Shown here in pieces: positions 1 to 64,000 of a stretch of DNA of 64,000 bases. The notes under the pieces were generated by a model. That model was not told the DNA's origin and ran no database searches. It saw only the letters and a program-made list of their open reading frames with translations. Position numbers and translations under genes: made by a program. The stretch comes from a virus. The stretch is taken from positions 1 through 64,000 of IMG/VR virus record IMGVR_UViG_3300037606_000137. One strand, written 5' to 3'. Position 1 is the first letter of the stretch; each line of letters begins with the position of its first letter.

Positions 1-790
1 TTATATTATAATTTAAATAACCTTGTTCTAATTGTTCGATATTTTTATAACGCCAAACATATCCACCACTATTACGAATATTGCCTTTACAACACGCAAC
101 AATATTATTTGCACCTGTTGTTTTGGTCGCTTCTGTAATAGTATTCCACTCTTTTATAAAATCACCATTTTTATTAAATTGTAAAATTGTTCTTTTATTT
201 AATTTTTTTTCTTCTGGTATAATAATTTTATCGCCTTGATTACACCAAATATATCCACCTGAAGATTTATATCTACCTGATATAACAGCACCAATATTTT
301 GTGCTTTTAAATTCAACTGGTTCGCTGCTTCTTTTATTGATCGATAATTTTTAATAAAATTACCATTTAAATCATATTGATCTACAGAATTACCAAATTC
401 TAAAAACCATGCATCTGTGTGTTTTGTTCCTAAAGCACCATCACCACCATCTGTATGATTTGTTAATGGTCCTAAATTTAAATCATATCTTCCAATATTT
501 TTAATCAATTTTATTTCTTTTAAACATGCATTTTTATTTGTCATATTCTCATATAATTTTAATATAATAACATTTAATGCTTCATTTTTTATAGCGTTAA
601 TTTTATTTATTTTGTATGATTTATGTTTATCATATAAACCATTTTTACATCGATCGTTTTTCCCTTTACCTATATAAAATGGTTCGTAACCAAATTTATA
701 ATTATTATATTTATAATTACCTGGTTTTCGTGGATCTAAATAAACATATACATAGTATTCTTCTTTTAAACTTATTTCTTTTTTTGTCAT
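1..790 (-). CDS. GIY-YIG homing endonuclease with NUMOD1-like repeats (3' partial, missing from ORF track)
   Basis: Manual translation from ATG at 790: MTKKEISLKEEYYVYVYLDPRKPG...FYIGKG...LTNHTDGGDG; C-terminal 'NIVACCKG...SGGYVWRY' NUMOD1-type repeat; frame runs off the window edge. Confidence 0.8.
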   Translation of the reverse strand, partial: MTKKEISLKEEYYVYVYLDPRKPGNYKYNNYKFGYEPFYIGKGKNDRCKNGLYDKHKSYKINKINAIKNEALNVIILKLYENMTNKNACLKEIKLIKNIGRYDLNLGPLTNHTDGGDGALGTKHTDAWFLEFGNSVDQYDLNGNFIKNYRSIKEAANQLNLKAQNIGAVISGRYKSSGGYIWCNQGDKIIIPEEKKLNKRTILQFNKNGDFIKEWNTITEATKTTGANNIVACCKGNIRNSGGYVWRYKNIEQLEQGYLNYNI

Positions 791-830
791 ATACTATATA
801 GTAAAAACAATCTTACACACTAAATAATTT

Positions 831-1820
831 ATGAATAACTTAATCTGTGATGGCAATTATTTACTTTATAAAAACGTACACACTTTACATAAGTTAAATA
901 GATTATACGGTGATTTATGGAATGCATTGGATAATAATATTACTAAATATACATCAATGAATAAATGGGATAAAGTAATATTAGTATCGGATTCAAATAA
1001 AAAATCGTGGAGATCTAAATATTTAACACAGTATAAATCTCATCGAGTAAAAAATACTGATATTGATTGGGATTTTGTTTTTAAAACATATAATGATTGG
1101 AAAGAATCACATAAAGAAGATATGATTATTTTAGAAGAAGATCATATTGAAGGTGATGATTGGATTACATCTGTTATTTTAAAAATGAATAAAAAAGGTA
1201 AATCAAATGTTATTATAACATCAGATCAAGATTTTTTACAACTTATAAATTATAAATTAAATAAGTCGAAATCGTGGATAAATATACAAATTGTTGATAC
1301 GTTAGGTAAAGAAACAATTTATGTTCCTGAAGGATGGCAATTATTTCTTGAAGAATTTGAAAATAATAGAAATACTGATATTTTTAAATTAGATAATAGT
1401 TGTGAAAATGTTTCATTTTTTAATAGAATTTTAAACAATTGGCAATATACAGAAATAAATCCGTATGAACAATTATTTAGAAAAGTAATACAAGGTGACA
1501 AATCTGATAATATTGAATCAATATATCAAAAATTAACAACAACAGGAAAAATTCAAAATATTGGTAAAGGTGGTGCAATAAAAATGTGGAATTTTTATAA
1601 AGAAAATTATAATAATCATTTTAATACTGAAACAGATGAATTTTCTAATGATATTATAAATTGTTTGGAAAATGTTAATAAAATAGAACTGACAAAAGAA
1701 AAAGAAATTATAGTTAATAAAAATATAAAAAGAAATATAAAATTAATTGAATTACATTATAGACACTATCCTGAATGGGTTATGGAAGAAATAATAGAAA
1801 AATTAAAAATATTTATATAA
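831..1820 (+). CDS. rnh: T4 RNase H-like 5'-3' exonuclease / flap endonuclease
   Basis: DGNY, SWR..Y..YK..R, EGDD, SDQDFLQL and GDKSDNI motifs. Confidence 0.85.
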   Translation: MNNLICDGNYLLYKNVHTLHKLNRLYGDLWNALDNNITKYTSMNKWDKVILVSDSNKKSWRSKYLTQYKSHRVKNTDIDWDFVFKTYNDWKESHKEDMIILEEDHIEGDDWITSVILKMNKKGKSNVIITSDQDFLQLINYKLNKSKSWINIQIVDTLGKETIYVPEGWQLFLEEFENNRNTDIFKLDNSCENVSFFNRILNNWQYTEINPYEQLFRKVIQGDKSDNIESIYQKLTTTGKIQNIGKGGAIKMWNFYKENYNNHFNTETDEFSNDIINCLENVNKIELTKEKEIIVNKNIKRNIKLIELHYRHYPEWVMEEIIEKLKIFI

Positions 1821-1829
1821 TAAAAAAAT

Positions 1830-2498
1830 ATGAGCGAATCTGATTTAATGGAATATGTTCGTGCTGATTTTGAGGCTTTAGGTTATACAACATATGCTGA
1901 GGTATGTTCTAGTACTGGTAAAAGTAAAAGATGTGACATGTATGCACGTATTGAGAATCCTGAACATGAAAATTATGGACATAGTATTGTATTTGAAGCT
2001 AAATTAACATTTAATTTTAAAGTGATGGAACAAGCTAATTTTTGGAAGAATAGAGCACATGATACATATATTATTGTACCATCAACATACAAAAATATTA
2101 GCAGTAGAAGATTTGCTAGACATTTATGTAGTATTTTAGGTATAGGTGTTTTAGAAGTCAATATTAATAAAGATAAATATTATATGACAGTCAAACCAAA
2201 TAGATGTGTTAAACCAAAATACCCAAAATTATATGACGAACAAAAATTAACTAAAGCGTCAAATTCAGAAAATTCATATGTTACACCATTTAAAATAACA
2301 GTAACAAGAATTAATGATTATATGTTAGATAAAGATAAAGAATTTTTAACACAATTAGTAAAAGATGTTAATCATCATTATAAAACAAATATTAGTGCAA
2401 CAAGATCCATTAAATTTTTAATTGAAAAAAATATAATTAATGGATTTTATATAACAAAAGAAAACAATAAACTTGTAATTAAAAAACATGGATTTTAA
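1830..2498 (+). CDS. PD-(D/E)XK nuclease-like protein
   Basis: YAEV...RCDMY...VFEAK...EQA motif pattern. Confidence 0.55.
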   Translation: MSESDLMEYVRADFEALGYTTYAEVCSSTGKSKRCDMYARIENPEHENYGHSIVFEAKLTFNFKVMEQANFWKNRAHDTYIIVPSTYKNISSRRFARHLCSILGIGVLEVNINKDKYYMTVKPNRCVKPKYPKLYDEQKLTKASNSENSYVTPFKITVTRINDYMLDKDKEFLTQLVKDVNHHYKTNISATRSIKFLIEKNIINGFYITKENNKLVIKKHGF

Positions 2499-2883
2499 AA
2501 CAATTGTAGATATAACATATAGTAAAAAAAAAGATTGGGATAAATTAACAATTACAGATAAAGAAACATTTTTTTTTATTTTTAATCGTTATATGTCAAA
2601 AAAATATCCAAAGCAAGCACAATTTTTTAATGACAAAGCAATAGACAAAGCAACAGCTATGGATGTTTGGTTTTCATTTTTAAGTAAAGAAATACGTACA
2701 CCTGTTTGGTTTTGGCGTGGTCCAACAAAAAAGAAAGATCCTGAAATAAAAGGATGGAAAGTAATTCAAGAATTTTGGGAATGTCCAAAAGATGATATAT
2801 ATTTATTATGTGAATTATATTCAAAAGAATTAAAAGAAGAAATTAAAAGAATAGAACAAATAAATTTAGAACAAAATAAATAA
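2488..2883 (+). CDS. putative clamp loader small subunit (gp62-like)
   Basis: Size and 'FFIFNRYMS' resemble gp62-family motif; near RNase H. Confidence 0.4.
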   Translation: MDFKTIVDITYSKKKDWDKLTITDKETFFFIFNRYMSKKYPKQAQFFNDKAIDKATAMDVWFSFLSKEIRTPVWFWRGPTKKKDPEIKGWKVIQEFWECPKDDIYLLCELYSKELKEEIKRIEQINLEQNK

Positions 2884-2885
2884 TT

Positions 2886-3302
2886 ATGGATAAAATAGTA
2901 GATTTTTGGGAATATAAAAATAATAATAATTTATCCATTGATGAATTAATTAGTATAGCTAAAGAATATTTTATTGAAGATTTTATTGAAAATCCTAAAA
3001 AATGGAAAATTAATTTAAATGATATTAATGATATGATGAAAAGTTCAATTAATAAGCATGTTACAAATATTAATGATTGGGTAGATATGAATTTTGATTA
3101 TTTTTGTTCAAATATTATAAAAATTATAGAAGATTGGATTAAAATCAATTCTGATATAGAACCAATTGATATAAAAAACATAACACAAAAATTAATTAAT
3201 GATTATATTAATTTACAATTAAATTTAATGAATAATAAAAAAAATACAATTGTTAATTTAATGGAATCAATAAAAAAAACATATATTGATTTTAGATATT
3301 AA
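2886..3302 (+). CDS. hypothetical protein
   Basis: 138-aa ORF continuing the operon. Confidence 0.6.
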   Translation: MDKIVDFWEYKNNNNLSIDELISIAKEYFIEDFIENPKKWKINLNDINDMMKSSINKHVTNINDWVDMNFDYFCSNIIKIIEDWIKINSDIEPIDIKNITQKLINDYINLQLNLMNNKKNTIVNLMESIKKTYIDFRY

Positions 3303-4204
3303 GTATTAAAAAAATCTGCTTCTTTTTTTCTTCTCGGTATATGTCCTGGATATGATATTGCTGTAGATTTTATTTTATGTTTAGCTTCACTATAATTACC
3401 ACTTTTAACTAATTGTATAAAATCAGTTTTTCTAAAATTACCAATACCCATATTAAAAATCATAGAAATCATAGAATCATACATACCTTGTGTTATATTA
3501 TAATTTATTTTTTTATCTTTCCAATTATCTAATATTTTATCTAAACCCATTTTAGCATCTAAAATATCATACTTTAATAAATTTAATGCCTCTTTATGTG
3601 TTATCGTTGTATGTCCCACTTTCATTTTGGTTTTAGATACTCTTTCAGCATGTCCAAATCCAATTGTTAACATACCGTCACCAATATCATATGCTGTTAA
3701 TACAGGTTCCCCTTTATGTTTTATAGAACCTTCTTCATGTTTTAAAAAATCTATTAAATTATTTGAAAATGTTATTGGTTTTTTAAAAACATCACGTGAA
3801 TTTACAATTTCTGTTCTATTATATGCCAAATTAACAATTTTTACTAATTCTGTTTTATTTAATTCATTCAATGTATTAAATTCATCAATAATAGTAATCA
3901 TTTCATTAAATGATAAAATACTAACAAAACCTAAAACAAAATTTTTAAATAATTTTAATCTGAATTTATATGGTAACGCTTTTATTTTAGATATAATTTT
4001 ATTAATGTATTTAAATATTACATCTTTTCCTAATTTTAATTTTTTAATTAATTCTGAATCTTTTTTAATAACATCTGTTAAATCCCATTCAAATTCATTA
4101 GATATATCAGATTCTAATAATAAATATAATTTATCTATTGCTAACAATGCCTTAAATTTATTTTCATATAAATGATATTCATAATCAACTATCGTTAAAA
4201 TCAT
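3299..4204 (-). CDS. GH24 phage lysozyme with N-terminal extension
   Basis: HEEG...AYDIGDGMLTIGFGH, SMIFNMGIG, RRKKEA motifs. Confidence 0.85.
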   Translation of the reverse strand: MILTIVDYEYHLYENKFKALLAIDKLYLLLESDISNEFEWDLTDVIKKDSELIKKLKLGKDVIFKYINKIISKIKALPYKFRLKLFKNFVLGFVSILSFNEMITIIDEFNTLNELNKTELVKIVNLAYNRTEIVNSRDVFKKPITFSNNLIDFLKHEEGSIKHKGEPVLTAYDIGDGMLTIGFGHAERVSKTKMKVGHTTITHKEALNLLKYDILDAKMGLDKILDNWKDKKINYNITQGMYDSMISMIFNMGIGNFRKTDFIQLVKSGNYSEAKHKIKSTAISYPGHIPRRKKEADFFNT

Positions 4205-4252
4205 TAAAAATATTTATTTTTATTTTATATATTCAATTATTAATTATTAAAT

Positions 4253-5212
4253 TTAATAATTATTTTTTTTATTATGCGAATAAATTTTATTAATAATATT
4301 AATAAAATTTTCTATTGATAATACGTTTTTCATACTATTAATTATAGCAGTACAAAATACAACATTATCAATAGTATATCCCTTTTCTGAATTTATACGA
4401 TCAATAGATAAAACATTATTATTATTTGATGAAAACGATAAAATATCACCACTATAATAGCATTTTCCTTTTTGTTTATTATATAAATCAATTAAATTTT
4501 CTACAGTTAAATCAAAAGTCATATTATATTTTTTAGCTCGTGTTTTACTAGTACTATATCTATATTTTAATATTGTGTTTAAATCTGTATTTTCAGAAAA
4601 ATTAATTCTATTTTTTGTTGTTTCTGTTTTAGTGCATTTTTTACATTTTGATCTATTATTTTTATAAAACTCAATTAAATTTAAAACATTATTACATTTT
4701 ATACATTTTCCAAGACCTTTTGAATATAATTTATTATTATATTCAATTTTTGCAGCATTTTCTGATGATAAATTAAATTCTTTTGCTTTAGATTTAATTG
4801 TTGTCCATCCTCGTTTCATAATTTTAGAAATGTCCCTATATGGAATACCATCTTCAATATGTTTTTGCAATAATAAATTTTCATCATTTGTCCAAGGTCT
4901 ACTTTTACCATTACTGAATTTCATAATAATATTATGTCGTTCACACACATTTTTAATAGTTGCTATACTTCTTTTTAATTTAGTTGCTAATGCTGTTATT
5001 GTTTGTTTTTCTTTTATAAATTGTTTAATTATTAATATTTCATCTTCTGTTACAGATTTATTTATTTTTTTTAATTTAATTTTATATTTAGTTGTGAAAT
5101 TGCGTATTATATATTTTGGTATTTTTGTATCAGAAAATACATCATTAATTGAAATGTTCTCTGTTATTTTATTTTCAAAATATATTTCTAATTTTTTTTC
5201 TTGTGCTTGCAT
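4253..5212 (-). CDS. HNH-type homing endonuclease with HTH/Myb-like and Zn-finger regions
   Basis: CYYSG...SIDRINSEKGYTIDNVVFC...N; CxxC pairs; 'PWT.DE' Myb-like segment. Confidence 0.75.
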   Translation of the reverse strand: MQAQEKKLEIYFENKITENISINDVFSDTKIPKYIIRNFTTKYKIKLKKINKSVTEDEILIIKQFIKEKQTITALATKLKRSIATIKNVCERHNIIMKFSNGKSRPWTNDENLLLQKHIEDGIPYRDISKIMKRGWTTIKSKAKEFNLSSENAAKIEYNNKLYSKGLGKCIKCNNVLNLIEFYKNNRSKCKKCTKTETTKNRINFSENTDLNTILKYRYSTSKTRAKKYNMTFDLTVENLIDLYNKQKGKCYYSGDILSFSSNNNNVLSIDRINSEKGYTIDNVVFCTAIINSMKNVLSIENFINIINKIYSHNKKNNY

Positions 5213-5316
5213 ATAATTTTTTTATTATTATATATTAAAAATTATTTTATTTTATATACAGCGATTTGCAAAATTATTTATATATTTGTTAAATAATAAT
5301 AATAATAATAATAATA

Positions 5317-6312
5317 ATGGGAGGGCAAGCGTTAAAAAATACATTCACCAGAAGATATAATAAAGATGAATTTGATTTATTAACACCAATAGTAAAAGAA
5401 AAATTAGAAAAGTATTTTAAAAAAGTATATTTAATACAAGGTCATAGAAATAAAGAAACATATGGTGATGCTGATTTTTTAGTTTTAATTGATGATAATG
5501 AATTAAATATTAATACTATATTAAATGATGAATTTTTTACTAAGGAAATTTTTAAAAATGGTAATATATATTCATTTGAATATAAAGAATTTCAAATTGA
5601 TTTAATTCTAACAACACAATCTAAATGGGAAACATCAATCAATTATTTTAATTGGTCAGATCTTGGAAATTTAATTGGCAAAGTTGCACATAAATTTGGA
5701 TTGAAATGGGGATTTGAAGGTTTGGTTTATGTATATCGTACAGATGGTAAAGTATTAGGTAATATCAATGTTAGTAAAGATTATCGTGAAGTATTAACGT
5801 TTTTAGGATTTGATTCAGATCGTTATGATTTAGGTTTTAAAAACCTTGATGAAATTTTTGATTATGTTACATCTTCAAAATATTTTAATCCATGGATGTT
5901 TGATTTTGAAACATTAAATCGTATCAATAGAGAACGTGATCAAAAAAGAACAACATATGCAAACTTTGTAAAACATGTTACACCAATGAAAGAAATTGGT
6001 CAAGATGCATATTTTTATTTTTATCCAAATAAATCTGTATACTTAGGTCATATTGATTTTAACTTTCCAGGATTCTTAAAAGAATATAACGAATTAGAAA
6101 TTATTGAAAACCGTAGATTAAAAGTAAAATCTATATTCAATGGTAAACTTGTTATGGAAGCATATCCAAATTTGAAAGGTCAAGCTTTAGGTAATGCTTT
6201 ACATAAATTTGAAAATGCGTTTGCGTCTAAATATGAATTTGAAGAATCTATTCTTACTATTAATAATACTAAAAGTGTTATTTTACAATTTAAATTAATA
6301 AATGGTTTATAA
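5317..6312 (+). CDS. Pol-beta superfamily nucleotidyltransferase
   Basis: MGG start, YGDADFLV and FQIDLI acidic triad. Confidence 0.6.
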   Translation: MGGQALKNTFTRRYNKDEFDLLTPIVKEKLEKYFKKVYLIQGHRNKETYGDADFLVLIDDNELNINTILNDEFFTKEIFKNGNIYSFEYKEFQIDLILTTQSKWETSINYFNWSDLGNLIGKVAHKFGLKWGFEGLVYVYRTDGKVLGNINVSKDYREVLTFLGFDSDRYDLGFKNLDEIFDYVTSSKYFNPWMFDFETLNRINRERDQKRTTYANFVKHVTPMKEIGQDAYFYFYPNKSVYLGHIDFNFPGFLKEYNELEIIENRRLKVKSIFNGKLVMEAYPNLKGQALGNALHKFENAFASKYEFEESILTINNTKSVILQFKLINGL

Positions 6313-6361
6313 TTCAAATATTATTTGTATATTCGTTTTATGAATAAATATAATGTAAAAC

Positions 6362-6808
6362 ATGAAAACATCTATAATAAAAGATATAAACGGATCACCA
6401 TATATTGGAATTGATATTTTAAAAACACATTATAATATGTTCGGATTATTAATGACTTGGGCATTTAATAATATTGATAATTTTATTTTTTGTAATGATA
6501 ATTTATTACTTAGAAATAATAACAAATATCATTTGACATTATTTAATGTTATGGAATGTAATAAATCAACAAATTTGTTATTTTATAATGATATAAACAT
6601 TAATGATATTAAATTAACAGGGATTGGTTCAATTAGTATAAATGATATGACAACATATTTTATTGTTTGTAAATCTAAAAAATTAAATACTATACGAAAA
6701 AATGTCAATTTTGAAATAAAAGATTTGCATATAACCATAGGATTTACTAAAAAAGATTTATTTCATGATAGAAAAAATAATACCAATATATTTGATATTT
6801 ATTTATAA
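6362..6808 (+). CDS. 2H phosphoesterase
   Basis: Two HxT motifs: YHLTL and LHITIGF. Confidence 0.75.
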   Translation: MKTSIIKDINGSPYIGIDILKTHYNMFGLLMTWAFNNIDNFIFCNDNLLLRNNNKYHLTLFNVMECNKSTNLLFYNDININDIKLTGIGSISINDMTTYFIVCKSKKLNTIRKNVNFEIKDLHITIGFTKKDLFHDRKNNTNIFDIYL

Positions 6809-7024
6809 GTTTCAAATGTATTATTTATATCTTAAAATCATTTGTAATGAACTTTAAACAATTAAATAATCAAACCATTATATAAATAATTAAAGTGTCT
6901 TATATTACGTCTTTTAAAATAAATTAAAACATATGTTTTAATTTATTTTATATTTTTTTAATAAAAAAGTTTTTTATTGAAATAAAATTGCTATATTCGT
7001 ATTGTTCAAATAACAAATAACAAT

Positions 7025-7456
7025 ATGCAAGTAACTTATATTAAAATAAAAAACATTTCAGACGAAAATACAATTATTAATTTTGTTCATAATTGTTTAA
7101 AATTTATGACTGATGATGAATTTGATAAAATTGCTTTTCATGAAATTAATGAGACTGAAGAAATAGCGTTTGCATTTTTAACGGAACAACAAACTGAAAA
7201 TTTTGTTAAAGAATTAAAAAGTGTAGAAATGTATATTTCACATCAAAATATTACAGATGCTGTTCTTGTTGGTAATGCAAATAAGAACACAACATTTGAA
7301 AAAGTATTTTCAAGTCTTAATATTGATACATTTGTTATTGATTTATTAAATGATTTTTTGAAAAATTATTTAACTAAAGATATTGTTCTCGATAAAATAT
7401 TAGAAAACGGTATTGATAGTTTGACAAAACTAGATAAAGATATTTTAGATGCATAA
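7025..7456 (+). CDS. hypothetical protein
   Basis: C-terminal 'DIVLDKILENGIDSLTKLDK' resembles a short domain seen in Bacteroidota proteins. Confidence 0.6.
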   Translation: MQVTYIKIKNISDENTIINFVHNCLKFMTDDEFDKIAFHEINETEEIAFAFLTEQQTENFVKELKSVEMYISHQNITDAVLVGNANKNTTFEKVFSSLNIDTFVIDLLNDFLKNYLTKDIVLDKILENGIDSLTKLDKDILDA

Positions 7457-7488
7457 AAAAAGAGGTTCAAATATTTGAACCTCTTTTT
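7456..7488. terminator. bidirectional intrinsic terminator
   Basis: aaaaaagaggttcaaa-ta-tttgaacctctttttt between convergent genes. Confidence 0.85.
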
Positions 7489-7507
7489 ATTATTAAATTA
7501 TTTTAAA

Positions 7508-8230
7508 TTATGCACCAACTGTTTGTGCTGTTGTACCTGTTGCTAATTTATTCATTCCTTTTTTACCTTCTTTATATAATAAAATTATTTTATCACCTTT
7601 ATCAAATGTTTCAATAGTACCTAAATAATTATTTTTTGCAATTGTTTTTAAAGCATTTTCCATAGTATAAGGTATTGTTTTATTATCTCCATATTCTTGA
7701 AATACTAAATTTTTACCTTTAAATTTTGCTTCTATTTCTTTTAATCTTGAAATAGAATTTTTTTTTTTCTCTTCTATTTCTTCTTTAGATCCACCTCTAA
7801 AAAAATCACCTAAACCTTCTTCTAAAGGTTCCATATCATCATCCATTTCAGTTTCATCACTCATATCATCATCCATTTCAGTTTCATAACTCATATCATC
7901 GTCTATTTCAACATTATCTATTGTGTGTGAAACATTTTGAAATACATCAAATGCTATTTGTAATTGTTCATCTGTAGGCATTTCTAAAACATCTAACTCT
8001 TCATCATTTTCAGATTCTTCGTTTAATTCATTTAATTTTAATGTATATGCATCTTTAAATACATCAAATGTGAATTCTTCATTTTTATCATTATCATCAT
8101 CATCATTATCATCATCTTCATTATCAACAACTGCAGGCATGTCGTCGTCTTCAAAATTTTCTGTAATGTATTTAAATGCTCCCGGATTTTTTGCTTTTTC
8201 AGCTATAAACGTTTTTATATTAGTAATCAT
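7508..8230 (-). CDS. acidic protein, probably a virion internal protein
   Basis: MITNIKTFIAE N-terminal tag; D/E-rich; 30-bp tandem repeats encoding DDDMS.ETEM. Confidence 0.6.
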   Translation of the reverse strand: MITNIKTFIAEKAKNPGAFKYITENFEDDDMPAVVDNEDDDNDDDDNDKNEEFTFDVFKDAYTLKLNELNEESENDEELDVLEMPTDEQLQIAFDVFQNVSHTIDNVEIDDDMSYETEMDDDMSDETEMDDDMEPLEEGLGDFFRGGSKEEIEEKKKNSISRLKEIEAKFKGKNLVFQEYGDNKTIPYTMENALKTIAKNNYLGTIETFDKGDKIILLYKEGKKGMNKLATGTTAQTVGA

Positions 8231-8269
8231 AATTTTTTATTTTTTTTTTTTATATATTGTTTTTACATA

Positions 8270-8698
8270 TTACATTTCTATTTCACCTTGTGGCATATCA
8301 TCAGATGGTGTTAATGGTGTTTCTGTTGAAATTATTGGTTCATCAAAATTTTGATCGTTTTCAACATCATCAACTTCATCAGATGTAATTTCTGTAGATG
8401 CTTCACCTGGCGCCTTTGTTGGTTCACCTAATATAGTATTAACTGGTAAAGATTCAATATTAATAAAATTTGTTGTTACATATGAAACAAGCATTTCTGC
8501 TAATTCTATATCTGACCAATTTTCTCTTGGATCTGTACCTTGTTCTTTTTTAGCTTTACTTACAAAAGCATTAATTAATGATTTTGGAATATCTATACTT
8601 GTTCTTACTTTATATAAATCACCCATTTTGAAAACTGATTCGTGAATAGAATTTAATCTTTCACTTATTACTTGTTCTTTTGTTTTTAAAAATGCCAT
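8270..8698 (-). CDS. hypothetical protein (possibly virion)
   Basis: 142-aa ORF with acidic tail. Confidence 0.6.
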   Translation of the reverse strand: MAFLKTKEQVISERLNSIHESVFKMGDLYKVRTSIDIPKSLINAFVSKAKKEQGTDPRENWSDIELAEMLVSYVTTNFINIESLPVNTILGEPTKAPGEASTEITSDEVDDVENDQNFDEPIISTETPLTPSDDMPQGEIEM

Positions 8699-8722
8699 TT
8701 TTAATAATATTTTTTATTTTTA

Positions 8723-8968
8723 TTATATATTGTTTTTATATAGTTGTTTTATTTTATCTTTTAACTCATCTGTAAAATTTTCATTATCTGTTTTAAATGT
8801 TTTTATTTTAGAATTAGTCATAGATTTTGCCATAAATTCACCTTGATGAATTTGTTTAATTAATTCATCGTCATAAAATAATTTAACTGTATCAAAATAT
8901 TCATTATCATTTGAAATAAGTTGTTCATTAATTAAATATGATTTAAATTTCTTTATAGTTGTTATCAT
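8723..8968 (-). CDS. small protein with MITT-type N-terminal tag
   Basis: MITTIKKFKSYLINE. Confidence 0.6.
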   Translation of the reverse strand: MITTIKKFKSYLINEQLISNDNEYFDTVKLFYDDELIKQIHQGEFMAKSMTNSKIKTFKTDNENFTDELKDKIKQLYKNNI

Positions 8969-8990
8969 AAATTATATATTTGTTTTTTTT

Positions 8991-9734
8991 TTATTTTGCA
9001 ACAGTATAACCTAAAACACCACCACCAATAAATAAAACACTACCACCAACAATTGTAAATAATCTTTTATTTTTATCATACCATCTACCAAACTTACTAG
9101 CACGTTGTTCTGGTGGTATAATAAAATTTTGCATATTATTTACAACTAAATCAGGATCATTTATTTTATAATTAACCATAATAGATTTATCTTTTTGTCT
9201 TTCAAACGTTGTTAAAATATTAAAATTATATTTATATGTAAAATTAAATTTAATATTTGTATCTAAAGTAATATTAGATTTCCATTGCAAATGTTTTGTT
9301 GTATCTTTTTCACTAAAAGTTAAAACTGATCCTAATTTAAAAGAAATTGTATCTGATTTAATAAATCCGGGATTATCGTCTTTATTTATTTCAGCTAGTA
9401 ATTCACCGTGTTTTTCTAATTCAGCTTTTGATGCAGCAATTAAACCTTTAATTTTTTTTAATTCATTATAGTATTCTTGTTGATCTTTAGATAATGTTTT
9501 AAAATATTCAGAATTTAATAAATCATCTAAATATATTTCTGGTGTTTTCTTTGAATATGTTGTAAAACCATTTTTTATAGAAACACTAATTGTGTCATTT
9601 AATGCATTAATAGTATTCTCATAATTGTCGAATTTTTTAGTCATATTATTAAGTTTATTATACCCAAAATAACCAATAAATATTAATAGAATTATTAACA
9701 ATAAATAAACTATATCTTTTTTCTCAAATTTCAT
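8991..9734 (-). CDS. membrane protein, possibly spanin-like
   Basis: N-terminal TM helix, coiled coil, C-terminal Gly-rich hydrophobic segment. Confidence 0.45.
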   Translation of the reverse strand: MKFEKKDIVYLLLIILLIFIGYFGYNKLNNMTKKFDNYENTINALNDTISVSIKNGFTTYSKKTPEIYLDDLLNSEYFKTLSKDQQEYYNELKKIKGLIAASKAELEKHGELLAEINKDDNPGFIKSDTISFKLGSVLTFSEKDTTKHLQWKSNITLDTNIKFNFTYKYNFNILTTFERQKDKSIMVNYKINDPDLVVNNMQNFIIPPEQRASKFGRWYDKNKRLFTIVGGSVLFIGGGVLGYTVAK

Positions 9735-9995
9735 AAATATTTCGTATTTTTTTTTTATAAATTATATATTAAATAATTAAATATTTATAAAAAAAAAGTT
9801 ATATATTTTTTTAATATTTTTTTATATATCATATGTGGTCCAAAAAATACTATTCAGTGAATAGTATTTTTTATATTTTTCGTGTATTTAAATTTTGATA
9901 TTTTGTGCATGTTTTTTGTTAAAAAATATATATACCATAAGTATTAAAAAAAATACTATATAAAGGTATAATATATTAAAAAATCATATAAAAAT

Positions 9996-11843
9996 ATGTC
10001 AGAAAATACACGATTTATACAAGTACACCCGGATGCAATTATTGAATGGATTTGGGATGATACTTTTTTTTATGCTGATGAATATAGTGTAATAAAAGAT
10101 ATTCAAAATGGTGAAACATCTTTTTCATTTAGTGCTAATGCAATTGACACAGAAAATTACAATAAGTTACCACAACAATTATATACTGTTGATACTATTA
10201 TAAATAGATTTGGTGTTATGAATCCTGATACTAAACCATTTTTACAGGAAACTAAATATACAAATAATCAGCCGAGTAAATTTAATAAAGTTAAAATATG
10301 GTTTCCTATACATTATGTTTTTCCTAATTCAACTGGTATTTATTTAAAAACATATGTATTAAATTATGAAAATGCAGTTCAATATAATTTATCTAATTAT
10401 TTTTTAGATGTAACTATACCAGGTGAAATGAATAAAATTGTAAATGAAAATAAACCATTTAGATTAAACGAAAAGTTATGGGGTAAGTCAATTACTATTT
10501 ATGTACCTTCGGTTTACGACGAGGCTTTAAATCGTATAAATGGTGCGCCACAATTAGGAACTATTAATTATAATTTAACTGATGGTGTATTAGGGCTTTC
10601 ACAAACATCATCAATTTATATTGATTTTAGATTTTTAACTAAAAAAACAACAATATTAGGTGAGACAACATATTTAACAACAACAAAATTAATAACAACA
10701 ATACCGCAAGCACCAGAATATAATAATTTAGGTGTTACTATTAATGTTGCAGATGATGGTGATTATTTTATTGTTAATGGTATATTTAATAGTAGTATTG
10801 GTGAATTCGAAACTTTTATGTTAGCATTAGAACAATCAGGTAAACGTAGTTATATTTTATATGCTATAACTGTATATGAAGAAAACATACCACAAGAAAC
10901 AAGAGAAATTTATGTTTATAAAGATTTTTACAAGGGTGTTGATGATTACCGACCTGTTTTAAAATTTTCAAATACAACAGCAAGTATACGAGTTGATATG
11001 AAATTAATTAATTCAGTAGATTCATCAGTTATTACAAAATCTGCTGAATATACGTTAATTGGTAATGAAGTATCTAAATATGGAAAATATATAACACCTA
11101 TTAATATTTCTGGGGCAATAAAACCAAAATTATACAATTCGTTACCTGATTTAATTGCATTACCATCAAAAGAATTATTAAATTCTCATTTAAAACGTAA
11201 AGTACAAAAAACAGAAATAAGATTTATACCATATCCGGTATTAACAAATGTATACGATATTGTTGCGCAAGACGCAACAGTAATAAATAACAGTAAAACA
11301 TATTATGGATTTGGTGATTTAAAATTAACATTAACACCATTTGATAATATGATAAAATTAAGTATTTATGATAGAAAAGATACAAATACAATTTTACCAT
11401 ATGTTATACCAAGTTCAAATTCTGTTGTACAATTAGTATTTAAATCAGTAACAACAGAATTAAGATTACCTTTATATTTAGAATCGAATGAAAATAATTT
11501 ATCACAAGGTGTTGTAATTTTTAAAATACCATCAACAGAATTAGAAAAAATAAATAAAATATATTTAAAAAATAAAATATTTTATGTTACAATAACAACA
11601 AATGGAATTGAAACTGTTATATATGATGGTGTATTTGATTTATTATCAGATACAAATAGAAACCCAACTAAAGATCGTGTTAATAAAAATCCATTAATAC
11701 CATCATTTTTAACAAAATTTAATAAAACACAAACAAAATTTAATAATTCACAAACAACATTTGTTAAAACTAATACAAATAGTATTGTAAAACAATTACA
11801 ATTAAATAATTTAACATTAACACAATTAAAAAAATTATTATAA
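9996..11843 (+). CDS. putative structural protein
   Basis: Beta-rich 615-aa ORF directly upstream of the gp3-like gene. Confidence 0.5.
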   Translation: MSENTRFIQVHPDAIIEWIWDDTFFYADEYSVIKDIQNGETSFSFSANAIDTENYNKLPQQLYTVDTIINRFGVMNPDTKPFLQETKYTNNQPSKFNKVKIWFPIHYVFPNSTGIYLKTYVLNYENAVQYNLSNYFLDVTIPGEMNKIVNENKPFRLNEKLWGKSITIYVPSVYDEALNRINGAPQLGTINYNLTDGVLGLSQTSSIYIDFRFLTKKTTILGETTYLTTTKLITTIPQAPEYNNLGVTINVADDGDYFIVNGIFNSSIGEFETFMLALEQSGKRSYILYAITVYEENIPQETREIYVYKDFYKGVDDYRPVLKFSNTTASIRVDMKLINSVDSSVITKSAEYTLIGNEVSKYGKYITPINISGAIKPKLYNSLPDLIALPSKELLNSHLKRKVQKTEIRFIPYPVLTNVYDIVAQDATVINNSKTYYGFGDLKLTLTPFDNMIKLSIYDRKDTNTILPYVIPSSNSVVQLVFKSVTTELRLPLYLESNENNLSQGVVIFKIPSTELEKINKIYLKNKIFYVTITTNGIETVIYDGVFDLLSDTNRNPTKDRVNKNPLIPSFLTKFNKTQTKFNNSQTTFVKTNTNSIVKQLQLNNLTLTQLKKLL

Positions 11844-11847
11844 TAAA

Positions 11848-12447
11848 ATGAATTTAACTACACTCAATAATCAATTTTATTTTAATCTACCTTTAGATTT
11901 TATACCAGAAAATACAGAAGATAGGTATTTAAAACTATTAGGAGCAAAAAGAAAATTACATAGATCTGTATTGGATTATTTAAATTCAACAATACAAAGT
12001 GTAAGTTTTCCTAGTATAAATTTTCCAATTGTAACTAATCCACAAATTACAAAAAGAAAAATAATTAATTGGAAAACTGTTGGAAACATTTATGATTTGT
12101 TTGATGATACAATAACAGTAACATTTTTAAACGTTGATTCGAATATTAATTATATTATTATGTTGGATATATTAATGAATCATTATTTAAATACTGATAA
12201 ACCATATGATGATTCATTAATAATAACTATATTAGATCAAAATAGAAATGCTTTATATCACATACAATTTAGAGATGTTATATGGACCGGATTGAGTGAT
12301 AATACATTTGCGTTTAATGATCAAACAATTCAAACAAAAAATTTTTCGGCAACATTCATATACAATTTTATTGATTTTGAGTATGTTGCAGATAAAGTTG
12401 ATATAATTACAAATAATACTTACGGAAATAATTTATCAAACACTTAA
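11848..12447 (+). CDS. tail completion / tube terminator (T4 gp3-like)
   Basis: ITVTF..D....Y, LIITILD.N.N....IQF, F.ATF.Y pattern of the tail-tube fold. Confidence 0.6.
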   Translation: MNLTTLNNQFYFNLPLDFIPENTEDRYLKLLGAKRKLHRSVLDYLNSTIQSVSFPSINFPIVTNPQITKRKIINWKTVGNIYDLFDDTITVTFLNVDSNINYIIMLDILMNHYLNTDKPYDDSLIITILDQNRNALYHIQFRDVIWTGLSDNTFAFNDQTIQTKNFSATFIYNFIDFEYVADKVDIITNNTYGNNLSNT

Positions 12448-12492
12448 ACTTTATCGTTTATAATTTATATAACTTGTATAAATTATAAAAAT

Positions 12493-13590
12493 ATGTCAAA
12501 AATAACAGGAAAAATTGTAACAGGAACTGGAAACAATTTAGGATTTGAAATCGATGCAAAAAATGAATTTGCATTAGTGTTGGAAGCTTTTGAAAAAGTA
12601 AACCCAATGTGTGAAATAAAAGCAGGTAAACAAATGTCTGGTATATTAACACAAAAAAACAATAAATATTCATTAATAAATATTAATGGAAAATCAGATG
12701 TATTTATTGATAACAATATTTATGAAAAAAATTATTTAGACAATATTAGTATTGGTGAAAAAGTTGATTTTATTATTTTAGATGTTATTGATGGAAAACA
12801 ATATGAAGTTACAGGATCTATTCATCAAGCAAAAATGATTGAAGCACAAGATTTTTTAACAAATGCTGTTACCGATAAAATCATTTTAACCGGTACACCA
12901 AAAGAATTAAATCATGCTGGATATACTGTAGAAGTAAATATTAATGAGTTAACAATATCATTATTTATGCCACATTTATTAACTGATGTTAATAAATTAC
13001 CAAATCCAGAATCAATTATAGATACAGAAATTAATTTCTTAGTTGAATCAAATTATAAAGATGGTAAAAATTCATTTATTGCATCGAGAAAAGCATATTT
13101 ATTATCAAGAGCAAAAACAGAAATAAAAAACATTGTTAAAGATGAAGTTTATTGTGGTTATGTTACAGGTGTAACTGATTTTGCAGTATTTGTTCAATTT
13201 AATGAATGTTTAACAGGAATGATTCACAAAACAAATTTATCAGAACAAGCAATTTCGATGCTTGAAAATAATGAAATTCGAGATGGAATGAATATTGAAT
13301 TTTATGTTAAAGATGTTATTATAGTAAGAAACGAAGTTAAATTATTTTTAACACAAGTATTAAGAGAATCATTATGGGATAGTATTGAAGTTAATCAAGA
13401 ATTAACAGGTGTCGTATCAAGTATTAAAGATTTTGGAGTGTTTGTTTCTTTAGATTATGAAACAAAAGGATTATTACACAAATCTGTTTTAAATGATAAT
13501 TTTAATAAATACAAAAAAGGAGACAATGTAATTGTTATTGTAACAGCATTGAATAAAAATAATCGTCAAATTACATTGGCATTGAAATAA
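12493..13590 (+). CDS. ribosomal protein S1-like multi-S1-domain protein
   Basis: S1 repeats: G.V.GVTDFAVFV...GMIHKT; GVVSSIKDFGVFV...GLLHKS...KGDNV.V.V. Confidence 0.85.
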   Translation: MSKITGKIVTGTGNNLGFEIDAKNEFALVLEAFEKVNPMCEIKAGKQMSGILTQKNNKYSLININGKSDVFIDNNIYEKNYLDNISIGEKVDFIILDVIDGKQYEVTGSIHQAKMIEAQDFLTNAVTDKIILTGTPKELNHAGYTVEVNINELTISLFMPHLLTDVNKLPNPESIIDTEINFLVESNYKDGKNSFIASRKAYLLSRAKTEIKNIVKDEVYCGYVTGVTDFAVFVQFNECLTGMIHKTNLSEQAISMLENNEIRDGMNIEFYVKDVIIVRNEVKLFLTQVLRESLWDSIEVNQELTGVVSSIKDFGVFVSLDYETKGLLHKSVLNDNFNKYKKGDNVIVIVTALNKNNRQITLALK

Positions 13591-13591
13591 T

Positions 13592-13987
13592 ATGAAAAAT
13601 GAAATCATTGCATTAATGCATGATATTTCAACTAACGAGTCCGGATTTTATTCCGGACTTTTTGGTTTTGATGGGTTTAAAATTAAAAAAACTATCAATA
13701 TATTTTGGGCATTTAAAAACACTGAAACATTATATAGTGATATAAAATTATTTATGGACTATTTAATATTTATGATTTTATCTGAATATAGTACAACAAC
13801 TAATATACCAAATACAATTAAATTAAATAATATTATAATTAATAATTGTTTTGCTAAAACAGGTTTATTAATTAATGATATTGAAAATTCTATATTTTGT
13901 GACTTTGAAAATGTTGAACTTGAAGTTACTGCTGTTGGTGATCTAAATATGATTGATATTAAATTACCAATTTATGATTTAAATTAA
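13592..13987 (+). CDS. hypothetical protein
   Basis: 131-aa ORF. Confidence 0.5.
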   Translation: MKNEIIALMHDISTNESGFYSGLFGFDGFKIKKTINIFWAFKNTETLYSDIKLFMDYLIFMILSEYSTTTNIPNTIKLNNIIINNCFAKTGLLINDIENSIFCDFENVELEVTAVGDLNMIDIKLPIYDLN

Positions 13988-14006
13988 TATTAAATCACTA
14001 TTATTA

Positions 14007-14040
14007 AAACCTCTCTATTTTAGAATAGAGAGGTTTTTTT
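14007..14040 (+). terminator. intrinsic terminator
   Basis: aaaacctctctatt-ttag-aatagagaggttttttt. Confidence 0.85.
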
Positions 14041-14053
14041 AATATATAAGAAC

Positions 14054-14569
14054 ATGGGTAAAAAAGCAGCAACAATAACTGTAGATAAACAATTTGTATT
14101 TAACAGTGATAACGTAGAAGAAATTATAGATAAACAATCGCAAGGATATGCATTACCACGATATATGAATCCATGGTTTAAAAATCAAATTGGCGTAAGA
14201 AAACCAGCATGTGTTTATGGTTGGTCTAAATTTGAATTAGATGAATTTATGAAATGTGCTGTAGATATTCATTATTTTGCAAATAACTATTGCCACATTA
14301 AAACAGAAGACGGACAAATTCGTCAAATGAAATTAAGAGATTATCAATATGATGTATTAAACTCATATACAAAAAACAGATTCACAATCAATATGTCGTC
14401 AAGACAAACAGGTAAATGTTTACACATGATAACCAAAGTATTATGTAAGATAAATGACAAAATAATTGAAATACCTATGTTTAAATTGTTATTTAAATAT
14501 AAGAAAAATAAAACTTTTTATGATTATATTAAATATCCAATTTATTGGATATTATGGAAATTAAATTAA
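14054..14569 (+). CDS. terL: terminase large subunit N-part fused to a short N-intein
   Basis: gp17-like 'YFANNYC.I', 'LRDYQ', Walker A 'SRQTGK' directly followed by intein start CL at 14417. Confidence 0.9.
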   Translation: MGKKAATITVDKQFVFNSDNVEEIIDKQSQGYALPRYMNPWFKNQIGVRKPACVYGWSKFELDEFMKCAVDIHYFANNYCHIKTEDGQIRQMKLRDYQYDVLNSYTKNRFTINMSSRQTGKCLHMITKVLCKINDKIIEIPMFKLLFKYKKNKTFYDYIKYPIYWILWKLN

Positions 14570-14613
14570 ATTAAATAATAAAAAGATGTATAGATTTTAT
14601 ACGATCATAAAGT

Positions 14614-16863
14614 ATGAAAAAATTAATTAATAAAATTTTATTTAAATTAATAGAAAAAATAGAAAATCGACAATATAGAAATATTAATTTAGATCAAACA
14701 GATATATTAAAAAAGATAAATAATATATCATTTGTAGAAAATAAGAATATTTATGTTGATTCACCGGAAGGTTGGGTACAAGTTACAGAAATAAATGAAA
14801 CACAACCATTCAAAATACATTATATAAAAACTGAATCAAGTAAAGAATTATTTTGTGCGGATAATCATATATTATATGACAGTTTAGGACAAGAAATATT
14901 AGTTAAAGAATTAAATATAGGGCAAGATATAATCACATGTAATGGTACCGAAAAAATTATTGATATGTATGTATATAATAGTTCTAATGGTATGATAGAT
15001 TTATCTGTTGATAGTCCAGAAATGAATTATTATACAAATGGTATTTTATCACATAATACAATAACAGCAGCAATATCATTATTACATTATTGTATTTTTA
15101 ATACAAATAAGGGTGTAATGATAGTTGCGAATAAAGGTGAAACAGTAATTGAAATTTTAGATAAAATTAAGAACATTTATAAATTATTACCATTTTTTAT
15201 GAAACCAGGTATTATTAACTGGAATAGTAAATCGATAGTATTTGATAATGGTTGTAGAATTAAATCACAAGCACGTTCAAAAGAACCGGCAATTGGATTT
15301 ACTATTGATTATTTATATTTAGATGAATTTGCACATATACCAAGAAACATAATCAATCATTACTACAAAGCAGCAATTCCGACAGTTTCATCTATTAAGG
15401 GGTCTAAAATTGTAATAACATCAACACCAAACGGGGCTAATTTATTTAAAGAATTAGTTATGGGTGCAATGCTTCCAGAAGGACATCCTGATAAAAACAT
15501 GTATAAACTTATTAAAATATTTTGGCATCAAGTACCGGATGGTAAATTTGAAGATGGTGCGGTTGGAACACGATTAGATGCAAAAATTTATCCAAGTGAT
15601 ACAGAAATGCGTCAGTATGATTTAAATGTTAATGATTTATTTGAAAATTTAGTTAAATTAAAATTTAAAGTTGTAAAAGAAATTGAATCTAGTGATACGG
15701 GAGATCGTACAATTATTAGAGTGTTACATAAAGATGGTGTTTCAGATATAGAAACAATTAGAAATTTAAAAATAAATAAAATTGCTATATCAAAAATAAG
15801 TAATATTTCTAATTGGAAAGAGCAAGAAACAAAATTAATTGGTGGAGAAGAAGCATTTAATCAGGAATATAATATACAATTCATTGCAGGATCAAAAAGA
15901 GTATTAAGTGCAAGTAAAGCTAAAATATTAGAAGATAGAGCTGTAAATTATTTATTTAAAGATATAGAAATTTTAGAAAAACGTTTACCTTTTGAATATG
16001 GTGAATTACGTTGGTCACCGGATTATATTGAACATGAAAGAAATAAATATTATTGGGTTCCAGCTTTAGATATATCAGAAGGGTTGGGTCAAGATGATAC
16101 TGTAATCAACATATTTAGGCTTATGGTGCGTTCTAATGAATGGTTACAAGAAAATAAGGTACGTAATATATACGACGCTTTTTATTTAAAACAAACAGGT
16201 ATTTATAATTATAATAGAATAGAGCCTGATAGAGAATTAGCTGAATTATTTTATTTATTATTTTTTGAATATTTTAATCCTGAAAGAGTTAAAGCTGTTG
16301 TTGAATATAATGGACCAGGTTCAACATTTTTAGCTTCTATGCCAAGTGTATTTGGTGGTAATAATAAATATGGTAATTATATATTTACACGATACAAACA
16401 TAACATAGAAGATAAAAAGAAAAAAGTTGGTTTAAAAATAACACGTAATAAAAAATTATTAGTAAAAAAATATATTGATAATGTTGAAAGTGATGCAATA
16501 TATGTTGATGAAACAATAACATTAGATCAAATGGATAATTTTATTAAAGTACCTACACGTTCTGGTGATTTTACATATAAAGCAGATTCAGGTCATGATG
16601 ATATTGTTATGACAGAAGTGGGACTTGCTACATTTTTTGATACACAAGATTACAAAAATATGTGTTTATCATATTATAATGAATTACCAACAGATATACA
16701 AAAATTAATTGATGGTGCTTTAAACATTGATTATAATCCTGATGTTATAAGTTATAAAGGAGCAAGCAGAGCTTTAGCTAATTCTAAAAGAAGAAGTAAT
16801 GAAAGAAAAAATATAAATATTTTAAGAAATAATAATATTTTTAATAATTCTTTTAATAAATAA
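14614..16863 (+). CDS. terL: C-intein fused to terminase large subunit C-part
   Basis: Intein block B CADNH and YYTNGILSHN/T junction at 15057/15058; then Walker B LYLDEFAH, ITSTPNG, LDISEG, GHDDIVM. Confidence 0.92.
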   Translation: MKKLINKILFKLIEKIENRQYRNINLDQTDILKKINNISFVENKNIYVDSPEGWVQVTEINETQPFKIHYIKTESSKELFCADNHILYDSLGQEILVKELNIGQDIITCNGTEKIIDMYVYNSSNGMIDLSVDSPEMNYYTNGILSHNTITAAISLLHYCIFNTNKGVMIVANKGETVIEILDKIKNIYKLLPFFMKPGIINWNSKSIVFDNGCRIKSQARSKEPAIGFTIDYLYLDEFAHIPRNIINHYYKAAIPTVSSIKGSKIVITSTPNGANLFKELVMGAMLPEGHPDKNMYKLIKIFWHQVPDGKFEDGAVGTRLDAKIYPSDTEMRQYDLNVNDLFENLVKLKFKVVKEIESSDTGDRTIIRVLHKDGVSDIETIRNLKINKIAISKISNISNWKEQETKLIGGEEAFNQEYNIQFIAGSKRVLSASKAKILEDRAVNYLFKDIEILEKRLPFEYGELRWSPDYIEHERNKYYWVPALDISEGLGQDDTVINIFRLMVRSNEWLQENKVRNIYDAFYLKQTGIYNYNRIEPDRELAELFYLLFFEYFNPERVKAVVEYNGPGSTFLASMPSVFGGNNKYGNYIFTRYKHNIEDKKKKVGLKITRNKKLLVKKYIDNVESDAIYVDETITLDQMDNFIKVPTRSGDFTYKADSGHDDIVMTEVGLATFFDTQDYKNMCLSYYNELPTDIQKLIDGALNIDYNPDVISYKGASRALANSKRRSNERKNINILRNNNIFNNSFNK

Positions 16864-16924
16864 TGATAAATAATGATAAATAATAATTTTATATATATTA
16901 TAAATAAAAAGTATTAAATACAAA

Positions 16925-19900
16925 ATGAGTATTAACTTAACAGATTATAACCGTAGTGGGGTTTTTATAGAAGAAAGAAATTCTTCAACTATTGATCGTG
17001 CTGCACCACAAGAAATCGTAATTAATTTTGTTCCAGGTTTTTCAAGAAAAGGAACAGTATTTAATCGACCAGTTTTAATAAAATCAAAAAATGATAGATT
17101 AGCATATTTTGGTGATATTGATAGATTTTTAGAAAATAAAGGATCTTTTTTTCATAGAACTATTGATGTTGCATTACAAACAGCTCCGGTATTTGCAATG
17201 AATTTATTAAAAACAAATTCATTAGATACTTTAAATTATGCAACTGTTTCAGTTGCTGCGCAATATGATAATGATCCTATTGCTTCACGTTTATATGACG
17301 ATTTTTTTAATAAAGCTGGATTTTGGCAAAGAGACACTGAATCTTTTTTAAATTTTGCACAAGATTCAGATAAAATGATACACTTTACAAATGTTAGTGA
17401 TAAAAAAATATCACTATTTATGTTTAAATCTAGTAAAACTGGATTTGATATAACAGCAGAAACATGGTATGGTGGTAAAGATAAAGTTCCTACATGGATG
17501 AATTATAATGATTATATTTCTGACTATATGGTTAGAGTTGTTGTCGTTAATGGTGATTGGTCAAATTACACAACATTAGCAGCAGATACAAACTGGTCAA
17601 AATATTTTAATGCATCAGGTTTAAGAAAAGGAAAAATATCTAATTTTATTTCAGATAGAGCCGTAACACTATTAGGTGATTACAACGGTTCTTTAATTCC
17701 TTATTTTAGAGATAATCAAAATAATAATATTTTTATAGAAACATTAATAAATTTAGATACAGATATAACAGGTTTATTTTGTGCTTTTGATATTAATAAA
17801 GTTGAAACTGATTTTCATAACGGAAATGTTGATATTATTGGTGAAACATTAACAGGTTTAGATAAATCTAAAATTAATTTTATGTCATACCAAGATACAA
17901 TCGAAGAAACTGATGTATATGATAATATGCCATTAGATAAATTAGGTAATGTTATAGGTATTAATACAATAGTTGGAAGAACTAGTTTATTTGGAAATGG
18001 ACATATTAATGGTTTATCATTTACACCATTAAGTGGAAATATTGATCCAGCTTTAGCACCACATACAATAACTGCAACTGGTGGTACAGCAATTATTAAT
18101 AATACCGTATTAAATTTAACTAATACAAATTTAGTTTATACTGCAATACCAGCACCTGTTACAAATACTATGTATCGTATTGATACAATGTATATAGATG
18201 TTGATGGTAGTATTAAAACAATTATGGGAACTCCTATAGAATTAGCAAACAGTATAACTGAAATTACTGCTGTTGCAACTGGTTTAACATATCCAGCAGC
18301 ATATCCAAATAATGCTATAATTTTAGGTTATCATTTTAGATCATATGATGGTACGTTATATGATAATAATTATATAACTATTGCACACGACGGTTCTTCT
18401 TTTATTAACGTAACAGTTTCTGCTGTTTCTGGTGATATATTAGTAAATAATACATTAAGTACTAATATTTTAGAATTAAATTTTGCAGATACTGCATCAG
18501 CAACAAAAGCAAATTATAGAGGTTGGAGAAATTTACAATTTTTTAATGAATTAGTAACTAAAAAGGTTTTAAGTAACTCTGTTATAATTGATGCAGTAGG
18601 TGTTAAAGTTGATTTAACTAATGTATTATGGATTGATAATTATTCTTCTGTTGGTACAGATAAACAAATAACTATTACTGTAGATCCTATATTTGATATA
18701 CAGAATCCTGCAGCTTCGGGTAATTTTATATTTTATTATAATGATAATGAATTTAAAATGGGTACAGCTGGTTTAGAAACAAGAAATGAAATTACAGGTA
18801 CTGCAAATTACGGTGTAGCTGCAAAAAATTCTGAATTTTATTTAGATTACTATAATGGTATGATTAACACTGGAGATTATTTCTTTGTTAAAATTGGTTT
18901 AACAACATCATTTAAATTTATACATTATACAGATTTATTTAATCCAGCATCAATTGGTGATTATATTATTATGACAATAGCTGATGCAACAACATTAGGT
19001 TTATCACCAGGTGCAAATAATTTAAATATTTTAATTGATAATCACCCTGTAAATAAAGGGAAATTTTCTATAAGTGCAGGTGAATCATTTGGAACATTAG
19101 CAGGATTTGCAGAAGGTTTAGAAACTGATGGTTATTTATTAGCTGGTGAAATTGCTTTTAGTGTTGCTGAATTAGTAGCAACATATACAACGGTACAAAC
19201 TATTGATATATTTAATTATGATTTAAAAGTATATTTAAAAATGTATACATTAGGACAAGTATTAAAAGTTGAATTTATGGCAGATAATACTTTAATAACA
19301 CCATACATAATACCAGGTGGATTATTAAGTATTAATACTACAATTATCGCATATTCAGGTGAAGCTAGTTATGAGCAAACATTAGAAATTGAAACACATC
19401 CAACATATACAATTACAGATAATAAGGTATTAATTGATTTAGTACGTTATCCTGAAGTTAAAATTGGTGATTATGTAAAAGCATACATTGATAATAGTTT
19501 ATTACAACCAGGTGAATATCCTAAAAAATTCGCAAGAATTTTAAAGAAAACACCATGGATTGGAAATGCTATTAATAATGTACAATATGCGGAAATTACT
19601 ACAGATACGAAAATTGATATATCTATTTACGGTGTTTCTGATTTACAGACTACAAGATATACAAAGATTGAAGATTATATTGATACATATAAAGCAATAA
19701 CTTTAAATGGTTTTATTGTACAAGCTGCATCAATACCAAATAATACAGAAGCTAGACAAACACAAATTTTAGATGTTATTGGTAATACAACTGCATTATA
19801 TAATGCAATAGTTAATAAAAATAAATTCAATTTTAGATATTTAATAGATAGTTTTGGTTTAGGTTTAACTGAATTTTCAAAACAACAATTAGCTGATATT

Positions 19901-20746
19901 ACAGGAAAACGTAAAAATGCAATAGCATTTTTAAATATGCCATCAGTAAAATCTTTTAAAAGTTCATCTAATCCATCATTTATTAATACTGATGGTACAT
20001 TAAATTTAGAACATGTTAAAAATGGTGGAAATTTAGAACAAAATCCAGCGTTTTTATATTCATTAGCACAGGGATCTGGTACTGATGATGGTAGAGATAC
20101 TGTAGGATATTTTTTCCCTTATGTATCAGTAAATGATAATGGTAGACCATTGTTATTTCCACCAGCAGCATATGTTGCTAACACATATATGAGAAAAATT
20201 AATTCAGCTGTGTCTGGTATTTATAATTGGACAGTTGCAGCAGGAACAGAAGATGGAATAATTTTAGGTATTGCAAATACAGAAATGGACTTTACAGAAT
20301 TTGATTTAGAGCAAATGTATGCAATGGGTATAAATCCAATATCATATGCTAAAAATGTTGGATTTTATATTGAAACAGAATTTACAGCATCAACTGAAAC
20401 ATTATCAGCATTGTCTTTCTTACATGTAAGAGAAATATTGATTGATTTAGAAAATGAATTATTTGCTATGTTATTAAAATACCAATGGAAATTTAATACA
20501 CCAGCAGTAAGAGCTAAAATTAAACGTGAAGCTGATGCAATTTGTCAAAAATATGTTGATCGTTCTGCATTATTTGCATTCGAAAATATAATAGATGATT
20601 CAAATAATACACCAAATATAATAGATAATCAATTTGGTTTATTAGAAACATACATTGAACCAGTAAAATCAATGGGTACAATTGTTAATGTCATTAACAT
20701 TATGGCAACAGGTGCCATCGGTAATTCATCAGGATTTACAGCATAA
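16925..20746 (+). CDS. contractile tail sheath protein (gp18-like)
   Basis: SGVFIEE N-terminus; C-terminal FPPAAYVA, GINPI, SALSFLHVRE, DDSNNTP.IIDNQ, YIEPVK. Confidence 0.9.
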   Translation: MSINLTDYNRSGVFIEERNSSTIDRAAPQEIVINFVPGFSRKGTVFNRPVLIKSKNDRLAYFGDIDRFLENKGSFFHRTIDVALQTAPVFAMNLLKTNSLDTLNYATVSVAAQYDNDPIASRLYDDFFNKAGFWQRDTESFLNFAQDSDKMIHFTNVSDKKISLFMFKSSKTGFDITAETWYGGKDKVPTWMNYNDYISDYMVRVVVVNGDWSNYTTLAADTNWSKYFNASGLRKGKISNFISDRAVTLLGDYNGSLIPYFRDNQNNNIFIETLINLDTDITGLFCAFDINKVETDFHNGNVDIIGETLTGLDKSKINFMSYQDTIEETDVYDNMPLDKLGNVIGINTIVGRTSLFGNGHINGLSFTPLSGNIDPALAPHTITATGGTAIINNTVLNLTNTNLVYTAIPAPVTNTMYRIDTMYIDVDGSIKTIMGTPIELANSITEITAVATGLTYPAAYPNNAIILGYHFRSYDGTLYDNNYITIAHDGSSFINVTVSAVSGDILVNNTLSTNILELNFADTASATKANYRGWRNLQFFNELVTKKVLSNSVIIDAVGVKVDLTNVLWIDNYSSVGTDKQITITVDPIFDIQNPAASGNFIFYYNDNEFKMGTAGLETRNEITGTANYGVAAKNSEFYLDYYNGMINTGDYFFVKIGLTTSFKFIHYTDLFNPASIGDYIIMTIADATTLGLSPGANNLNILIDNHPVNKGKFSISAGESFGTLAGFAEGLETDGYLLAGEIAFSVAELVATYTTVQTIDIFNYDLKVYLKMYTLGQVLKVEFMADNTLITPYIIPGGLLSINTTIIAYSGEASYEQTLEIETHPTYTITDNKVLIDLVRYPEVKIGDYVKAYIDNSLLQPGEYPKKFARILKKTPWIGNAINNVQYAEITTDTKIDISIYGVSDLQTTRYTKIEDYIDTYKAITLNGFIVQAASIPNNTEARQTQILDVIGNTTALYNAIVNKNKFNFRYLIDSFGLGLTEFSKQQLADITGKRKNAIAFLNMPSVKSFKSSSNPSFINTDGTLNLEHVKNGGNLEQNPAFLYSLAQGSGTDDGRDTVGYFFPYVSVNDNGRPLLFPPAAYVANTYMRKINSAVSGIYNWTVAAGTEDGIILGIANTEMDFTEFDLEQMYAMGINPISYAKNVGFYIETEFTASTETLSALSFLHVREILIDLENELFAMLLKYQWKFNTPAVRAKIKREADAICQKYVDRSALFAFENIIDDSNNTPNIIDNQFGLLETYIEPVKSMGTIVNVINIMATGAIGNSSGFTA

Positions 20747-20759
20747 GATTAAATATATC

Positions 20760-20794
20760 AAAAAAAGACAATCATAACGATTGTCTTTTTTTTT
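20760..20794 (+). terminator. intrinsic terminator
   Basis: aaaaaagacaatc-ataac-gattgtctttttttt. Confidence 0.85.
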
Positions 20795-20842
20795 ATAAAC
20801 ATATTTAGGTTTATTTCATATATAAATAAAACGCGATATACG

Positions 20843-22558
20843 ATGAATTTAGATATATTTAGAGAAAAAGATTTAAGTGGTGCATTACGAAAAGAAGCAC
20901 ATGTTTCAAATAAATATCCAGAACAATACACATACATACTTGATTGGTGTTTGTTAAATAATTTATCAGATTTATCTTTTAAATTAAAGGTTTATCATGT
21001 GATAAATGATTTAAAATTTATACCTAAATGTACATGTACAAAAGAAGTAAATTTTAAAAATAGTGATTATGGTTATAATGAATATTGTAGTAAAAATTGT
21101 GTAAATGAATCTAATAGTGTTGTATTAAAAAGAAAAGAAACAAATTTAAAATTATATGGTACTGAAATACCACAAAATTTAGAACTGTTTAAAAAAAAAT
21201 CTAAACAAACAAATCAATTAAAATATGGTGTGGATTATCCATGGCAGAATCAAGAAATTAAAAAAAAATATATTAATACTATGATTGAAAGATATGGTGT
21301 TGATAATCCTAACAAAAGTAAAGAAATATTAATTAGAAGAATTGAATCATTTAAAAATAATATAGATAAATATAAAGAAACATATAAGAAAACAAATCAA
21401 TTAAAATATGGCGTAGATCATCCATGGCAAAATAAAGACATTCATAAAAAATGTATAAATAAAATATTAAACACAAAGTATGTAAACATAACGAACAAAA
21501 TCGGGACTGAATGTATTAAACAAGGTCATTTATTATTGAATATAGACTGGAATATAAAAGAAATTAGTTGTTTATGTAATAAACAACATACATATGAAAT
21601 AACTAATTATTTATTTCATAAACGCATCCTAGATAATATAAATACATGTACAATATGTAATAAAATTAATACATATTCTGGAGAAGAATTAAATTTAAGA
21701 AATTTTATTATAGACAATTATAATGGTACAATTATTTATAATAATAGAAAAATATTGAATGGAAAAGAATTAGATATTTATTTACCAGATTTGAATTTGG
21801 CTTTTGAATTCAATGGTTTATATTGGCACAGTGAAGCTAATAAATATAAAAACTATCATTTAGAAAAAACAAATAATTGTGCAGATAAAAATATAAAATT
21901 AATTCATATATGGGAAGATGATTGGTTATTAAAACAAGATATAGTTAAATCGATTATAAAAAATGCATTGAATAAAACAGATAATATAATATTTGGTAGA
22001 AAATGTGAAATACGTATAGTAGATAATAAAATAGCAAAACTATTTTTAATAAAAAATCATTTACAAGGTAATATTAACGCTAAATATAATATTGGATTAT
22101 ATTATTTAGATGAATTAGTATCATTAATGACATTTGGTAATTTACGTAAAAATTTAGGACAAAATACTATTAATATTAATGATTATGAAATGTATAGATT
22201 TTGTAATAAGTTAAATACAACAGTAATCGGTGGAGCAAGTAAATTATTTAAATATTTTAATAATAATTATACAATTAATACTATAATATCATATGCTGAT
22301 TATAGTAGATACACTGGAAATATTTATAAACAATTAGGTTTTGTATATGATAAATTAACCATACCTAATTATTATTGGATTATTGATAATAAACGATCTA
22401 ATCGATATAATTGGAGAAAAGACAAATTAGTTAAATTAGGATATGATAAAAATTTAACAGAAGTACAAATTATGCACAATTTAAAAAGTTTAAGAATATA
22501 TGATTGTGGTAATTTGAAATATATATTTAAAAATTCAAACGTTATGGGTAACAAGTAG
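20843..22558 (+). CDS. Hef-like / Vsr-type homing endonuclease with YGVD repeats
   Basis: KYGVD.P repeats; ELDIYLP...AFEFNGLYWH...IHIWEDDW; C-terminal RFC...GGASKL...SYAD...IYDCG region. Confidence 0.75.
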   Translation: MNLDIFREKDLSGALRKEAHVSNKYPEQYTYILDWCLLNNLSDLSFKLKVYHVINDLKFIPKCTCTKEVNFKNSDYGYNEYCSKNCVNESNSVVLKRKETNLKLYGTEIPQNLELFKKKSKQTNQLKYGVDYPWQNQEIKKKYINTMIERYGVDNPNKSKEILIRRIESFKNNIDKYKETYKKTNQLKYGVDHPWQNKDIHKKCINKILNTKYVNITNKIGTECIKQGHLLLNIDWNIKEISCLCNKQHTYEITNYLFHKRILDNINTCTICNKINTYSGEELNLRNFIIDNYNGTIIYNNRKILNGKELDIYLPDLNLAFEFNGLYWHSEANKYKNYHLEKTNNCADKNIKLIHIWEDDWLLKQDIVKSIIKNALNKTDNIIFGRKCEIRIVDNKIAKLFLIKNHLQGNINAKYNIGLYYLDELVSLMTFGNLRKNLGQNTININDYEMYRFCNKLNTTVIGGASKLFKYFNNNYTINTIISYADYSRYTGNIYKQLGFVYDKLTIPNYYWIIDNKRSNRYNWRKDKLVKLGYDKNLTEVQIMHNLKSLRIYDCGNLKYIFKNSNVMGNK

Positions 22559-22586
22559 AATTGGTAACTCATCAGGATTTACAGCC
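22538..22586 (+). repeat. degenerate copy of the tail sheath 3' end (20696-20743)
   Basis: ggtaactcatcaggatttacagc vs ggtaattcatcaggatttacagc, both encoding GNSSGFTA. Confidence 0.85.
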
Positions 22587-22598
22587 TTTTTATTTCTT

Positions 22599-22784
22599 TT
22601 ATTTTTCTAATAAAAAAATATTTTCAAAATTATCTTTTATATTTGTTTTAAACATTTCTTCATATTTACTTAAAACAAACTTAATACGATTAAAATCTTT
22701 ATTTACGTCTTGTCTAAATACAGTACCATCTAAATATTTAAATAATTTAGAATAATTTTCTTTTGATATTAAATATGTTTTCAT
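22599..22784 (-). CDS. hypothetical protein
   Basis: 61-aa ORF in operon. Confidence 0.5.
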   Translation of the reverse strand: MKTYLISKENYSKLFKYLDGTVFRQDVNKDFNRIKFVLSKYEEMFKTNIKDNFENIFLLEK

Positions 22785-22785
22785 A

Positions 22786-23010
22786 TTATATTATATTATA
22801 TTTATCTAATTGTCTATAAATTTTACGTGTAGAAAAATTTAAAATATTACCCATTTCTTCTCTATTTTTACAAAATTCATTAACAAATAAAACTTTAGTA
22901 TGTTCATTTCTAATTAAATTAACTATTAAATTAGTCATTTCAGTTTTAGATAATTTTTCTATATGTTTTTTTATTTGTATTTCTAAATATTTTTGTTTTA
23001 TTTCACTCAT
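22786..23010 (-). CDS. small Fis-like HTH protein
   Basis: C-terminal NREEMGNILNFSTRKIYRQLDKYNI. Confidence 0.55.
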   Translation of the reverse strand: MSEIKQKYLEIQIKKHIEKLSKTEMTNLIVNLIRNEHTKVLFVNEFCKNREEMGNILNFSTRKIYRQLDKYNII

Positions 23011-23013
23011 ATT

Positions 23014-23979
23014 TTAAAATCTTTTAGGTTTATTTGGGATTTTATATTTTGTTTCATATTTGATATTACTATCAGTTAATGCGTTTAAACCAATTACAAT
23101 ATCAGAAACGTGTAGATTAATTACACTATGATAATCATCAGCACGGTAACCACCAAACAAAGTAAAACTTACTGGTAATGATTTACCCATAATTAAATCC
23201 ATATGTTTTACCCAAGACCAAAAGATTTTAGAACACATTAACCAATATTTAGTATTAACTTGTCCCCCCAAATCATCATTAATATGACTATCAGCACCGT
23301 GACACCATACGACATAATCAATTTTACCCTTAAGAATTGAATTTTTTAATGTTGTATATAAATAATGTGTTAATTGTGATGTGTATTCTTTATTTACATC
23401 AGTTGGATTAAAATTAAAGCCGTTTGGTACAGCTTTATTTAAATCTGGAACAAAACCTCTACAATCTTCAATAGAGTTCCCGTAATGACCATCTAAATCC
23501 AAATAACAACCAACTTTACCAAGTTCTCTATATATTTTTACTGATGCTACAACTTGACCAGCAAACGTACAAAAACCAGAACCAGCATATGGGCGTGCAT
23601 GATGAAAGCCAGATACAGGTGCAAATACAATATCATCTGGTTTATTAATCGAATGTTTAATTGAGTGATATAATGAAGATGTTGTATATGTTAAAGATGT
23701 AACTAATTCTTCACTCCATGGAATAGATGATGCTAATTTATGTCCAGGTCTATTTAAATGAAATACTTCATTCACCCAACGTTTAGTATGTGCAATTTGA
23801 AAATCAGCCTTTGTAAAAGCTTTAAATTTAGGTTGTATACGTACATAAGCATTTGCTGCTTTCATGAGCTCAGATACGACCAATTTAGGTTTAAGTGGCG
23901 ATTTAGAATATGACAATGCTATGTTTTCTTGAAGAACTTGTTTTGTCGTATAATAAGTTATAATTTTTTTATTTCTCAT
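23014..23979 (-). CDS. Zn-dependent deacetylase, HDAC (Rpd3/Hda1/AcuC) family
   Basis: GFHHA, GSGFC, LDLDGHYGN, GADSH..D.LG, GGY motifs. Confidence 0.9.
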   Translation of the reverse strand: MRNKKIITYYTTKQVLQENIALSYSKSPLKPKLVVSELMKAANAYVRIQPKFKAFTKADFQIAHTKRWVNEVFHLNRPGHKLASSIPWSEELVTSLTYTTSSLYHSIKHSINKPDDIVFAPVSGFHHARPYAGSGFCTFAGQVVASVKIYRELGKVGCYLDLDGHYGNSIEDCRGFVPDLNKAVPNGFNFNPTDVNKEYTSQLTHYLYTTLKNSILKGKIDYVVWCHGADSHINDDLGGQVNTKYWLMCSKIFWSWVKHMDLIMGKSLPVSFTLFGGYRADDYHSVINLHVSDIVIGLNALTDSNIKYETKYKIPNKPKRF

Positions 23980-24035
23980 GATGTATTAATTTTGTTCAAC
24001 AAAGATAACATTATTATTGATATAAAAAAAATTAT

Positions 24036-24350
24036 TTATAATAAAGTTTCATAAAAAATATTACTTCTTTCTGAAACAACAGTTTTAGTGTGCTTTATAA
24101 AATGAATATTTGTGTATTCTGAATACCTAGGTGGAAAAACTGTTTTCTTTAAAGCTGCAATAATTGCTTTAGGTGATTTTAATTCTTTTCCTAATTGAAA
24201 AGAATGATTATATTGTGTTGTTACATGTAATGTATATGTTATTTCACAATCTTCACATATATATAATTCATCATTATATGGTTGTATATATTCATCATCA
24301 GCATCACAATTTGGACTATCCAATTTTGTTTCTATTCCATTTATTTTCAT
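24036..24350 (-). CDS. hypothetical protein, possible Zn finger
   Basis: PNC...CEDC. Confidence 0.5.
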   Translation of the reverse strand: MKINGIETKLDSPNCDADDEYIQPYNDELYICEDCEITYTLHVTTQYNHSFQLGKELKSPKAIIAALKKTVFPPRYSEYTNIHFIKHTKTVVSERSNIFYETLL

Positions 24351-24361
24351 ATGTATTTAAT

Positions 24362-25015
24362 ATTATTAAAATAAATTTAAATCTAATGATTTATTTTTTA
24401 AAATTTTTTCATATTTTTCGATACTATTTTGATATTATCAATATATATATTTAATTTTGTTACTATTGATAGTGTGCTCATAAAAAAATCAAAATCGACA
24501 TCTTTTAATTTAACATAATCATTATTTCTACTTGTTAATGAATTATCTGCTAACCAATAAAATGTAATATAATCTGTTGAATATGTTGGTTTTTCAAATA
24601 ATAATCCAGTAATATTTATTGTTTGATTATTTAAAATTGTTTGATTTATTGTTTTAATAAATCTGAGAATTTTTGGTATTGATTTTTTTGTTTTTTGATA
24701 TTCAATTATATCGTTATTTGATAATAATTGATTATTAATTAATAATGTTTCTAAACAATCAAAACCAACATAAAATGTATCATTATTGCTATTTTTAACT
24801 GTTGCTATATTTGCAATCAATTTACCACAATTACTACAACAAGTTCCAATTCCATCAATCAATGGAATATATTGTTTATCTATAATATTATATTGAATAT
24901 CTAATGGTAAATTTCTTTTAATTATATTTTTCATAAAACAAAGATAACAAAATTATTAAAATAAACTTAAATCTAATGATTTATTTTTTAAAATTTTTTC
25001 ATATTTTTCGATACT
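24362..25015. repeat. 64-bp direct repeat (24362-24425 and 24952-25015) bracketing one gene
   Basis: attattaaaataaa(t/c)ttaaatctaatgatttattttttaaaattttttcatatttttcgatact, one mismatch. Confidence 0.9.
24398..24934 (-). CDS. hypothetical Zn-finger protein
   Basis: CSNCGK...VGFDC. Confidence 0.6.
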   Translation of the reverse strand: MKNIIKRNLPLDIQYNIIDKQYIPLIDGIGTCCSNCGKLIANIATVKNSNNDTFYVGFDCLETLLINNQLLSNNDIIEYQKTKKSIPKILRFIKTINQTILNNQTINITGLLFEKPTYSTDYITFYWLADNSLTSRNNDYVKLKDVDFDFFMSTLSIVTKLNIYIDNIKIVSKNMKKF

Positions 25016-25144
25016 CTCATTATAATATACATGATCCCAACCATTCATTCTTTTTAATTGTCGTTTATCCATATATTCTTCTTTTATAGAATATAATTTC
25101 ATTTGAATATCATCTAATTGTTCAGTTGTTAATATTAATATCAT
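24956..25144 (-). CDS. hypothetical protein
   Basis: 62-aa ORF. Confidence 0.5.
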   Translation of the reverse strand: MILILTTEQLDDIQMKLYSIKEEYMDKRQLKRMNGWDHVYYNESIEKYEKILKNKSLDLSLF

Positions 25145-25160
25145 ATTTTATTTGTTATCA

Positions 25161-25352
25161 TCATATCATAAAAAATATTACTATTATTATCATACATATC
25201 AAAAACACTATCATACCACCAATAGATAAAAACAATAAAATATTTTCTACTATTTTATTATTTTTTGCTTCTATTGAATTAGCAAAACATAAACCACTAA
25301 CAATAAATGTAAATCCACTTATTAATAATATTGCAGATATTATTTCTATCAT
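25161..25352 (-). CDS. small membrane protein
   Basis: Two hydrophobic helices. Confidence 0.55.
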   Translation of the reverse strand: MIEIISAILLISGFTFIVSGLCFANSIEAKNNKIVENILLFLSIGGMIVFLICMIIIVIFFMI

Positions 25353-25702
25353 TTTTTTATATATTTATTTTCTTTTAAATATGTATACAATGATTTAAAA
25401 TCATAACAGATATAAATTTTTTCTCCTGATGAATCATCAAATGCATTATATCCCTCTGGTAAATTAACATCTGATGATTTTTTATTACCATAATCATTTT
25501 CAAACATAAACCACCAAATCCAATCACTACCTAATTCATTAAAATATAGTTTAAATGATTTATTAACAAAATCTTCAAACATTTCAATTAATGGATATGT
25601 TTTATTTTCATAAAAATCAAATCCAACATCACTTAGTTTTGAAAATGTATCATTCATTTTCTTATATGATAAAATTAATTCTTCAAATTCTTTAAATTTC
25701 AT
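25349..25702 (-). CDS. hypothetical protein
   Basis: DWIWWFMFENDYG motif typical of small phage proteins. Confidence 0.6.
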   Translation of the reverse strand: MKFKEFEELILSYKKMNDTFSKLSDVGFDFYENKTYPLIEMFEDFVNKSFKLYFNELGSDWIWWFMFENDYGNKKSSDVNLPEGYNAFDDSSGEKIYICYDFKSLYTYLKENKYIKK

Positions 25703-25992
25703 AATTTTGTTTTTAAATAATTTTGTATGTATGTTTCTTGATAATCAATTAAACCATGATAATCTTTAACTGTTGTATTTATTTCTTTAGTAACTAATAA
25801 TAATTCATATTTATCATAAATAAATTCAACAACAATAGAAATTTGTAACGATAAAGGTAAATTGTGAAATACATCATTTATATTAGCAGTATAATGTAAT
25901 TTATTATAAATGATATGTTTACCAATATCAGATTTAATTAACCAATTATAAAATTTTAATTCATTTAATATATTTTGTAAATCTAAATTCAT
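25699..25992 (-). CDS. hypothetical protein
   Basis: 97-aa ORF overlapping the next start. Confidence 0.55.
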   Translation of the reverse strand: MNLDLQNILNELKFYNWLIKSDIGKHIIYNKLHYTANINDVFHNLPLSLQISIVVEFIYDKYELLLVTKEINTTVKDYHGLIDYQETYIQNYLKTKL

Positions 25993-26029
25993 ATAACAAT
26001 TATATTAGTAATATTTAATATATAGAAAT

Positions 26030-27298
26030 ATGATAACAACTATTAATGAATTTAAAGTTTATTTTATAAATGAAGCAAGTTTTGACCAACTTCAAAATCA
26101 ATTCGTTAATACAAACAAAATCACTGATAAAATTTTTGATGAAATTAAATTAAATATAAATAAATCAGCATATGCTACATGGTTAATAACTAAAATATTA
26201 AATAAAATTATTTTATCAGAAGATATTTATAAATATAAAGATTATTTTTTATTATTTGATAGATATAAAAGAGAATATAAGTACCAAGACATTAATAAGT
26301 ATAAAACGAAACAAGATTTAAAAGAATTTATAGAAAAATCTGTTGAAATAAAAAACAGAGAATCTGAAGATGTATCTAGTATTAAAGGTATTTCAAAGAA
26401 TGAAAAATACAAACAATTTGAAATAGGTGTTGTTGATGGTTTTACTGTTTATGAATTACCAAAAGATAATTTAAATAATTATAATGTGAGTTGCGAATTA
26501 GGTTCAGGTACTGAATGGTGTACATCAACAGGTAATACAAATACATATTATGATAATTATATTAAGAAAGATTCACTTTTTATTTTTATTAAAGGTAATG
26601 AAAAATATCAATTTCATTACGAATCTGAATCATTCATGGATAAAAATGATAATAGTATGATTAAAAATGATAAATTAAATGTCAATTTATTATTTAATTT
26701 ATTTGAATTTATAAACAATAAATATCCAAAATATATAATACCATTCAAAATTAAAGCTAAAGCTAATAAATTAATCAATGATGATTATATAAATGCAACA
26801 GAAAAAGAATGGGATGAAATTTCACGGTACCAAAAAATATCTGAAGAATTTATTAAAAAACATAAAGATAAATTGAATTGGTATAATATATCAATGTATC
26901 AAAAATTATCTGAATCTTTTATAACAGAATTTAAAGATTTAGTTCATTGGACTAATATATCGATCTATCAAAATTTATCAGAATCGTTTATTAGAAAATA
27001 TAAAGATTTAGTTTCTTGGACTCATATATCACAATATCAAAAATTATCAGAAGAATTCATTAGTGAACATAAAAAAATAATTAATTGGTATAATATATTA
27101 GAGTATCAAAATTTATCTGAATCATTTATTATTAAACATAAAGATAAAGCTGTTTGGTATCTTATTTCAGCATATCAAAATATATCTTATGAATTCATTA
27201 ATAAATTTAAAAATAAATTAACTGTTAAGTATTTATTAGATAATAAACATTTATCAGATGAATTAAAAGAAAAAATTAAAAAAATATATAATTTATGA
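26030..27298 (+). CDS. Trp-repeat protein with MITT tag and SCELGSGTEWCT domain
   Basis: About six 22-aa W..IS.YQ.LSE.FI repeats; paralog of 29200-30327. Confidence 0.8.
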   Translation: MITTINEFKVYFINEASFDQLQNQFVNTNKITDKIFDEIKLNINKSAYATWLITKILNKIILSEDIYKYKDYFLLFDRYKREYKYQDINKYKTKQDLKEFIEKSVEIKNRESEDVSSIKGISKNEKYKQFEIGVVDGFTVYELPKDNLNNYNVSCELGSGTEWCTSTGNTNTYYDNYIKKDSLFIFIKGNEKYQFHYESESFMDKNDNSMIKNDKLNVNLLFNLFEFINNKYPKYIIPFKIKAKANKLINDDYINATEKEWDEISRYQKISEEFIKKHKDKLNWYNISMYQKLSESFITEFKDLVHWTNISIYQNLSESFIRKYKDLVSWTHISQYQKLSEEFISEHKKIINWYNILEYQNLSESFIIKHKDKAVWYLISAYQNISYEFINKFKNKLTVKYLLDNKHLSDELKEKIKKIYNL

Positions 27299-27744
27299 TA
27301 ACAACTATAAATGAATTTAAAAATTCAATAAATGAAGATTATAAAAATTTTGATATAGAAATTAAATTTCTAGATGAAATTGATGATAATATTATTGAAA
27401 CATTATTATCTAGTTTTGGAGATTATAATCAAACAGAAAAAACATTATATATTTGGGAAACAACAGATCCTGACATGGATAATGTTTATATTATTTTAGA
27501 TGATAATTTTACAGAAGACCAATATATATTAACTACTAATGAAGAATCTGATATAACTAATGAAGGAAGAGGTTTTACATTAAAAGAAATTAAGTTTAAA
27601 GCAATTGATACACTTAAAAACTTTGGTATAAAAGTACCAACAGTAGAAGAAGTAGATGGTATGGTTACAATATTTAAAACCTATATTAATAAACATAATT
27701 TAGGTGTTATTATGGAATCCACAAAAAATGATGAATTGGTTTAA
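27295..27744 (+). CDS. MITT-tag protein
   Basis: MITTINEFKNSINE. Confidence 0.65.
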   Translation: MITTINEFKNSINEDYKNFDIEIKFLDEIDDNIIETLLSSFGDYNQTEKTLYIWETTDPDMDNVYIILDDNFTEDQYILTTNEESDITNEGRGFTLKEIKFKAIDTLKNFGIKVPTVEEVDGMVTIFKTYINKHNLGVIMESTKNDELV

Positions 27745-27983
27745 TAAATAACCAACTCATCATTTTTTATAGCTTTACGAATGTATCTCATAAGCGTTAT
27801 TGCTTTAATACAAGCAGGAAATGTAGTTGTACCAACATCTTCTTTATCATTCATATTCACAGGAAATGAATACTTTGCTGTTTCTGTTTTTACTTCATAA
27901 TAAATTACTCCAGCAATTACATGACTAATAGTAGCAAAATTGTTATTCATAACAATATGCTTGATTGTGTTTGTGTTTTCCAT
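27741..27983 (-). CDS. hypothetical phage protein
   Basis: FPV...DVG..TF....KAITLMRYIRKA. Confidence 0.65.
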   Translation of the reverse strand: MENTNTIKHIVMNNNFATISHVIAGVIYYEVKTETAKYSFPVNMNDKEDVGTTTFPACIKAITLMRYIRKAIKNDELVIY

Positions 27984-28090
27984 AACTAATTAAATTGTAT
28001 TTTTTTTTTTATATAATTAGTTGTTAATGTACAGTACTCGAACCTGTTGTGCTACCGATTAGCCATTACATATAAATACAATATTGTTTG

Positions 28091-28163
28091 TGATCCCGGT
28101 GTGGCTCGAACACACGACTCTTCCGTTAAAAGCGGAATACTCTACCAACTGAGTTACGAAATC
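28091..28163 (-). tRNA. tRNA-Lys(UUU)
   Basis: Acceptor GATTTCG/CGGGATC, anticodon arm TTCCG-CTTTTAA-CGGAA, TTCGAGC T-loop. Confidence 0.92.
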
Positions 28164-28176
28164 ATTTAAAATTTTG

Positions 28177-28248
28177 TCACCCCGGTTGGTACTAATCCAA
28201 CGTCCTACTGATTAAAAGTCAGTGACTCCATCATTGAGCTACAAGGTG
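28177..28248 (-). tRNA. tRNA-Lys(UUU) with atypical T-loop
   Basis: CACCTTG/CGGGGTG, ACTGA-CTTTTAA-TCAGT, T-arm GTTGG-ATTAGTA-CCAAC. Confidence 0.75.
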
Positions 28249-28508
28249 TTATTATTTTATTCAACACCTTGAAAATTCATCAATGATGTTGTTATTACTG
28301 TTTATATTGTTTTATTGTTTTCATTTTATATTGTTTTATTTTTTACCCTCACAGTTGGATTCGAACCATTTTTTTCTATCTAACCAATTAGAAAGTATAC
28401 ACTAATTGGTTTGCCGCTCGGATATTCATTACTTTTAACAAAATGTTAAAAGTGTCACTATTTTAATTTTCTTCCTTTCTTCCAACCTTGATCTAGAAAA
28501 TGTCTGCG

Positions 28509-28594
28509 GGTGTTAGACGGGAATTGAACCCGCATGTTCTTACGAACACCTATTTCACAGATAGGCTGGACAAACGAATATTCCACTCTAACAC
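28509..28594 (-). tRNA. tRNA-His(GUG) with long variable arm and no encoded G-1
   Basis: GTGTTAG/CTAACAC with C73; CCTAT-CTGTGAA-ATAGG; variable hairpin TGTTC-GTAA-GAACA. Confidence 0.85.
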
Positions 28595-28596
28595 AG

Positions 28597-28669
28597 CGGA
28601 CCCAGACAGATTCGAACTGTCGACACTCCGGTCTTCAACCGGATGCTCTACCAACTGAGCTATGGGTCC
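28597..28669 (-). tRNA. tRNA-Phe(GAA)
   Basis: GGACCCA/TGGGTCC, TCCGG-TTGAAGA-CCGGA, canonical D and T arms. Confidence 0.93.
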
Positions 28670-28732
28670 ATATGTTCGAAGTATACTTATTTATACTTTC
28701 GTGCTTTACGGCACATTTACGAACTAGTTTTG

Positions 28733-28817
28733 CTATTACGGTAGGATTCGAACCTACGATGTGATTTCTCAACCAGATTAACAGTCTGGAGCGTTCGGCC
28801 TCTACGCAAACGTAATA
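28733..28817 (-). tRNA. tRNA-Asn(GUU) with long variable arm
   Basis: TATTACG/CGTAATA with G73; CCAGA-CTGTTAA-TCTGG; variable TGA-GAAA-TCA. Confidence 0.87.
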
Positions 28818-28848
28818 ATGTAAAGTTATTTTTAAATAACCTCTTTAG

Positions 28849-28921
28849 TACCCCCCATCAGATTCGAACTGACATCGTACGATTTTTGGAAATCGACATA
28901 ATACCTTTATACCAAAGGGGT
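28849..28921 (-). tRNA. tRNA-Trp(CCA)-like, apparent 8-nt anticodon loop
   Basis: ACCCCTT/GGGGGGT, CGAT-TTCCAAAA-ATCG, GTCAG-TTCGAAT-CTGAT. Confidence 0.65.
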
Positions 28922-28931
28922 GTGTATGTAT

Positions 28932-28967
28932 AAAAAAAAACCCTAAACTTTTCAGCTCAGGGTTTTT
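28932..28967 (-). terminator. attenuator terminator directly upstream of the tRNA operon
   Basis: Minus strand CCCTGAGCT-GAAA-AGTTTAGGG followed by T9. Confidence 0.9.
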
Positions 28968-29002
28968 ATAATATTTATATTAAATTTAAATCTTTAACAA
29001 AA

Positions 29003-29080
29003 TTATATAATTTCTTCTGAGCCACTGGTGATATTCCAGAACTTAAAATTAAAATTATTATGTTTGTTAAAATTTTTCAT
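29003..29080 (-). promoter_or_regulatory. leader peptide uORF MKNFNKHNNFNFKFWNITSGSEEII of a tRNA-operon attenuator
   Basis: Codons 2-16 are only K/N/F/H/W; contains GGCTCAG (29023-29017) complementary to CTGAGCT (28960-28954) in the terminator. Confidence 0.85.
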
Positions 29081-29199
29081 TATTTCTTGTTGTATTAATT
29101 ATACACATAAAGTGTATTTTTGTTTAATTATATATTAAAGTTTTATTCTCTCTTTTTAATCTTTTACAAATATATATATAATAATTTAAATATAGAAAT

Positions 29200-30327
29200 T
29201 TATTTATATATATATTTAATTTTTTCTTTTAATTCATCTGATAAATTTTTATTAACTAATAATTCGGTTAGAATTAATTTATCTTTATTTTCAATTATAA
29301 AAGATTCTGATAATTTTTGATATTTTGATATATAAGTCCAATAAACTAAATCTTTAAATTCTCTCATAAAATCTTCCGATAACTTTTGATATACTGATAT
29401 ACTATACCAATTAAATAAATCTTTAAATTCTCTCATAAACGATTCTGATAAATTTTGATATACTGATATACTATACCAATTAATTAAATCTTTATATTCT
29501 CTCATAAATTCTTCTGATAATTTTTGAAACTGTGATATATCATTCCAATTATTTTGTGATGTATTTTTATAATCTTTATCAGTTAATTTATTTGCTTTAG
29601 CTTTAATTATAAATGGTATTTTATATTTTTTATATTTATTTTCTATAAATTCAAATAAATTAAATATTAAATTTACGTCTAATTTATTATCTTCAAAAAT
29701 ATCATTATCGTTTTTATCCATAAATGAGTCAGATTCGTAATGAAATTGATATTTTTCATTACCTTTAATAAAAATGAATAAATTATCATCTTGAATATAA
29801 TCATTAAAATAATTGGTTGTTTTACCTGTTGCTGTACACCATTCTGTTCCAGAACCTAATTCACAACTAACATTATAATTATTTAAATTATCTTTTGGTA
29901 ATTCATAAACAGTAAAACCATCAACTATACCTATTTCAAATTGTTTATATTTTTCATTTTTTGAAATACCTTTAATACTAGATACATCTTCAGATTCTCT
30001 GTTTTTTATTTCAACAGATTTTTCTATAAATTCTTTTAAATCTTGTTTCGTTTTATATTGATTTATATCTTGAAATTTATATTCTTTTTTATATCTATCA
30101 AACAATAAAAAATAATTATTGTATTTATAAATATCTTCACTTAATATTAAATTATTTAAAAGTTTAGTTATCAGCCATGTAGCATAAGCAGATTTATTTA
30201 TATTTAATTTAATTTCATCAAAAATTTCATCAGTAATTTTGTTTGTATCAACGAATTGTGTTTTAAGTTGATCAAAACTTGCTTCATTTATACTATAAAC
30301 TTTAAATTCATTAATACTCGTTATCAT
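29200..30327 (-). CDS. Trp-repeat protein with MITT tag, inverted paralog of 26030-27298
   Basis: Near-identical first ~250 aa; about four Trp repeats. Confidence 0.8.
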   Translation of the reverse strand: MITSINEFKVYSINEASFDQLKTQFVDTNKITDEIFDEIKLNINKSAYATWLITKLLNNLILSEDIYKYNNYFLLFDRYKKEYKFQDINQYKTKQDLKEFIEKSVEIKNRESEDVSSIKGISKNEKYKQFEIGIVDGFTVYELPKDNLNNYNVSCELGSGTEWCTATGKTTNYFNDYIQDDNLFIFIKGNEKYQFHYESDSFMDKNDNDIFEDNKLDVNLIFNLFEFIENKYKKYKIPFIIKAKANKLTDKDYKNTSQNNWNDISQFQKLSEEFMREYKDLINWYSISVYQNLSESFMREFKDLFNWYSISVYQKLSEDFMREFKDLVYWTYISKYQKLSESFIIENKDKLILTELLVNKNLSDELKEKIKYIYK

Positions 30328-30337
30328 AAATTATATA

Positions 30338-31189
30338 TTATTTCTTTTTATATGCTCTAACATAATCAACAATATGTTTAGTTGGATATATTGCATTTTC
30401 TGGACCTTGTTCAGTATGAATTGCATTATTAATTATAATATGCATTGGATATTTAAATGCTTTTAAAGCTATTGGGTTTGAAAATATTCTAACTAATATA
30501 TTATCATAATAAATTTTAAAATATTTATCTGTCCATTCACAAGCATATGTATGAAAATCTTCTGATACTGAATGAACAAAATGATTTCCAACTTTAAATT
30601 TATGTTTATTTTTTTTATTTTTCCAATGGAAATTACTATCAAATCTTCTTAATCCATGTTTAGATCCAGTATAAATTTCATAAACATCTATTTCTGGTGG
30701 CCAATCAAATGTTGAAGCTAACCAAAATGCTGGCCAACCGCCTGGTTGATCTGAAATTTTACTTCTAATTTCAAAATAACCATATTGTTGTTTAAATATA
30801 TTTGAATTGTCTATTTGTCCTACTTGATATGGTATTGTCCATTCACCATGATTAACACCATTCCAATCAACATGTTCAATAGTTTTAGGAACATTTATAG
30901 CTAATTGAACTAATTTATTATCTTCAATTAGATTAAGATCATCAGCATAATATGAAACAGGTGCATTTCCGTTAGTAATAGAACCGTAATGATAACGATA
31001 ACCATAATATGCATCTGTTCTCCATTTACTTCTATCTAATTCAACACCATTAAATTCATCATTAAAAGTTAAATCCCAATTTTCTTTATCAATACAATTA
31101 ATAACATTGTAATTCTTTTTTAATTTAATTTTAAAATATAAATTAATTCTTAAATATAAATTAATTATAAAATCTTTAATTCTCCACAT
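30338..31189 (-). CDS. glycoside hydrolase family 16
   Basis: DEFNG, YGYFEIR, WPAFWL, EIDVYE, FHTYACEW, VDYVRAY. Confidence 0.9.
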   Translation of the reverse strand: MWRIKDFIINLYLRINLYFKIKLKKNYNVINCIDKENWDLTFNDEFNGVELDRSKWRTDAYYGYRYHYGSITNGNAPVSYYADDLNLIEDNKLVQLAINVPKTIEHVDWNGVNHGEWTIPYQVGQIDNSNIFKQQYGYFEIRSKISDQPGGWPAFWLASTFDWPPEIDVYEIYTGSKHGLRRFDSNFHWKNKKNKHKFKVGNHFVHSVSEDFHTYACEWTDKYFKIYYDNILVRIFSNPIALKAFKYPMHIIINNAIHTEQGPENAIYPTKHIVDYVRAYKKK

Positions 31190-31207
31190 ATAAATATATA
31201 TATATAT

Positions 31208-31783
31208 TTATTTTAAATCAAATGTATAATTTTGTTTAATAGTATTAGATGGAACATAAAATTTATACGTATAACTATGCGGTCTAATTACCCAATTAGC
31301 GTATTTTTCAGGTATCATATTGCTATATTTAATTAAATATGCTTTAGTTAAAAGACTATCTTCAACAATTTCAACATTTGTTGCATCTAATTTATTTTGT
31401 TTATATGTATTTGTTCCAGTTTTAATATAGTAATAATAATAACTTTCACTTTCAACTGTTCCAGTACCTAAAAAAAAACTACCGCTATTAGAAAAATTAT
31501 CATTAATAGATTTTAATTCAATTGTTTTAACTTTTTTTGTAATTAAACTATTTGTATCTTTATAATAGCATACTATTGCCATATTTAATAATATACAAAC
31601 AAATATAAATAAACTAATAATAGTTAAATAATGTATTTCTTTTTTTAATAATTTATAAAAAAATAACCAAATTATAGAAGGAATTAAAACACTTATTAAA
31701 TATAACATACTTTTACTTTTATTTTTTATTAATAAAAAAAAAAACTGATAATTAATTATCAGTTTTTTTTTTTTTAAGTGCAC
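31208..31783 (-). CDS. membrane protein (true start likely MLYLIS)
   Basis: Two TM helices then GSFFLGTG...YYYY. Confidence 0.6.
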   Translation of the reverse strand: MHLKKKKLIINYQFFFLLIKNKSKSMLYLISVLIPSIIWLFFYKLLKKEIHYLTIISLFIFVCILLNMAIVCYYKDTNSLITKKVKTIELKSINDNFSNSGSFFLGTGTVESESYYYYYIKTGTNTYKQNKLDATNVEIVEDSLLTKAYLIKYSNMIPEKYANWVIRPHSYTYKFYVPSNTIKQNYTFDLK

Positions 31784-31816
31784 CTATATATCAAGTACAT
31801 AAAGGCACTATTTTTG

Positions 31817-31889
31817 TAGCGGATGTTTGACTCGAACAAACGATCTTTGGATTATGAGCCCAACGAGATACCAACTTCTCCAACCCACA
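31817..31889 (-). tRNA. tRNA-Met(CAU), initiator-like
   Basis: 1:72 mismatch; TTGGG-CTCATAA-TCCAA. Confidence 0.85.
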
Positions 31890-32019
31890 GAATAAAATTT
31901 AGCAATTCCTCACTATACTTTATTAAATTTCCTACACTATAGGATTATTTTATAATTTTAATTATATATTAAAATTTATTTACTCTGTTTTAATATAATT
32001 ACTAATATTTTTATTCTTC

Positions 32020-32735
32020 TTAGTTTAAAGCCCTTGCACCACTTCACGGTGAGAATAAATCACAAGGGTACATCGTTTTAGCACTGTTATCCGATTAAAT
32101 ACATGATCGTTTTCACGTCAGTTACACGATTACCGTTCAGCAATCTTCATGTATTTTGCCTGTAATTCATTGTCTGGAATCACACAGTAGTTATGTACAA
32201 TATTCTAATCTTTCACACAACAAGTTTGCAGCTCTTGTATTACTCAACTGTAAAACATTTACATCTTGGGATATAAACACTTTACCATTTTTGATGTCAA
32301 TTCAAAGTTTTAATTTGAATGATAGGCACTTCTATTGCACATAGTCAATTTTTAATTCAAACCGAAGTTCAAATTTTTCCAAGCCAAAAGAAGACATAAT
32401 ATCTTTTTTTTTCTGTAGATCTAAGGATTTTTGCTTCCCTAGGATAAAATTACAAATCCCTAAATTATTAAAATAACTACAACAAAATTAGCGATTTTGT
32501 CTCTACATTTTAATCACTGGATATATTTAATGGTCGCTAAACCCCTTTGTCTATCCACACTTTTCTGTATAACTCCTCACCCGAAAAAAGGTTACTGTTT
32601 CATCTCACGACGATCCGCATTATAACGTGTTTTTGTATATCAACTATTTAAAAATAATTGTTGTAATTTAGCCTTCTAACTACAATTTTAATTCCGTACG
32701 ACATCGGAAATATTTTAAAAAATCAAAGAACGTTT
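32020..32735 (-). ncRNA. candidate large structured ncRNA
   Basis: ~700 nt without a credible ORF, visibly GC-richer, many hairpins, inside a tRNA island, with AATATATA at 32763-32770 upstream. Confidence 0.5.
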
Positions 32736-32913
32736 TCTTTATGTTTTCACATTTATAATAGTTATATATTATTAATGTAAAAAAGTTTAATTTAATTTAA
32801 AAATAATTTTCAATTCTAAAATAATATAAGAGTTAAACTTATATTCCACAGTACGCAGCCTGTGTTCCTAACCAATTAGAAGAATTATCTTAGAATTGAA
32901 AATTATTTTTTAG

Positions 32914-32997
32914 TAGAAAAGAATGGAATCGAACCATTGTCTTGTCCAAGGATTCTCGAGATCGGATGGACTGCTCTAACCACTGAGCTACATTTCT
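32914..32997 (-). ncRNA. tRNA-like RNA with elongated anticodon arm
   Basis: Canonical D and T arms; GTCCA-TCC-GAT-CTCGAGA-ATC-CT-TGGAC. Confidence 0.65.
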
Positions 32998-33206
32998 ATA
33001 ATATTTTTCCTTGTATTTGTGCACAAACACAAGGCGAAAGTGTTTCGTAATAGACATAAACATCGATCAAATGTTTATTACTTAATTACTTCATATTATC
33101 ATTATACTAATACATATTGAACTTTGTCCTTTGGGTATTCCCAAGTGCTCCACCAATTGAGCTTATGTAATCAAACATATAATAAAATTGTTTGTTCTTT
33201 CCTTTT

Positions 33207-34076
33207 TTATTCTTTCTTATTCATTTTTCTACCCTTAATCCACCCAACATTTATAAATGATTGTAATTCTTTTATTGTAATTTTTTTATTTATATCGTCT
33301 TTAGTAATCCAACAAGTTCCAAATGATGCATTCTTAATACCTGCATTTTTACTTTTTTTCATTTTTTGTTTAGTTTCTTCTGAATGTTTTTTACCTGTCC
33401 AATTATGAACCAATTCACCTGATAAATATCTAGGATCATTAATAGAAACATTAAATGTATTACCATCTTTATCTTTAACTGTTATTGTATTTTTTAATAC
33501 GTGTATTAATACACCTGATAAATATCTAGGATCATTAATAGAAACACTAAATGTATTTCCTTTAGAATCTTTAACTGGTATGAAATTTTTTGCAATTCCA
33601 TTTAATTCACCTGATAAATATTTAGGATCATCACAGAATACACTAAATGTTTTACCATCTTTATCTTTAACTGTTGTCATTCCTTTTGTGTTATGAACTA
33701 ATTCACCTGATAAATATCTTGGATCGTCACAAAAAACACTAAATGTTTTACCATATTTATTTTTAACTGTAACCATTCCTAGTTTACCAGCATAACCACC
33801 AAAATTAATATTCATACAATATTTATCTTCGAGTATTTCTCTCGTTAATAAATCAATTTCAGCTTGAATTAAATCTTCTCTATTGTCAAATTGTTCTATA
33901 ATTTCTCGTTTGAAATTATCTTTACCATATCTATGTATGGAATTTCGTAAATATTTTCCTGATCCTAAATATGAATCATTTAAATTATTAGTTGAATGTA
34001 TACCATAATAATACTTTCCATTTATCAAATTTGTAGTTTTATACAAATAATGATATTTTTTATCTATGTTTCTCAT
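33207..34076 (-). CDS. Seg-like GIY-YIG homing endonuclease within the tRNA island
   Basis: YLYKTTN...YYGIH...YLGSG; four ~31-aa repeats V.DKDG.TFSV..DDPRYLSG; NUMOD3-like KHSEETKQKM. Confidence 0.85.
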   Translation of the reverse strand: MRNIDKKYHYLYKTTNLINGKYYYGIHSTNNLNDSYLGSGKYLRNSIHRYGKDNFKREIIEQFDNREDLIQAEIDLLTREILEDKYCMNINFGGYAGKLGMVTVKNKYGKTFSVFCDDPRYLSGELVHNTKGMTTVKDKDGKTFSVFCDDPKYLSGELNGIAKNFIPVKDSKGNTFSVSINDPRYLSGVLIHVLKNTITVKDKDGNTFNVSINDPRYLSGELVHNWTGKKHSEETKQKMKKSKNAGIKNASFGTCWITKDDINKKITIKELQSFINVGWIKGRKMNKKE

Positions 34077-34115
34077 AACTTATATATTAAAATATAAATC
34101 ACTAAAACACATCAG

Positions 34116-34186
34116 TAGTGTATACTGGATTTGAACCAATGGCCTCCGGACTTAACCGACGCTCTCCCAGACTGAGCTAATACACA
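34116..34186 (-). ncRNA. tRNA-like RNA with shortened anticodon arm
   Basis: Good D and T arms; TCGG-TTAAGT-CCGG. Confidence 0.6.
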
Positions 34187-34517
34187 TACAGATCAGATAT
34201 TAGGACCTGCAACTATTATCCAGTTTGTTTTTGGTCTGGTATAACCAACTCTAACAGTCTATTTTTACATAGACAACTTTTGCAAAAGTTCACTAACATG
34301 TTGCAACATGTTAATTAACACTCGAAGTTTCTTTTAGATAGACTTATGGTCTATGAAACCAGTAATGTTTGTAAAACCTAGAGATTCGAACTCTTAACTT
34401 AGTTTCAAGTTTCATTCCTGTAAGGAAACTACTAATATCATCTTGTGCCCAATACACTATATTTTATCTCTGTCTTCGAAAACAGAATACGTTAAGATTA
34501 ATTAATTCTTAACTTTG

Positions 34518-34650
34518 TGGTTTTAATTGGAATCGAACCAATATAATAAACTACATATTAAATCACTTTAGTTTATAACTAGTATTATTCACTTAGTAAT
34601 ATTTAATCTTCGTTTAGCCAATATCGTTATTATAAAATAACTATAAAACC
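34518..34650 (-). ncRNA. tRNA-like acceptor/T-arm enclosing a ~100-nt insert
   Basis: GGTTTTA/TAAAACC-A acceptor and ATTGG-TTCGATT-CCAAT T-arm. Confidence 0.5.
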
Positions 34651-34673
34651 GTAACTTTTAATTTTTAAACAAC

Positions 34674-34891
34674 CTCTTTTGATTGTTAAACAAATATAAG
34701 AATAATATTTTAATAATAAAAATAAATCTTAATTTTTTTTGTACTATTTTATTTGTTGCGAGGAAAGGAATCGAACCTCCAAAAATCGCTACTCTAACCC
34801 AATTGAGCTACCTCGCTATAATATTTTCAATCTCTTTTGATTGTTAAACAAATATAAGAATAATATTTTAATAATAAAAATAAATCTTAAT
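34674..34891. repeat. 60-bp exact direct repeat (34674-34733, 34832-34891) containing a TATATTTG promoter box
   Basis: ctcttttgattgttaaacaaatataagaataatattttaataataaaaataaatcttaat occurs twice. Confidence 0.9.
34756..34817 (-). ncRNA. tRNA-like RNA with no anticodon arm
   Basis: GCGAGG/CCTCGC acceptor, GCTC..GAGT D-arm, 10-nt linker, GGAGG-TTCGATT-CCTTT. Confidence 0.65.
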
Positions 34892-35153
34892 ATTTTTTTT
34901 AACAATCACCATTACAATAACCTCTTGATTCACAATCAGGACAATAAATTTCACAAATAAAAAGTACACCTGATTGTATTTTACGACCAGCAGACATACT
35001 AGATCTATCATTCATAAATGCAGTTCTTAAATATGTTGCATCTTTTGCAATTCGTTTCATTTTACGTTTTAAAGAACGTTGTTGTTTTTAATAATTTTAT
35101 TTTCTCTAGTCATGTATTATAAATATAAAATTTGTTTACTAAAAATGCCGCGG

Positions 35154-35225
35154 TGGTCCTGGTTGGACTCAAACCAACACTCTTTGCATTATGAGTGCAC
35201 TGCTTCATCTTTAAGCTACAGGACC
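35154..35225 (-). tRNA. tRNA(CAU), Ile2 or elongator Met
   Basis: GGTCCTG/CAGGACC-A; TGCA-CTCATAA-TGCA. Confidence 0.85.
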
Positions 35226-35284
35226 GATTATATTTTGTTTTCTTGAATACAAGTATAGGTATAATATTTGAATAAAAAAAATAA

Positions 35285-35647
35285 TTACATATTTTTTATT
35301 TTTATTTTTAATTCATCATTAATATCATTATTAATATATGAATGAATCGGTATATCATATATATGAATTGTTTCATTAGGTGGAATTAAAATGCCTGTTG
35401 TACTTGCCCACCATATTTTTGTAGGTGATAATATTTCTAATGCCGGTTGTTGATGTTCTTTATTTTGATTTAATTTATTTTTTATTATAGATAATGCTTC
35501 ATCTGATATTTTTAAATCATTTTTATTAAAATCTGTTAACATTGATCCAATGCCTATTGATTTTAATTTTGGTGTATTAATTAATTTAATAATTAACCAA
35601 TTATTATATTCTTTAATCTCTACTGTATGTGTATCTGCTGTTTTCAT
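35285..35647 (-). CDS. hypothetical protein
   Basis: 120-aa ORF. Confidence 0.55.
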   Translation of the reverse strand: MKTADTHTVEIKEYNNWLIIKLINTPKLKSIGIGSMLTDFNKNDLKISDEALSIIKNKLNQNKEHQQPALEILSPTKIWWASTTGILIPPNETIHIYDIPIHSYINNDINDELKIKIKNM

Positions 35648-35706
35648 ATAAAAAAATTCCTACCAATTATATTGGTAGGAATTTAATAAGTTTAGTATAG
35701 TATAAA

Positions 35707-36258
35707 TTATTTTTTATAATTTGTCAATCGTTTTGATCGAACATCTTGAATTTTACAATGATTTAATTTTGCATATTGTGAACGTACATTATCACGAGTT
35801 AATATCTCATTATAAATATGTACCTCATTATTTCCATCTTTATGAAAAACAACCCAATCTCCATCTAAACTAAAATGATTTTTAGCATGTGTATCAGTAT
35901 AATAAATATTTGTTGGTTCTTTAGAATCAACAACTGAAACCGGAACCAAAACCGGAACAATTACAGTATCATCATCATCATCATCAGAACTATCGTCTAA
36001 TTTTGATGCATAACCACCAACATTTAATTCGTGACTTACTGTCCAAGAATATACAAAATGATTTGTTTTTGAATTATCTCTAACATAATTAGTCGTTTCA
36101 GTAAATAATATTTCCATTATTTCACTTACTTTACTTTGTTCAGCAAAGTACCCTAAATTACGTAATTCGTTTTTCACTTCTAATGTCGTTGTTGTACCAT
36201 TAGTGTGAATTAATAAATCAAGCATCGTACAAACTGATGTATCAGTTAATTTTATCAT
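35707..36258 (-). CDS. hypothetical protein, C-domain paralogous to 42911-43186
   Basis: WVVF...Y...LTRD.VRS...VRSKR. Confidence 0.65.
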   Translation of the reverse strand: MIKLTDTSVCTMLDLLIHTNGTTTTLEVKNELRNLGYFAEQSKVSEIMEILFTETTNYVRDNSKTNHFVYSWTVSHELNVGGYASKLDDSSDDDDDDTVIVPVLVPVSVVDSKEPTNIYYTDTHAKNHFSLDGDWVVFHKDGNNEVHIYNEILTRDNVRSQYAKLNHCKIQDVRSKRLTNYKK

Positions 36259-36366
36259 AATATTTTTTTATATTTAATTATAACAAGTATATAAATAATA
36301 TTTGATTTAAAAAAATCTATATACTTTTTTTTAATATATAATAAAGAATAAAAAAATTATTATATT

Positions 36367-38499
36367 ATGTATAATTTAGAAAAAAAAATTAAATCAATTT
36401 TTGAAGCACCAATAGCATTTGATGAATTACCACAAAACCATTATTTAGCAGGTAAAGATCTAACAATAGTGATTAAAAGATTAATAGATAAAGATGTTAA
36501 TAGTATTAAAGATATGTTATCTAAAATGTCATGGAAAAATATATCATTTGAGTACAGTGGAGAAGTATATATTATTATATTACCTACTGCTATTACTACA
36601 GCAATAAAAAAATTATATAATGGAAAATCTCCTGGTAGTACTGATCCAATTGCTATTAAAAATGATTATAAATTTAAAGAAACAGCTAAAAATATAACAA
36701 TTGATACTTTTACTATTCAAAATTATTGGTTTAAAAATAGTGGTTTAACTTCAGCGAATACATATATGAAAATTGATAATCAACAAAGAACACATTTTCC
36801 AAATGGTGGTATTAGTGAAAAATTAAGAAATACAGGTTTAGGTAAAAAATTATACCGTGCATTAATTGAAATGAAAAATTGGGTGCATACAAATGATGGT
36901 GGATCAACATCAAAAGATTGGATGTGGGCAGCTTTAACAATGCAACAGTTTAAACCTAATGGACAAAGAGATAAAGATGCTGAAATATATTCTTTCAGAT
37001 TTTACAATAAATTATATGCAGTATCTACAACTAGAACTGATAATATTGAAAGTGGTCATTTTATAATAAATAAAATAGAAGATAAAAGTTTATTAGCAAC
37101 TAAAGAATTACGTCTTGCAAATAATATAGGTATTGATGAAGATTTTATTAAATTATGTAAAGCAAATAAAGCAACAAATACTAAAGCTGCTGAGGTTTTT
37201 GGATGGTTAAATCCATCACCAGCATCTATAAAATTAAGAAAAAAACTAGAAGCTGAAAGATTAAAAGCTGAAGAATTACGTAAAAAAGAAGAAGAAAAAC
37301 AATTAAATATTCAATTAAAAAATAGATTGAAAACGTATTGTGGTGTTACAAAAATATCAGATTTATCATCTGATTGGAATGTTGGTGATTGGATTGTTGT
37401 TAAACAATATTTATTACAACCAACTTTTTCTGATTTACCTGTACGTAAAGTTATTAGAAAAAACGGTGATACTTTTAATGCAATATTACCTGACTATCCT
37501 GATGATACAACTAATTTTAGAAGTACAATTATTAAAGATGAATGGGTTAAAGCATTACCACCAGCTATTGGATCATTTTATCCACCAGGAATTATGAACA
37601 CTGCTGTATCTGCAATACGTAGACCTGTTGTATTTGCTTTTACTGGATCTGAACCAACAACTACAACACAAGAACCAACTACAACACAAGAACCAACTAC
37701 AAATCAGATACAAGCGGAATTTAATATTGATGCTAGTAAAACAAACATTTTAGAATTTACACCAAGAGAAAAAAAACGTTTTTTAAATTCTAAATTATCA
37801 AATGATTTAATATTTATACCAAAATTTAACTCAATATCAAATATATATAAAATTGATAGTGCTCCTATATTTGGATATGCGTTTGGTGGTAGTTTATATT
37901 ATAATACCAAAACAATGGAAGGTATTTTGAATAGTAGTAATGTTACTAATTATATTAATAACCAATGTAATAAATATAGAAGAGTTGAATTAGATGATAA
38001 GCGTGATTTGAATGTTGATGATTTAGTATTTATTAAAATGCACTCAAAATTCTTTGGATATGTTGCTAGAGTATTAGGTACATCATTAACATCGAGAGGT
38101 GATAAATATATTTATTTACGTGTTCCAGGTGCTGGAAGAAATGATAGATTGACATTAACACCAAGAGGTTTAGATAGGTTGGTTGCAGTTACAAATGAAT
38201 CAAACAAAACGCCTAATTTTGATAAATATTTACAAATGATTAAAGAATCTAAGATTGTTACTGAAAGTAATTTAAATGCAAAACAACTTATTATTGATTA
38301 TTGTGAAGAATTAATTAGTGTTGATTTAGTTCCTATTGATATAGCTGAAACAATATCAAATGAATTAGAAAACTTTAAAAATGATAAAGATAATAATTTA
38401 AAAAATATATTACAAGAATTACATGGTGCAGATTTATTACCAACCGATACAAATGGTGGTATTAGTGAACCAGATGATATAATAAATTTATTTCTATAA
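36367..38499 (+). CDS. large multidomain protein with a GNAT-like acetyl-CoA motif
   Basis: SEKLRNTGLGKKLY (R-x-x-G-x-G); EPTTT linker. Confidence 0.55.
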   Translation: MYNLEKKIKSIFEAPIAFDELPQNHYLAGKDLTIVIKRLIDKDVNSIKDMLSKMSWKNISFEYSGEVYIIILPTAITTAIKKLYNGKSPGSTDPIAIKNDYKFKETAKNITIDTFTIQNYWFKNSGLTSANTYMKIDNQQRTHFPNGGISEKLRNTGLGKKLYRALIEMKNWVHTNDGGSTSKDWMWAALTMQQFKPNGQRDKDAEIYSFRFYNKLYAVSTTRTDNIESGHFIINKIEDKSLLATKELRLANNIGIDEDFIKLCKANKATNTKAAEVFGWLNPSPASIKLRKKLEAERLKAEELRKKEEEKQLNIQLKNRLKTYCGVTKISDLSSDWNVGDWIVVKQYLLQPTFSDLPVRKVIRKNGDTFNAILPDYPDDTTNFRSTIIKDEWVKALPPAIGSFYPPGIMNTAVSAIRRPVVFAFTGSEPTTTTQEPTTTQEPTTNQIQAEFNIDASKTNILEFTPREKKRFLNSKLSNDLIFIPKFNSISNIYKIDSAPIFGYAFGGSLYYNTKTMEGILNSSNVTNYINNQCNKYRRVELDDKRDLNVDDLVFIKMHSKFFGYVARVLGTSLTSRGDKYIYLRVPGAGRNDRLTLTPRGLDRLVAVTNESNKTPNFDKYLQMIKESKIVTESNLNAKQLIIDYCEELISVDLVPIDIAETISNELENFKNDKDNNLKNILQELHGADLLPTDTNGGISEPDDIINLFL

Positions 38500-38503
38500 A
38501 TAT

Positions 38504-38538
38504 AAAAAAAGACTCAAATTAATTTGAGTCTTTTTTTT
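38504..38538. terminator. bidirectional intrinsic terminator
   Basis: aaaaaagactcaaa-ttaa-tttgagtctttttttt. Confidence 0.85.
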
Positions 38539-38698
38539 ATTATTAAACAGTGTGGTTATATGTTTGGAGACTGTTAATTTTAATATATAACAACAAAATA
38601 TTAATAATAATATGGTTTGTGTATGTGGTAAAGAAATAGAAAATATTGGTCATTATGGGAATCTGATATAATTAATATTGATAATATTATCAATAACC

Positions 38699-39964
38699 TT
38701 AATCTTTAATAATAACTAAATATTTAATTGTACATTGTTTTGCTTGATATACCATAAATTCATCATTTCTTAAATCTGCACCACCATGAGCATAAACTGA
38801 ATCAAAACCGTCTTTATTAATAATATCATGTGACAATTTATAACATGATGAATCATGTTTATAAATATGTTTTTGTTCACCAACATGTACATCGTATAAC
38901 GCCAATATAGCTTCATCTGAATTTCCTTTTGCCCAGTATGAACCTCTACGTGATGTGTAACCTATTGATTTTTGACATTTTGATGCAAAATATATGGAAT
39001 TTCCAAACATTGACCCTGTATGAACAGCATTTGATGGTCGAATAATAAGACCAGATGTCATAATAGACCACCAATTTTCATTACGAGAACCATGCCAGAA
39101 CAATTCAGTGATTTTATTTTTAACGTTTGTTAAATGATTACCAAACAAAGATTGTGTTTTAATATTAATAACTTCATAGGCTTCTTTAAATTGATTTGAA
39201 TTAGAACCCATAAGTTTTTTAATTTGATCAATAATTGTTTTATCAGTAACTTCAACAATTTCTAAACCTGATGCTTTAATCATATCTGTTTGAACATCTT
39301 CGACACCATCATTATTTATATCTAAATTTGGTGTATTTAATTTAACCTGTCCGACCATTACATCTAATGTTGCTTGTTCGTCGATAATTATTTTATTTTT
39401 TGTATCGGTTAAATTATCATCTTCATTTATTAAATGTAATTTAACGTTTTTCATTTTTCTAGGAACAATCCCATAAAATTCTAATAATAAACTATTAAAT
39501 GTTTTAATATTTGTTTTACTTAAATCAAAATTAACAATACTATCTAATACTTCTTGTGCACGAACAACTTGTTTTTCAGTTACATTTTCAGCTGATACTG
39601 TATAGTTTTTTTCAACTGATCCTGTTGCCCATGCTTGTAATTTTTTTACTAAAGATACAACAGAACTAGAACGTGTAGAAATAAAATCTTTTATTTTTGT
39701 TCCTGTATCTTTTGTATCTACATTTTCAACAATAAATAAATCAGTATTATCTTTATAACCTTTTTTAGTTTTACTTTTATATGTTGCATCCCATTTACTC
39801 ATAGGATATGTTTGTGTCTGTGGATTTGCTCCCACTCTACCAAATTCCACTTTAAATGTATTATCTGTATTTTCAGTCATGTGATAAAACTTATTTGAAT
39901 TAACAAGACCAGATATTAATATTAATTTAACTATTTTACCCATTATTTTACTTTTTATTTTCAA
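38699..39964 (-). CDS. PARP: WGR, regulatory and catalytic domains
   Basis: NSNKFY...FGRVG (WGR); WHGSR, GSMFG..IYFA, KS.GY, NDEFMVY (H-Y-E triad). Confidence 0.92.
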   Translation of the reverse strand: MKIKSKIMGKIVKLILISGLVNSNKFYHMTENTDNTFKVEFGRVGANPQTQTYPMSKWDATYKSKTKKGYKDNTDLFIVENVDTKDTGTKIKDFISTRSSSVVSLVKKLQAWATGSVEKNYTVSAENVTEKQVVRAQEVLDSIVNFDLSKTNIKTFNSLLLEFYGIVPRKMKNVKLHLINEDDNLTDTKNKIIIDEQATLDVMVGQVKLNTPNLDINNDGVEDVQTDMIKASGLEIVEVTDKTIIDQIKKLMGSNSNQFKEAYEVINIKTQSLFGNHLTNVKNKITELFWHGSRNENWWSIMTSGLIIRPSNAVHTGSMFGNSIYFASKCQKSIGYTSRRGSYWAKGNSDEAILALYDVHVGEQKHIYKHDSSCYKLSHDIINKDGFDSVYAHGGADLRNDEFMVYQAKQCTIKYLVIIKD

Positions 39965-40102
39965 TTACAAATATAAATATTTTTATTTACAAATAAAAAT
40001 ATTTTTTATATATTTTAAATATTTTTATTTATATATCACATGTGTACAAAAAAGATACTAACAATTTTAAACTAAAATTACAACAACACATATAAGGAAA
40101 TT

Positions 40103-40585
40103 TTAAAATAAACTATCAAAAGATTTTAAACTTCCGTTTAAATATTTATCAATATATGTAATATCTAAGTTCCATTTAAATTTTGATCTTTCTTCAAATT
40201 TTTTAAATGCTTCATTTAAGACATTATTAGCTTCAGTCCTTGATATACTATTGACTTTCATTAATTGATTCATTACGATATGTGATTTACCGTTTAAACC
40301 GGCTAAACCTGGATGTTTAACTATATGACAATTTGGACAAAGACTTATTAAATTTATTAATGTTTGATTTTTATTAATATCATCATATTCCCAGATTTCA
40401 TGGCATTCTACATTATGTCTATATCCTTGATTTTTTCCTGTATCATTACAAATTTCACATTTATTATTTGCATGTGAATAAGATTTTAATCTGATTTTAT
40501 CCCAAATAGATCTTGAAACATTAGAACGAACATTACTATACCAACATGTTTCTGGTACTAATTCTATTGTAAGTTTTAAATTCAT
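40103..40585 (-). CDS. HNH endonuclease
   Basis: CEIC...ECHE.W...LCPNCH..KH. Confidence 0.8.
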   Translation of the reverse strand: MNLKLTIELVPETCWYSNVRSNVSRSIWDKIRLKSYSHANNKCEICNDTGKNQGYRHNVECHEIWEYDDINKNQTLINLISLCPNCHIVKHPGLAGLNGKSHIVMNQLMKVNSISRTEANNVLNEAFKKFEERSKFKWNLDITYIDKYLNGSLKSFDSLF

Positions 40586-40645
40586 TTTTTATATTATATT
40601 AAACAAATATAAAAATTAATAATAAAATATAAAAATTCATTAATT

Positions 40646-40894
40646 ATGACAAAAATAAAATTAACACAAGAAGAATTTAATATACTAGATCAAATTACAA
40701 TTTTTGATTTAGGTGTTATTACGAATAACAATATAAATAAAAATATATTACTATTAAATGATATACAATTTGAACATATATACGATATATTATTACCAAT
40801 GTGTGAAAATATTGATATATGGAATATTGTAAATAAAATATTAAAATGTGATACACGAGGTATTATTAAACCATTTACATTAAATGCAATATAA
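40646..40894 (+). CDS. hypothetical protein
   Basis: 82-aa ORF. Confidence 0.5.
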   Translation: MTKIKLTQEEFNILDQITIFDLGVITNNNINKNILLLNDIQFEHIYDILLPMCENIDIWNIVNKILKCDTRGIIKPFTLNAI

Positions 40895-40899
40895 TTAAT

Positions 40900-41664
40900 A
40901 TGAGTGATATTCAAAAATATAAATTTACATTAAATAAAGATTATTTAAAAGAAATTATAGATGCATTAAAAGATTTAAATAAAATTGATGCAATGATTAA
41001 AATAAAAATTGATACTGATGATGTTTTATTTTATTCAAAGGCCGGATTACATAATAATATCCATGCGTTAAAATCTTTTATATTTCCAATTGAAAATTTT
41101 ATAATTAATAAAGATAAAGAATATTTAACAAAAGATTTTATAATTTTAAATGCAAAAGTCTTTTTAGAAAATTTAACGATTATGTTGAATAGAGATCAAG
41201 CTATTACTGGTTTATTTCAATATAAAGATAAAGATAAAATTATATCAACTTTAAATTTATCTGATGGTGCATTAAAATTTAATTTTATTACTGGTGATTA
41301 TAAGCAAATTAAAGATATATCTAAATTAGATATAGAACAAAAAATGAATCCTTCATTAGCTAATTTTACTTTTAATTTAACTAAAGACCAATTTAATGAA
41401 ATAAAAAAATTAACAACTTTAAATAAATCAGAAGTTGCATCAATTAGGGTTAAATCTGGAAAATTAGAGTTTTTTGATAAACGTTGGTCATATCATGTGG
41501 CTGATTTACCTAATGTTGATGATGAAGAATGGGGATTCAATAATAAATATTTAAAATCAATTAACGTAGTTGATAATATTGATATACATATGTTTGATCA
41601 ATTTTTATTAGTTAAAGAAGATAACATTGCATTAATGATTGGTTTAGAACTTAGCGCATTATAA
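40900..41664 (+). CDS. putative DNA sliding clamp (gp45/PCNA-like)
   Basis: ~250 aa with two-fold clamp-like pattern (F.L.K..L..I; F.L..DQF.EI). Confidence 0.5.
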   Translation: MSDIQKYKFTLNKDYLKEIIDALKDLNKIDAMIKIKIDTDDVLFYSKAGLHNNIHALKSFIFPIENFIINKDKEYLTKDFIILNAKVFLENLTIMLNRDQAITGLFQYKDKDKIISTLNLSDGALKFNFITGDYKQIKDISKLDIEQKMNPSLANFTFNLTKDQFNEIKKLTTLNKSEVASIRVKSGKLEFFDKRWSYHVADLPNVDDEEWGFNNKYLKSINVVDNIDIHMFDQFLLVKEDNIALMIGLELSAL

Positions 41665-42285
41665 AAATTCATTACCACCGATAGAATTAAAATTGTTAAT
41701 ATTTTCAGCAATTTTAATTCTATCATCAACAATAGGTTTAATAAAATTATCAACAACTGTACTATTAATTCTATGTCCAAAATTTGCTGTAATTACATTA
41801 TCTGATGTATAAATTCTTTTACATAGAGTTGTAATATTAGTAACAACTGTATCATTACTACCAATTATTACATAAGTTGATTTTTTATCTTCCCATGATA
41901 ATTTATCAAATTGATTTAATTGTAATTGTTTTAAATCTGTATAATTTTTTTCAGTAAATGTGAATGATTGAATGTTATCTATTCTTTTATTAAAAAAACT
42001 ATACTCACCTGTACTAACAATATCTATAATATTAAATGCTGGATTAATTAATATTTTTAATGGACCTCTTAATAAATTGGCATAAAACGCACCCATAGAC
42101 GAAGCAATAATAATTTCAGGTAATTCTTTATTAATAATATTTTGTAAGTATTTTAATGCAACTAATGGATCAACCGGTACATCAGGACATAGTATTTTAT
42201 AGTCTTTAAATGTATTCTTTAACATTTTTGATGTATTAGAATCACCAGAAGATAACCATCCATGTATGTATAATATTTTATTCAT
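41659..42285 (-). CDS. YqiA/YcfP-like alpha/beta hydrolase
   Basis: ILYIHGW.SS, SSMGAFYA, LINPA, DTVV, GH. Confidence 0.85.
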   Translation of the reverse strand: MNKILYIHGWLSSGDSNTSKMLKNTFKDYKILCPDVPVDPLVALKYLQNIINKELPEIIIASSMGAFYANLLRGPLKILINPAFNIIDIVSTGEYSFFNKRIDNIQSFTFTEKNYTDLKQLQLNQFDKLSWEDKKSTYVIIGSNDTVVTNITTLCKRIYTSDNVITANFGHRINSTVVDNFIKPIVDDRIKIAENINNFNSIGGNEFL

Positions 42286-42308
42286 AGTACAAATATATGA
42301 TTTATTTT

Positions 42309-42830
42309 TTAAATATTACCTATAATCATTTTTTCTTTTAAAACACCAGCAATTAATCTTGTATAATGATAACCATCATCATTTAAAGAAATAATTTCTT
42401 TATTTAATAATTCTTTAGCTTTTATATTCGGTATAGGAATTCCACCAAATTTTAACATTTTATTTTCTAACGCACCACTAACTTCAGTCCACATTTTTCT
42501 GTCTACTAATTTAATATCATCTTGTAAAACTTTAAATAACATTTGTTTTCCAATATCAGAACCATCACTACCTCCACCAATTAATTTTCTACCTTTATCG
42601 TTTTTATAAATAATTGCAGTAACTATTCTATTCTCTTTTCTAACTAATTTCCATAACCATGATTTATTAATCAAATCTTCAACAGAATCAGCAGATAAAA
42701 AACCACCAATTGATTTATAACTTGTTTGTAATATATCCCAAACTTCATCTTTATATTTATACATATCATCATTAAATAAATTAATAAAACTTTCATTCAT
42801 TAATCTGTATTTATCAATTACTGTTATCAT
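42309..42830 (-). CDS. MIT-tag hypothetical protein
   Basis: MITVIDKYRLMNES; VWDILQ.SY..IGG. Confidence 0.65.
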   Translation of the reverse strand: MITVIDKYRLMNESFINLFNDDMYKYKDEVWDILQTSYKSIGGFLSADSVEDLINKSWLWKLVRKENRIVTAIIYKNDKGRKLIGGGSDGSDIGKQMLFKVLQDDIKLVDRKMWTEVSGALENKMLKFGGIPIPNIKAKELLNKEIISLNDDGYHYTRLIAGVLKEKMIIGNI

Positions 42831-42910
42831 ATAGTATATATATAATTATTTTAAACTATATGATAAATAATCTGTATAATACATAAATAAACAAATAAAT
42901 AAATAACAAT

Positions 42911-43186
42911 ATGAGAAAGTCAATATCACCATCAACAGCAACAATGCCTGTATCTGTAAAAGTTAAAGGTAAAACAATCAAACCAATGTATGTAACATCT
43001 GAAATTACAAATCGTACAAACAAAAATTTGTGGGTAACATTTGTAGCAGGATCTCCATCAAACGGATTAGTGTACTCAATGTCATTAACACGAGATGAAG
43101 CAAAATCAGCAGCATATAAAATGTTTGGAACATCTATTTCAAATATTCGTTCTCAACGAGTAGGAACATATAGAAAAAGTGTATAA
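42911..43186 (+). CDS. small basic protein
   Basis: Paralogous to the C-domain of 35707-36258. Confidence 0.65.
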   Translation: MRKSISPSTATMPVSVKVKGKTIKPMYVTSEITNRTNKNLWVTFVAGSPSNGLVYSMSLTRDEAKSAAYKMFGTSISNIRSQRVGTYRKSV

Positions 43187-43201
43187 AATTATCAACATAA
43201 T

Positions 43202-43236
43202 AAAAAAACCTTCAAATTAATTTGAAGGTTTTTTTT
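43202..43236. terminator. bidirectional intrinsic terminator
   Basis: aaaaaaaccttcaaa-ttaa-tttgaaggtttttttt. Confidence 0.85.
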
Positions 43237-43238
43237 AT

Positions 43239-43646
43239 TTAAAATAATTCATTTTTAATAAAATTAAATGTTTGTCTCATTGATGGATATTGTTCTTTGG
43301 GATATGTACTAGAGAATTCCATGAATTTTTTTTCTAATTCAATCCAATTTTCAGTATTATTATCTTGTATATCATCAGATTGAACATAATCATAATCATA
43401 ATCTTCATTTTGAATAGTAGTATAATCACCCTTTTCATTAAAGTTATCCATCCATAATACTATAATTCTTGATGCTTCATCTTTTTTTAAATCTGGAAAA
43501 TGTTTTAATACATATGGTAACGATTGATACATATTTGTTCGGCCATAATTTCTCAAACTATTTAAATATGACATAACCTCTTGTTCATCATCAGTTGCTT
43601 GTCTTGATTCATTTATTTTCTTAAATTCATTTATATTTGTTATCAT
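43239..43646 (-). CDS. MIT-tag protein
   Basis: MITNINEFKKINES; YL..LR..G.TNM. Confidence 0.65.
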   Translation of the reverse strand: MITNINEFKKINESRQATDDEQEVMSYLNSLRNYGRTNMYQSLPYVLKHFPDLKKDEASRIIVLWMDNFNEKGDYTTIQNEDYDYDYVQSDDIQDNNTENWIELEKKFMEFSSTYPKEQYPSMRQTFNFIKNELF

Positions 43647-43649
43647 AAT

Positions 43650-44654
43650 TTAATTAGTCATTTTATATTTTATTATTTCTTCTTTCATTTTATCGAATGT
43701 ATTTTGATAAATTTCATATTCTGAATTACCTTCACACATAGCAACAATATATGGTTTAACTACCTTTTCTAATTCAACCCAATCTATATCATGATATAAA
43801 TCTTCACCTACATCATTCATAGATTCGTTAGATCTTGATAATTCTTGTGCTCGTCTAAAAAATATTTCTACATTATTTAAATAATATATTTCCATATTAT
43901 TATCTATAATATAATTCAATAAAGCAACACCTCTTTTAACAGCTTTATTTTTATCTTTAATACTATTAGCCATATTTCTAGACATTGTTGCAACATCCTT
44001 TTTAACTAATGAAATAATGCGTTCAACATCTTTAGCATCTGGTTTTACGTTATCTAAATCTAAATCTTTATATTTAAATTTTAAATCTGTTACTCTATCA
44101 TCAAATTGTTTTTTTATAGCTGCATTTTTTGTATCTTTTTCTATTTGTATTCTATTATTTTCAGCGTCAATTTTTACTTGTTTTTTAGCTTGTAATTCTT
44201 CTGGTGTATCTACTTTATAAGGAACTCCAATTTTATTCATCCATGCTTTCCATAATGAATAATAAGATATATCAAAATAATTTCTACCAATTCCACTACC
44301 TATAATATCAAGTAAGTATTCTTTTTCTTTCATTACTTCATTTGCCATTGCAAACATTGCACCACCTCTAGCACCTTCACCAATTGATGATTGCCATAAT
44401 CTAGTACCGCGTTGACCACCATATTTGTCTTGCATGACACTTTCAGCTTCATCTTGAATATAAACCAAACCTTCAACTCCACCACGACCAGCAAAACTAC
44501 TAGTTCCTGGGTCTGTTGGTGGTTTTTTCATTCTATTTGGTCTAGTTTCATCTATATCATCTAATGCTACAACCATACCATCAGGTAAAGTATTAGATTC
44601 ATTAATTTTTGATTCATTTATAGATTTTTTAAATATGTTAATATTAGTTATCAT
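43650..44654 (-). CDS. MIT-tag protein
   Basis: MITNINIFKKSINESKINES. Confidence 0.65.
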   Translation of the reverse strand: MITNINIFKKSINESKINESNTLPDGMVVALDDIDETRPNRMKKPPTDPGTSSFAGRGGVEGLVYIQDEAESVMQDKYGGQRGTRLWQSSIGEGARGGAMFAMANEVMKEKEYLLDIIGSGIGRNYFDISYYSLWKAWMNKIGVPYKVDTPEELQAKKQVKIDAENNRIQIEKDTKNAAIKKQFDDRVTDLKFKYKDLDLDNVKPDAKDVERIISLVKKDVATMSRNMANSIKDKNKAVKRGVALLNYIIDNNMEIYYLNNVEIFFRRAQELSRSNESMNDVGEDLYHDIDWVELEKVVKPYIVAMCEGNSEYEIYQNTFDKMKEEIIKYKMTN

Positions 44655-44777
44655 TAATTATCATAATTATTTTTATTTAATTTATTATCTATTTTATGTA
44701 AAATAACAAATATAACGAGTATTACAATTATTATAAACATAAAATAGATTTTATTATTATATATAAAAAAAGCCGAA

Positions 44778-46685
44778 TTAATATCCAGCTTTTTTTAATG
44801 ATAAATTTAATTCATCAAGTTCAGTATTCCAAATTTCTTCGGGTGTTTTTAATTTATATAATTTTATTTCTAATTTCATATCTTTTGCTTGTTTTCTATA
44901 TTCATCATATTTTTCTTTTGATAAATGATATACTGGAATATTTAATAAATAATCATAATTATCATTATATTTATCAAATTCCATATCTTCTAAATTTTTA
45001 ATAATATCAGATTTAGATTTATTATTTATTAAAACAGCTCCATCAATTACGGCTTTAATAAAACATACAAGATTAAAATATCTAATGTATTGTTTTTCTA
45101 AAATTTTAATATATGATTCTTTACGTTTTATATAATATTGCAATCTTAAATCAAACCAAGTATTTAATAATTCTTCAGCAGTATTCCATTTAACAATTTT
45201 ATTATCTAAAAATGTATTCATATTATTAATAGATATATTTGCAGTTAATTTTAATAATGATTCTAAGTTATTAATTTTTGTTCCAGCATTTAATGTAATT
45301 GTTATATGTACTAATTCATCTGTAGAATTATCTAAATATGTTTTAATAATTTTATCATCACATAATTTATCTAAAATTGAAATATATTTATCTGTTGATA
45401 CATCTACCGGTAATTCTGTTATTAAAACTTGTAATTTATTTTTAGATAAAGTAAAAATACCTTTTGAAATATATGTATTTCTTTCTGCGTCCCAATCTAA
45501 ATCACCATTCCATTTATTATATGATGGATTAATTGCATATTTAATATCAGGTCGTGTTAATTTTTTTTGTATAACTTGAATCAATGCCATTGGATCATAT
45601 TTAGGTACGTCTGTAGACCAACCTGTACCAATTCCAGATGTACCATTTACTAAAAGTGTAGGTATAATAGGTAAAAAATATTCAGGTTCTATACGATCAA
45701 CATCTTCATATAAATAATTTAAAATTTGTTCATCTTCTTTTCTAAAAATTAAACTGGTAATTGGATTTAAATATGTGTAAATATATCTAGGACTTGCTGC
45801 AGATTTTGGATCACGTCTTGATCCAAAATTACCTTTTGGTATAAACATCGAAATATTGTTACTGAATACAAAATCCTGTGCCATATTAATAATAGTTCCA
45901 TACATGTTAGATTCGCCATGAGCATAATGTGTTTGTTCTGCAACATAAGCACCAAATTGTGCAACTTTAGTTTCTGCTTTTAAATTACGTTTAAAAGCAC
46001 CAAACATGATTTTTCTTTGAGACGGTTTGAACCCGTCAATTAAATGTGGTATAGATATAATATTATCATAATTACTAAATTGAATAAATTCAGTATCAAT
46101 AAAATCATTTATATTGTTTGGTTTTCCAAATTTATCTGGTAAAATTTCACCTTTATAATTTGTCATCCATTCTTTACGTTCATTAGCTCTTGTTTTATTA
46201 AAAACCAAATCAATTTTATCACTATCACGTTTATCGATAAATTTAAATTTAATTAAATGTTTATCAATATTTTTAAACATTTCTTTAATTTCAGGTGCTG
46301 TAATTGTACCTAAACCTTTATAATATTTTATAGTAAACCCATTTAATTTATCATTAACTTTATCTCTTTTATATTTATCAATATCGTAATACTCTTTAAT
46401 AACTTTACCTTTTGTAGCTTTTACAATAGGTGTTATAAATTCATAACAAAAACCTAATTCTAACAATTCAGGCCACATTTTATGTATAAAATTAATTAAT
46501 AAACCTTTAATTGAAATACCAAAACAATTATGTGTTAACATATATCCAAGTTCATGTTTAATATGAAATGTGTGATCATTTTCAATAGTTAAATCTATGC
46601 ATTTTGTTTCTTTGTTTATGTGTGAAATACTGTCTATTTTATGTATTTCATATTGACTCAAATCTATATTTATTTTTTCTATCAT
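44778..46685 (-). CDS. C-intein (53 aa) plus type IIA topoisomerase C-part (end of TOPRIM and GyrA-like region)
   Basis: MLTHN/CFG junction at 46527/46526; YYKGLGT, DGFKPSQRK, YAHGE, ASPRYI, NGTSGIGTG. Confidence 0.92.
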   Translation of the reverse strand: MIEKINIDLSQYEIHKIDSISHINKETKCIDLTIENDHTFHIKHELGYMLTHNCFGISIKGLLINFIHKMWPELLELGFCYEFITPIVKATKGKVIKEYYDIDKYKRDKVNDKLNGFTIKYYKGLGTITAPEIKEMFKNIDKHLIKFKFIDKRDSDKIDLVFNKTRANERKEWMTNYKGEILPDKFGKPNNINDFIDTEFIQFSNYDNIISIPHLIDGFKPSQRKIMFGAFKRNLKAETKVAQFGAYVAEQTHYAHGESNMYGTIINMAQDFVFSNNISMFIPKGNFGSRRDPKSAASPRYIYTYLNPITSLIFRKEDEQILNYLYEDVDRIEPEYFLPIIPTLLVNGTSGIGTGWSTDVPKYDPMALIQVIQKKLTRPDIKYAINPSYNKWNGDLDWDAERNTYISKGIFTLSKNKLQVLITELPVDVSTDKYISILDKLCDDKIIKTYLDNSTDELVHITITLNAGTKINNLESLLKLTANISINNMNTFLDNKIVKWNTAEELLNTWFDLRLQYYIKRKESYIKILEKQYIRYFNLVCFIKAVIDGAVLINNKSKSDIIKNLEDMEFDKYNDNYDYLLNIPVYHLSKEKYDEYRKQAKDMKLEIKLYKLKTPEEIWNTELDELNLSLKKAGY

Positions 46686-47719
46686 AAGTATATTATGTTT
46701 TTAATTATTTTTAATTGTTTTATTATGTCTATTAATATTTTTTCTTCTGGTACATTGTTTTCCCATAAAATAATAAGTGGTCCATTTGTTGATTCTATAA
46801 TTTGTTTATTTCTAATTTCATCATCTTTCCAAATTTCGTATGCATATTTCTTTTTTAATTTATGATAATAGTCTTTTTTGTAATTTCTTGGGTCACAGTG
46901 CCAAAATTGCCCAAAAAATTCTAAACATATATTATAATCTACTAAATAAAAATCTACAATTTTTGGTCTTATTTTGTTTAAAATATGAATTGGATATTCT
47001 TCGATATATTTAATATTGTATAATTCTAATGTTTGTTTAATTTTTTGTGATACTTTACTTATTTTTGTTCCAGTTGTAACTTTTATTAATTTTGCTAAAT
47101 ATGATTCATATTTAGTTTTACCTATATCATATCCAAATTTATTTATATACCAATCTAAAGTATTAGATTTTCCTATTTTATCACATCTCTCTTTATATTT
47201 TATTGGTCCGTCAATTTCACCATATCTTATAATATAACCAGCTAAATTTGTACGCTGTGATATTGGTACATTATCACCAGATTTATTTCTGTTTGGTAAT
47301 ACTATATATTGTGCATCTTCTAATGTTATTTTTTTTATTATTGATAAATATTTTGGATTAGAACCAATGTGTTCATATGTTTTTTTATCATATGATGTAC
47401 CCAATATTTTTAAACTTAAATCATTTTTACATTCAATACTATTACAAAAAAAACCACATTTATAGTATCTAGTAAATGTATAATTTTCATTATCTAATCT
47501 ATAAATAAAAAAAGAGTTTTTATTACAATTTCCACATTTTTCTATAGGTTTATCCTCAACATAATATCTTTTAATGTAATCATCAAATATTATATTATGT
47601 TTTCTTTTAACATGACTAATTAAACCACTATTATTATTTACTATTTTATTACATATTTTACAAGTCATACACATACCAAATTGTTTATATTTATATATTA
47701 ATTTTGGTATGTGTATCAA
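46682..47719 (-). CDS. free-standing Vsr/DUF559-like homing endonuclease
   Basis: C2H2-like finger; VDFY...LEFFGQFWH; overlaps both topoisomerase halves by 4 nt. Confidence 0.8.
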   Translation of the reverse strand: MIHIPKLIYKYKQFGMCMTCKICNKIVNNNSGLISHVKRKHNIIFDDYIKRYYVEDKPIEKCGNCNKNSFFIYRLDNENYTFTRYYKCGFFCNSIECKNDLSLKILGTSYDKKTYEHIGSNPKYLSIIKKITLEDAQYIVLPNRNKSGDNVPISQRTNLAGYIIRYGEIDGPIKYKERCDKIGKSNTLDWYINKFGYDIGKTKYESYLAKLIKVTTGTKISKVSQKIKQTLELYNIKYIEEYPIHILNKIRPKIVDFYLVDYNICLEFFGQFWHCDPRNYKKDYYHKLKKKYAYEIWKDDEIRNKQIIESTNGPLIILWENNVPEEKILIDIIKQLKIIKNIIYL

Positions 47720-49497
47720 TTTCTTTTTATTAATACTAAATCTGTGTATAGCAATGATTCTGCATAAATTACTATAGTTTCACCATTGCGTAATACAATT
47801 AATTTGTGTTGTTTACTACATAAATATTCAGTGCCTGAAACCATAAATGACACCATATCATTTTTTATAGATGCAATTATATTTATAACTTTTTTATATT
47901 CTCCGGTGTGTGTTAATACATAATCATCATATGTAATATTTTTTATTTTCTTTTCGCCATCTTTTGTTAAAACTATAGTATTTTCTTCTAAACAGTCAGC
48001 ATCAGTAAAAAATACAATTTTACCATATCTTAATTCGTTTATATCTGTATATTTTTTACCCGGTACTAATCCAATAATTTTAATAATATTTGCTATTTCA
48101 TCATTATTAATTATTTTAGATACCGGTACATCTCTTACATTTAATGGTCTTCCTTTTATTGGAAAAACACCCCAATAATCTCTACCAACAACACTCAACC
48201 CTGTTATAACTGTTCCTTTTGCACTATCACCTTCTGTAATACAAAGTGTTGATTTATAACCACTTGTAGTTCCAGCTTTATGTGCATCAACTAATTTTTC
48301 TACACGAATTGTTTTACCAGCAGATTTTTTATTCATTTTATTCAATGCTGCTTGTTCTTTCATTAAAACCCATTCTAAAATAGATTCTATGATTTCAGAT
48401 TTCATTAATAATTTATATAATTTATCAGATAAATCAACATCATCTATAATTTTAGATATTAAATTTTCTTTTGTTTGTGCATCAAATTTAGGATTAGCTA
48501 TTTTACATATTAAAAACATGTGAAATTTATTTTTAATATCGTTTGGTTTAATATTAATACCTTTTCTACCTTTAGTTAAATCTGTTATTAATCTTTTAAT
48601 AACTTTACTCATTATAAAATCAACATGTGTTCCACCTTGCCATGTAGTATTACCGTTTATAATAGAACAGTGTTCAAATGTGTCTGTACTTGATTGTGTT
48701 AAACCAATATTCCATTTATCATTAATTTCTTCTTTAAATAATTCTGCATTTGGTTCTATATGTAATGACATCCAATCTGAAATATTATTAATTTTAATTA
48801 ATTCATCATTAAAATAAACTTTAATATTTGGATTGTATGCAGCAATATCATATGCTCTTTTAATACATAATTTCATTGTATCATTACTATAATCAGCTAT
48901 TGGTAGTCTTGTAATATCTGTATTATATGTTACACATGTATATGATTTTTTACATGGTTTTATAACGGGTTTTGTTTTATTTCTTGCATTATTTGATAAT
49001 TCTTGATAATAAGATTTAGATCCATCACCACAATCAATAATAAATTTTGATGAAAATAATGCAACACAACCAGAACCAACACCATTTCTACCAGCACCAT
49101 AACGTTCTTCGGTATCATTGTAATTCGACCCAGAATTTAAACGCCCTAAAACCATTTCAGGAACATACATATTATGTTCTTTATGAATTGTAACTGGAAT
49201 ACCTTCACCATCATTCCATACTTTAATAGTCCAATCGCTTTCTATATTAATTTTAATGGTTGTAACTTTTTTCCCCCTTTGTGCATGATCTGACGCATTT
49301 GTTATAATTTCATCATATAATTTCAAAAATCCGGGTATATATGTTAATGATTGTTTTCGAATATGATTATCTTCAAAACACCACATATCTTTAGTTTGTT
49401 CTTCAATAGAACCAATCATTGTATCAGGTCTAAGTAAAATTTGTTCTTCTTGACTTAATAATTTATATTCTTCTTCAACATTTATTTTTTTTACCAT
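47716..49497 (-). CDS. type IIA topoisomerase N-part (ATPase and TOPRIM) plus 92-aa N-intein
   Basis: EIITNASD, WNDG.GIP, GRNGVG, TEGDSA, PIKGR.LN, FTDAD then CL at 47994 and block B SKQH. Confidence 0.92.
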   Translation of the reverse strand: MVKKINVEEEYKLLSQEEQILLRPDTMIGSIEEQTKDMWCFEDNHIRKQSLTYIPGFLKLYDEIITNASDHAQRGKKVTTIKINIESDWTIKVWNDGEGIPVTIHKEHNMYVPEMVLGRLNSGSNYNDTEERYGAGRNGVGSGCVALFSSKFIIDCGDGSKSYYQELSNNARNKTKPVIKPCKKSYTCVTYNTDITRLPIADYSNDTMKLCIKRAYDIAAYNPNIKVYFNDELIKINNISDWMSLHIEPNAELFKEEINDKWNIGLTQSSTDTFEHCSIINGNTTWQGGTHVDFIMSKVIKRLITDLTKGRKGINIKPNDIKNKFHMFLICKIANPKFDAQTKENLISKIIDDVDLSDKLYKLLMKSEIIESILEWVLMKEQAALNKMNKKSAGKTIRVEKLVDAHKAGTTSGYKSTLCITEGDSAKGTVITGLSVVGRDYWGVFPIKGRPLNVRDVPVSKIINNDEIANIIKIIGLVPGKKYTDINELRYGKIVFFTDADCLEENTIVLTKDGEKKIKNITYDDYVLTHTGEYKKVINIIASIKNDMVSFMVSGTEYLCSKQHKLIVLRNGETIVIYAESLLYTDLVLIKRN

Positions 49498-49667
49498 AAT
49501 CTAATTAATCCTTTTATTCATTTAAATGTATTACTATACTTTTATTATACATTTAAACTTTTATTTGTTTATTAATTTATTCTTATATAGTATTTTTTAT
49601 TTTAATACATAAAAATATTTTTTTATTAAATAAAAAATTAATATATTTGTAAAAAATAAAATTAATT

Positions 49668-49979
49668 ATGAAATATATTAAATTATCAATTACAACATTT
49701 TTCTTGTTTATATCATTTTGGTTAACAACATTAATATTCGGAAAACAATTTTCTGTGAATAACTTAGAATATGCTATTGACAATCATACAGAAAACACAT
49801 TAATGATTTTAATCATATCAACAGTGTTATCTGCAATCGGTATATTTTTGTTAGGTCTATTAGCTCTTTTTATACATTATGTTTTTGTAAAATTAACATT
49901 TCATAATGAAATTAGAAAAGATGCTTTTTTATTATTGAAATATAGACGTAATAAACAAAATAAATTAAAAACAAAATAA
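49668..49979 (+). CDS. membrane protein
   Basis: Two TM helices. Confidence 0.6.
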   Translation: MKYIKLSITTFFLFISFWLTTLIFGKQFSVNNLEYAIDNHTENTLMILIISTVLSAIGIFLLGLLALFIHYVFVKLTFHNEIRKDAFLLLKYRRNKQNKLKTK

Positions 49980-49981
49980 AT

Positions 49982-50629
49982 ATGAAAGAACAAATTAAAT
50001 CATTTTTATTAAAAATTAAAATACAACTAAAATTAGTTAATTGGAATTCTATATCAGTGCGTTATAATTTATCAGAATCATTCATTAGAGAAAATAAAGA
50101 TAGAGTTGATTGGTTTCGTATATCACAATATCAAAAGTTATCAGAAGCTTTTATAACAGAATTTAAAGATAAAGTTGATTGGAATAATATATCAGGTTAT
50201 CAAAATTTATCTGAATCTTTTATCAGAGAATTTAAAGATTTAGTTGATTGGGGTTATATATCAATGTATCAAAATTTAACGGAAAATTTCATTAGAGAAT
50301 TTAAAAATGAAGTTGATTGGTATTATATATCATGTAGTCAAAAGTTATCAGAATCATTCATTAGAGAAAATAAAGATGATGTTAATTGGGATTATATATC
50401 ATGTTTTCAAAAATTATCAGAAGAATTTATAATAGAAAATAAAGATAGAGTTTATTGGGATTATATATCAAGTAATCAAAAGTTATCCGAATCATTCATA
50501 TCAAAACATAAAAGATGATATTAATTGGACTAGTTGGTTGTTGAAGTTAGAATTCATAAAGATGATCTAACTGCATTGGTTCATGATGGTGGTAAAATTA
50601 GATGTCAAAAATTTACAATTTTAAATTAA
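49982..50629 (+). pseudogene. truncated Trp-repeat protein, duplicate of the next gene
   Basis: ORF stops at 50518, but the out-of-frame tail encodes LVVEVRIHKDDLTALVHDGGKIRCQKFTILN like the end of 50634-51974. Confidence 0.65.
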
Positions 50630-50633
50630 AAGT

Positions 50634-51974
50634 ATGAGAACATTAAAAGAAATTATAAAATTATTAGATATTAAAACTAAATCAAAAGATTTAAAAAAGG
50701 TTTTATATGATAAATTAATTAAAAACAAAATAAATATGAAAGAACAAATTAAATCATTTTTATTAAAAATTAAAATACAACTAAAATTAGTTAATTGGAA
50801 TTCTATATCACAATATCAAAAATTGTCTGAAGATTTTATGAGAGAACATAAAGATTATGTTAATTGGCATTCTATATCATATTATCAAAAGTTATCAGAA
50901 TCATTTATAACAGAACATAAAGATAAAGTTAATTGGGAACGTATATCAAGTAATCAAAAGTTATCTGAATCTTTTATTACAGAACATAAAGATAGTGTTG
51001 ATTGGAATGCTATATCACAATTTCAAAATTTATCTGAATCTTTCATATCAGAACATAAAGATTATGTTTATTGGTATAATATATCTTGTTATCAAATGTT
51101 ATCTGAATCTTTTATTACAGAACATAAAGATAAAGTTAATTGGGAACGTATATCTTGTTATCAAAACTTATCAGAAGAATTCATTACAGAACATAAAGAT
51201 AAAGTTTCTTGGTATGATATATCACAATATAAAAAATTAACTGAATCATTCATTACAGAATTTAAAGATTATGTTGATTGGGAATGTATTTCACATTATA
51301 AAAAATTAACTGAATCATTCATTGAAAAACATAAAGATGAAGTTTTTTGGCCTTTTATATGTGAATATCAAAAGTTATCAGATTCATTTATAACTAAATT
51401 TCAAGATTATGTTGATTGGTATCGTATATCAAAATATCAAAATTTATCTGAAGAATTCATTACAGAACATAAAGATAAAGTTTCTTGGACATGTATTTCA
51501 AAATTTCAAAAATTATCGGAAGAATTTATAATTGAATATAAAGATTTAATTGATTGGTCTATTATATCAAAATTTCAAAAATTATCTGAATCATTCATAT
51601 CAGAACATAAATTAGAATTGAATCCTAATAGTTGGTTATATAAGGATGGTGATTATAAATTGGAAGCTATTAGAAAGACTGGTTTATATACAACTGATGA
51701 TAATTATGTTTATGGATTTAAAGGTATTAGACGGGATCGTTATAGTAAATTTAACTTTCAATTTCAATACTTAAAAGGTCAAGAATATGAATGTCATGCT
51801 GATTTCAATAATGATAATGAAAATTCATTTGGTTTGTCTGTTTGGACAAAAAAAGAAGCAACTGATTATTGTAAACAATTGGTTGTTGAAGTTAAAATAC
51901 ACAAAGATGATTTATCAGCATTAGTGCATAATGGTGGTAAAATTCGATGCCAAAAGTTTACAATTTTAAATTAA
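50634..51974 (+). CDS. Trp-repeat protein (about 13 x 22 aa) with C-terminal domain; likely start 50736
   Basis: V.W..IS.YQKLSE.FI.E.KD repeats. Confidence 0.8.
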   Translation: MRTLKEIIKLLDIKTKSKDLKKVLYDKLIKNKINMKEQIKSFLLKIKIQLKLVNWNSISQYQKLSEDFMREHKDYVNWHSISYYQKLSESFITEHKDKVNWERISSNQKLSESFITEHKDSVDWNAISQFQNLSESFISEHKDYVYWYNISCYQMLSESFITEHKDKVNWERISCYQNLSEEFITEHKDKVSWYDISQYKKLTESFITEFKDYVDWECISHYKKLTESFIEKHKDEVFWPFICEYQKLSDSFITKFQDYVDWYRISKYQNLSEEFITEHKDKVSWTCISKFQKLSEEFIIEYKDLIDWSIISKFQKLSESFISEHKLELNPNSWLYKDGDYKLEAIRKTGLYTTDDNYVYGFKGIRRDRYSKFNFQFQYLKGQEYECHADFNNDNENSFGLSVWTKKEATDYCKQLVVEVKIHKDDLSALVHNGGKIRCQKFTILN

Positions 51975-53236
51975 TTATTAGTATGAATTTTCAATTATTT
52001 ACAAAAACAAAAATAGAAAAAATTAAAAGTAATCATTCTTATGGTATACTTATTGAAGTTGGTGCTGGATGTCCGGTTTATAATGAATTATGTCAATATC
52101 AAAACACAGCTTCAAAAATTGTAATGTATGCAGAATCACCGAATTCTTGGATATATAATCAATTTAAATATAAAAATGAAAATGTAAGAGCAATATCAGC
52201 TGAAATTTGTCGTAATTTTATAGAACAAAAAAAGAATCATCATGGAATGTTAATTAATTTTGAATTAGTTAATACAATTCAAATTGCTAATGATGATAAA
52301 ACACAAACACATGGATGGTTTGGTTTAAAATATTTAGATGAAATTAAGTATTACCATTTTACTATTTCAAATAAAACAACAGACAGAAAATATTTATGTG
52401 AAATTATTTCAAAAATTGGTTTAGATATTTTAGCATCACAAAACAATGTAGAATTGTTAGATAATGGTTATATAGATCAAATTTTAGATAATAATTTAAA
52501 TCAATTAAAAGAAGAAACATTAACTGTTATTATTAATGGTAAATTAAATATTAATAATATCAATAATACAATAACTGTATTTACTCCAGATAATAATATA
52601 ATTAGATTTAATGATTATTTACGGTCTATTCAAAATAGTTCATTAACTGTATTTAAGGGTAGTTTTAATCCAATACATAAACAACATATCAATTTAATAG
52701 AAAGTGCACGAAAAGAGCTTAAATGTGATAATACAGTACTTTGTATTTCTGTTTACAATAGAGATATAACTAAAAAAATATGTGCAGAAAATTTATTAAA
52801 GCGTATACAAATATTAAATGATTTAGGATATACTGTTTTAATAGATTGTTTAGGACAATATCATTATTCATATACGTCAATGTTAAACAATGTCAATTTT
52901 AAAAATATAGAATTAAATTACATTATGGGTTCTGATATTATAAAAAGATTTTTACTTGATGAAGATGTTTATATAAAAGAGAAATCAAATAAAAACATTA
53001 CAGATTTTAATAATAAATGGGATAAATGTAATTTTCATTATGTATGTCGTGATGGTGTGTGTGATGTTAAAAAACATATTAATATAGATTTATTAAATGT
53101 TAAACATATGGATATTCATTATAACGAAATATCATCAACACAAATTAGACAATTACTATTGAATGAAGATTATGATACATTAAAAGAATTAGTTGGTGAT
53201 GAAATATTAACATTATATAAAAAACATAAAATATGA
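51947..53236 (+). CDS. NMN/NaMN adenylyltransferase-like (NadD fold) with CinA-like N-terminus
   Basis: GSFNPIHKQH, MGSD and EISSTQIR motifs; near NAMPT. Confidence 0.7.
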   Translation: MPKVYNFKLIISMNFQLFTKTKIEKIKSNHSYGILIEVGAGCPVYNELCQYQNTASKIVMYAESPNSWIYNQFKYKNENVRAISAEICRNFIEQKKNHHGMLINFELVNTIQIANDDKTQTHGWFGLKYLDEIKYYHFTISNKTTDRKYLCEIISKIGLDILASQNNVELLDNGYIDQILDNNLNQLKEETLTVIINGKLNINNINNTITVFTPDNNIIRFNDYLRSIQNSSLTVFKGSFNPIHKQHINLIESARKELKCDNTVLCISVYNRDITKKICAENLLKRIQILNDLGYTVLIDCLGQYHYSYTSMLNNVNFKNIELNYIMGSDIIKRFLLDEDVYIKEKSNKNITDFNNKWDKCNFHYVCRDGVCDVKKHINIDLLNVKHMDIHYNEISSTQIRQLLLNEDYDTLKELVGDEILTLYKKHKI

Positions 53237-53547
53237 AAGAACATATATTAAAACGATTTGGTACAAAAGAATTTGAATTTAAAAATGATGTTTTTTATAC
53301 AGATGAATATTGTATAACAACATACAATTATACTGAAGGATTTGGAATTATGTTTCATCCAACACGTGATAATGGTAAAACATATCAATTACATAAAGGC
53401 ACAAAAATTTATAAACGACCAAAAAAATCAGAAATTGTATTATGTGATACTATTTATAATACTATGATACAAAATGTATCACCATTTTTTAAATGTTTAG
53501 TAAGTGACGATTATACCAATTACGAAGAATATATACAAAAACCATAA
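53233..53547 (+). CDS. hypothetical protein
   Basis: 104-aa ORF. Confidence 0.55.
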   Translation: MKEHILKRFGTKEFEFKNDVFYTDEYCITTYNYTEGFGIMFHPTRDNGKTYQLHKGTKIYKRPKKSEIVLCDTIYNTMIQNVSPFFKCLVSDDYTNYEEYIQKP

Positions 53548-53690
53548 AATAATTATATTATAATTGTAGTTTAATAATTAAAAATATTTATTATATTTGC
53601 AATAAAATGTATTACAATTAAAACAATTATATAAAATAACATATAAACTATAAGTAAAAATTAATTAATTAATAAATAAAAAATAAAATT

Positions 53691-55142
53691 ATGAAACATT
53701 TTCAAAGCATGTGGAATATCATGCTCGCAACAGATAGCTATAAAGCTACACATCACGGTATGTTACCAAAAGGATTAACATATATGGAATCTTATGGTGA
53801 ATCAAGAGGTGGAGACTATCCATTTACGTTATTTTTTGGTATGCAATATTATTTAAAATCGTATTTAGTTGGTCAACAAGTCACAGAACAAAAAATTCAA
53901 GATGCTGTTAAATTTTATAATGCACATTTTGGTGTAGATAATATGTTTAATGAAGATGGTTGGAGATATATTCTTGATAAATACGATGGAAATTTACCTT
54001 TAAAAATAGAATCAGTAAAAGAAGGATCTATTGTACCAACAAAAAATATGTTATATAAAATTTCATCTACAGATGAAAAATGTGCATGGTTAGTAAATTG
54101 GGTAGAAACATTATTAATGAAATTATGGTACCCAATTACAGTTGCTACAAATTCATTAGCTGGTATGGAAATTGTCAACATACATGCAGAAAAATCAGGA
54201 ACTAAGTCAGGTAATGAATTTAAGTTAGTTGATTTTGGTTATAGAGGTGTTGCAAGTGAAGAACAAGCATGGCTTGGTGGTGCAGCAAATTTATTATCAT
54301 TTAAAGCTACAGATACCGTTGCTGGTATTAGAATGTTGATGGAATATTATGATGCACCAATGTGCGGATATTCAATTCCTGCAACAGAACATATGGTTAT
54401 GACAATTAGAGGTCGTGATTTTGAAAGAGAAACATATAAACAAATTTTATCTGATCCTAAATACCGTAGTGGTAAATTAGCATTAGTTTCTGATACATAT
54501 GATATTTATGCAGTATGTCGAATGTTATCAGAAGATACTGAATTAAAAGAATTAATTTTAAGTAGAAATGGACAATTGATTATACGTCCTGATTCAGGTG
54601 ATCCACAAGATGTTTTACTTAAATGTTTAGAAATTTTAGGTGATGGTTTTGGTTATACCGTAAATGAAAAAGGATATAAAGTATTAAATCCAAAAATTGG
54701 TTTATTACAAGGTGATGGTATTACAATATATACTATGCATGAAATAATGGAATATTTAGAAAGTGCAACAAATATGTGGTCATTTGATAATATAGCATTT
54801 GGTTCAGGTGGTGGATTATTGCAACACTTTAATAGAGATTCATTAAAATTTGCAATTAAAGCATGTTATGCAGTAACTGATGGTGTTGCTATTGATGTAT
54901 ATAAGGATCCAATTACAGGATCAGGTAAAACATCTAAGAAAGGACAATTATATACTGTATGGAATGATAAAACCGGATATGAAACAATTACAAAAGCAGA
55001 ATTTGAAACTAATAATAGTACAAATATGTTACAAGCTGTATTTTTAAATGGTGTTTTATATAACGAACAAACATATCAAGATATTATTGATACAAAAAAC
55101 AATGAAATAAAAAAATTAGAGAATTTAGAAGATGACAAATAA
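53691..55142 (+). CDS. nadV: nicotinamide phosphoribosyltransferase
   Basis: TDSYK..H, DFGYRG, PATEH, VSDTYD, IRPDSG, QGDG, FGSGGGLLQ, KDP.T..GK.SKKG. Confidence 0.95.
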   Translation: MKHFQSMWNIMLATDSYKATHHGMLPKGLTYMESYGESRGGDYPFTLFFGMQYYLKSYLVGQQVTEQKIQDAVKFYNAHFGVDNMFNEDGWRYILDKYDGNLPLKIESVKEGSIVPTKNMLYKISSTDEKCAWLVNWVETLLMKLWYPITVATNSLAGMEIVNIHAEKSGTKSGNEFKLVDFGYRGVASEEQAWLGGAANLLSFKATDTVAGIRMLMEYYDAPMCGYSIPATEHMVMTIRGRDFERETYKQILSDPKYRSGKLALVSDTYDIYAVCRMLSEDTELKELILSRNGQLIIRPDSGDPQDVLLKCLEILGDGFGYTVNEKGYKVLNPKIGLLQGDGITIYTMHEIMEYLESATNMWSFDNIAFGSGGGLLQHFNRDSLKFAIKACYAVTDGVAIDVYKDPITGSGKTSKKGQLYTVWNDKTGYETITKAEFETNNSTNMLQAVFLNGVLYNEQTYQDIIDTKNNEIKKLENLEDDK

Positions 55143-55428
55143 AACAAATTATGCAATTATATCAATAATTTATGAGGATAAAAAATATAAATCTATATTA
55201 TTAGACATTGATGACGATTTAGATAACAGAGAATTAGTTACATTATTATCTGAATCAGGAACAACAAAATTATCAATGTTTAAAATGCCTACAAGTAAAA
55301 CAAAATTTATAATATTTTCAAGAGAACAATTAGATAAAGCAGTATTTGAAATTGAGTTATTAACAAAAATAAATAAAACGATAACTACTTGGGATGAAAG
55401 TAATGAAAATGAAATGATAAAATCATAA
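55132..55428 (+). CDS. hypothetical protein
   Basis: 98-aa ORF. Confidence 0.55.
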   Translation: MTNKTNYAIISIIYEDKKYKSILLDIDDDLDNRELVTLLSESGTTKLSMFKMPTSKTKFIIFSREQLDKAVFEIELLTKINKTITTWDESNENEMIKS

Positions 55429-55473
55429 AAAAAGAGACTTATTAATAAATAAGTCTTTTTTTATATATATATT

Positions 55474-56283
55474 ATGAAAATCATACAACCTTTTGATTTA
55501 ACAAAAACATCAATTGAATCATTATTAAATGATAAAAAAATTTTATTAGCTAAAGATAATAAATCTTGGAGCGCATCAATATTTCCATTATCTAAAAAAT
55601 TAAATAATATTACAACATTTGATAAAGACCATATAATAACACAAATAGATGATAAATTATTTGATGATTTTTTAATAGCTGATAATGTTAATCAAACAAT
55701 TTATAATATTACTAATACCAAAAGAGATTATATAAAATGTATTGAAATTGGTGATATTAATGATAGTATAAAAAGATATACACAATTAAATGTGTCTGTT
55801 GATTATAATACCGATGCACAAAAATTTTTAAATATACCAAATCAAGATTATTCACAAAATACAAATTTAAATATTTCTAATAGAAATATATATCAATCTG
55901 AAATTGATATATTAATGAGTAAAAATAAAAAAAATAATATTTTTGATAACAATATTAATCATCCACATATTAATCAATATAATCAATCTAATAATCTAAC
56001 AAAAAATAATAATAAATCTATTATTATACAAATATTTAAGTGGGCAAAAGAAAAAGGTATTAAATATATTTATTGTATAAATGAAAATAGACCTAATGTA
56101 ATAAACAATCAATATGTTTTACCATTTGTATACTATACTATTAAAGGAACATATGATAAACAAAATACATTATTTAATGGTAATTTTGGAACAGGTAGTC
56201 AATCAATAGAAATATATACAAATATTATAGATGAATTTAATAATGATATAATAGATGAAAATAATATTGAATTAATTTATTAA
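55474..56283 (+). CDS. hypothetical protein
   Basis: 269-aa ORF. Confidence 0.55.
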   Translation: MKIIQPFDLTKTSIESLLNDKKILLAKDNKSWSASIFPLSKKLNNITTFDKDHIITQIDDKLFDDFLIADNVNQTIYNITNTKRDYIKCIEIGDINDSIKRYTQLNVSVDYNTDAQKFLNIPNQDYSQNTNLNISNRNIYQSEIDILMSKNKKNNIFDNNINHPHINQYNQSNNLTKNNNKSIIIQIFKWAKEKGIKYIYCINENRPNVINNQYVLPFVYYTIKGTYDKQNTLFNGNFGTGSQSIEIYTNIIDEFNNDIIDENNIELIY

Positions 56284-56305
56284 AATAAAAAATAAGCATA
56301 CATAT

Positions 56306-57583
56306 ATGACACCACCAGCAAAAAAACAAATAAAAGATTTTGAAGAGACATTAACTATAAATAATTTATCGTTACATTTAATACAATTTTGGGATAGTTT
56401 AAATAATAAATATATTACCAAAACATTAAAACATTCAACATTAATAAATAGTATAAGTGGTGTAAATATACTGTTTAATGATTTTTTAGTGTTAATTACT
56501 AATGCACAATTAATACCACAAACAGTTTATAGAATAACAGATTATAAATCTTTTAATTATTTAAATGGATATAACAATTTCATTGATGGAATTCCATCAA
56601 CAACAAATTTTGATACTACTGCAATTTATGAAAGTTTAGAAGAAGTTATTTTAGTAACAGCAATAACTAATAATAAAATAGCACCGTTTACATATAGTGA
56701 AACATATCCTAATGATATTATATATTATGATCCAACAATTACTGGTATCAATACTAAAGGTAGAATTTTTAGACGAATAGATACAAAATTTAACATTGAT
56801 GTATGTTGTGATTGGAGAAATATAAAATATAGACGATTTAATGCATCAACTTTAAGTGGTATAACTGGATATATTACTATTGGTAATATGAATAGTGCAT
56901 ATATTGATACTATTAATTTAAACGATTTTAATGATTTTAATATATTTAACAATAGTCCAGCAGCAACAAATTGTTTTAATATAGTTATTAAAACAGTACA
57001 CGATAATAATTTTATATCATTTGATAATAATATTATTGTAAGTGGTAATAATGTTAATATATCATGTTCAACATTTTTTAATAATTATATAGAACAAGCA
57101 ACTAACTTAAAAATGATGGATGAAGATGTTAAGAATAATATATTTAATAATATATATTTATGTAATTTTGAGTCTAATTGTATATCAAATGATATTTTCT
57201 TTATAAGAGGATGTAATATTAAAAATATTTTTAGAGACAATATTATACGTGATAATTTTGCAAGTAATAATATTAATACACCTTTTACCAATAATATTAT
57301 TGGTAAAACCTTCACAAATAATCAAATTAATGGTGAATTTACATACAATAATATCCAAAATGATTTTAAATTGAATATTATTAATAACACATTTAATAAT
57401 AATATTGTGTTAACTAATTTTCAAGTTAATATATTTAACACTATTGTTGATCTAATTGATTTTTCAGCAGCAACACATGTTTATAATGATTATACCTGTA
57501 CAACATTGATCGGTAGTAATGGTACTAATTATTTACAATATTTTGATGGTACAACAACACAAACAACTGGTCTAAATTTATAA
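56306..57583 (+). CDS. Asn-rich beta-helix protein (fibre/structural candidate)
   Basis: Repeating F..N.I...F..N.I; YRITDY and GRI.RRID motifs. Confidence 0.55.
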   Translation: MTPPAKKQIKDFEETLTINNLSLHLIQFWDSLNNKYITKTLKHSTLINSISGVNILFNDFLVLITNAQLIPQTVYRITDYKSFNYLNGYNNFIDGIPSTTNFDTTAIYESLEEVILVTAITNNKIAPFTYSETYPNDIIYYDPTITGINTKGRIFRRIDTKFNIDVCCDWRNIKYRRFNASTLSGITGYITIGNMNSAYIDTINLNDFNDFNIFNNSPAATNCFNIVIKTVHDNNFISFDNNIIVSGNNVNISCSTFFNNYIEQATNLKMMDEDVKNNIFNNIYLCNFESNCISNDIFFIRGCNIKNIFRDNIIRDNFASNNINTPFTNNIIGKTFTNNQINGEFTYNNIQNDFKLNIINNTFNNNIVLTNFQVNIFNTIVDLIDFSAATHVYNDYTCTTLIGSNGTNYLQYFDGTTTQTTGLNL

Positions 57584-57612
57584 ACATTTAAATAAAATTT
57601 CATATAAATTAT

Positions 57613-58146
57613 ATGAAATTAATAATAGTTGGTGCATCTGGGAGTGGAAAAGATTACGCATTAAATACATTACGTAAAAACGGATTAAATTGTGCTGTTA
57701 AATATACAACACGACCTAATAGAAATTTTGAAGAAAATGGTATTGATTATCATTTTATAAAAAATGATCAATTTGAAAAAATGATCATTAATAATACTAT
57801 GTGTGTATATCAATCATTTAATATAAATAATGATATATGGTATTATGGTTTTTCTTCAAATAGTTTTCAAGAAAATGATATTTTTATATTAACACCAAAA
57901 GAGTTATTACATTTAGCACTAGATATTAGACAAAATTGTATTGTTTTATATTTAAATATAGATAAAGAAACCAGATATAATAGATTAATTTCACGTAATG
58001 ATAATAATGATGATATAAATCGTAGAATTTTATCAGATGAAAAAGATTTTGAAAATTTTAAAGAGTACGATATTCAAATTAGTAATTCAAATTTCCATAT
58101 ACAACAGATCTACATGGCATTAAATTTAATATATAATTATAAATAA
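57613..58146 (+). CDS. gmk: guanylate kinase-like protein
   Basis: GASGSGKD, YTTRP.R..E.NGIDYHF, WYYG. Confidence 0.85.
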   Translation: MKLIIVGASGSGKDYALNTLRKNGLNCAVKYTTRPNRNFEENGIDYHFIKNDQFEKMIINNTMCVYQSFNINNDIWYYGFSSNSFQENDIFILTPKELLHLALDIRQNCIVLYLNIDKETRYNRLISRNDNNDDINRRILSDEKDFENFKEYDIQISNSNFHIQQIYMALNLIYNYK

Positions 58147-58159
58147 TTACAATAATAAA

Positions 58160-58882
58160 ATGGAATTAGCATCATGGATAAAAAAAGATAATGATAAATT
58201 TCCAATATTAGGTTTAGAAAGTTTTAATACGTTTTTAAAAGTATGTGCAGAATTTTCTGAGTGGGCATTAGACGATATAGGACTATCAAATAGAAATAAT
58301 TCATATAAAATTTGGGTTTGTAAAATTAAACCAGAACAAATAAATAAAGTAAAAGAGATATTAGAACGTTATACATCAATGGCATTAATATTACAATATT
58401 ATAATATTAATATTGTTGAAAATAATGCCATTGCATTATATGTTAAATTAGATTGGGAAGAAAATAAATGGGTTATGAGTTATGGTATAACAAATAATAA
58501 AAAATTATTTAAAGGTGGTGAATTTGATTATACTTTTAATACTGAATTACCAGAAAATAAAATATTAAAATATATTATAGAAGATATAAATGATTTTAAT
58601 CCACGAGAACATTTATTATTATTCATCATTAAAAAAAATATATTTTTATTTGATCCTGGTTATTGTCAAATTTCAGATCCTTTAATAGTTGATAAAGAAA
58701 TTGTATTATCAACATATAATTTAGGTCAATGGATAGAACAAGATATAGCTTTAGGTGAAGCTGAAAAATATTTAAATGTATTTAAAAACTGGGTTAAAAC
58801 ACAAAAATGGTGGAACCAAGTTCATTTAATTGTTAGACCAAGAAAAAATAAATGGATGGATTTTGTAATTAAATTAAAATAA
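58160..58882 (+). CDS. hypothetical protein
   Basis: 240-aa ORF. Confidence 0.6.
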   Translation: MELASWIKKDNDKFPILGLESFNTFLKVCAEFSEWALDDIGLSNRNNSYKIWVCKIKPEQINKVKEILERYTSMALILQYYNINIVENNAIALYVKLDWEENKWVMSYGITNNKKLFKGGEFDYTFNTELPENKILKYIIEDINDFNPREHLLLFIIKKNIFLFDPGYCQISDPLIVDKEIVLSTYNLGQWIEQDIALGEAEKYLNVFKNWVKTQKWWNQVHLIVRPRKNKWMDFVIKLK

Positions 58883-58929
58883 TTTATATATTTGTATTAA
58901 ACTTTTATTAATACACTAATATAATAAAT

Positions 58930-59448
58930 ATGAATAAAGAAATTAACATAGTTTATATGGATTTTGATGGTTGCATTGCAGATACCCCACATCATGATTT
59001 TGGTAAACAACAATGGTCTGATTATTACGGTATACCATATCCACATATTGGTTGGTGGGGCAGATTAGAATCAATGGATCCTGTTGCATTTAATATTAAA
59101 ACACATCCAGAACAACATGCAGAATGGATTAAATATAATGCTTTAGGGTATAAATCATATATTCATACATCACGTCAACCGAAATTTGAACCATTAATTG
59201 CTGGTATTTTAAAAAATAACAATATAAATGTTGATGGTATTTTAACAGTTAAAGGAAACATTACTAAAGGTGAAAGAATTTTACTAGAAGTTAAATCGTT
59301 TATTGAAAATGGTTATGTTGTAAAAAATGTTGTTTTTTTCGATGATAGACAAAAAGAAATTGTTACAGTAGAAGCAGTTAAAGAAGAATTAAATCAACTA
59401 GGTGTATTAATCGATATTATTAAAGTAGAATCTGATGCATTAGATTAA
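58930..59448 (+). CDS. HAD-superfamily phosphatase (RNA-repair type)
   Basis: MDFDG...TP, WW, TSR, K, FFDDR. Confidence 0.75.
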   Translation: MNKEINIVYMDFDGCIADTPHHDFGKQQWSDYYGIPYPHIGWWGRLESMDPVAFNIKTHPEQHAEWIKYNALGYKSYIHTSRQPKFEPLIAGILKNNNINVDGILTVKGNITKGERILLEVKSFIENGYVVKNVVFFDDRQKEIVTVEAVKEELNQLGVLIDIIKVESDALD

Positions 59449-59535
59449 TTCAAAATGAAATAAAATAAAATTTATAACCTTGATAATATTATCAAGGTTT
59501 TTTTTAAACAAAAAATTAATAATTCATATAAATGT

Positions 59536-59769
59536 ATGTTAAATGAAACAGAAAATTTATTAGCGCTTGTAAACAATGATGCTAAAGTAAAACAAATTAA
59601 AAGAGCAATAAGATTAAATAAATTTTTAAAAATTAAAAAAATTTTAAAAATTATTGTATTAATATTTTTAGGTGTTGTATTATTATTTTTTCCTGTTCAA
59701 ACTGGTACAATTATTGGTACATGGATAAATGAATTTTTTGTAACAATTTATAAAAATATTATTAAATAA
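59536..59769 (+). CDS. small membrane protein
   Basis: One TM helix. Confidence 0.55.
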   Translation: MLNETENLLALVNNDAKVKQIKRAIRLNKFLKIKKILKIIVLIFLGVVLLFFPVQTGTIIGTWINEFFVTIYKNIIK

Positions 59770-59773
59770 AAGA

Positions 59774-60448
59774 ATGGAAAACGCAAAAGACATAGCTGAA
59801 GAGTTATATAGAAGTTTTAAATCTCAAGTACTTTGGAAAGAAGTTGATTTTAAACGTATTGAAAAATTCAAAAAGATTATATCTCGTAGGTTTATATTAG
59901 AATTAAATACAGAAGTTCAAAAATTATCTATTAGTAGTGAAGAAATTATAGAAATAAAAAAAGTTGCTGATACATTAGTTTTACCAACAGATAATTTAGT
60001 TCAAGTAGATCATCAAACACTATTACAAAGAATTGTTGAAGCACAAGATGAACAATTTAATATAAATGAAAATAATATAATTGAAAACGATTTTCCTACT
60101 CAAGGTATAGATGCAGCTAAAGTACTTATGTCTGAATTAAATAAAGCTGTAAATTTGTTAAAAGATAAAAGATATTTTATTACAATTGAATGTGATGGAA
60201 TTATTAAAAAACCAAATTTTCAATTATTTAAAGATGCAGATATAATTGAAAAAAATTTTAGAACAGATCAAATAACACGACAAAGATCAATATTTAAAGG
60301 ATATGTTGATACACATGATAGAGTAAATATATATGAAACAATAAAAGAATATTTTATAAATGCTGGTATATCTGATATAATCGAAGTTTCTATTGATGAA
60401 ATACCTGTACGATATAAAGATATTTGGCAAAATAGAACAAAATTATAA
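59774..60448 (+). CDS. hypothetical protein
   Basis: 224-aa ORF. Confidence 0.6.
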   Translation: MENAKDIAEELYRSFKSQVLWKEVDFKRIEKFKKIISRRFILELNTEVQKLSISSEEIIEIKKVADTLVLPTDNLVQVDHQTLLQRIVEAQDEQFNINENNIIENDFPTQGIDAAKVLMSELNKAVNLLKDKRYFITIECDGIIKKPNFQLFKDADIIEKNFRTDQITRQRSIFKGYVDTHDRVNIYETIKEYFINAGISDIIEVSIDEIPVRYKDIWQNRTKL

Positions 60449-60493
60449 ATAATATAAAAAAATTCAACACATGTTGGATTTTTTTGTTTATAT

Positions 60494-60901
60494 TTGTTTA
60501 ATAAAAAAATAAAAAATATGCAAAAAAATGTTAGTGTTGTATTGATTAACGAGCACGGTAACGTGTTATGTGTTTCAAGAAAAGATAATCATTTAGATTT
60601 TGGAATGCCTGCTGGAAAAGTTGATGATACTGATTTAAATGAATTGGAAGCAGCTCATCGTGAAGTAAAAGAAGAAACCGGATTAGATATAAATAATTTA
60701 AGATTGATTTATGCTAATTGTGAAAATGAATCTATGGGATATACATATTTAGCAGATTATTCAGGTGTAATTGAGTTTAACGAACCACATGTTGTTAAAT
60801 GGGGTTCATTTAAAGATTTAATTGCTGGAACTTTCAGTAAATGGAATGAAAATGTATACAATTCATTAATTGAAATGAAAATTAATGTAAATATTAAATA
60901 A
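60494..60901 (+). CDS. Nudix hydrolase (likely start 60518)
   Basis: PAGKVD......EAAHREVKEETGL Nudix box. Confidence 0.9.
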   Translation: MFNKKIKNMQKNVSVVLINEHGNVLCVSRKDNHLDFGMPAGKVDDTDLNELEAAHREVKEETGLDINNLRLIYANCENESMGYTYLADYSGVIEFNEPHVVKWGSFKDLIAGTFSKWNENVYNSLIEMKINVNIK

Positions 60902-60966
60902 AATATTTTTTATTCAAAAAGTTTAGTATATTTGTCGAGTATAAATTAAATAAATTAAAATATAAT

Positions 60967-61890
60967 ATGTCAAAATTTAACATTCATGCAAAATTAACAA
61001 TAATTGAACAGGATTCAATTGATAAATATTTACAAGAATTGCGTTTAGATAAAACAACTACGCCGTTATCTCGAGCTGAACAAAATAGTTTATTTAGTCA
61101 ATACAAAATGACAGGTGACAAACTAATTAAAGATCGTTTAATTAAATCAAATTTACGATGGGTTATATCTGTTGCAAAACAATATACTTATACAAAAGTT
61201 AAATTAGCAGATTTAATTAATGAAGGAAATATTGGTATGATTGAAGCAATAGATAAATTTGATGTTTCTCGAGAAACGTCATTTATTACATTTGCGACAA
61301 ATTACATTAGATTAGCTATAACATCATATATTAATGACGTTGCTGTAGATATTCCACAACCAGCTAATCGTTTTAGAATTAATCGTTTAATTAAAAAAGC
61401 ATTATTAGATTTAAAAATATGTGGAAACAATACACCATCAGATTATCAATTAGTTGAATATTATGCATCAATTAAAAAACAATGTGATCCAATTTTAAGT
61501 GTTTCATTATTGAATGAAGTAAGAAACAATTCTAAAGATTTTGTATCAATGCATACAAGTGTATCATCTAGTAGTGAAGATTATGAATTAATTGATACAT
61601 TTAAATCTTCAAAAGAATGGAATGCAGATTTTGAAATGGAAAAAACTGAAAAAACAAATATTTTAAATGAATATTTAAAAAAACATTTAAATGAGCGTGA
61701 ATTAGAAATTATAACAATGTCATTTGGTTTAATCACACAACTGTCAATGACAAATGAAGAAATTTCATTTCGAACAGGATATACTCGTGAAAGAGTTGGA
61801 CAAATCATAAAAGAAGGTGTTAAAAAATTAAGTAAAAATAAAAACATTTTAAATGGTTTAAGTGAAACAAACTATAGCATTGTTTCTTAA
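60967..61890 (+). CDS. RpoD/SigA-like sigma-70 factor
   Basis: IDKYLQE, SNLRWVISVAK.Y, DLINEGNIGM.EA..KFD, TRERV.QI. Confidence 0.92.
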   Translation: MSKFNIHAKLTIIEQDSIDKYLQELRLDKTTTPLSRAEQNSLFSQYKMTGDKLIKDRLIKSNLRWVISVAKQYTYTKVKLADLINEGNIGMIEAIDKFDVSRETSFITFATNYIRLAITSYINDVAVDIPQPANRFRINRLIKKALLDLKICGNNTPSDYQLVEYYASIKKQCDPILSVSLLNEVRNNSKDFVSMHTSVSSSSEDYELIDTFKSSKEWNADFEMEKTEKTNILNEYLKKHLNERELEIITMSFGLITQLSMTNEEISFRTGYTRERVGQIIKEGVKKLSKNKNILNGLSETNYSIVS

Positions 61891-61904
61891 AAAAATAAAA
61901 TAAT

Positions 61905-61933
61905 AAACCCCACACTTTTATGTGTGGGGTTTA
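61905..61933 (+). terminator. intrinsic terminator
   Basis: aaaccccacac-ttttat-gtgtggggttt. Confidence 0.7.
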
Positions 61934-61966
61934 ATTTATATAATTGTTTAGATATTAAAAAAATAT

Positions 61967-62452
61967 ATGGAGAGTAATTATACTGATTGTTTACAATATA
62001 TACCAGATTTAAAAAAATATGTTAAAAAATGTGTAGGCGGAAGTGAATGGGAAGATGTTGTACAAGATACATTGTTATATTTATTTTTAAAGTATGATAA
62101 TATTAATGTTACAAATGTTAAAGGTTTATTAATAAATACATCACTATTTTTTATAAAAAAACATTTATCATATAATAGTAAAGTAAATACGTGTGAAATT
62201 AATGATACAAATATTATTATAGATTATAATAATGCAAATATTAAAATTGGAAAATATAATTCTATTTTAATAGATGATACATTATTTAATAATATTAATA
62301 GAGTATCAAAATCTTTATTTATACCATTCCAAATGCAATTAAATGGTAAATCTATAGAAAGTATAGCTAAAGTATTAAAAATAAATGAAAACACTATTAA
62401 AACACGAATAAGACGGTGTAAGTCTGTATTAAGAGAAAATATAATATTATGA
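61967..62452 (+). CDS. ECF-type sigma factor
   Basis: EDVVQDT; G.S.ESIA..L.I.ENTIKTRIRR. Confidence 0.8.
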   Translation: MESNYTDCLQYIPDLKKYVKKCVGGSEWEDVVQDTLLYLFLKYDNINVTNVKGLLINTSLFFIKKHLSYNSKVNTCEINDTNIIIDYNNANIKIGKYNSILIDDTLFNNINRVSKSLFIPFQMQLNGKSIESIAKVLKINENTIKTRIRRCKSVLRENIIL

Positions 62453-63342
62453 ATAATAAATTAAAATTAGATGATCGTATGAAACAATACGAACATATTA
62501 ATAGAAACTATTTAATTCCTAACATGTATAATGTTATTCGTTTAGATGGTAAAGCTTTTCATACATATACAAAGCAATTTATTAAACCATTTGATGATGT
62601 ATTTATTAATGCAATGAATGAAACTGCAAAATATATATGTGAAACAATGCAAGGTGCAAAATTTGCTTTTGTACAAAGTGATGAAATATCTATATATTTT
62701 ACAGATACTGATAACCATGAACAACAATTATGGTTTGGTGGTAATATACAAAAAATAGTATCAGTAGCAGCATCTAAAGCAGCAGCAAAATTTAACCAAA
62801 TTATATTTTTACATAATTCAAAATCTACAATAGAAGAATTACAACAACTACAATTAGCCGAATTTGATGCTCGCGTTTTTCAATTACCAAACAAACATGA
62901 ATTATTAAATTGTTTTATTTGGAGACAAGAAGATTGTATTAGAAATAGTGTATCTACTGTAGCACAATATTTTTATTCTACAAAAGAATTACATAAAAAA
63001 ACAGTAAAAGATATGAAAACTATGCTACTTGAAAGTGGTAGAGCATGGGAAAATTATAATTCAAAATATAAAAATGGTAGATTTATTTCTAAAGAAATTT
63101 ATATAAATGATATTTTAGTTGGTGATAATGAAACAGAAATTCGGTACCAACCAGATAATGAAGGTATTTTTAAATCTAAATATGGTAGAGCATTACAATT
63201 AAACACGTCTGAAAATGATGAAATTGATTGGTGTGATATTAAAATTAAAAAAATGAGATCTTTTTGGAATATTTCTAATGCTAATATATTTTTAAACGTT
63301 AGAGAAACATTAATAAAAAAATATTTTCATAATGATAAATAA
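62449..63342 (+). CDS. thg1: tRNA-His guanylyltransferase (Thg1 / Thg1-like)
   Basis: IRLDGKAFH, QSDEIS, FDAR, WRQ.DC.RN. Confidence 0.93.
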   Translation: MNNKLKLDDRMKQYEHINRNYLIPNMYNVIRLDGKAFHTYTKQFIKPFDDVFINAMNETAKYICETMQGAKFAFVQSDEISIYFTDTDNHEQQLWFGGNIQKIVSVAASKAAAKFNQIIFLHNSKSTIEELQQLQLAEFDARVFQLPNKHELLNCFIWRQEDCIRNSVSTVAQYFYSTKELHKKTVKDMKTMLLESGRAWENYNSKYKNGRFISKEIYINDILVGDNETEIRYQPDNEGIFKSKYGRALQLNTSENDEIDWCDIKIKKMRSFWNISNANIFLNVRETLIKKYFHNDK

Positions 63343-63718
63343 TACAAATAAATTTATAATTATAAATGATAATCTAATTTCAATCAGTGATATTGTATTA
63401 ATTAAACCTGCATTATATCATAATGGATATTCTGCATCATTTTCAATTATATTTAATAATAATAATATTGAATTGAATCAATATTATTATTATAATGAGT
63501 TTAGTAATAATTATGATAATTCTCCAACAGTCACTAAAAACATTATTAAAAACTCTATATTAGATTTTTTAAATGATGAAATATTAAAATTTAAATTTTT
63601 ATTAATAAATAATGACATTAATAAAAATTTAAATTATTTACAAACAAGTGATTTAAAAGAAAAATATGAAAAATGTGAAATTTATGAAAATATGATAAAT
63701 GATGTTAATAATTTATAA
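63332..63718 (+). CDS. hypothetical protein
   Basis: 128-aa ORF. Confidence 0.55.
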   Translation: MINNTNKFIIINDNLISISDIVLIKPALYHNGYSASFSIIFNNNNIELNQYYYYNEFSNNYDNSPTVTKNIIKNSILDFLNDEILKFKFLLINNDINKNLNYLQTSDLKEKYEKCEIYENMINDVNNL

Positions 63719-63727
63719 AATAAATAT

Positions 63728-64000
63728 ATGAAAATAATAATAGATAATGATGGTGATGCAATTTTCTTACATAAAGAAAATATTAAGAGTATTTCAAAAA
63801 TAAAAAGTAATAGTTCTTATCTTTATTTTAATGTTAATTGGATAGATGGAGCAGAGAATTCATTTATTTTTGAATATTCAAATTATGATATGGATAAAGA
63901 TATTTTATTAAATAAAATATCAAAAATACGTTTAGATATACTTAGTGATTTAAATGGTGGAATTAATCCTGAAATAATGTTTCCGGAAATTAATTTAAAA
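63728..64000 (+). CDS. hypothetical protein, 3' partial
   Basis: Open from ATG 63728 (MKIIIDNDGDAIF...) to the window end. Confidence 0.55.
   Translation, partial: MKIIIDNDGDAIFLHKENIKSISKIKSNSSYLYFNVNWIDGAENSFIFEYSNYDMDKDILLNKISKIRLDILSDLNGGINPEIMFPEINLK

Follow-up and report, generated by a model that had tools for sequence, protein, structure and literature searches.

Leader-peptide attenuators and the phage tRNA unit

The closest described counterparts of the locus analysed here are the enterobacterial attenuators, including the multivalent leaders of ilvGMEDA (Ile/Leu/Val) and thr (Thr/Ile) as well as trpL, hisL, pheL, and leuL. They regulate biosynthetic enzymes through a short translated leader in which the regulatory codons are clustered; the antiterminator and terminator hairpins that follow exclude each other, the stop codon lies beside the antiterminator strand, and the multivalent leaders each sense several amino acids. 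A component of the decoding machinery is controlled similarly in Escherichia coli, where ribosome stalling at cognate codons of the pheM leader controls pheST; this system responds to a single amino acid, and the operon that it regulates encodes proteins. In the T-box leaders of Gram-positive aminoacyl-tRNA synthetase and amino-acid genes, tRNA charging also decides between terminator and antiterminator, but uncharged tRNA is bound directly, without translation and through one specifier codon. Phage tRNA genes are generally regarded as a constitutive supplement to codon usage, and little has been described about their control. Amino-acid operons of Flavobacteria show indications of leader-peptide attenuation (PMC9723704).

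The unit described here, which we refer to as U1, is located in a window of 64,000 nt (the whole stretch of DNA that was analysed) belonging to a genome of 110,380 bp with 22% GC, and its source is a giant phage with a Flavobacteria-like host. On the minus strand, U1 is composed of a Bacteroidota-type promoter box, a 25-codon open reading frame (ORF), a strong intrinsic terminator, and six tRNA genes, in that order. We consider it likely that U1 is a trp/his-type ribosome-mediated (leader-peptide) attenuator that controls read-through from promoters at 29174 and 29137 into the six-tRNA array. This reading was first made from the sequence alone and is supported, as far as sequence can carry it, by the layout, the match between leader codons and tRNAs, the complementarity, the geometry, and the co-varying leaders of other units.

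U1 would share with the enterobacterial leaders the features listed above; however, those leaders regulate biosynthetic enzymes, whereas the phage unit contains tRNA genes, and the phage leaders list up to five (elsewhere ten) metabolically unrelated amino acids that are set by the downstream tRNAs. In addition, U1 is phage-borne, has Bacteroidota-type expression without a Shine-Dalgarno sequence, and has no sequence similarity to Rfam leader families. Searches of positions 26000-37000 with the Rfam His, Trp, Thr, Leu, and Phe leader models and the T-box model (RF00230) gave no match at E values up to 1, none of the known leader, riboswitch, or sRNA families in Rfam matched, and a second unit of this genome (U2) gave only a 27-bit match to Phe_leader against a cut-off of 55. 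U1 also differs from pheST in that its product is the tRNA itself, which would close a direct feedback loop. Because the genes that would be regulated are six tRNA genes and not amino-acid biosynthesis or related protein-coding genes, U1 would be a variant of this type of attenuator outside any described family, and a full-text literature search did not find attenuator control of tRNA genes of this kind described.

Table 1. Features of U1 and of two further units of the same genome
Feature	Position	Strand	Remarks
Host-type promoter, -7 box TATATTTG	29174-29167	minus	TAnnTTTG consensus of Bacteroidota sigma-A
Second promoter-like box AATATATA	29136-29129	minus	part of TAATATATA at 29137-29129
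Leader ORF	29080-29003	minus	25 codons + TAA
Roster block	29033..29077	minus	codons 2-16; only Lys, Asn, Phe, His, Trp
Long imperfect leader hairpin (segments 1:2)	28989..29076	minus	roster block vs distal ORF; apex CUGG/CCAG at 29039-29025
Putative antiterminator 5' strand (segment 2), GGCTCAG	29023-29017	minus	leader ORF codons 20-22
Segment 3, CTGAGCT	28960-28954	minus	portion of terminator 5' arm pairing with segment 2
Intrinsic terminator	28967-28932 (hairpin 28967-28936)	minus	14-bp hairpin, GAAA loop, 9-T run
tRNA, CCA anticodon (Trp-like)	28921-28848	minus	ARAGORN, Rfam 36.4 bits
tRNA-Asn (GUU)	28817-28732	minus	ARAGORN, Rfam 44.6 bits; long variable arm
tRNA-Phe (GAA)	28669-28596	minus	ARAGORN, Rfam 70.3 bits
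tRNA-His (GUG)	28593-28508	minus	ARAGORN; long variable arm; weak on Rfam, 23.9 bits
tRNA-Lys (UUU), first copy	28248-28177	minus	Rfam 47.7 bits; ARAGORN at low threshold only
tRNA-Lys (UUU), second copy	28163-28090	minus	ARAGORN, Rfam 62.1 bits
U2	ORF 64812-64904, terminator 64941-64970, tRNA-Glu 64986		precedes Glu/Pro/Asp tRNAs
U3	ORF 65737-65826, terminator 65854-65881, tRNA-Tyr 65891-66565		tRNA-Tyr intron-bearing

Leader, terminator, and tRNA genes of U1

Both promoter-like boxes named in the sequence-only reading are present (table 1). The first corresponds to the Bacteroidota consensus TAnnTTTG, which occupies positions -12 to -5 (PMC9723704); its 8-mer recurs 20-40 nt ahead of many gene starts in this phage, and it points to a Bacteroidota host. 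The transcript start is predicted at ~29162. The second box is part of TAATATATA, which has 36 copies in the genome, many of them 4-6 nt ahead of an ATG and directly after terminators, and which is also found in U2 and ahead of tRNA-Met 31889; it is probably a phage-specific (middle or late) promoter. The resulting 5' untranslated region of ~47-82 nt means that the leader ORF is not leaderless, in contrast to three cultured-phage units (described below) in which the ATG lies 4 nt past the -7 box and to phage phi10:1, where it follows a near-match to that box. Neither promoter motif type of this phage, TAnnTTTG or TAATATATA, was found by motif search between the U1 terminator and the first tRNA (28921). 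A sigma-70 promoter scan was uninformative for this DNA (68 sites vs 79 expected). Two DNA sequencing runs, both from salt-lake metagenomes, contain this DNA, and no RNA run was listed as containing it; in the second DNA run the U1 leader is not covered by a contig, and no variant information was obtained.

U1 and U2 each have a host-type promoter as well as one that is probably phage-specific, and this suggests temporal control. Timed or factor-dependent antitermination, in which a phage antiterminator or a modified polymerase overrides the terminators at a set time of infection and the small ORFs are ordinary early mini-genes, would fit this arrangement and also the terminators that stand directly ahead of the next gene elsewhere in this phage (e.g., 35684-35654 before ORF 35647). 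We nevertheless regard it as unlikely, since it leaves unexplained both the match of leader codons to downstream tRNAs and the cis complementarity just past the roster in every unit, which are described in the following.

The unannotated leader ORF is present as first read, and a codon count verified that codons 2-16 are restricted to five amino acids. This 15-codon roster block contains six Asn, four Phe, and three Lys codons but only one codon each for His and Trp, all of which are readable by the anticodons encoded downstream (UUU, GUU, GAA, GUG, and CCA). Measured against the composition of the proteome, the binomial P is 2.7e-4 and the run P ~3e-8. A scan of all six frames of the genome (110,380 bp) gave no longer stretch made up of these five amino acids; the runner-up has 14 codons and lies inside a real gene. 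The leader ATG is preceded by an A-rich stretch, and a Shine-Dalgarno sequence is not expected in Bacteroidota hosts (PMC9723704).

All six genes of the proposed array Trp, Asn, Phe, His, Lys, Lys were located, although the assignment of the first as tRNA-Trp has to be qualified because its anticodon loop is abnormal, with 8 nt that ARAGORN reads as 'ccaa'. The tRNA-His gene is low-scoring but has a clear GUG anticodon loop, and its acceptor, anticodon, and T arms can be read directly from the sequence. A degenerate tRNA-like piece is present at ~28430-28340 in addition to the six tRNAs.

A terminator scan independently recovered the strong terminator with its T run, which folds at -17.9 kcal/mol and ends 10-15 nt upstream of the first tRNA. 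The roster block lies 10 nt upstream and the stop codon 12 nt downstream of segment 2, and the pairing with segment 3 proposed for this segment holds, with 7 bp including one G-U and a duplex energy of -11.3 kcal/mol; the complementarity to the terminator arm exceeds that of 98.6% of dinucleotide shuffles (P 0.013-0.014). The leader alone folds at -16.9 kcal/mol (folding z -4.95) with the roster block paired to the distal ORF, and this hairpin is predicted to sequester part of the antiterminator strand when the roster is ribosome-free. A ribosome at the stop codon would cover the antiterminator strand only partly. In folding predictions, the antiterminator helix is part of the minimum-energy fold of a transcript cut at 28950, before the terminator 3' arm, but masking of a ribosome footprint never removed the terminator from the full transcript, where it wins at equilibrium in every masked state and the antiterminator conformer is ~6 kcal/mol worse. 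Therefore, the switch, if real, has to be kinetic.

Some of these observations would also be expected if the ORF had arisen by chance in an AT-rich spacer, if the promoter, hairpins, and terminator belonged to a small non-coding RNA or to the end of a short early transcript, and if the tRNAs were transcribed by constitutive leak-through. At 22% GC, runs of Lys, Asn, and Phe and open frames of 25 codons arise easily, an ordinary gene holds a run only one codon shorter, and the leader folds well as an RNA. The units with other base compositions and other tRNA sets bear on this explanation directly.

Co-variation of leader codons with downstream tRNAs

Two further units, U2 and U3, are located in the same genome just outside the window. 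The U3 leader has Tyr at four of five positions in one stretch and precedes tRNA-Tyr. The U2 leader matches its tRNA set weakly (5 of 29 codons, P 0.6), without overall enrichment, as a chance ORF would, and it contains three Arg codons for which no matching tRNA was found. Antiterminator complementarity has a P of 0.03 in U2 and of 0.0015 or less in U3. Terminators located 20 nt or less upstream of a tRNA account for three of the nine strong terminators listed in this genome.

The same layout and geometry are found in Cellulophaga phages phi4:1 and phi10:1, in Tenacibaculum phage Gundel_1, and in one metagenomic relative; the cultured Bacteroidota phages supply five units, with loci of 30-47% GC. 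In phi4:1 unit A, all of 11 consecutive codons specify amino acids served by the seven tRNAs that follow (Pro/Glu/Gln/His/Leu/Arg), and in unit B of the same phage, 23 of 26 codons belong to the tRNA set that follows. The phi4:1 'gp076' is really a tRNA-Ser gene. The phi10:1 leader has a 10-codon block of exactly Tyr, Trp, Phe, Ser, and Cys ahead of exactly those five tRNAs, and in Gundel_1 a 10-codon Tyr/Ser/Cys/Phe/Trp block precedes Trp, Phe, and two Ser tRNAs (unit 1), while 12 of 22 codons in unit 2 are from Pro/Gln/Met/Asn/Leu. The metagenomic relative (L043) has a 35-codon ORF rich in Asn, Ile, Thr, His, Lys, and Cys that is followed by a terminator, tRNA-Asn, and tRNA-Lys, and its antiterminator match is 8-9 bp (P 0.0005). 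In U1 and the cultured phages, nt 42-48 of the ORF mark the end of the roster; the antiterminator strand occupies nt 49-65, the stop codon falls at nt 61-78, and the terminator arm begins at nt 89-114. Of the eight units scored for complementarity to the terminator arm, only phi4:1 unit B fell short of significance (P 0.73); in L043 the complementarity was significant as well.

The amino acids used differ between the leader ORFs of the cultured phages and the metagenomic relative and follow the tRNA set of each. When leaders and tRNA sets were swapped among units, the true pairing was the best of 40,320 permutations. It stayed the best when the tRNA sets were drawn as widely as possible, and also when U1 was left out (5,040 permutations); the units compared were chosen by eye, not blind, and the downstream limit of some tRNA sets, notably that of phi4:1 unit B, was set by the analyst's choice. 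Homologous layouts with codon-to-tRNA correspondence, which the sequence-only reading had called for, thus exist in two more units here, in five units of cultured phages, and in one metagenomic unit. The rosters of the cultured phages, at 30-47% GC, use amino acids that are not AT-rich and still match their tRNAs, and together with the swap result and the recurrent terminator-arm complementarity this argues against a chance ORF, which we consider quite unlikely.

U1 itself is without co-variation evidence because no close relative holding the same array was found: searches by flanking proteins, the sheath, and other neighbours returned only tRNA-less fragments, the nearest relative (L001) lacks the entire tRNA island, and an exact search of viral contigs for the U1 terminator gave no match. 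A 5'-leader pattern common to U1 and U2 had 23 matches, which had no tRNAs alongside and were judged to be due to chance. Such leaders are absent from two unrelated jumbo-phage tRNA regions (L014 and L015; GC 34-36%), which we read as reflecting a different lineage and not as counter-evidence.

A proposed circuit and its consequences

From the layout and the recurring rosters, we infer leader translation, ribosome stalling, kinetic competition between the hairpins, and regulated read-through. In the proposed circuit, RNA polymerase would transcribe the leader with a ribosome translating the 25-codon ORF behind it. With fast decoding of the Lys, Asn, Phe, His, and Trp codons, the ribosome would reach the stop codon and cover at least part of the antiterminator strand, the terminator hairpin would form, and transcription would end 15 nt short of the first tRNA; if the ribosome is absent, the roster block would pair with the distal ORF and the terminator would form with the same outcome. 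A shortage of any one of the five charged tRNAs would stall the ribosome inside the 15-codon roster block and leave the antiterminator strand free to pair with the terminator 5' arm before the 3' arm is transcribed, so that the polymerase could continue into the tRNA genes. Because the tRNAs made would be those whose shortage is sensed, the circuit would be a negative feedback that maintains the capacity to decode these codons.

The same parts could in principle operate with the opposite logic, with efficient leader translation giving read-through (positive feedback or a translation check) and stalling giving termination. The sign of the response cannot be fixed from the sequence, and the thermodynamic dominance of the terminator would suit such an arrangement. 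The stop codon, however, lies 26-36 nt before the terminator 5' arm, a distance over which a terminating ribosome could not melt the terminator, and on or next to the antiterminator strand, where a terminating ribosome could mask it, which is the classical trp/his geometry; we regard the opposite logic as very unlikely. Control of a terminator by tRNA status also resembles T-box leaders, which raises the question of direct RNA sensing, in which codon-like triplets would pair with tRNA anticodons without translation. We consider this highly improbable given that the leader matches neither the T-box model nor any other Rfam family at E values up to 1, that the roster of every unit is enclosed in an open frame with both a start and a stop codon, and that a T-box recognizes a single tRNA by a single specifier codon and not by 10-15 codons. 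As far as we are aware, T-boxes are not typical of Bacteroidota.

If trp/his-type attenuation operates in these units and each leader lists the tRNAs behind it, phages would monitor how fast individual codons are decoded and replenish only the tRNAs in short supply, and ribosome-mediated attenuation, the textbook device of amino-acid operons, would have been adapted to RNA genes. A further and more tentative suggestion is that the leaders are multiplexed sensors of tRNA failure and that each tRNA block is an inducible counter-defence module with its own roster; this is possible, though we doubt it. Depletion of tRNAs by the host, by anticodon nucleases, by tRNA-degrading effectors, or by phage-induced shut-off would then cause a stall and the synthesis of replacement tRNAs, and the link to host anticodon nucleases is speculation. 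The attenuation model is accessible to bench experiments, since cultured phages of Cellulophaga and Tenacibaculum have the layout. The identities of odd phage tRNAs, such as the CCA tRNA with the 8-nt loop in U1 and the unassigned tRNAs of Gundel_1, would become predictable from the leader. In Gundel_1, these are two poorly scoring tRNA-like genes in unit 1, the loops of which were assigned on visual inspection to GUA (Tyr) and GCA (Cys).

Leader codons of U1 and the phage that carries it

All elements that the sequence-only reading had described for U1, a minus-strand unit composed of promoter boxes (29174 and 29137), a leader ORF, a terminator, and six tRNA genes, were recovered in place by sequence inspection, ARAGORN, Rfam, and a terminator scan (see table). 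Each codon of the roster, the block of leader codons matching the tRNA set, is decodable by an anticodon encoded downstream. In the first tRNA, the anticodon (CCA) lies in an abnormal loop of 8 nt; tRNA-Asn and tRNA-His have long variable arms with His weak on the general tRNA model, and one tRNA-Lys copy is called only by Rfam and low-threshold ARAGORN. Across the six reading frames of the 110-kb genome, no other run limited to these five amino acids is as long as the 15-codon roster; the next-longest, of 14, lies within a GH16-like gene, and therefore AT-richness does inflate such runs, though not up to 15 codons. Lys, Asn, Phe, His, and Trp make up 27% of phage proteome residues, and against this composition the 15 of 24 leader codons drawn from them have a binomial P of 2.7e-4, while a run of 15 cognate codons has a P of ~3e-8. 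A rival explanation, that the ORF arose by chance and the terminator is simply leaky, is unlikely.

The IMG/VR source record of 110,380 bp, of which the window is the first 64 kb, has a completeness estimate of 28% and a GC content of ~22%. PHROGs matches (large terminase, tail sheath, topoisomerase II, and nicotinamide phosphoribosyltransferase) indicate a jumbo myovirus-type phage, and the sequencing runs containing this DNA are salt-lake metagenomes only. The −7 box of Bacteroidota sigma-A promoters is TAnnTTTG at position −12 to −5 (PMC9723704). Because the 8-mer TATATTTG, found 20–40 nt upstream of many phage gene starts, agrees with this box, and because Cellulophaga and Tenacibaculum phages are among the nearest database matches of the tRNAs, the host is most likely a member of the Bacteroidota and probably flavobacterial. 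Because Shine-Dalgarno sequences play no part in such hosts (PMC9723704), the absence of one before the U1 leader ORF is no argument against its translation. A second motif, TAATATATA, has 36 copies genome-wide, for example at 14040(+), 26016(+), 30340(-), and 34089(-). It stands 4–6 nt upstream of many ATGs, often immediately behind a terminator, and probably acts as a promoter specific to the phage that yields near-leaderless mRNAs.

Several smaller features surround U1. Between tRNA-His and tRNA-Lys, a degenerate tRNA-like piece (28340-28430, minus), called by neither ARAGORN nor Rfam, ends in a T-arm-like structure and carries an 8-bp hairpin where the anticodon arm would be. The 8-nt segment 28270-28263 (minus), with a 9-codon ORF just ahead of it, lies 12 nt upstream of 28250-28243, the 5' acceptor strand region of the tRNA-Lys at 28248, and exactly complements it. 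A 13-codon mini-ORF in another frame (29067-29108, minus) overlaps the leader ORF start, and a further TAnnTTTG match (28998-29005, minus) overlaps its stop codon; a transcript starting from this box would still run into the U1 terminator. The repeat-rich ORFs flanking the array, 26030-27298 (plus) and 29200-30327 (minus), are paralogues.

RNA folding and the proposed attenuation

The U1 terminator has a folding energy of −17.9 kcal/mol, and the leader on its own folds into a long, imperfect hairpin (−16.9 kcal/mol) through pairing of the roster block with the distal ORF. As the sequence-only reading had claimed, 29023-29017 pairs with 28960-28954 of the terminator 5' arm, with a duplex energy reached by 1.4% of dinucleotide-shuffled leaders. 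That reading had also proposed folding with ribosome-covered codons masked: the antiterminator helix does appear in the minimum-energy fold of a transcript cut before the terminator 3' arm, but in the full transcript the terminator wins under every masked ribosome footprint. Since the terminator always wins there, the U1 switch, if real, would have to be kinetic, as is the trp attenuator of Escherichia coli. An independent promoter downstream, which would have spoken against control by the leader, was sought by motif search, and the interval from the terminator to the first tRNA contains neither type of promoter motif.

Classical ribosome-mediated attenuation is the best-supported reading of U1, and we consider it fairly probable. 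Under fast decoding, a ribosome reaching the stop codon would mask, at least in part, the adjoining antiterminator strand and the terminator would form; without translation, the roster block would pair with the distal ORF and the terminator would form likewise. With a ribosome stalled in the roster, the antiterminator strand would be free to capture the terminator 5' arm while the 3' arm is still untranscribed, and transcription would proceed into the tRNA array. The inverse logic, in which a terminating ribosome would open the terminator, is disfavoured because the stop codon, 26–36 nt upstream of the terminator arm, is too distant for this. Factor-dependent timed antitermination and T-box-like direct sensing are further, unlikely rivals to ribosome stalling, and the phage device has no Rfam leader family or T-box match. 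Because its products are the very tRNAs sensed, an attenuator of this kind would be a homeostat for decoding capacity; the more speculative role proposed earlier, an inducible defence against anticodon nucleases, would fit such a circuit.

The device would work in the manner of the ilv and thr leaders, which are likewise multivalent, and would share with the pheST attenuator the control of a decoding component. Leader-peptide attenuators usually regulate other genes, whereas the phage device precedes tRNA genes, and full-text literature searching found no description of leader-peptide attenuation of tRNA genes. If the attenuator reading holds, as we think rather likely, the unit would be a variant of this class whose regulated genes are tRNAs.

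Further units in the same genome and in other phages

Two further units, U2 and U3, lie past the window end. U2 shares both promoter motifs with U1, its 5' leader can be aligned with that of U1, and a stretch of six bases in its distal ORF can pair with the terminator arm (P 0.03). The match of its codons to Glu/Pro/Asp is local and weak: a nine-codon patch holds Asp twice, Glu twice, and Pro together with two Tyr and two Arg, no tRNA matching the three Arg codons of the ORF was found, and the whole ORF is not enriched for the amino acids of its own tRNA set. In U3, directly after the Asp tRNAs of U2, Tyr occupies four positions of a five-codon stretch of the leader (P ~0.004–0.007), and a segment across the stop codon can pair with the terminator arm (P at most 0.0015). 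The 594-nt insert after the anticodon arm of its tRNA-Tyr contains an ORF for an HNH-type endonuclease, with a TAATATATA motif in front of it. Three of the nine strong intrinsic terminators listed in the genome are followed by a tRNA within 20 nt; Met 31889 and the tRNA-like RNA 34817, each with a promoter directly in front, have no leader ORF and no terminator. Inside array 2, a small hairpin and T-run at ~65100-65139 (plus; L013 1100-1139), directly ahead of tRNA-Pro and behind a 12-codon ORF, may act as another internal stop.

No close relative carrying the U1 array was found. The nearest relative (L001) has one copy of the flanking repeat-rich ORF and lacks the whole tRNA island (~27.3-35.2 kb), which is therefore a variable insertion. 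Cultured phages with matching tRNAs were therefore examined, and three Bacteroidota phages picked via tRNA matches form the comparison set.

Table. Coordinates of leader ORFs, terminators, and tRNAs of the units
Feature	Record	Coordinates	Strand	Content
U1 leader ORF	Window	29080-29003	minus	
U1 roster	Window	29077-29033	minus	Codons 2-16: Lys x3, Asn x6, Phe x4, His x1, Trp x1
U1 terminator	Window	28967-28932	minus	Then Trp-like, Asn, Phe, His, Lys, Lys
U2	G000:C1 (whole record)	64754-64986 (L013, part beyond window, 754-986)	plus	Promoters to tRNA-Glu; starts 754 nt past window end
U2 leader ORF	G000:C1	64812-64904	plus	30 codons
U2 terminator	G000:C1	64941-64970	plus	15 nt ahead of tRNA-Glu
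U2 tRNAs	G000:C1	From 64986	plus	Glu, then Pro, doubtful Gln, Asp, Asp
U3	G000:C1	65737-66565 (L013 1737-2565)	plus	
U3 leader ORF	G000:C1	65737-65826	plus	29 codons
U3 terminator	G000:C1	65854-65881	plus	
U3 tRNA-Tyr(GUA)	G000:C1	65891-66565	plus	
Cellulophaga phi4:1 unit A	NC_021788 (L040)	ORF start 87065		11 consecutive codons, all Gln/Arg/Leu/His/Glu/Pro; tRNAs behind terminator Pro, Glu, Gln, His, Leu, Leu, Arg
Cellulophaga phi4:1 unit B	NC_021788 (L040)	ORF inside annotated gp075		23/26 codons from following tRNA set; tRNAs Ala to Tyr
Cellulophaga phi10:1	NC_021802 (L042)	ORF start, locus 2706		10-codon block, exactly Trp/Ser/Tyr/Cys/Phe; tRNAs behind terminator Tyr, Trp, Phe, Ser, Cys
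phi10:1 unannotated or 'undetermined' tRNAs	L042	2930-3001, 3084-3245		Three, by low-threshold ARAGORN: Trp, Ser, Cys
Tenacibaculum Gundel_1 unit 1	NC_062747 (L041)	ORF start, locus 3222		10-codon Tyr/Ser/Cys/Phe/Trp block; tRNAs Trp, Phe, Ser, Ser and two low-scoring tRNA-like genes
Gundel_1 unannotated or 'undetermined' tRNAs	L041	3346-3489, 3667-3740		Low-threshold ARAGORN: Trp; loops read by eye: Tyr-like (GUA), Cys-like (GCA)
Tenacibaculum Gundel_1 unit 2	NC_062747 (L041)	ORF start, locus 3872		12/22 codons Pro/Gln/Met/Asn/Leu; tRNAs Pro, Gln, Met, Asn, Leu

The block of Gundel_1 unit 1 is homologous to that of phi10:1. Its two tRNA-like genes, ambiguous to ARAGORN, are candidate Tyr-like (GUA) and Cys-like (GCA) genes from loops read by eye, and the identities of these Gundel_1 and phi10:1 tRNAs are those predicted by the leader peptides. 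In phi4:1, unit B is located behind a repeat of the unit A promoter, and gp075 is its leader ORF with an over-long annotated start. The annotated CDS gp076 (NC_021788.1, 90117-90218) is almost certainly a gene for tRNA-Ser(UGA); a by-eye alignment pairs it with the phi10:1 tRNA-Ser.

U1 and the cultured-phage units have a common layout, in which the roster ends at nt 42–48 of the ORF, the antiterminator strand lies at nt 49–65, the stop at nt 61–78, and the terminator arm starts at nt 89–114. Four of the five cultured-phage units show significant complementarity to the terminator arm, the exception being phi4:1 unit B (P 0.73). In three of the cultured-phage units the ATG lies 4 nt downstream of a TAnnTTTG box (in phi10:1, of a near-match to it), and those leaders are therefore essentially leaderless mRNAs. 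With 30–47% GC in the cultured-phage loci and no AT-richness in their rosters, base composition is ruled out as a general explanation. In a metagenomic relative (L043), whose GH16 neighbour is 53% identical, Asn/Ile/Thr/His/Lys/Cys are abundant in a 35-codon ORF, an antiterminator match spans 8–9 bp (P 0.0005), and behind a terminator lie tRNA-Asn and a tRNA-Lys truncated at the contig end.

Correspondence between leaders and tRNA sets

The covariation of leader and tRNA content that the sequence-only reading had suggested looking for was borne out across units in a swap test, in which eight leader peptides were scored against eight tRNA sets as z-scores relative to the pooled composition of the leaders themselves. 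The units were chosen by eye, the downstream limit of some tRNA sets is a judgement, and set B of phi4:1 was widened by gp076 as a tRNA-Ser gene. Seven of the eight leaders ranked their own tRNA set first and U2 ranked its own second. The true assignment had the highest total among all 40,320 permutations, the only tie being the exchange of two identical tRNA sets; this result also holds with the widest tRNA sets and, with U1 left out, the true assignment is the best of 5,040.

Follow-up and report, generated by a model that had tools for sequence, protein, structure and literature searches.

The tRNA-Asn(GUU) and tRNA-His(GUG) genes of a very large, AT-rich salt-lake phage (23.5% GC) carry a long variable arm that is kept through compensating base changes in both the Asn and the His relatives, and both genes belong to recurrent, conserved phage families, which we take to be old and phage-restricted. 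The window that we analysed, a stretch of 64 kb, comes from a record of 110 kb that is 28% complete, and these two genes are the sole Asn and His tRNAs across the whole record. The best explanation, to which we give a probability of roughly 0.55, is that both are working cognate phage tRNAs, which would be charged by the host, gated by an attenuator, completed by a Thg1-like enzyme and able to evade host nucleases owing to the arm. They are most likely back-up tRNAs and not mistranslators.

Two phage tRNA genes with an extra arm

An earlier note on this DNA had proposed scoring by ARAGORN, and the program called both genes on the minus strand, in a region (27299-29199) overlapped by no ORF of at least 150 aa (Table 1). 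The tRNA-Asn indeed has, within its variable region at 28772-28758, the hairpin TGA-GAAA-TCA and the G73 (28733) that the note had read. Its variable region counts 15 nt, with a 3-bp hairpin and 4 unpaired 3' bases, and is not the 4-5 nt loop of class I; the Rfam tRNA model takes the arm as an insertion and scores the gene 44.6 bits. The GG-containing D-loop and the T-loop are normal and the stems are perfect. The anticodon (28782-28780) lies as G34-U35-U36 behind U33 in a 7-nt loop, CUGUUAA (28784-28778), and the acceptor stem opens with U1:A72, A2:U71 and U3:A70.

The tRNA-His, folded in a 7/5 register, has G1 at 28594, its anticodon at 28558-28556 and C73 at 28509, with G1:C72, U2:A71 and G3:C70 all present. 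The other features described earlier, namely the hairpin TGTTC-GTAA-GAACA (in the variable region, 28548-28534), A8 and a D-loop without GG, were recovered as well. The D-stem has 4 bp and the 11-nt D-loop, AUAUUCGUUUG, lacks G18 and holds a single G at the place of G19, while the arm can alternatively be read as a 5-bp UGUUC/GAACA hairpin. The base at -1 is U (28595), so G-1 is not encoded. The Rfam tRNA model leaves this gene below threshold (23.9 bits vs a gathering score of 29), and one search of the sequence with it returned no tRNA-His match at E<=10. A covariance model built from the 15 relatives gives it 89.6 bits, vs at most 58.7 bits for tRNAs outside the family. In an alternative 8/4 fold, A8:U65 would lengthen the acceptor stem to 8 bp and leave a T-stem of 4 bp, and ARAGORN draws a related alternative in which the start is shifted by one base, the acceptor stem has 7 bp and the T-stem has 4 bp. 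Family members with U8 are unable to form A8:U65, and those encoding G-1 and CCA fit 7/5. G-1 is encoded in eight members, two of which encode CCA after C73, and these point to the 7/5 register. A blastn comparison with cultured phages returned no relative of the tRNA-His gene.

The runs listed for this DNA are two DNA runs from the salt lake and none of RNA. The two runs, both of low depth, contain a related population in which the His and Phe genes are identical. Further Asn-like tRNAs from this lake, also at low depth, differ mostly within the arm (28762-28771).

Table 1. Positions in the window of the two long-arm tRNA genes and of the features discussed with them
Feature	Positions	Strand	Description and basis
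tRNA-His(GUG)	28509..28594	-	86 nt, long variable arm; ARAGORN, hand fold, family model, 15 distinct relatives
Variable arm of tRNA-His	28534..28548	-	U-GUUC-GUAA-GAAC-A-U; sequence and family covariation
tRNA-Asn(GUU)	28733..28817	-	85 nt, long variable arm; ARAGORN, Rfam 44.6 bits, 107 distinct relatives
Variable arm of tRNA-Asn	28758..28772	-	U-UGA-GAAA-UCA-CAUC; sequence and alignment A1
Trp-like tRNA	28849..28921	-	First tRNA of the operon; Rfam 36.4 bits; ARAGORN 'ccaa'
tRNA-Phe(GAA)	28597..28669	-	Ordinary; Rfam 70.3 bits
Two tRNAs with UUU (Lys) anticodon	28091..28248	-	End of the operon; Rfam 47.7 and 62.1 bits
Leader ORF	29003..29080	-	25 codons, MKNFNKHNNFNFKFWNITSGSEEII; ORF listing
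Promoter-like site	29098..29126	-	TAAACA, 17 nt, TATAAT; 10/12 consensus matches; consensus match only
Terminator-like hairpin with nine-U run	28936..28967	-	14 nt upstream of the first tRNA; terminator scan
Thg1-like protein gene	62449..63342	+	3'-5' nucleotide-adding enzyme, 297 aa; PF04446 E 3e-31

The long-arm families and their identity marks

A pattern scan of IMG/VR returned more than 120 contigs with a long-arm tRNA-Asn, amounting to 107 distinct sequences with the hairpin parsed in 94; long-arm tRNA-His came to 15 distinct sequences, and in both sets the conservation of the anticodon loop and T-loop is imposed by the search patterns. In alignment A1, made of 45 Asn sequences picked for ARAGORN-parsed hairpins, the arm helix is 98.5% paired, with double-sided changes in 13, 19 and 22 of the 45 sequences. 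For the His arm, pairing reaches 75.6% at columns 49-51/63-65 of a raw MAFFT alignment (A2), where both partners have changed in 5, 7 and 5 sequences, and the stems read GUUC/GAAC, GUC/GAC, AGAA/UUCU and GGAA/UUCC. Both arms are far beyond chance because of these many relatives with a covarying arm helix. A crude shuffle test on best-stem length was significant for the Asn arms (3.55 vs 2.82 ± 0.07), and the 15 His arms, at 3.6 vs 3.43 ± 0.20, did not reach significance; the His case therefore rests on positional covariation. RNAalifold missed the arm in the raw His alignment because of gaps.

The His pattern gave 7 true genes among its 14 viral matches and none among 98 matches in 185,579 species genomes; a looser version mostly hit the 3' domains of phage tmRNA (107 of 117 matches). 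At IMG/VR loci that were not chosen for long arms, the arm was found in three of the 32 distinct tRNA-Asn and in one of the 30 distinct tRNA-His, so that the rule invoked in the earlier note, by which only tRNAs for Leu, Ser, Tyr and Sec have long arms, stands for cells but not for phages. This rule is used in textbooks, reviews of tRNA identity and annotation. Phage tRNAs for Cys, Ile, Thr, Met, Lys and Asp likewise bear a long arm. Cellulophaga phage phi4:1 has a long-arm tRNA-Asn as the sole tRNA-Asn of its tRNA array, labelled a pseudo-tRNA in GenBank, and in a second phage with a complete genome (G003) the long-arm His is the only His shown. A literature search that covered part of the journals returned no account of phage tRNAs for Asn or His with a long arm. 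That the design recurs, covaries and is confined to phages, in tRNAs for Asn, His and other amino acids, would mean that the translation machinery is widely tolerant of the arm.

The closest architecture is that of bacterial class II tRNAs, especially tRNA-Tyr of the E. coli tyrT/tyrU type, which share the hairpin at the variable region. As in tRNA-Tyr, the Asn arm has about one unpaired 5' base, a stem of 3-4 bp and 3-4 unpaired 3' bases, and in some long-arm members the D-loop is long and contains GGCCGAA. The anticodon arm CAGACUGUUAAUCUG matches that of E. coli tRNA-Tyr except at one anticodon base. Unlike tRNA-Tyr, the window tRNAs have GUU and GUG anticodons instead of GUA, G73 or C73 instead of A73 and, for Asn, U1:A72. 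They also differ from class II tRNAs in that none of the co-resident Tyr, Ser or Leu tRNAs is nearest to them with any consistency. In the nearest-neighbour test behind this, run for an origin from Tyr, Ser or short Asn tRNAs, no donor stood out and no co-resident isotype was consistently nearest, and the long-arm tRNAs are thus not recent chimeras.

Among the marks of a bacterial-type tRNA-Asn, the substrate of AsnRS, the window tRNA-Asn has the GUU loop with U33, G73 and the U1:A72 typical of bacteria and lacks the class I body. G73 is present in 88 of the 107 long-arm Asn, and U1:A72 in 65 of 107 compared to 33 of 74 short phage Asn. Among those of a bacterial-type tRNA-His, the substrate of HisRS, the window tRNA-His has GUG, C73 and the acceptor signature seen in phages and bacteria and lacks an encoded G-1. 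All 15 long-arm His have C73, and G1:C72 (13/15), U2:A71 (12/15) and G3:C70 (12/15) compare to 38/43, 39/43 and 38/43 in short phage His. The phage topoisomerase II and human TOP2B share at least 13 aligned Asn positions, hence AAY codons mean Asn, which makes up 9% of the proteome. Apart from a 3-5 bp hairpin inserted in the variable region, the bodies are of Asn or His type, and the tRNAs would decode Asn (AAY) and His (CAY) codons. No HisRS or Asn/Asp/LysRS-type gene was found in the 110-kb record, a negative of little weight at 28% completeness. Charging would be done by the host AsnRS and HisRS. Synthetases, EF-Tu and the ribosome already accept class II tRNAs and may accept the long-arm tRNAs as well.

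A tRNA operon, its leader and a Thg1-like enzyme

The two genes lie in an operon with the order Trp-like, Asn, Phe, His, tRNA-like RNA, Lys, Lys. The Trp-like tRNA has an anticodon loop of 8 nt, UUCCAAAA, which gives CCA (Trp) when read with U33. The discriminator of tRNA-Phe is followed by CU and then by G1 of tRNA-His, making a tandem with a 2-nt spacer. Of the two Lys tRNAs, that at 28177-28248 has an odd T-loop and that at 28091-28163 is ordinary. Residues 2-16 of the leader ORF are drawn exclusively from K, N, F, H and W, the five amino acids to which the tRNAs further down correspond; the score of 15/15 residues in this set compares to 10 for the runner-up among 807 ATG ORFs of the genome (composition P = 2e-9). 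The 5' arm of the terminator (28960-28954) can pair with 29023-29017 inside the leader, forming a predicted 7-bp anti-terminator. Folds were computed with the terminator's 3' arm and without it, and this pairing appears when that arm is omitted. The predicted features are those of an attenuator, that is, a leader enriched in regulatory codons upstream of a terminator and mutually exclusive pairing. In G003, a leader, MRTINIHMISISNWRRNSH, lies upstream of an Asn-His(long)-Trp-Ser-Ile-Met-Arg-Arg cluster.

From this layout and the predicted folds, we infer that the operon lies behind a leader-peptide attenuator. Stalling of a ribosome on leader codons for Lys, Asn, Phe, His or Trp would favour the anti-terminator and the tRNAs would be made; such a stall-triggered anti-terminator would make the operon an on-demand set of back-up tRNAs. 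The trpL, hisL, pheL and thrL attenuators have the same short codon-biased ORF followed by a terminator whose 5' arm pairs upstream. They differ from the window leader in that the latter would gate tRNA genes, not biosynthetic genes, and would respond to five amino acids at once.

The absence of an encoded G-1 in tRNA-His follows from the position of the gene 2 nt behind tRNA-Phe, and U is found at -1 in eight family members located directly behind another tRNA. The tRNA-His is expected to be transcribed as a fusion with tRNA-Phe, and RNase P would leave its 5' end at G1. The window also encodes a Thg1-like protein (108.5 bits against PF04446, cut-off 29.2), whose nearest solved structure is the Bacillus thuringiensis TLP, BtTLP (4kgk, E 1.4e-41, residues 7-220), and whose 75-aa C-terminal extension has no match. 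[quoted passage not shown] By analogy, the phage enzyme, which differs from BtTLP by its extension and whose activity is a prediction, probably supplies the missing G-1. A Thg1-like gene is present in the window and in both complete genomes with a long-arm His. However, the link between the enzyme and a tRNA-His without G-1 is weak, since Thg1-like genes are common in large phages (9 of 31 records, whatever the His type) and none was found in three records, 46-62% complete, having a long-arm His without G-1; most of the records compared for this co-occurrence are fragments. The combination of a tRNA-His without G-1, a Thg1-like enzyme and a codon-matched leader makes it possible to test charging and regulation directly in phages that are in culture.

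What the arm may be for

The purpose of the arm would most likely be an escape from host tRNA nucleases: the extra arm would make the body unlike that of the host tRNA, so that the tRNA-cutting nucleases of host defence would fail. The earlier note had offered a remodelled body evading toxins as one of two readings, and this one fits the context, because the families are phage-restricted, the operon seems to be stall-induced and the isoacceptors are known nuclease targets. The AriB nuclease of PARIS cleaves tRNA-Lys, Thr and Asn, and infection is rescued by tRNA variants of phage T5; for tRNA-His, which is not a main target, probable cleavage products come from in vivo 5'-end sequencing only (PMC12409363). 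The T5 tRNA-Lys(UUU), Thr(UGU) and Asn(GUU) resemble the present case as phage copies of nuclease-cut host tRNAs, Asn included, that are needed once the host copies are destroyed (PMC12409363). In contrast, T5 uses point changes near the 40/41 cut site in an ordinary class I body (PMC12409363), while the window tRNAs have a whole extra arm and the Asn keeps U36-A-A-U-C. The arm could also attract some toxins, since MenT/AbiEii-type toxins reportedly prefer long-arm tRNA-Ser (PMC11541572). The long arm is a concrete and testable idea for the protection of phage tRNAs from tRNA-cutting immunity.

Nuclease evasion could belong to a wider sensor-and-replacement system, which we put forward as a tentative possibility only. 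Large phages would possess a class II-shaped 'shadow' set of tRNAs that are normally class I, comprising Asn, His, Cys, Ile, Thr, Met, Lys, Asp and others. Its arm would block host anticodon-arm nucleases while sparing the translation machinery. In the phage of the window, the set would be made only when the attenuator senses slow reading of exactly those codons, and the phage's own Thg1-like enzyme would complete it with the G-1 for which the tandem-packed tRNA-His gene has no room. If true, this would be a counter-defence at the level of tRNA architecture.

The arm might instead stabilise cores that are AT-rich, poorly modified or weakened in their D-loop/T-loop contact, with cognate charging and no conflict with the host. 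The window tRNA-His, which has A8 and no G18, would suit such structural compensation, as would the three of 15 long-arm His without D-loop GG, the several members with U·U mismatches in the acceptor stem, the low GC content of the genome and the many huge-phage tRNAs of 80-94 nt. However, the window tRNA-Asn bears the arm despite its normal loops and perfect stems, 12 of the 15 long-arm His retain GG, and the arm is found mainly in certain isoacceptors (Cys, Ile, Thr, Met, Lys, Asp), with none among the 142 Arg and 72 Gly tRNAs from those loci. Such an isoacceptor-specific pattern is not predicted by a general stabiliser, and we judge this explanation rather unlikely.

It seems improbable that the arm serves as a handle for a partner encoded by the phage, for example an enzyme of modification or repair and possibly the Thg1-like protein itself, which would tag the phage tRNAs as 'self'. 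The presence of a Thg1-like gene in the window and in the two complete genomes with a long-arm His speaks for this idea, as do the RNA-repair kits carried by jumbo phages (PMC7824862). On the other hand, no protein tracking the arm was found, Thg1-like genes also occur in 9 of 31 large phages without the long-arm His family, and phi4:1 and PA1C have a long-arm Asn and no Thg1.

Even less probable is a deliberate mistranslation, in which SerRS would read the long arm and G73 and place Ser at AAY codons, His codons being miscoded likewise. SerRS recognises its tRNAs chiefly by the long arm and G73 (PMC7609411), and allo-tRNAs with non-Ser anticodons exist (PMC5389517). Moreover, the G73:U73 ratio of the long-arm Asn is about that of phage tRNA-Ser, so some serylation is possible. 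The remaining Ser marks argue otherwise. Co-resident phage tRNA-Ser have G1:C72 (78%), G2:C71 (89%) and A3:U70 (88%), whereas 2:71 and 3:70 are variable in long-arm Asn, with A3:U70 in 24%, and the window tRNA-Asn has none of these pairs. Its arm geometry is not that of Ser either: phage tRNA-Ser arms have 4-7 bp and one unpaired 3' base (67/96), vs 3-4 bp (84/94) and 3-4 unpaired 3' bases (68/94) in long-arm Asn. The tRNA-His, having C73, lacks the G73/U73 read by SerRS. As the Ser acceptor-stem marks and arm geometry are absent, serine mischarging of the window tRNAs appears unlikely. AAY also falls at conserved Asn positions of an essential enzyme in a proteome so rich in Asn, and the long-arm gene of phi4:1 is that phage's only tRNA-Asn. 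Chimeric tRNAs mischarged with Ser, the other reading of the earlier note, are therefore disfavoured by the Asn-type acceptor marks, the arm geometry and the lack of a consistent nearest isotype.

The (8/4) tRNA-His and allo-tRNAs of Mukai et al. (2017) are also non-canonical members of phage tRNA clusters, the former without G-1 and the latter with a long arm and non-Ser anticodons (PMC5389517). Yet the tRNAs of this group have a 12-bp acceptor/T branch split 8/4 or 9/3; the tRNA-His among them, from alphaproteobacterial phages, have A73 or U73 and an 8/4 branch, and the allo-tRNAs have Ser identity, a long anticodon stem and a long D-stem with a tetraloop (PMC5389517), while the window tRNA-His has C73, the long-arm His members with encoded G-1 and CCA point to a 7/5 branch, and the window tRNAs have no such long stems. 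The long-arm tRNAs would be natural scaffolds for orthogonal tRNA engineering.

Finally, it is very hard to believe that the Asn and His genes are decaying or non-decoding like the other odd tRNA-like genes of the window, which are clearly non-decoding with a missing or rebuilt anticodon arm, for although tRNA-His falls under the Rfam threshold, in both genes the 7-nt anticodon loop is intact and the acceptor, anticodon and T stems are perfect, both families show compensating changes in every helix, and the leader peptide contains Asn and His codons.

The phage and its tRNA genes

The two long-arm tRNA genes lie in an IMG/VR record of 110,380 bp, whose first 64 kb make up the window, and since the completeness of this record is estimated at 28% by CheckV, the phage is very large. 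Its genome has a GC content of 23.5%, and matching DNA was found in two salt-lake metagenome runs. The T4-type large terminase, lysozyme, sigma-70-like factors, split type II topoisomerase and GIY-YIG homing endonuclease identify the virus as a tailed jumbo phage. The tRNA genes form a row in the noncoding stretch 27299-29199. One of them, Trp-like, has an anticodon loop of eight nucleotides, for which a +1 frameshift-type reading is conceivable; a Trp codon is present in the operon leader peptide.

Features of the window and their positions
Feature	Position	Strand	Remark
Predicted attenuator	28925-29126	-	leader and terminator/anti-terminator pairings
Promoter-like site	29126-29098	-	10/12 consensus matches
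Leader ORF, 25 codons	29080-29003	-	encodes MKNFNKHNNFNFKFWNITSGSEEII
Terminator	28967-28936	-	hairpin, then nine U
Trp-like tRNA	28849-28921	-	loop UUCCAAAA; four-base anticodon CCAA by ARAGORN, CCA (Trp) if read with U33
tRNA-Asn(GUU)	28733-28817	-	long arm
tRNA-Phe(GAA)	28597-28669	-	
tRNA-His(GUG)	28509-28594	-	long arm
tRNA-like element	28340-28425	-	unusable anticodon arm
Two tRNAs, anticodon UUU	28177-28248; 28091-28163	-	
Other tRNA-shaped genes	~28045-28090; 32914-32997; 34116-34186; 34756-34817	-	unusable anticodon arm
GIY-YIG/NUMOD3 SegE-like endonuclease ORF	33207-34076		amid tRNA-shaped genes
Split type II topoisomerase ORFs	44778-46685; 46682-49497	-	
PARP catalytic and WGR domain protein	38699-39964	-	
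Histone-deacetylase-like protein	23014-23979	-	
NAD salvage pair	51947-55142	+	NAMPT, cytidylyltransferase-like
Two sigma-70-like ORFs	60967-62452	+	directly upstream of Thg1-like gene
Thg1-like gene	62449-63342		overlapped by 4 nt by the second sigma-70-like ORF

The tRNA-shaped genes with an unusable anticodon arm keep their acceptor, D and T arms intact, the defects being an 18-nt loop, a 6-nt loop, a missing arm and a 10-bp stem in one gene each. Among solved structures, the topoisomerase comes closest to eukaryotic Top2 (E 1e-115), with phage T4 gp52 (E 3e-34) and bacterial ParC/GyrA far behind.

Folding of the minus strand bore out all the structural details described in the earlier note, namely the two variable hairpins, the A8 and GG-less D-loop of tRNA-His, and the G73 of tRNA-Asn. 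In tRNA-His, the acceptor GUGUUAG/CUAACAC is followed by A8 and G9, a D-stem UGGA/UCCA with loop AUAUUCGUUUG, an anticodon stem CCUAU/AUAGG with loop CUGUGAA, the variable region U-GUUC-GUAA-GAAC-A-U, and a T-arm GCGGG-UUCAAUU-CCCGU, the discriminator being C73. tRNA-Asn has the acceptor UAUUACG/CGUAAUA, GG in its D-loop, the anticodon loop CUGUUAA, the variable region U-UGA-GAAA-UCA-CAUC and a standard T-arm. The Rfam tRNA model accepted the Asn gene (44.6 bits), handling the arm as an insertion, and missed tRNA-His.

Extent of the long-arm families

Both tRNAs are members of families and not accidents. By blastn, the Asn gene, arm included, matches genes of cultured phages: in Cellulophaga phage phi4:1, a gene of 82 nt labelled tRNA-Pseudo in GenBank, and in phiKZ-like Pseudomonas phages, genes of 87 nt labelled tRNA-Asn. 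ARAGORN found no further tRNA-Asn in the phi4:1 array. A pattern made of the Asn anticodon arm, a gap exceeding the class I loop and a T-arm matched at least 120 IMG/VR contigs, and ARAGORN called at least 107 distinct long-arm Asn genes on these loci, 94 of the 107 with a parsed hairpin, among the matches listed. Fifteen distinct long-arm His genes came from two scans. The search patterns themselves dictate how conserved the anticodon loop and T-loop are in these sets.

The arm itself covaries. From a MAFFT alignment of 45 long-arm Asn genes picked for parsed hairpins, RNAalifold predicted the arm helix unprompted; it is 98.5% paired, and its three pairs show two-sided changes in 13, 19 and 22 sequences, respectively. 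Shifting the partner by one column lowered whole-structure pairing from 93% to 46-49%. The His arm columns are 75.6% paired on the raw alignment with two-sided changes at all three pairs, the stems observed being GUUC/GAAC, GUC/GAC, AGAA/UUCU and GGAA/UUCC. A His-family covariance model gave 89.6 bits to the window's gene, 94.1 and 88.8 to the members in two complete genomes, and at most 58.7 to every other tRNA.

Where loci had not been chosen for the isotype concerned, long arms were present in 3/32 distinct Asn and 1/30 distinct His genes. Across 185,579 prokaryote species, each represented by a single genome, none of the 98 matches to the His pattern was a tRNA-His, 70 being tmRNAs and 28 uncalled stretches. 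tmRNA genes were also seen on more than 100 phage contigs (IMG/VR loci L138-L254), which came up since the 3' domain of tmRNA fits the loosened His pattern. Long variable arms occur on other phage tRNAs too, for Cys, Ile, Thr, Met, Lys, Asp, Trp, Glu, Pro and Val (loci L003-L254), and the huge phage LR745206 carries three tRNA-Lys genes of 84-87 nt (L002 2994-3259).

Amino-acid identity and the 5' end of tRNA-His

tRNA-Ser genes from the same phage loci served as a control for Ser identity. They carry G1:C72 (78%), G2:C71 (89%) and A3:U70 (88%), arms of 4-7 bp and, in 67/96, a single unpaired base 3' of the arm. Among the matches listed, long-arm Asn genes begin with U1:A72 (61%) or G:C (31%), proportions shared with short phage Asn, their 2:71 and 3:70 pairs are not fixed, G73 is found in 88/107, arms are of 3-4 bp in 84/94, and 3-4 unpaired bases follow the arm in 68/94. 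All three Ser acceptor pairs are missing from the window's Asn. All 15 long-arm His genes have C73 and share the G1:C72, U2:A71, G3:C70 signature with short phage His. In this phage, AAY codons stand for Asn: when its topoisomerase II is aligned with human TOP2B, at least 13 Asn residues coincide. Asn makes up 9% of its proteome. The earlier note had also considered chimeric tRNAs mischargeable with Ser; since no co-resident isotype was consistently closest to the long-arm genes, these are not recent Ser or Tyr chimeras. Taken together, the acceptor pairs, arm geometry, discriminators, AAY meaning and lack of a recent chimera point to charging of both tRNAs with their cognate amino acid.

The His family is of two kinds by its 5' flank. 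In eight members, preceded by ...AUG, a G-1 is encoded opposite C73, and in two of these C73 is followed by an encoded CCA, so that C73 must be the discriminator and the register 7/5. Eight others, including the window's gene, lie directly behind another tRNA (Phe in the window, short Asn in three relatives), from which CU alone separates them, so that U occupies position -1; in one of them the first pair is C1:G72. G-1 is the main HisRS identity element, and its absence from the U-1 kind predicted a Thg1-type enzyme, which was then found (PF04446, E 3e-31). The closest solved relative is a Bacillus thuringiensis Thg1-like protein (E 1.4e-41), which adds a Watson-Crick G-1 onto C73-tRNA-His about 50 times better than onto A73 (PMC3061083). 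Both complete genomes with long-arm His encode a Thg1-like protein, the proteins of the three phages being 32-39% identical to each other, and one of these genomes (G003) shows no tRNA-His besides its long-arm gene, which lacks G-1. All this is no more than suggestive of a link, because Thg1-like genes occur in 9/31 large phage records, none was found in three U-1-kind records that are 46-62% complete, and mutual identity is low. Thg1 has already been listed in jumbo phages, as an RNA-repair gene (PMC7824862). In another phage record (G029; L265 ~1492-2487), the Thg1-like match is split into two pieces about 300 nt apart, so that this gene may be interrupted by an insertion or intervening element.

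A predicted leader-peptide attenuator and the probable purpose of the arm

Residues 2-16 of the leader peptide are only K, N, F, H and W, a set defined by the downstream tRNAs, the first of which begins 14 nt beyond the terminator. From the proteome composition, the chance of this is 2e-9; the leader scores 15/15 against 10 for the runner-up among 807 genome ATG ORFs of at least 16 codons. In predicted folds, GGCUCAG (29023-29017), 12-17 nt ahead of the stop codon, pairs with CUGAGCU of the terminator 5' arm when the 3' arm is omitted, and the terminator wins once that arm is present. These modelled pairings and the leader have the classical layout of an attenuator ahead of the tRNA operon. 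It would detect decoding speed and not amino-acid identity, the operon tRNAs being made upon slow reading of their codons, which argues that they are real decoders, as one expects of a back-up set for scarce or destroyed host tRNAs. In the unrelated phage G003 (L270 1909-2010), an ORF starting MRTINIHMISISNWRRNSH lies upstream of a cluster ordered Asn, His(long), Trp, Ser, Ile, Met, Arg, Arg; 17/18 residues after the initial Met match this cluster, and a small gene intervenes. A conserved 57-59-aa ORF (M..ELVR.LG....DFK..FDK...; L270 1652-1831, minus strand; L272 1323-1496, plus strand) directly precedes the long-arm-His cluster in two distant complete phage genomes.

Such phage tRNAs are not mentioned in the searched reviews of tRNA identity and non-canonical tRNAs. 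The nearest report, Mukai et al. 2017, describes allo-tRNAs and an (8/4) tRNA-His, likewise in phage clusters, but with a discriminator and architecture unlike those of the window's tRNAs. New for this window are the two kinds of 5' end in the His family, the Thg1-like gene, the comparison with phage Ser identity, the lack of His-family members among bacterial genomes and the match between leader and tRNAs.

As to the arm, the main rival explanation is a purely structural role. The window's Asn retains the UAAUC motif near the cut site of the PARIS nuclease AriB, and at least one toxin family is reported to favour long-arm tRNAs (PMC11541572), both being against, or neutral to, evasion. We infer that the arm most likely serves evasion of tRNA-targeting nucleases, in line with one of the two options in the earlier note. 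This reading is favoured because the families are restricted to phages, because stalling appears to switch the operon on, and because long arms are uneven across isoacceptors of the same loci (Cys 18%, Ile 18%, Thr 12%, Met 11%, Lys 9%, Asp 7%; Arg 0/142, Gly 0/72). It is also favoured by the targets of AriB, which cuts host tRNA-Lys, Thr and Asn, replaced by variants of phage T5, with probable tRNA-His cleavage products in the in vivo data (PMC12409363).
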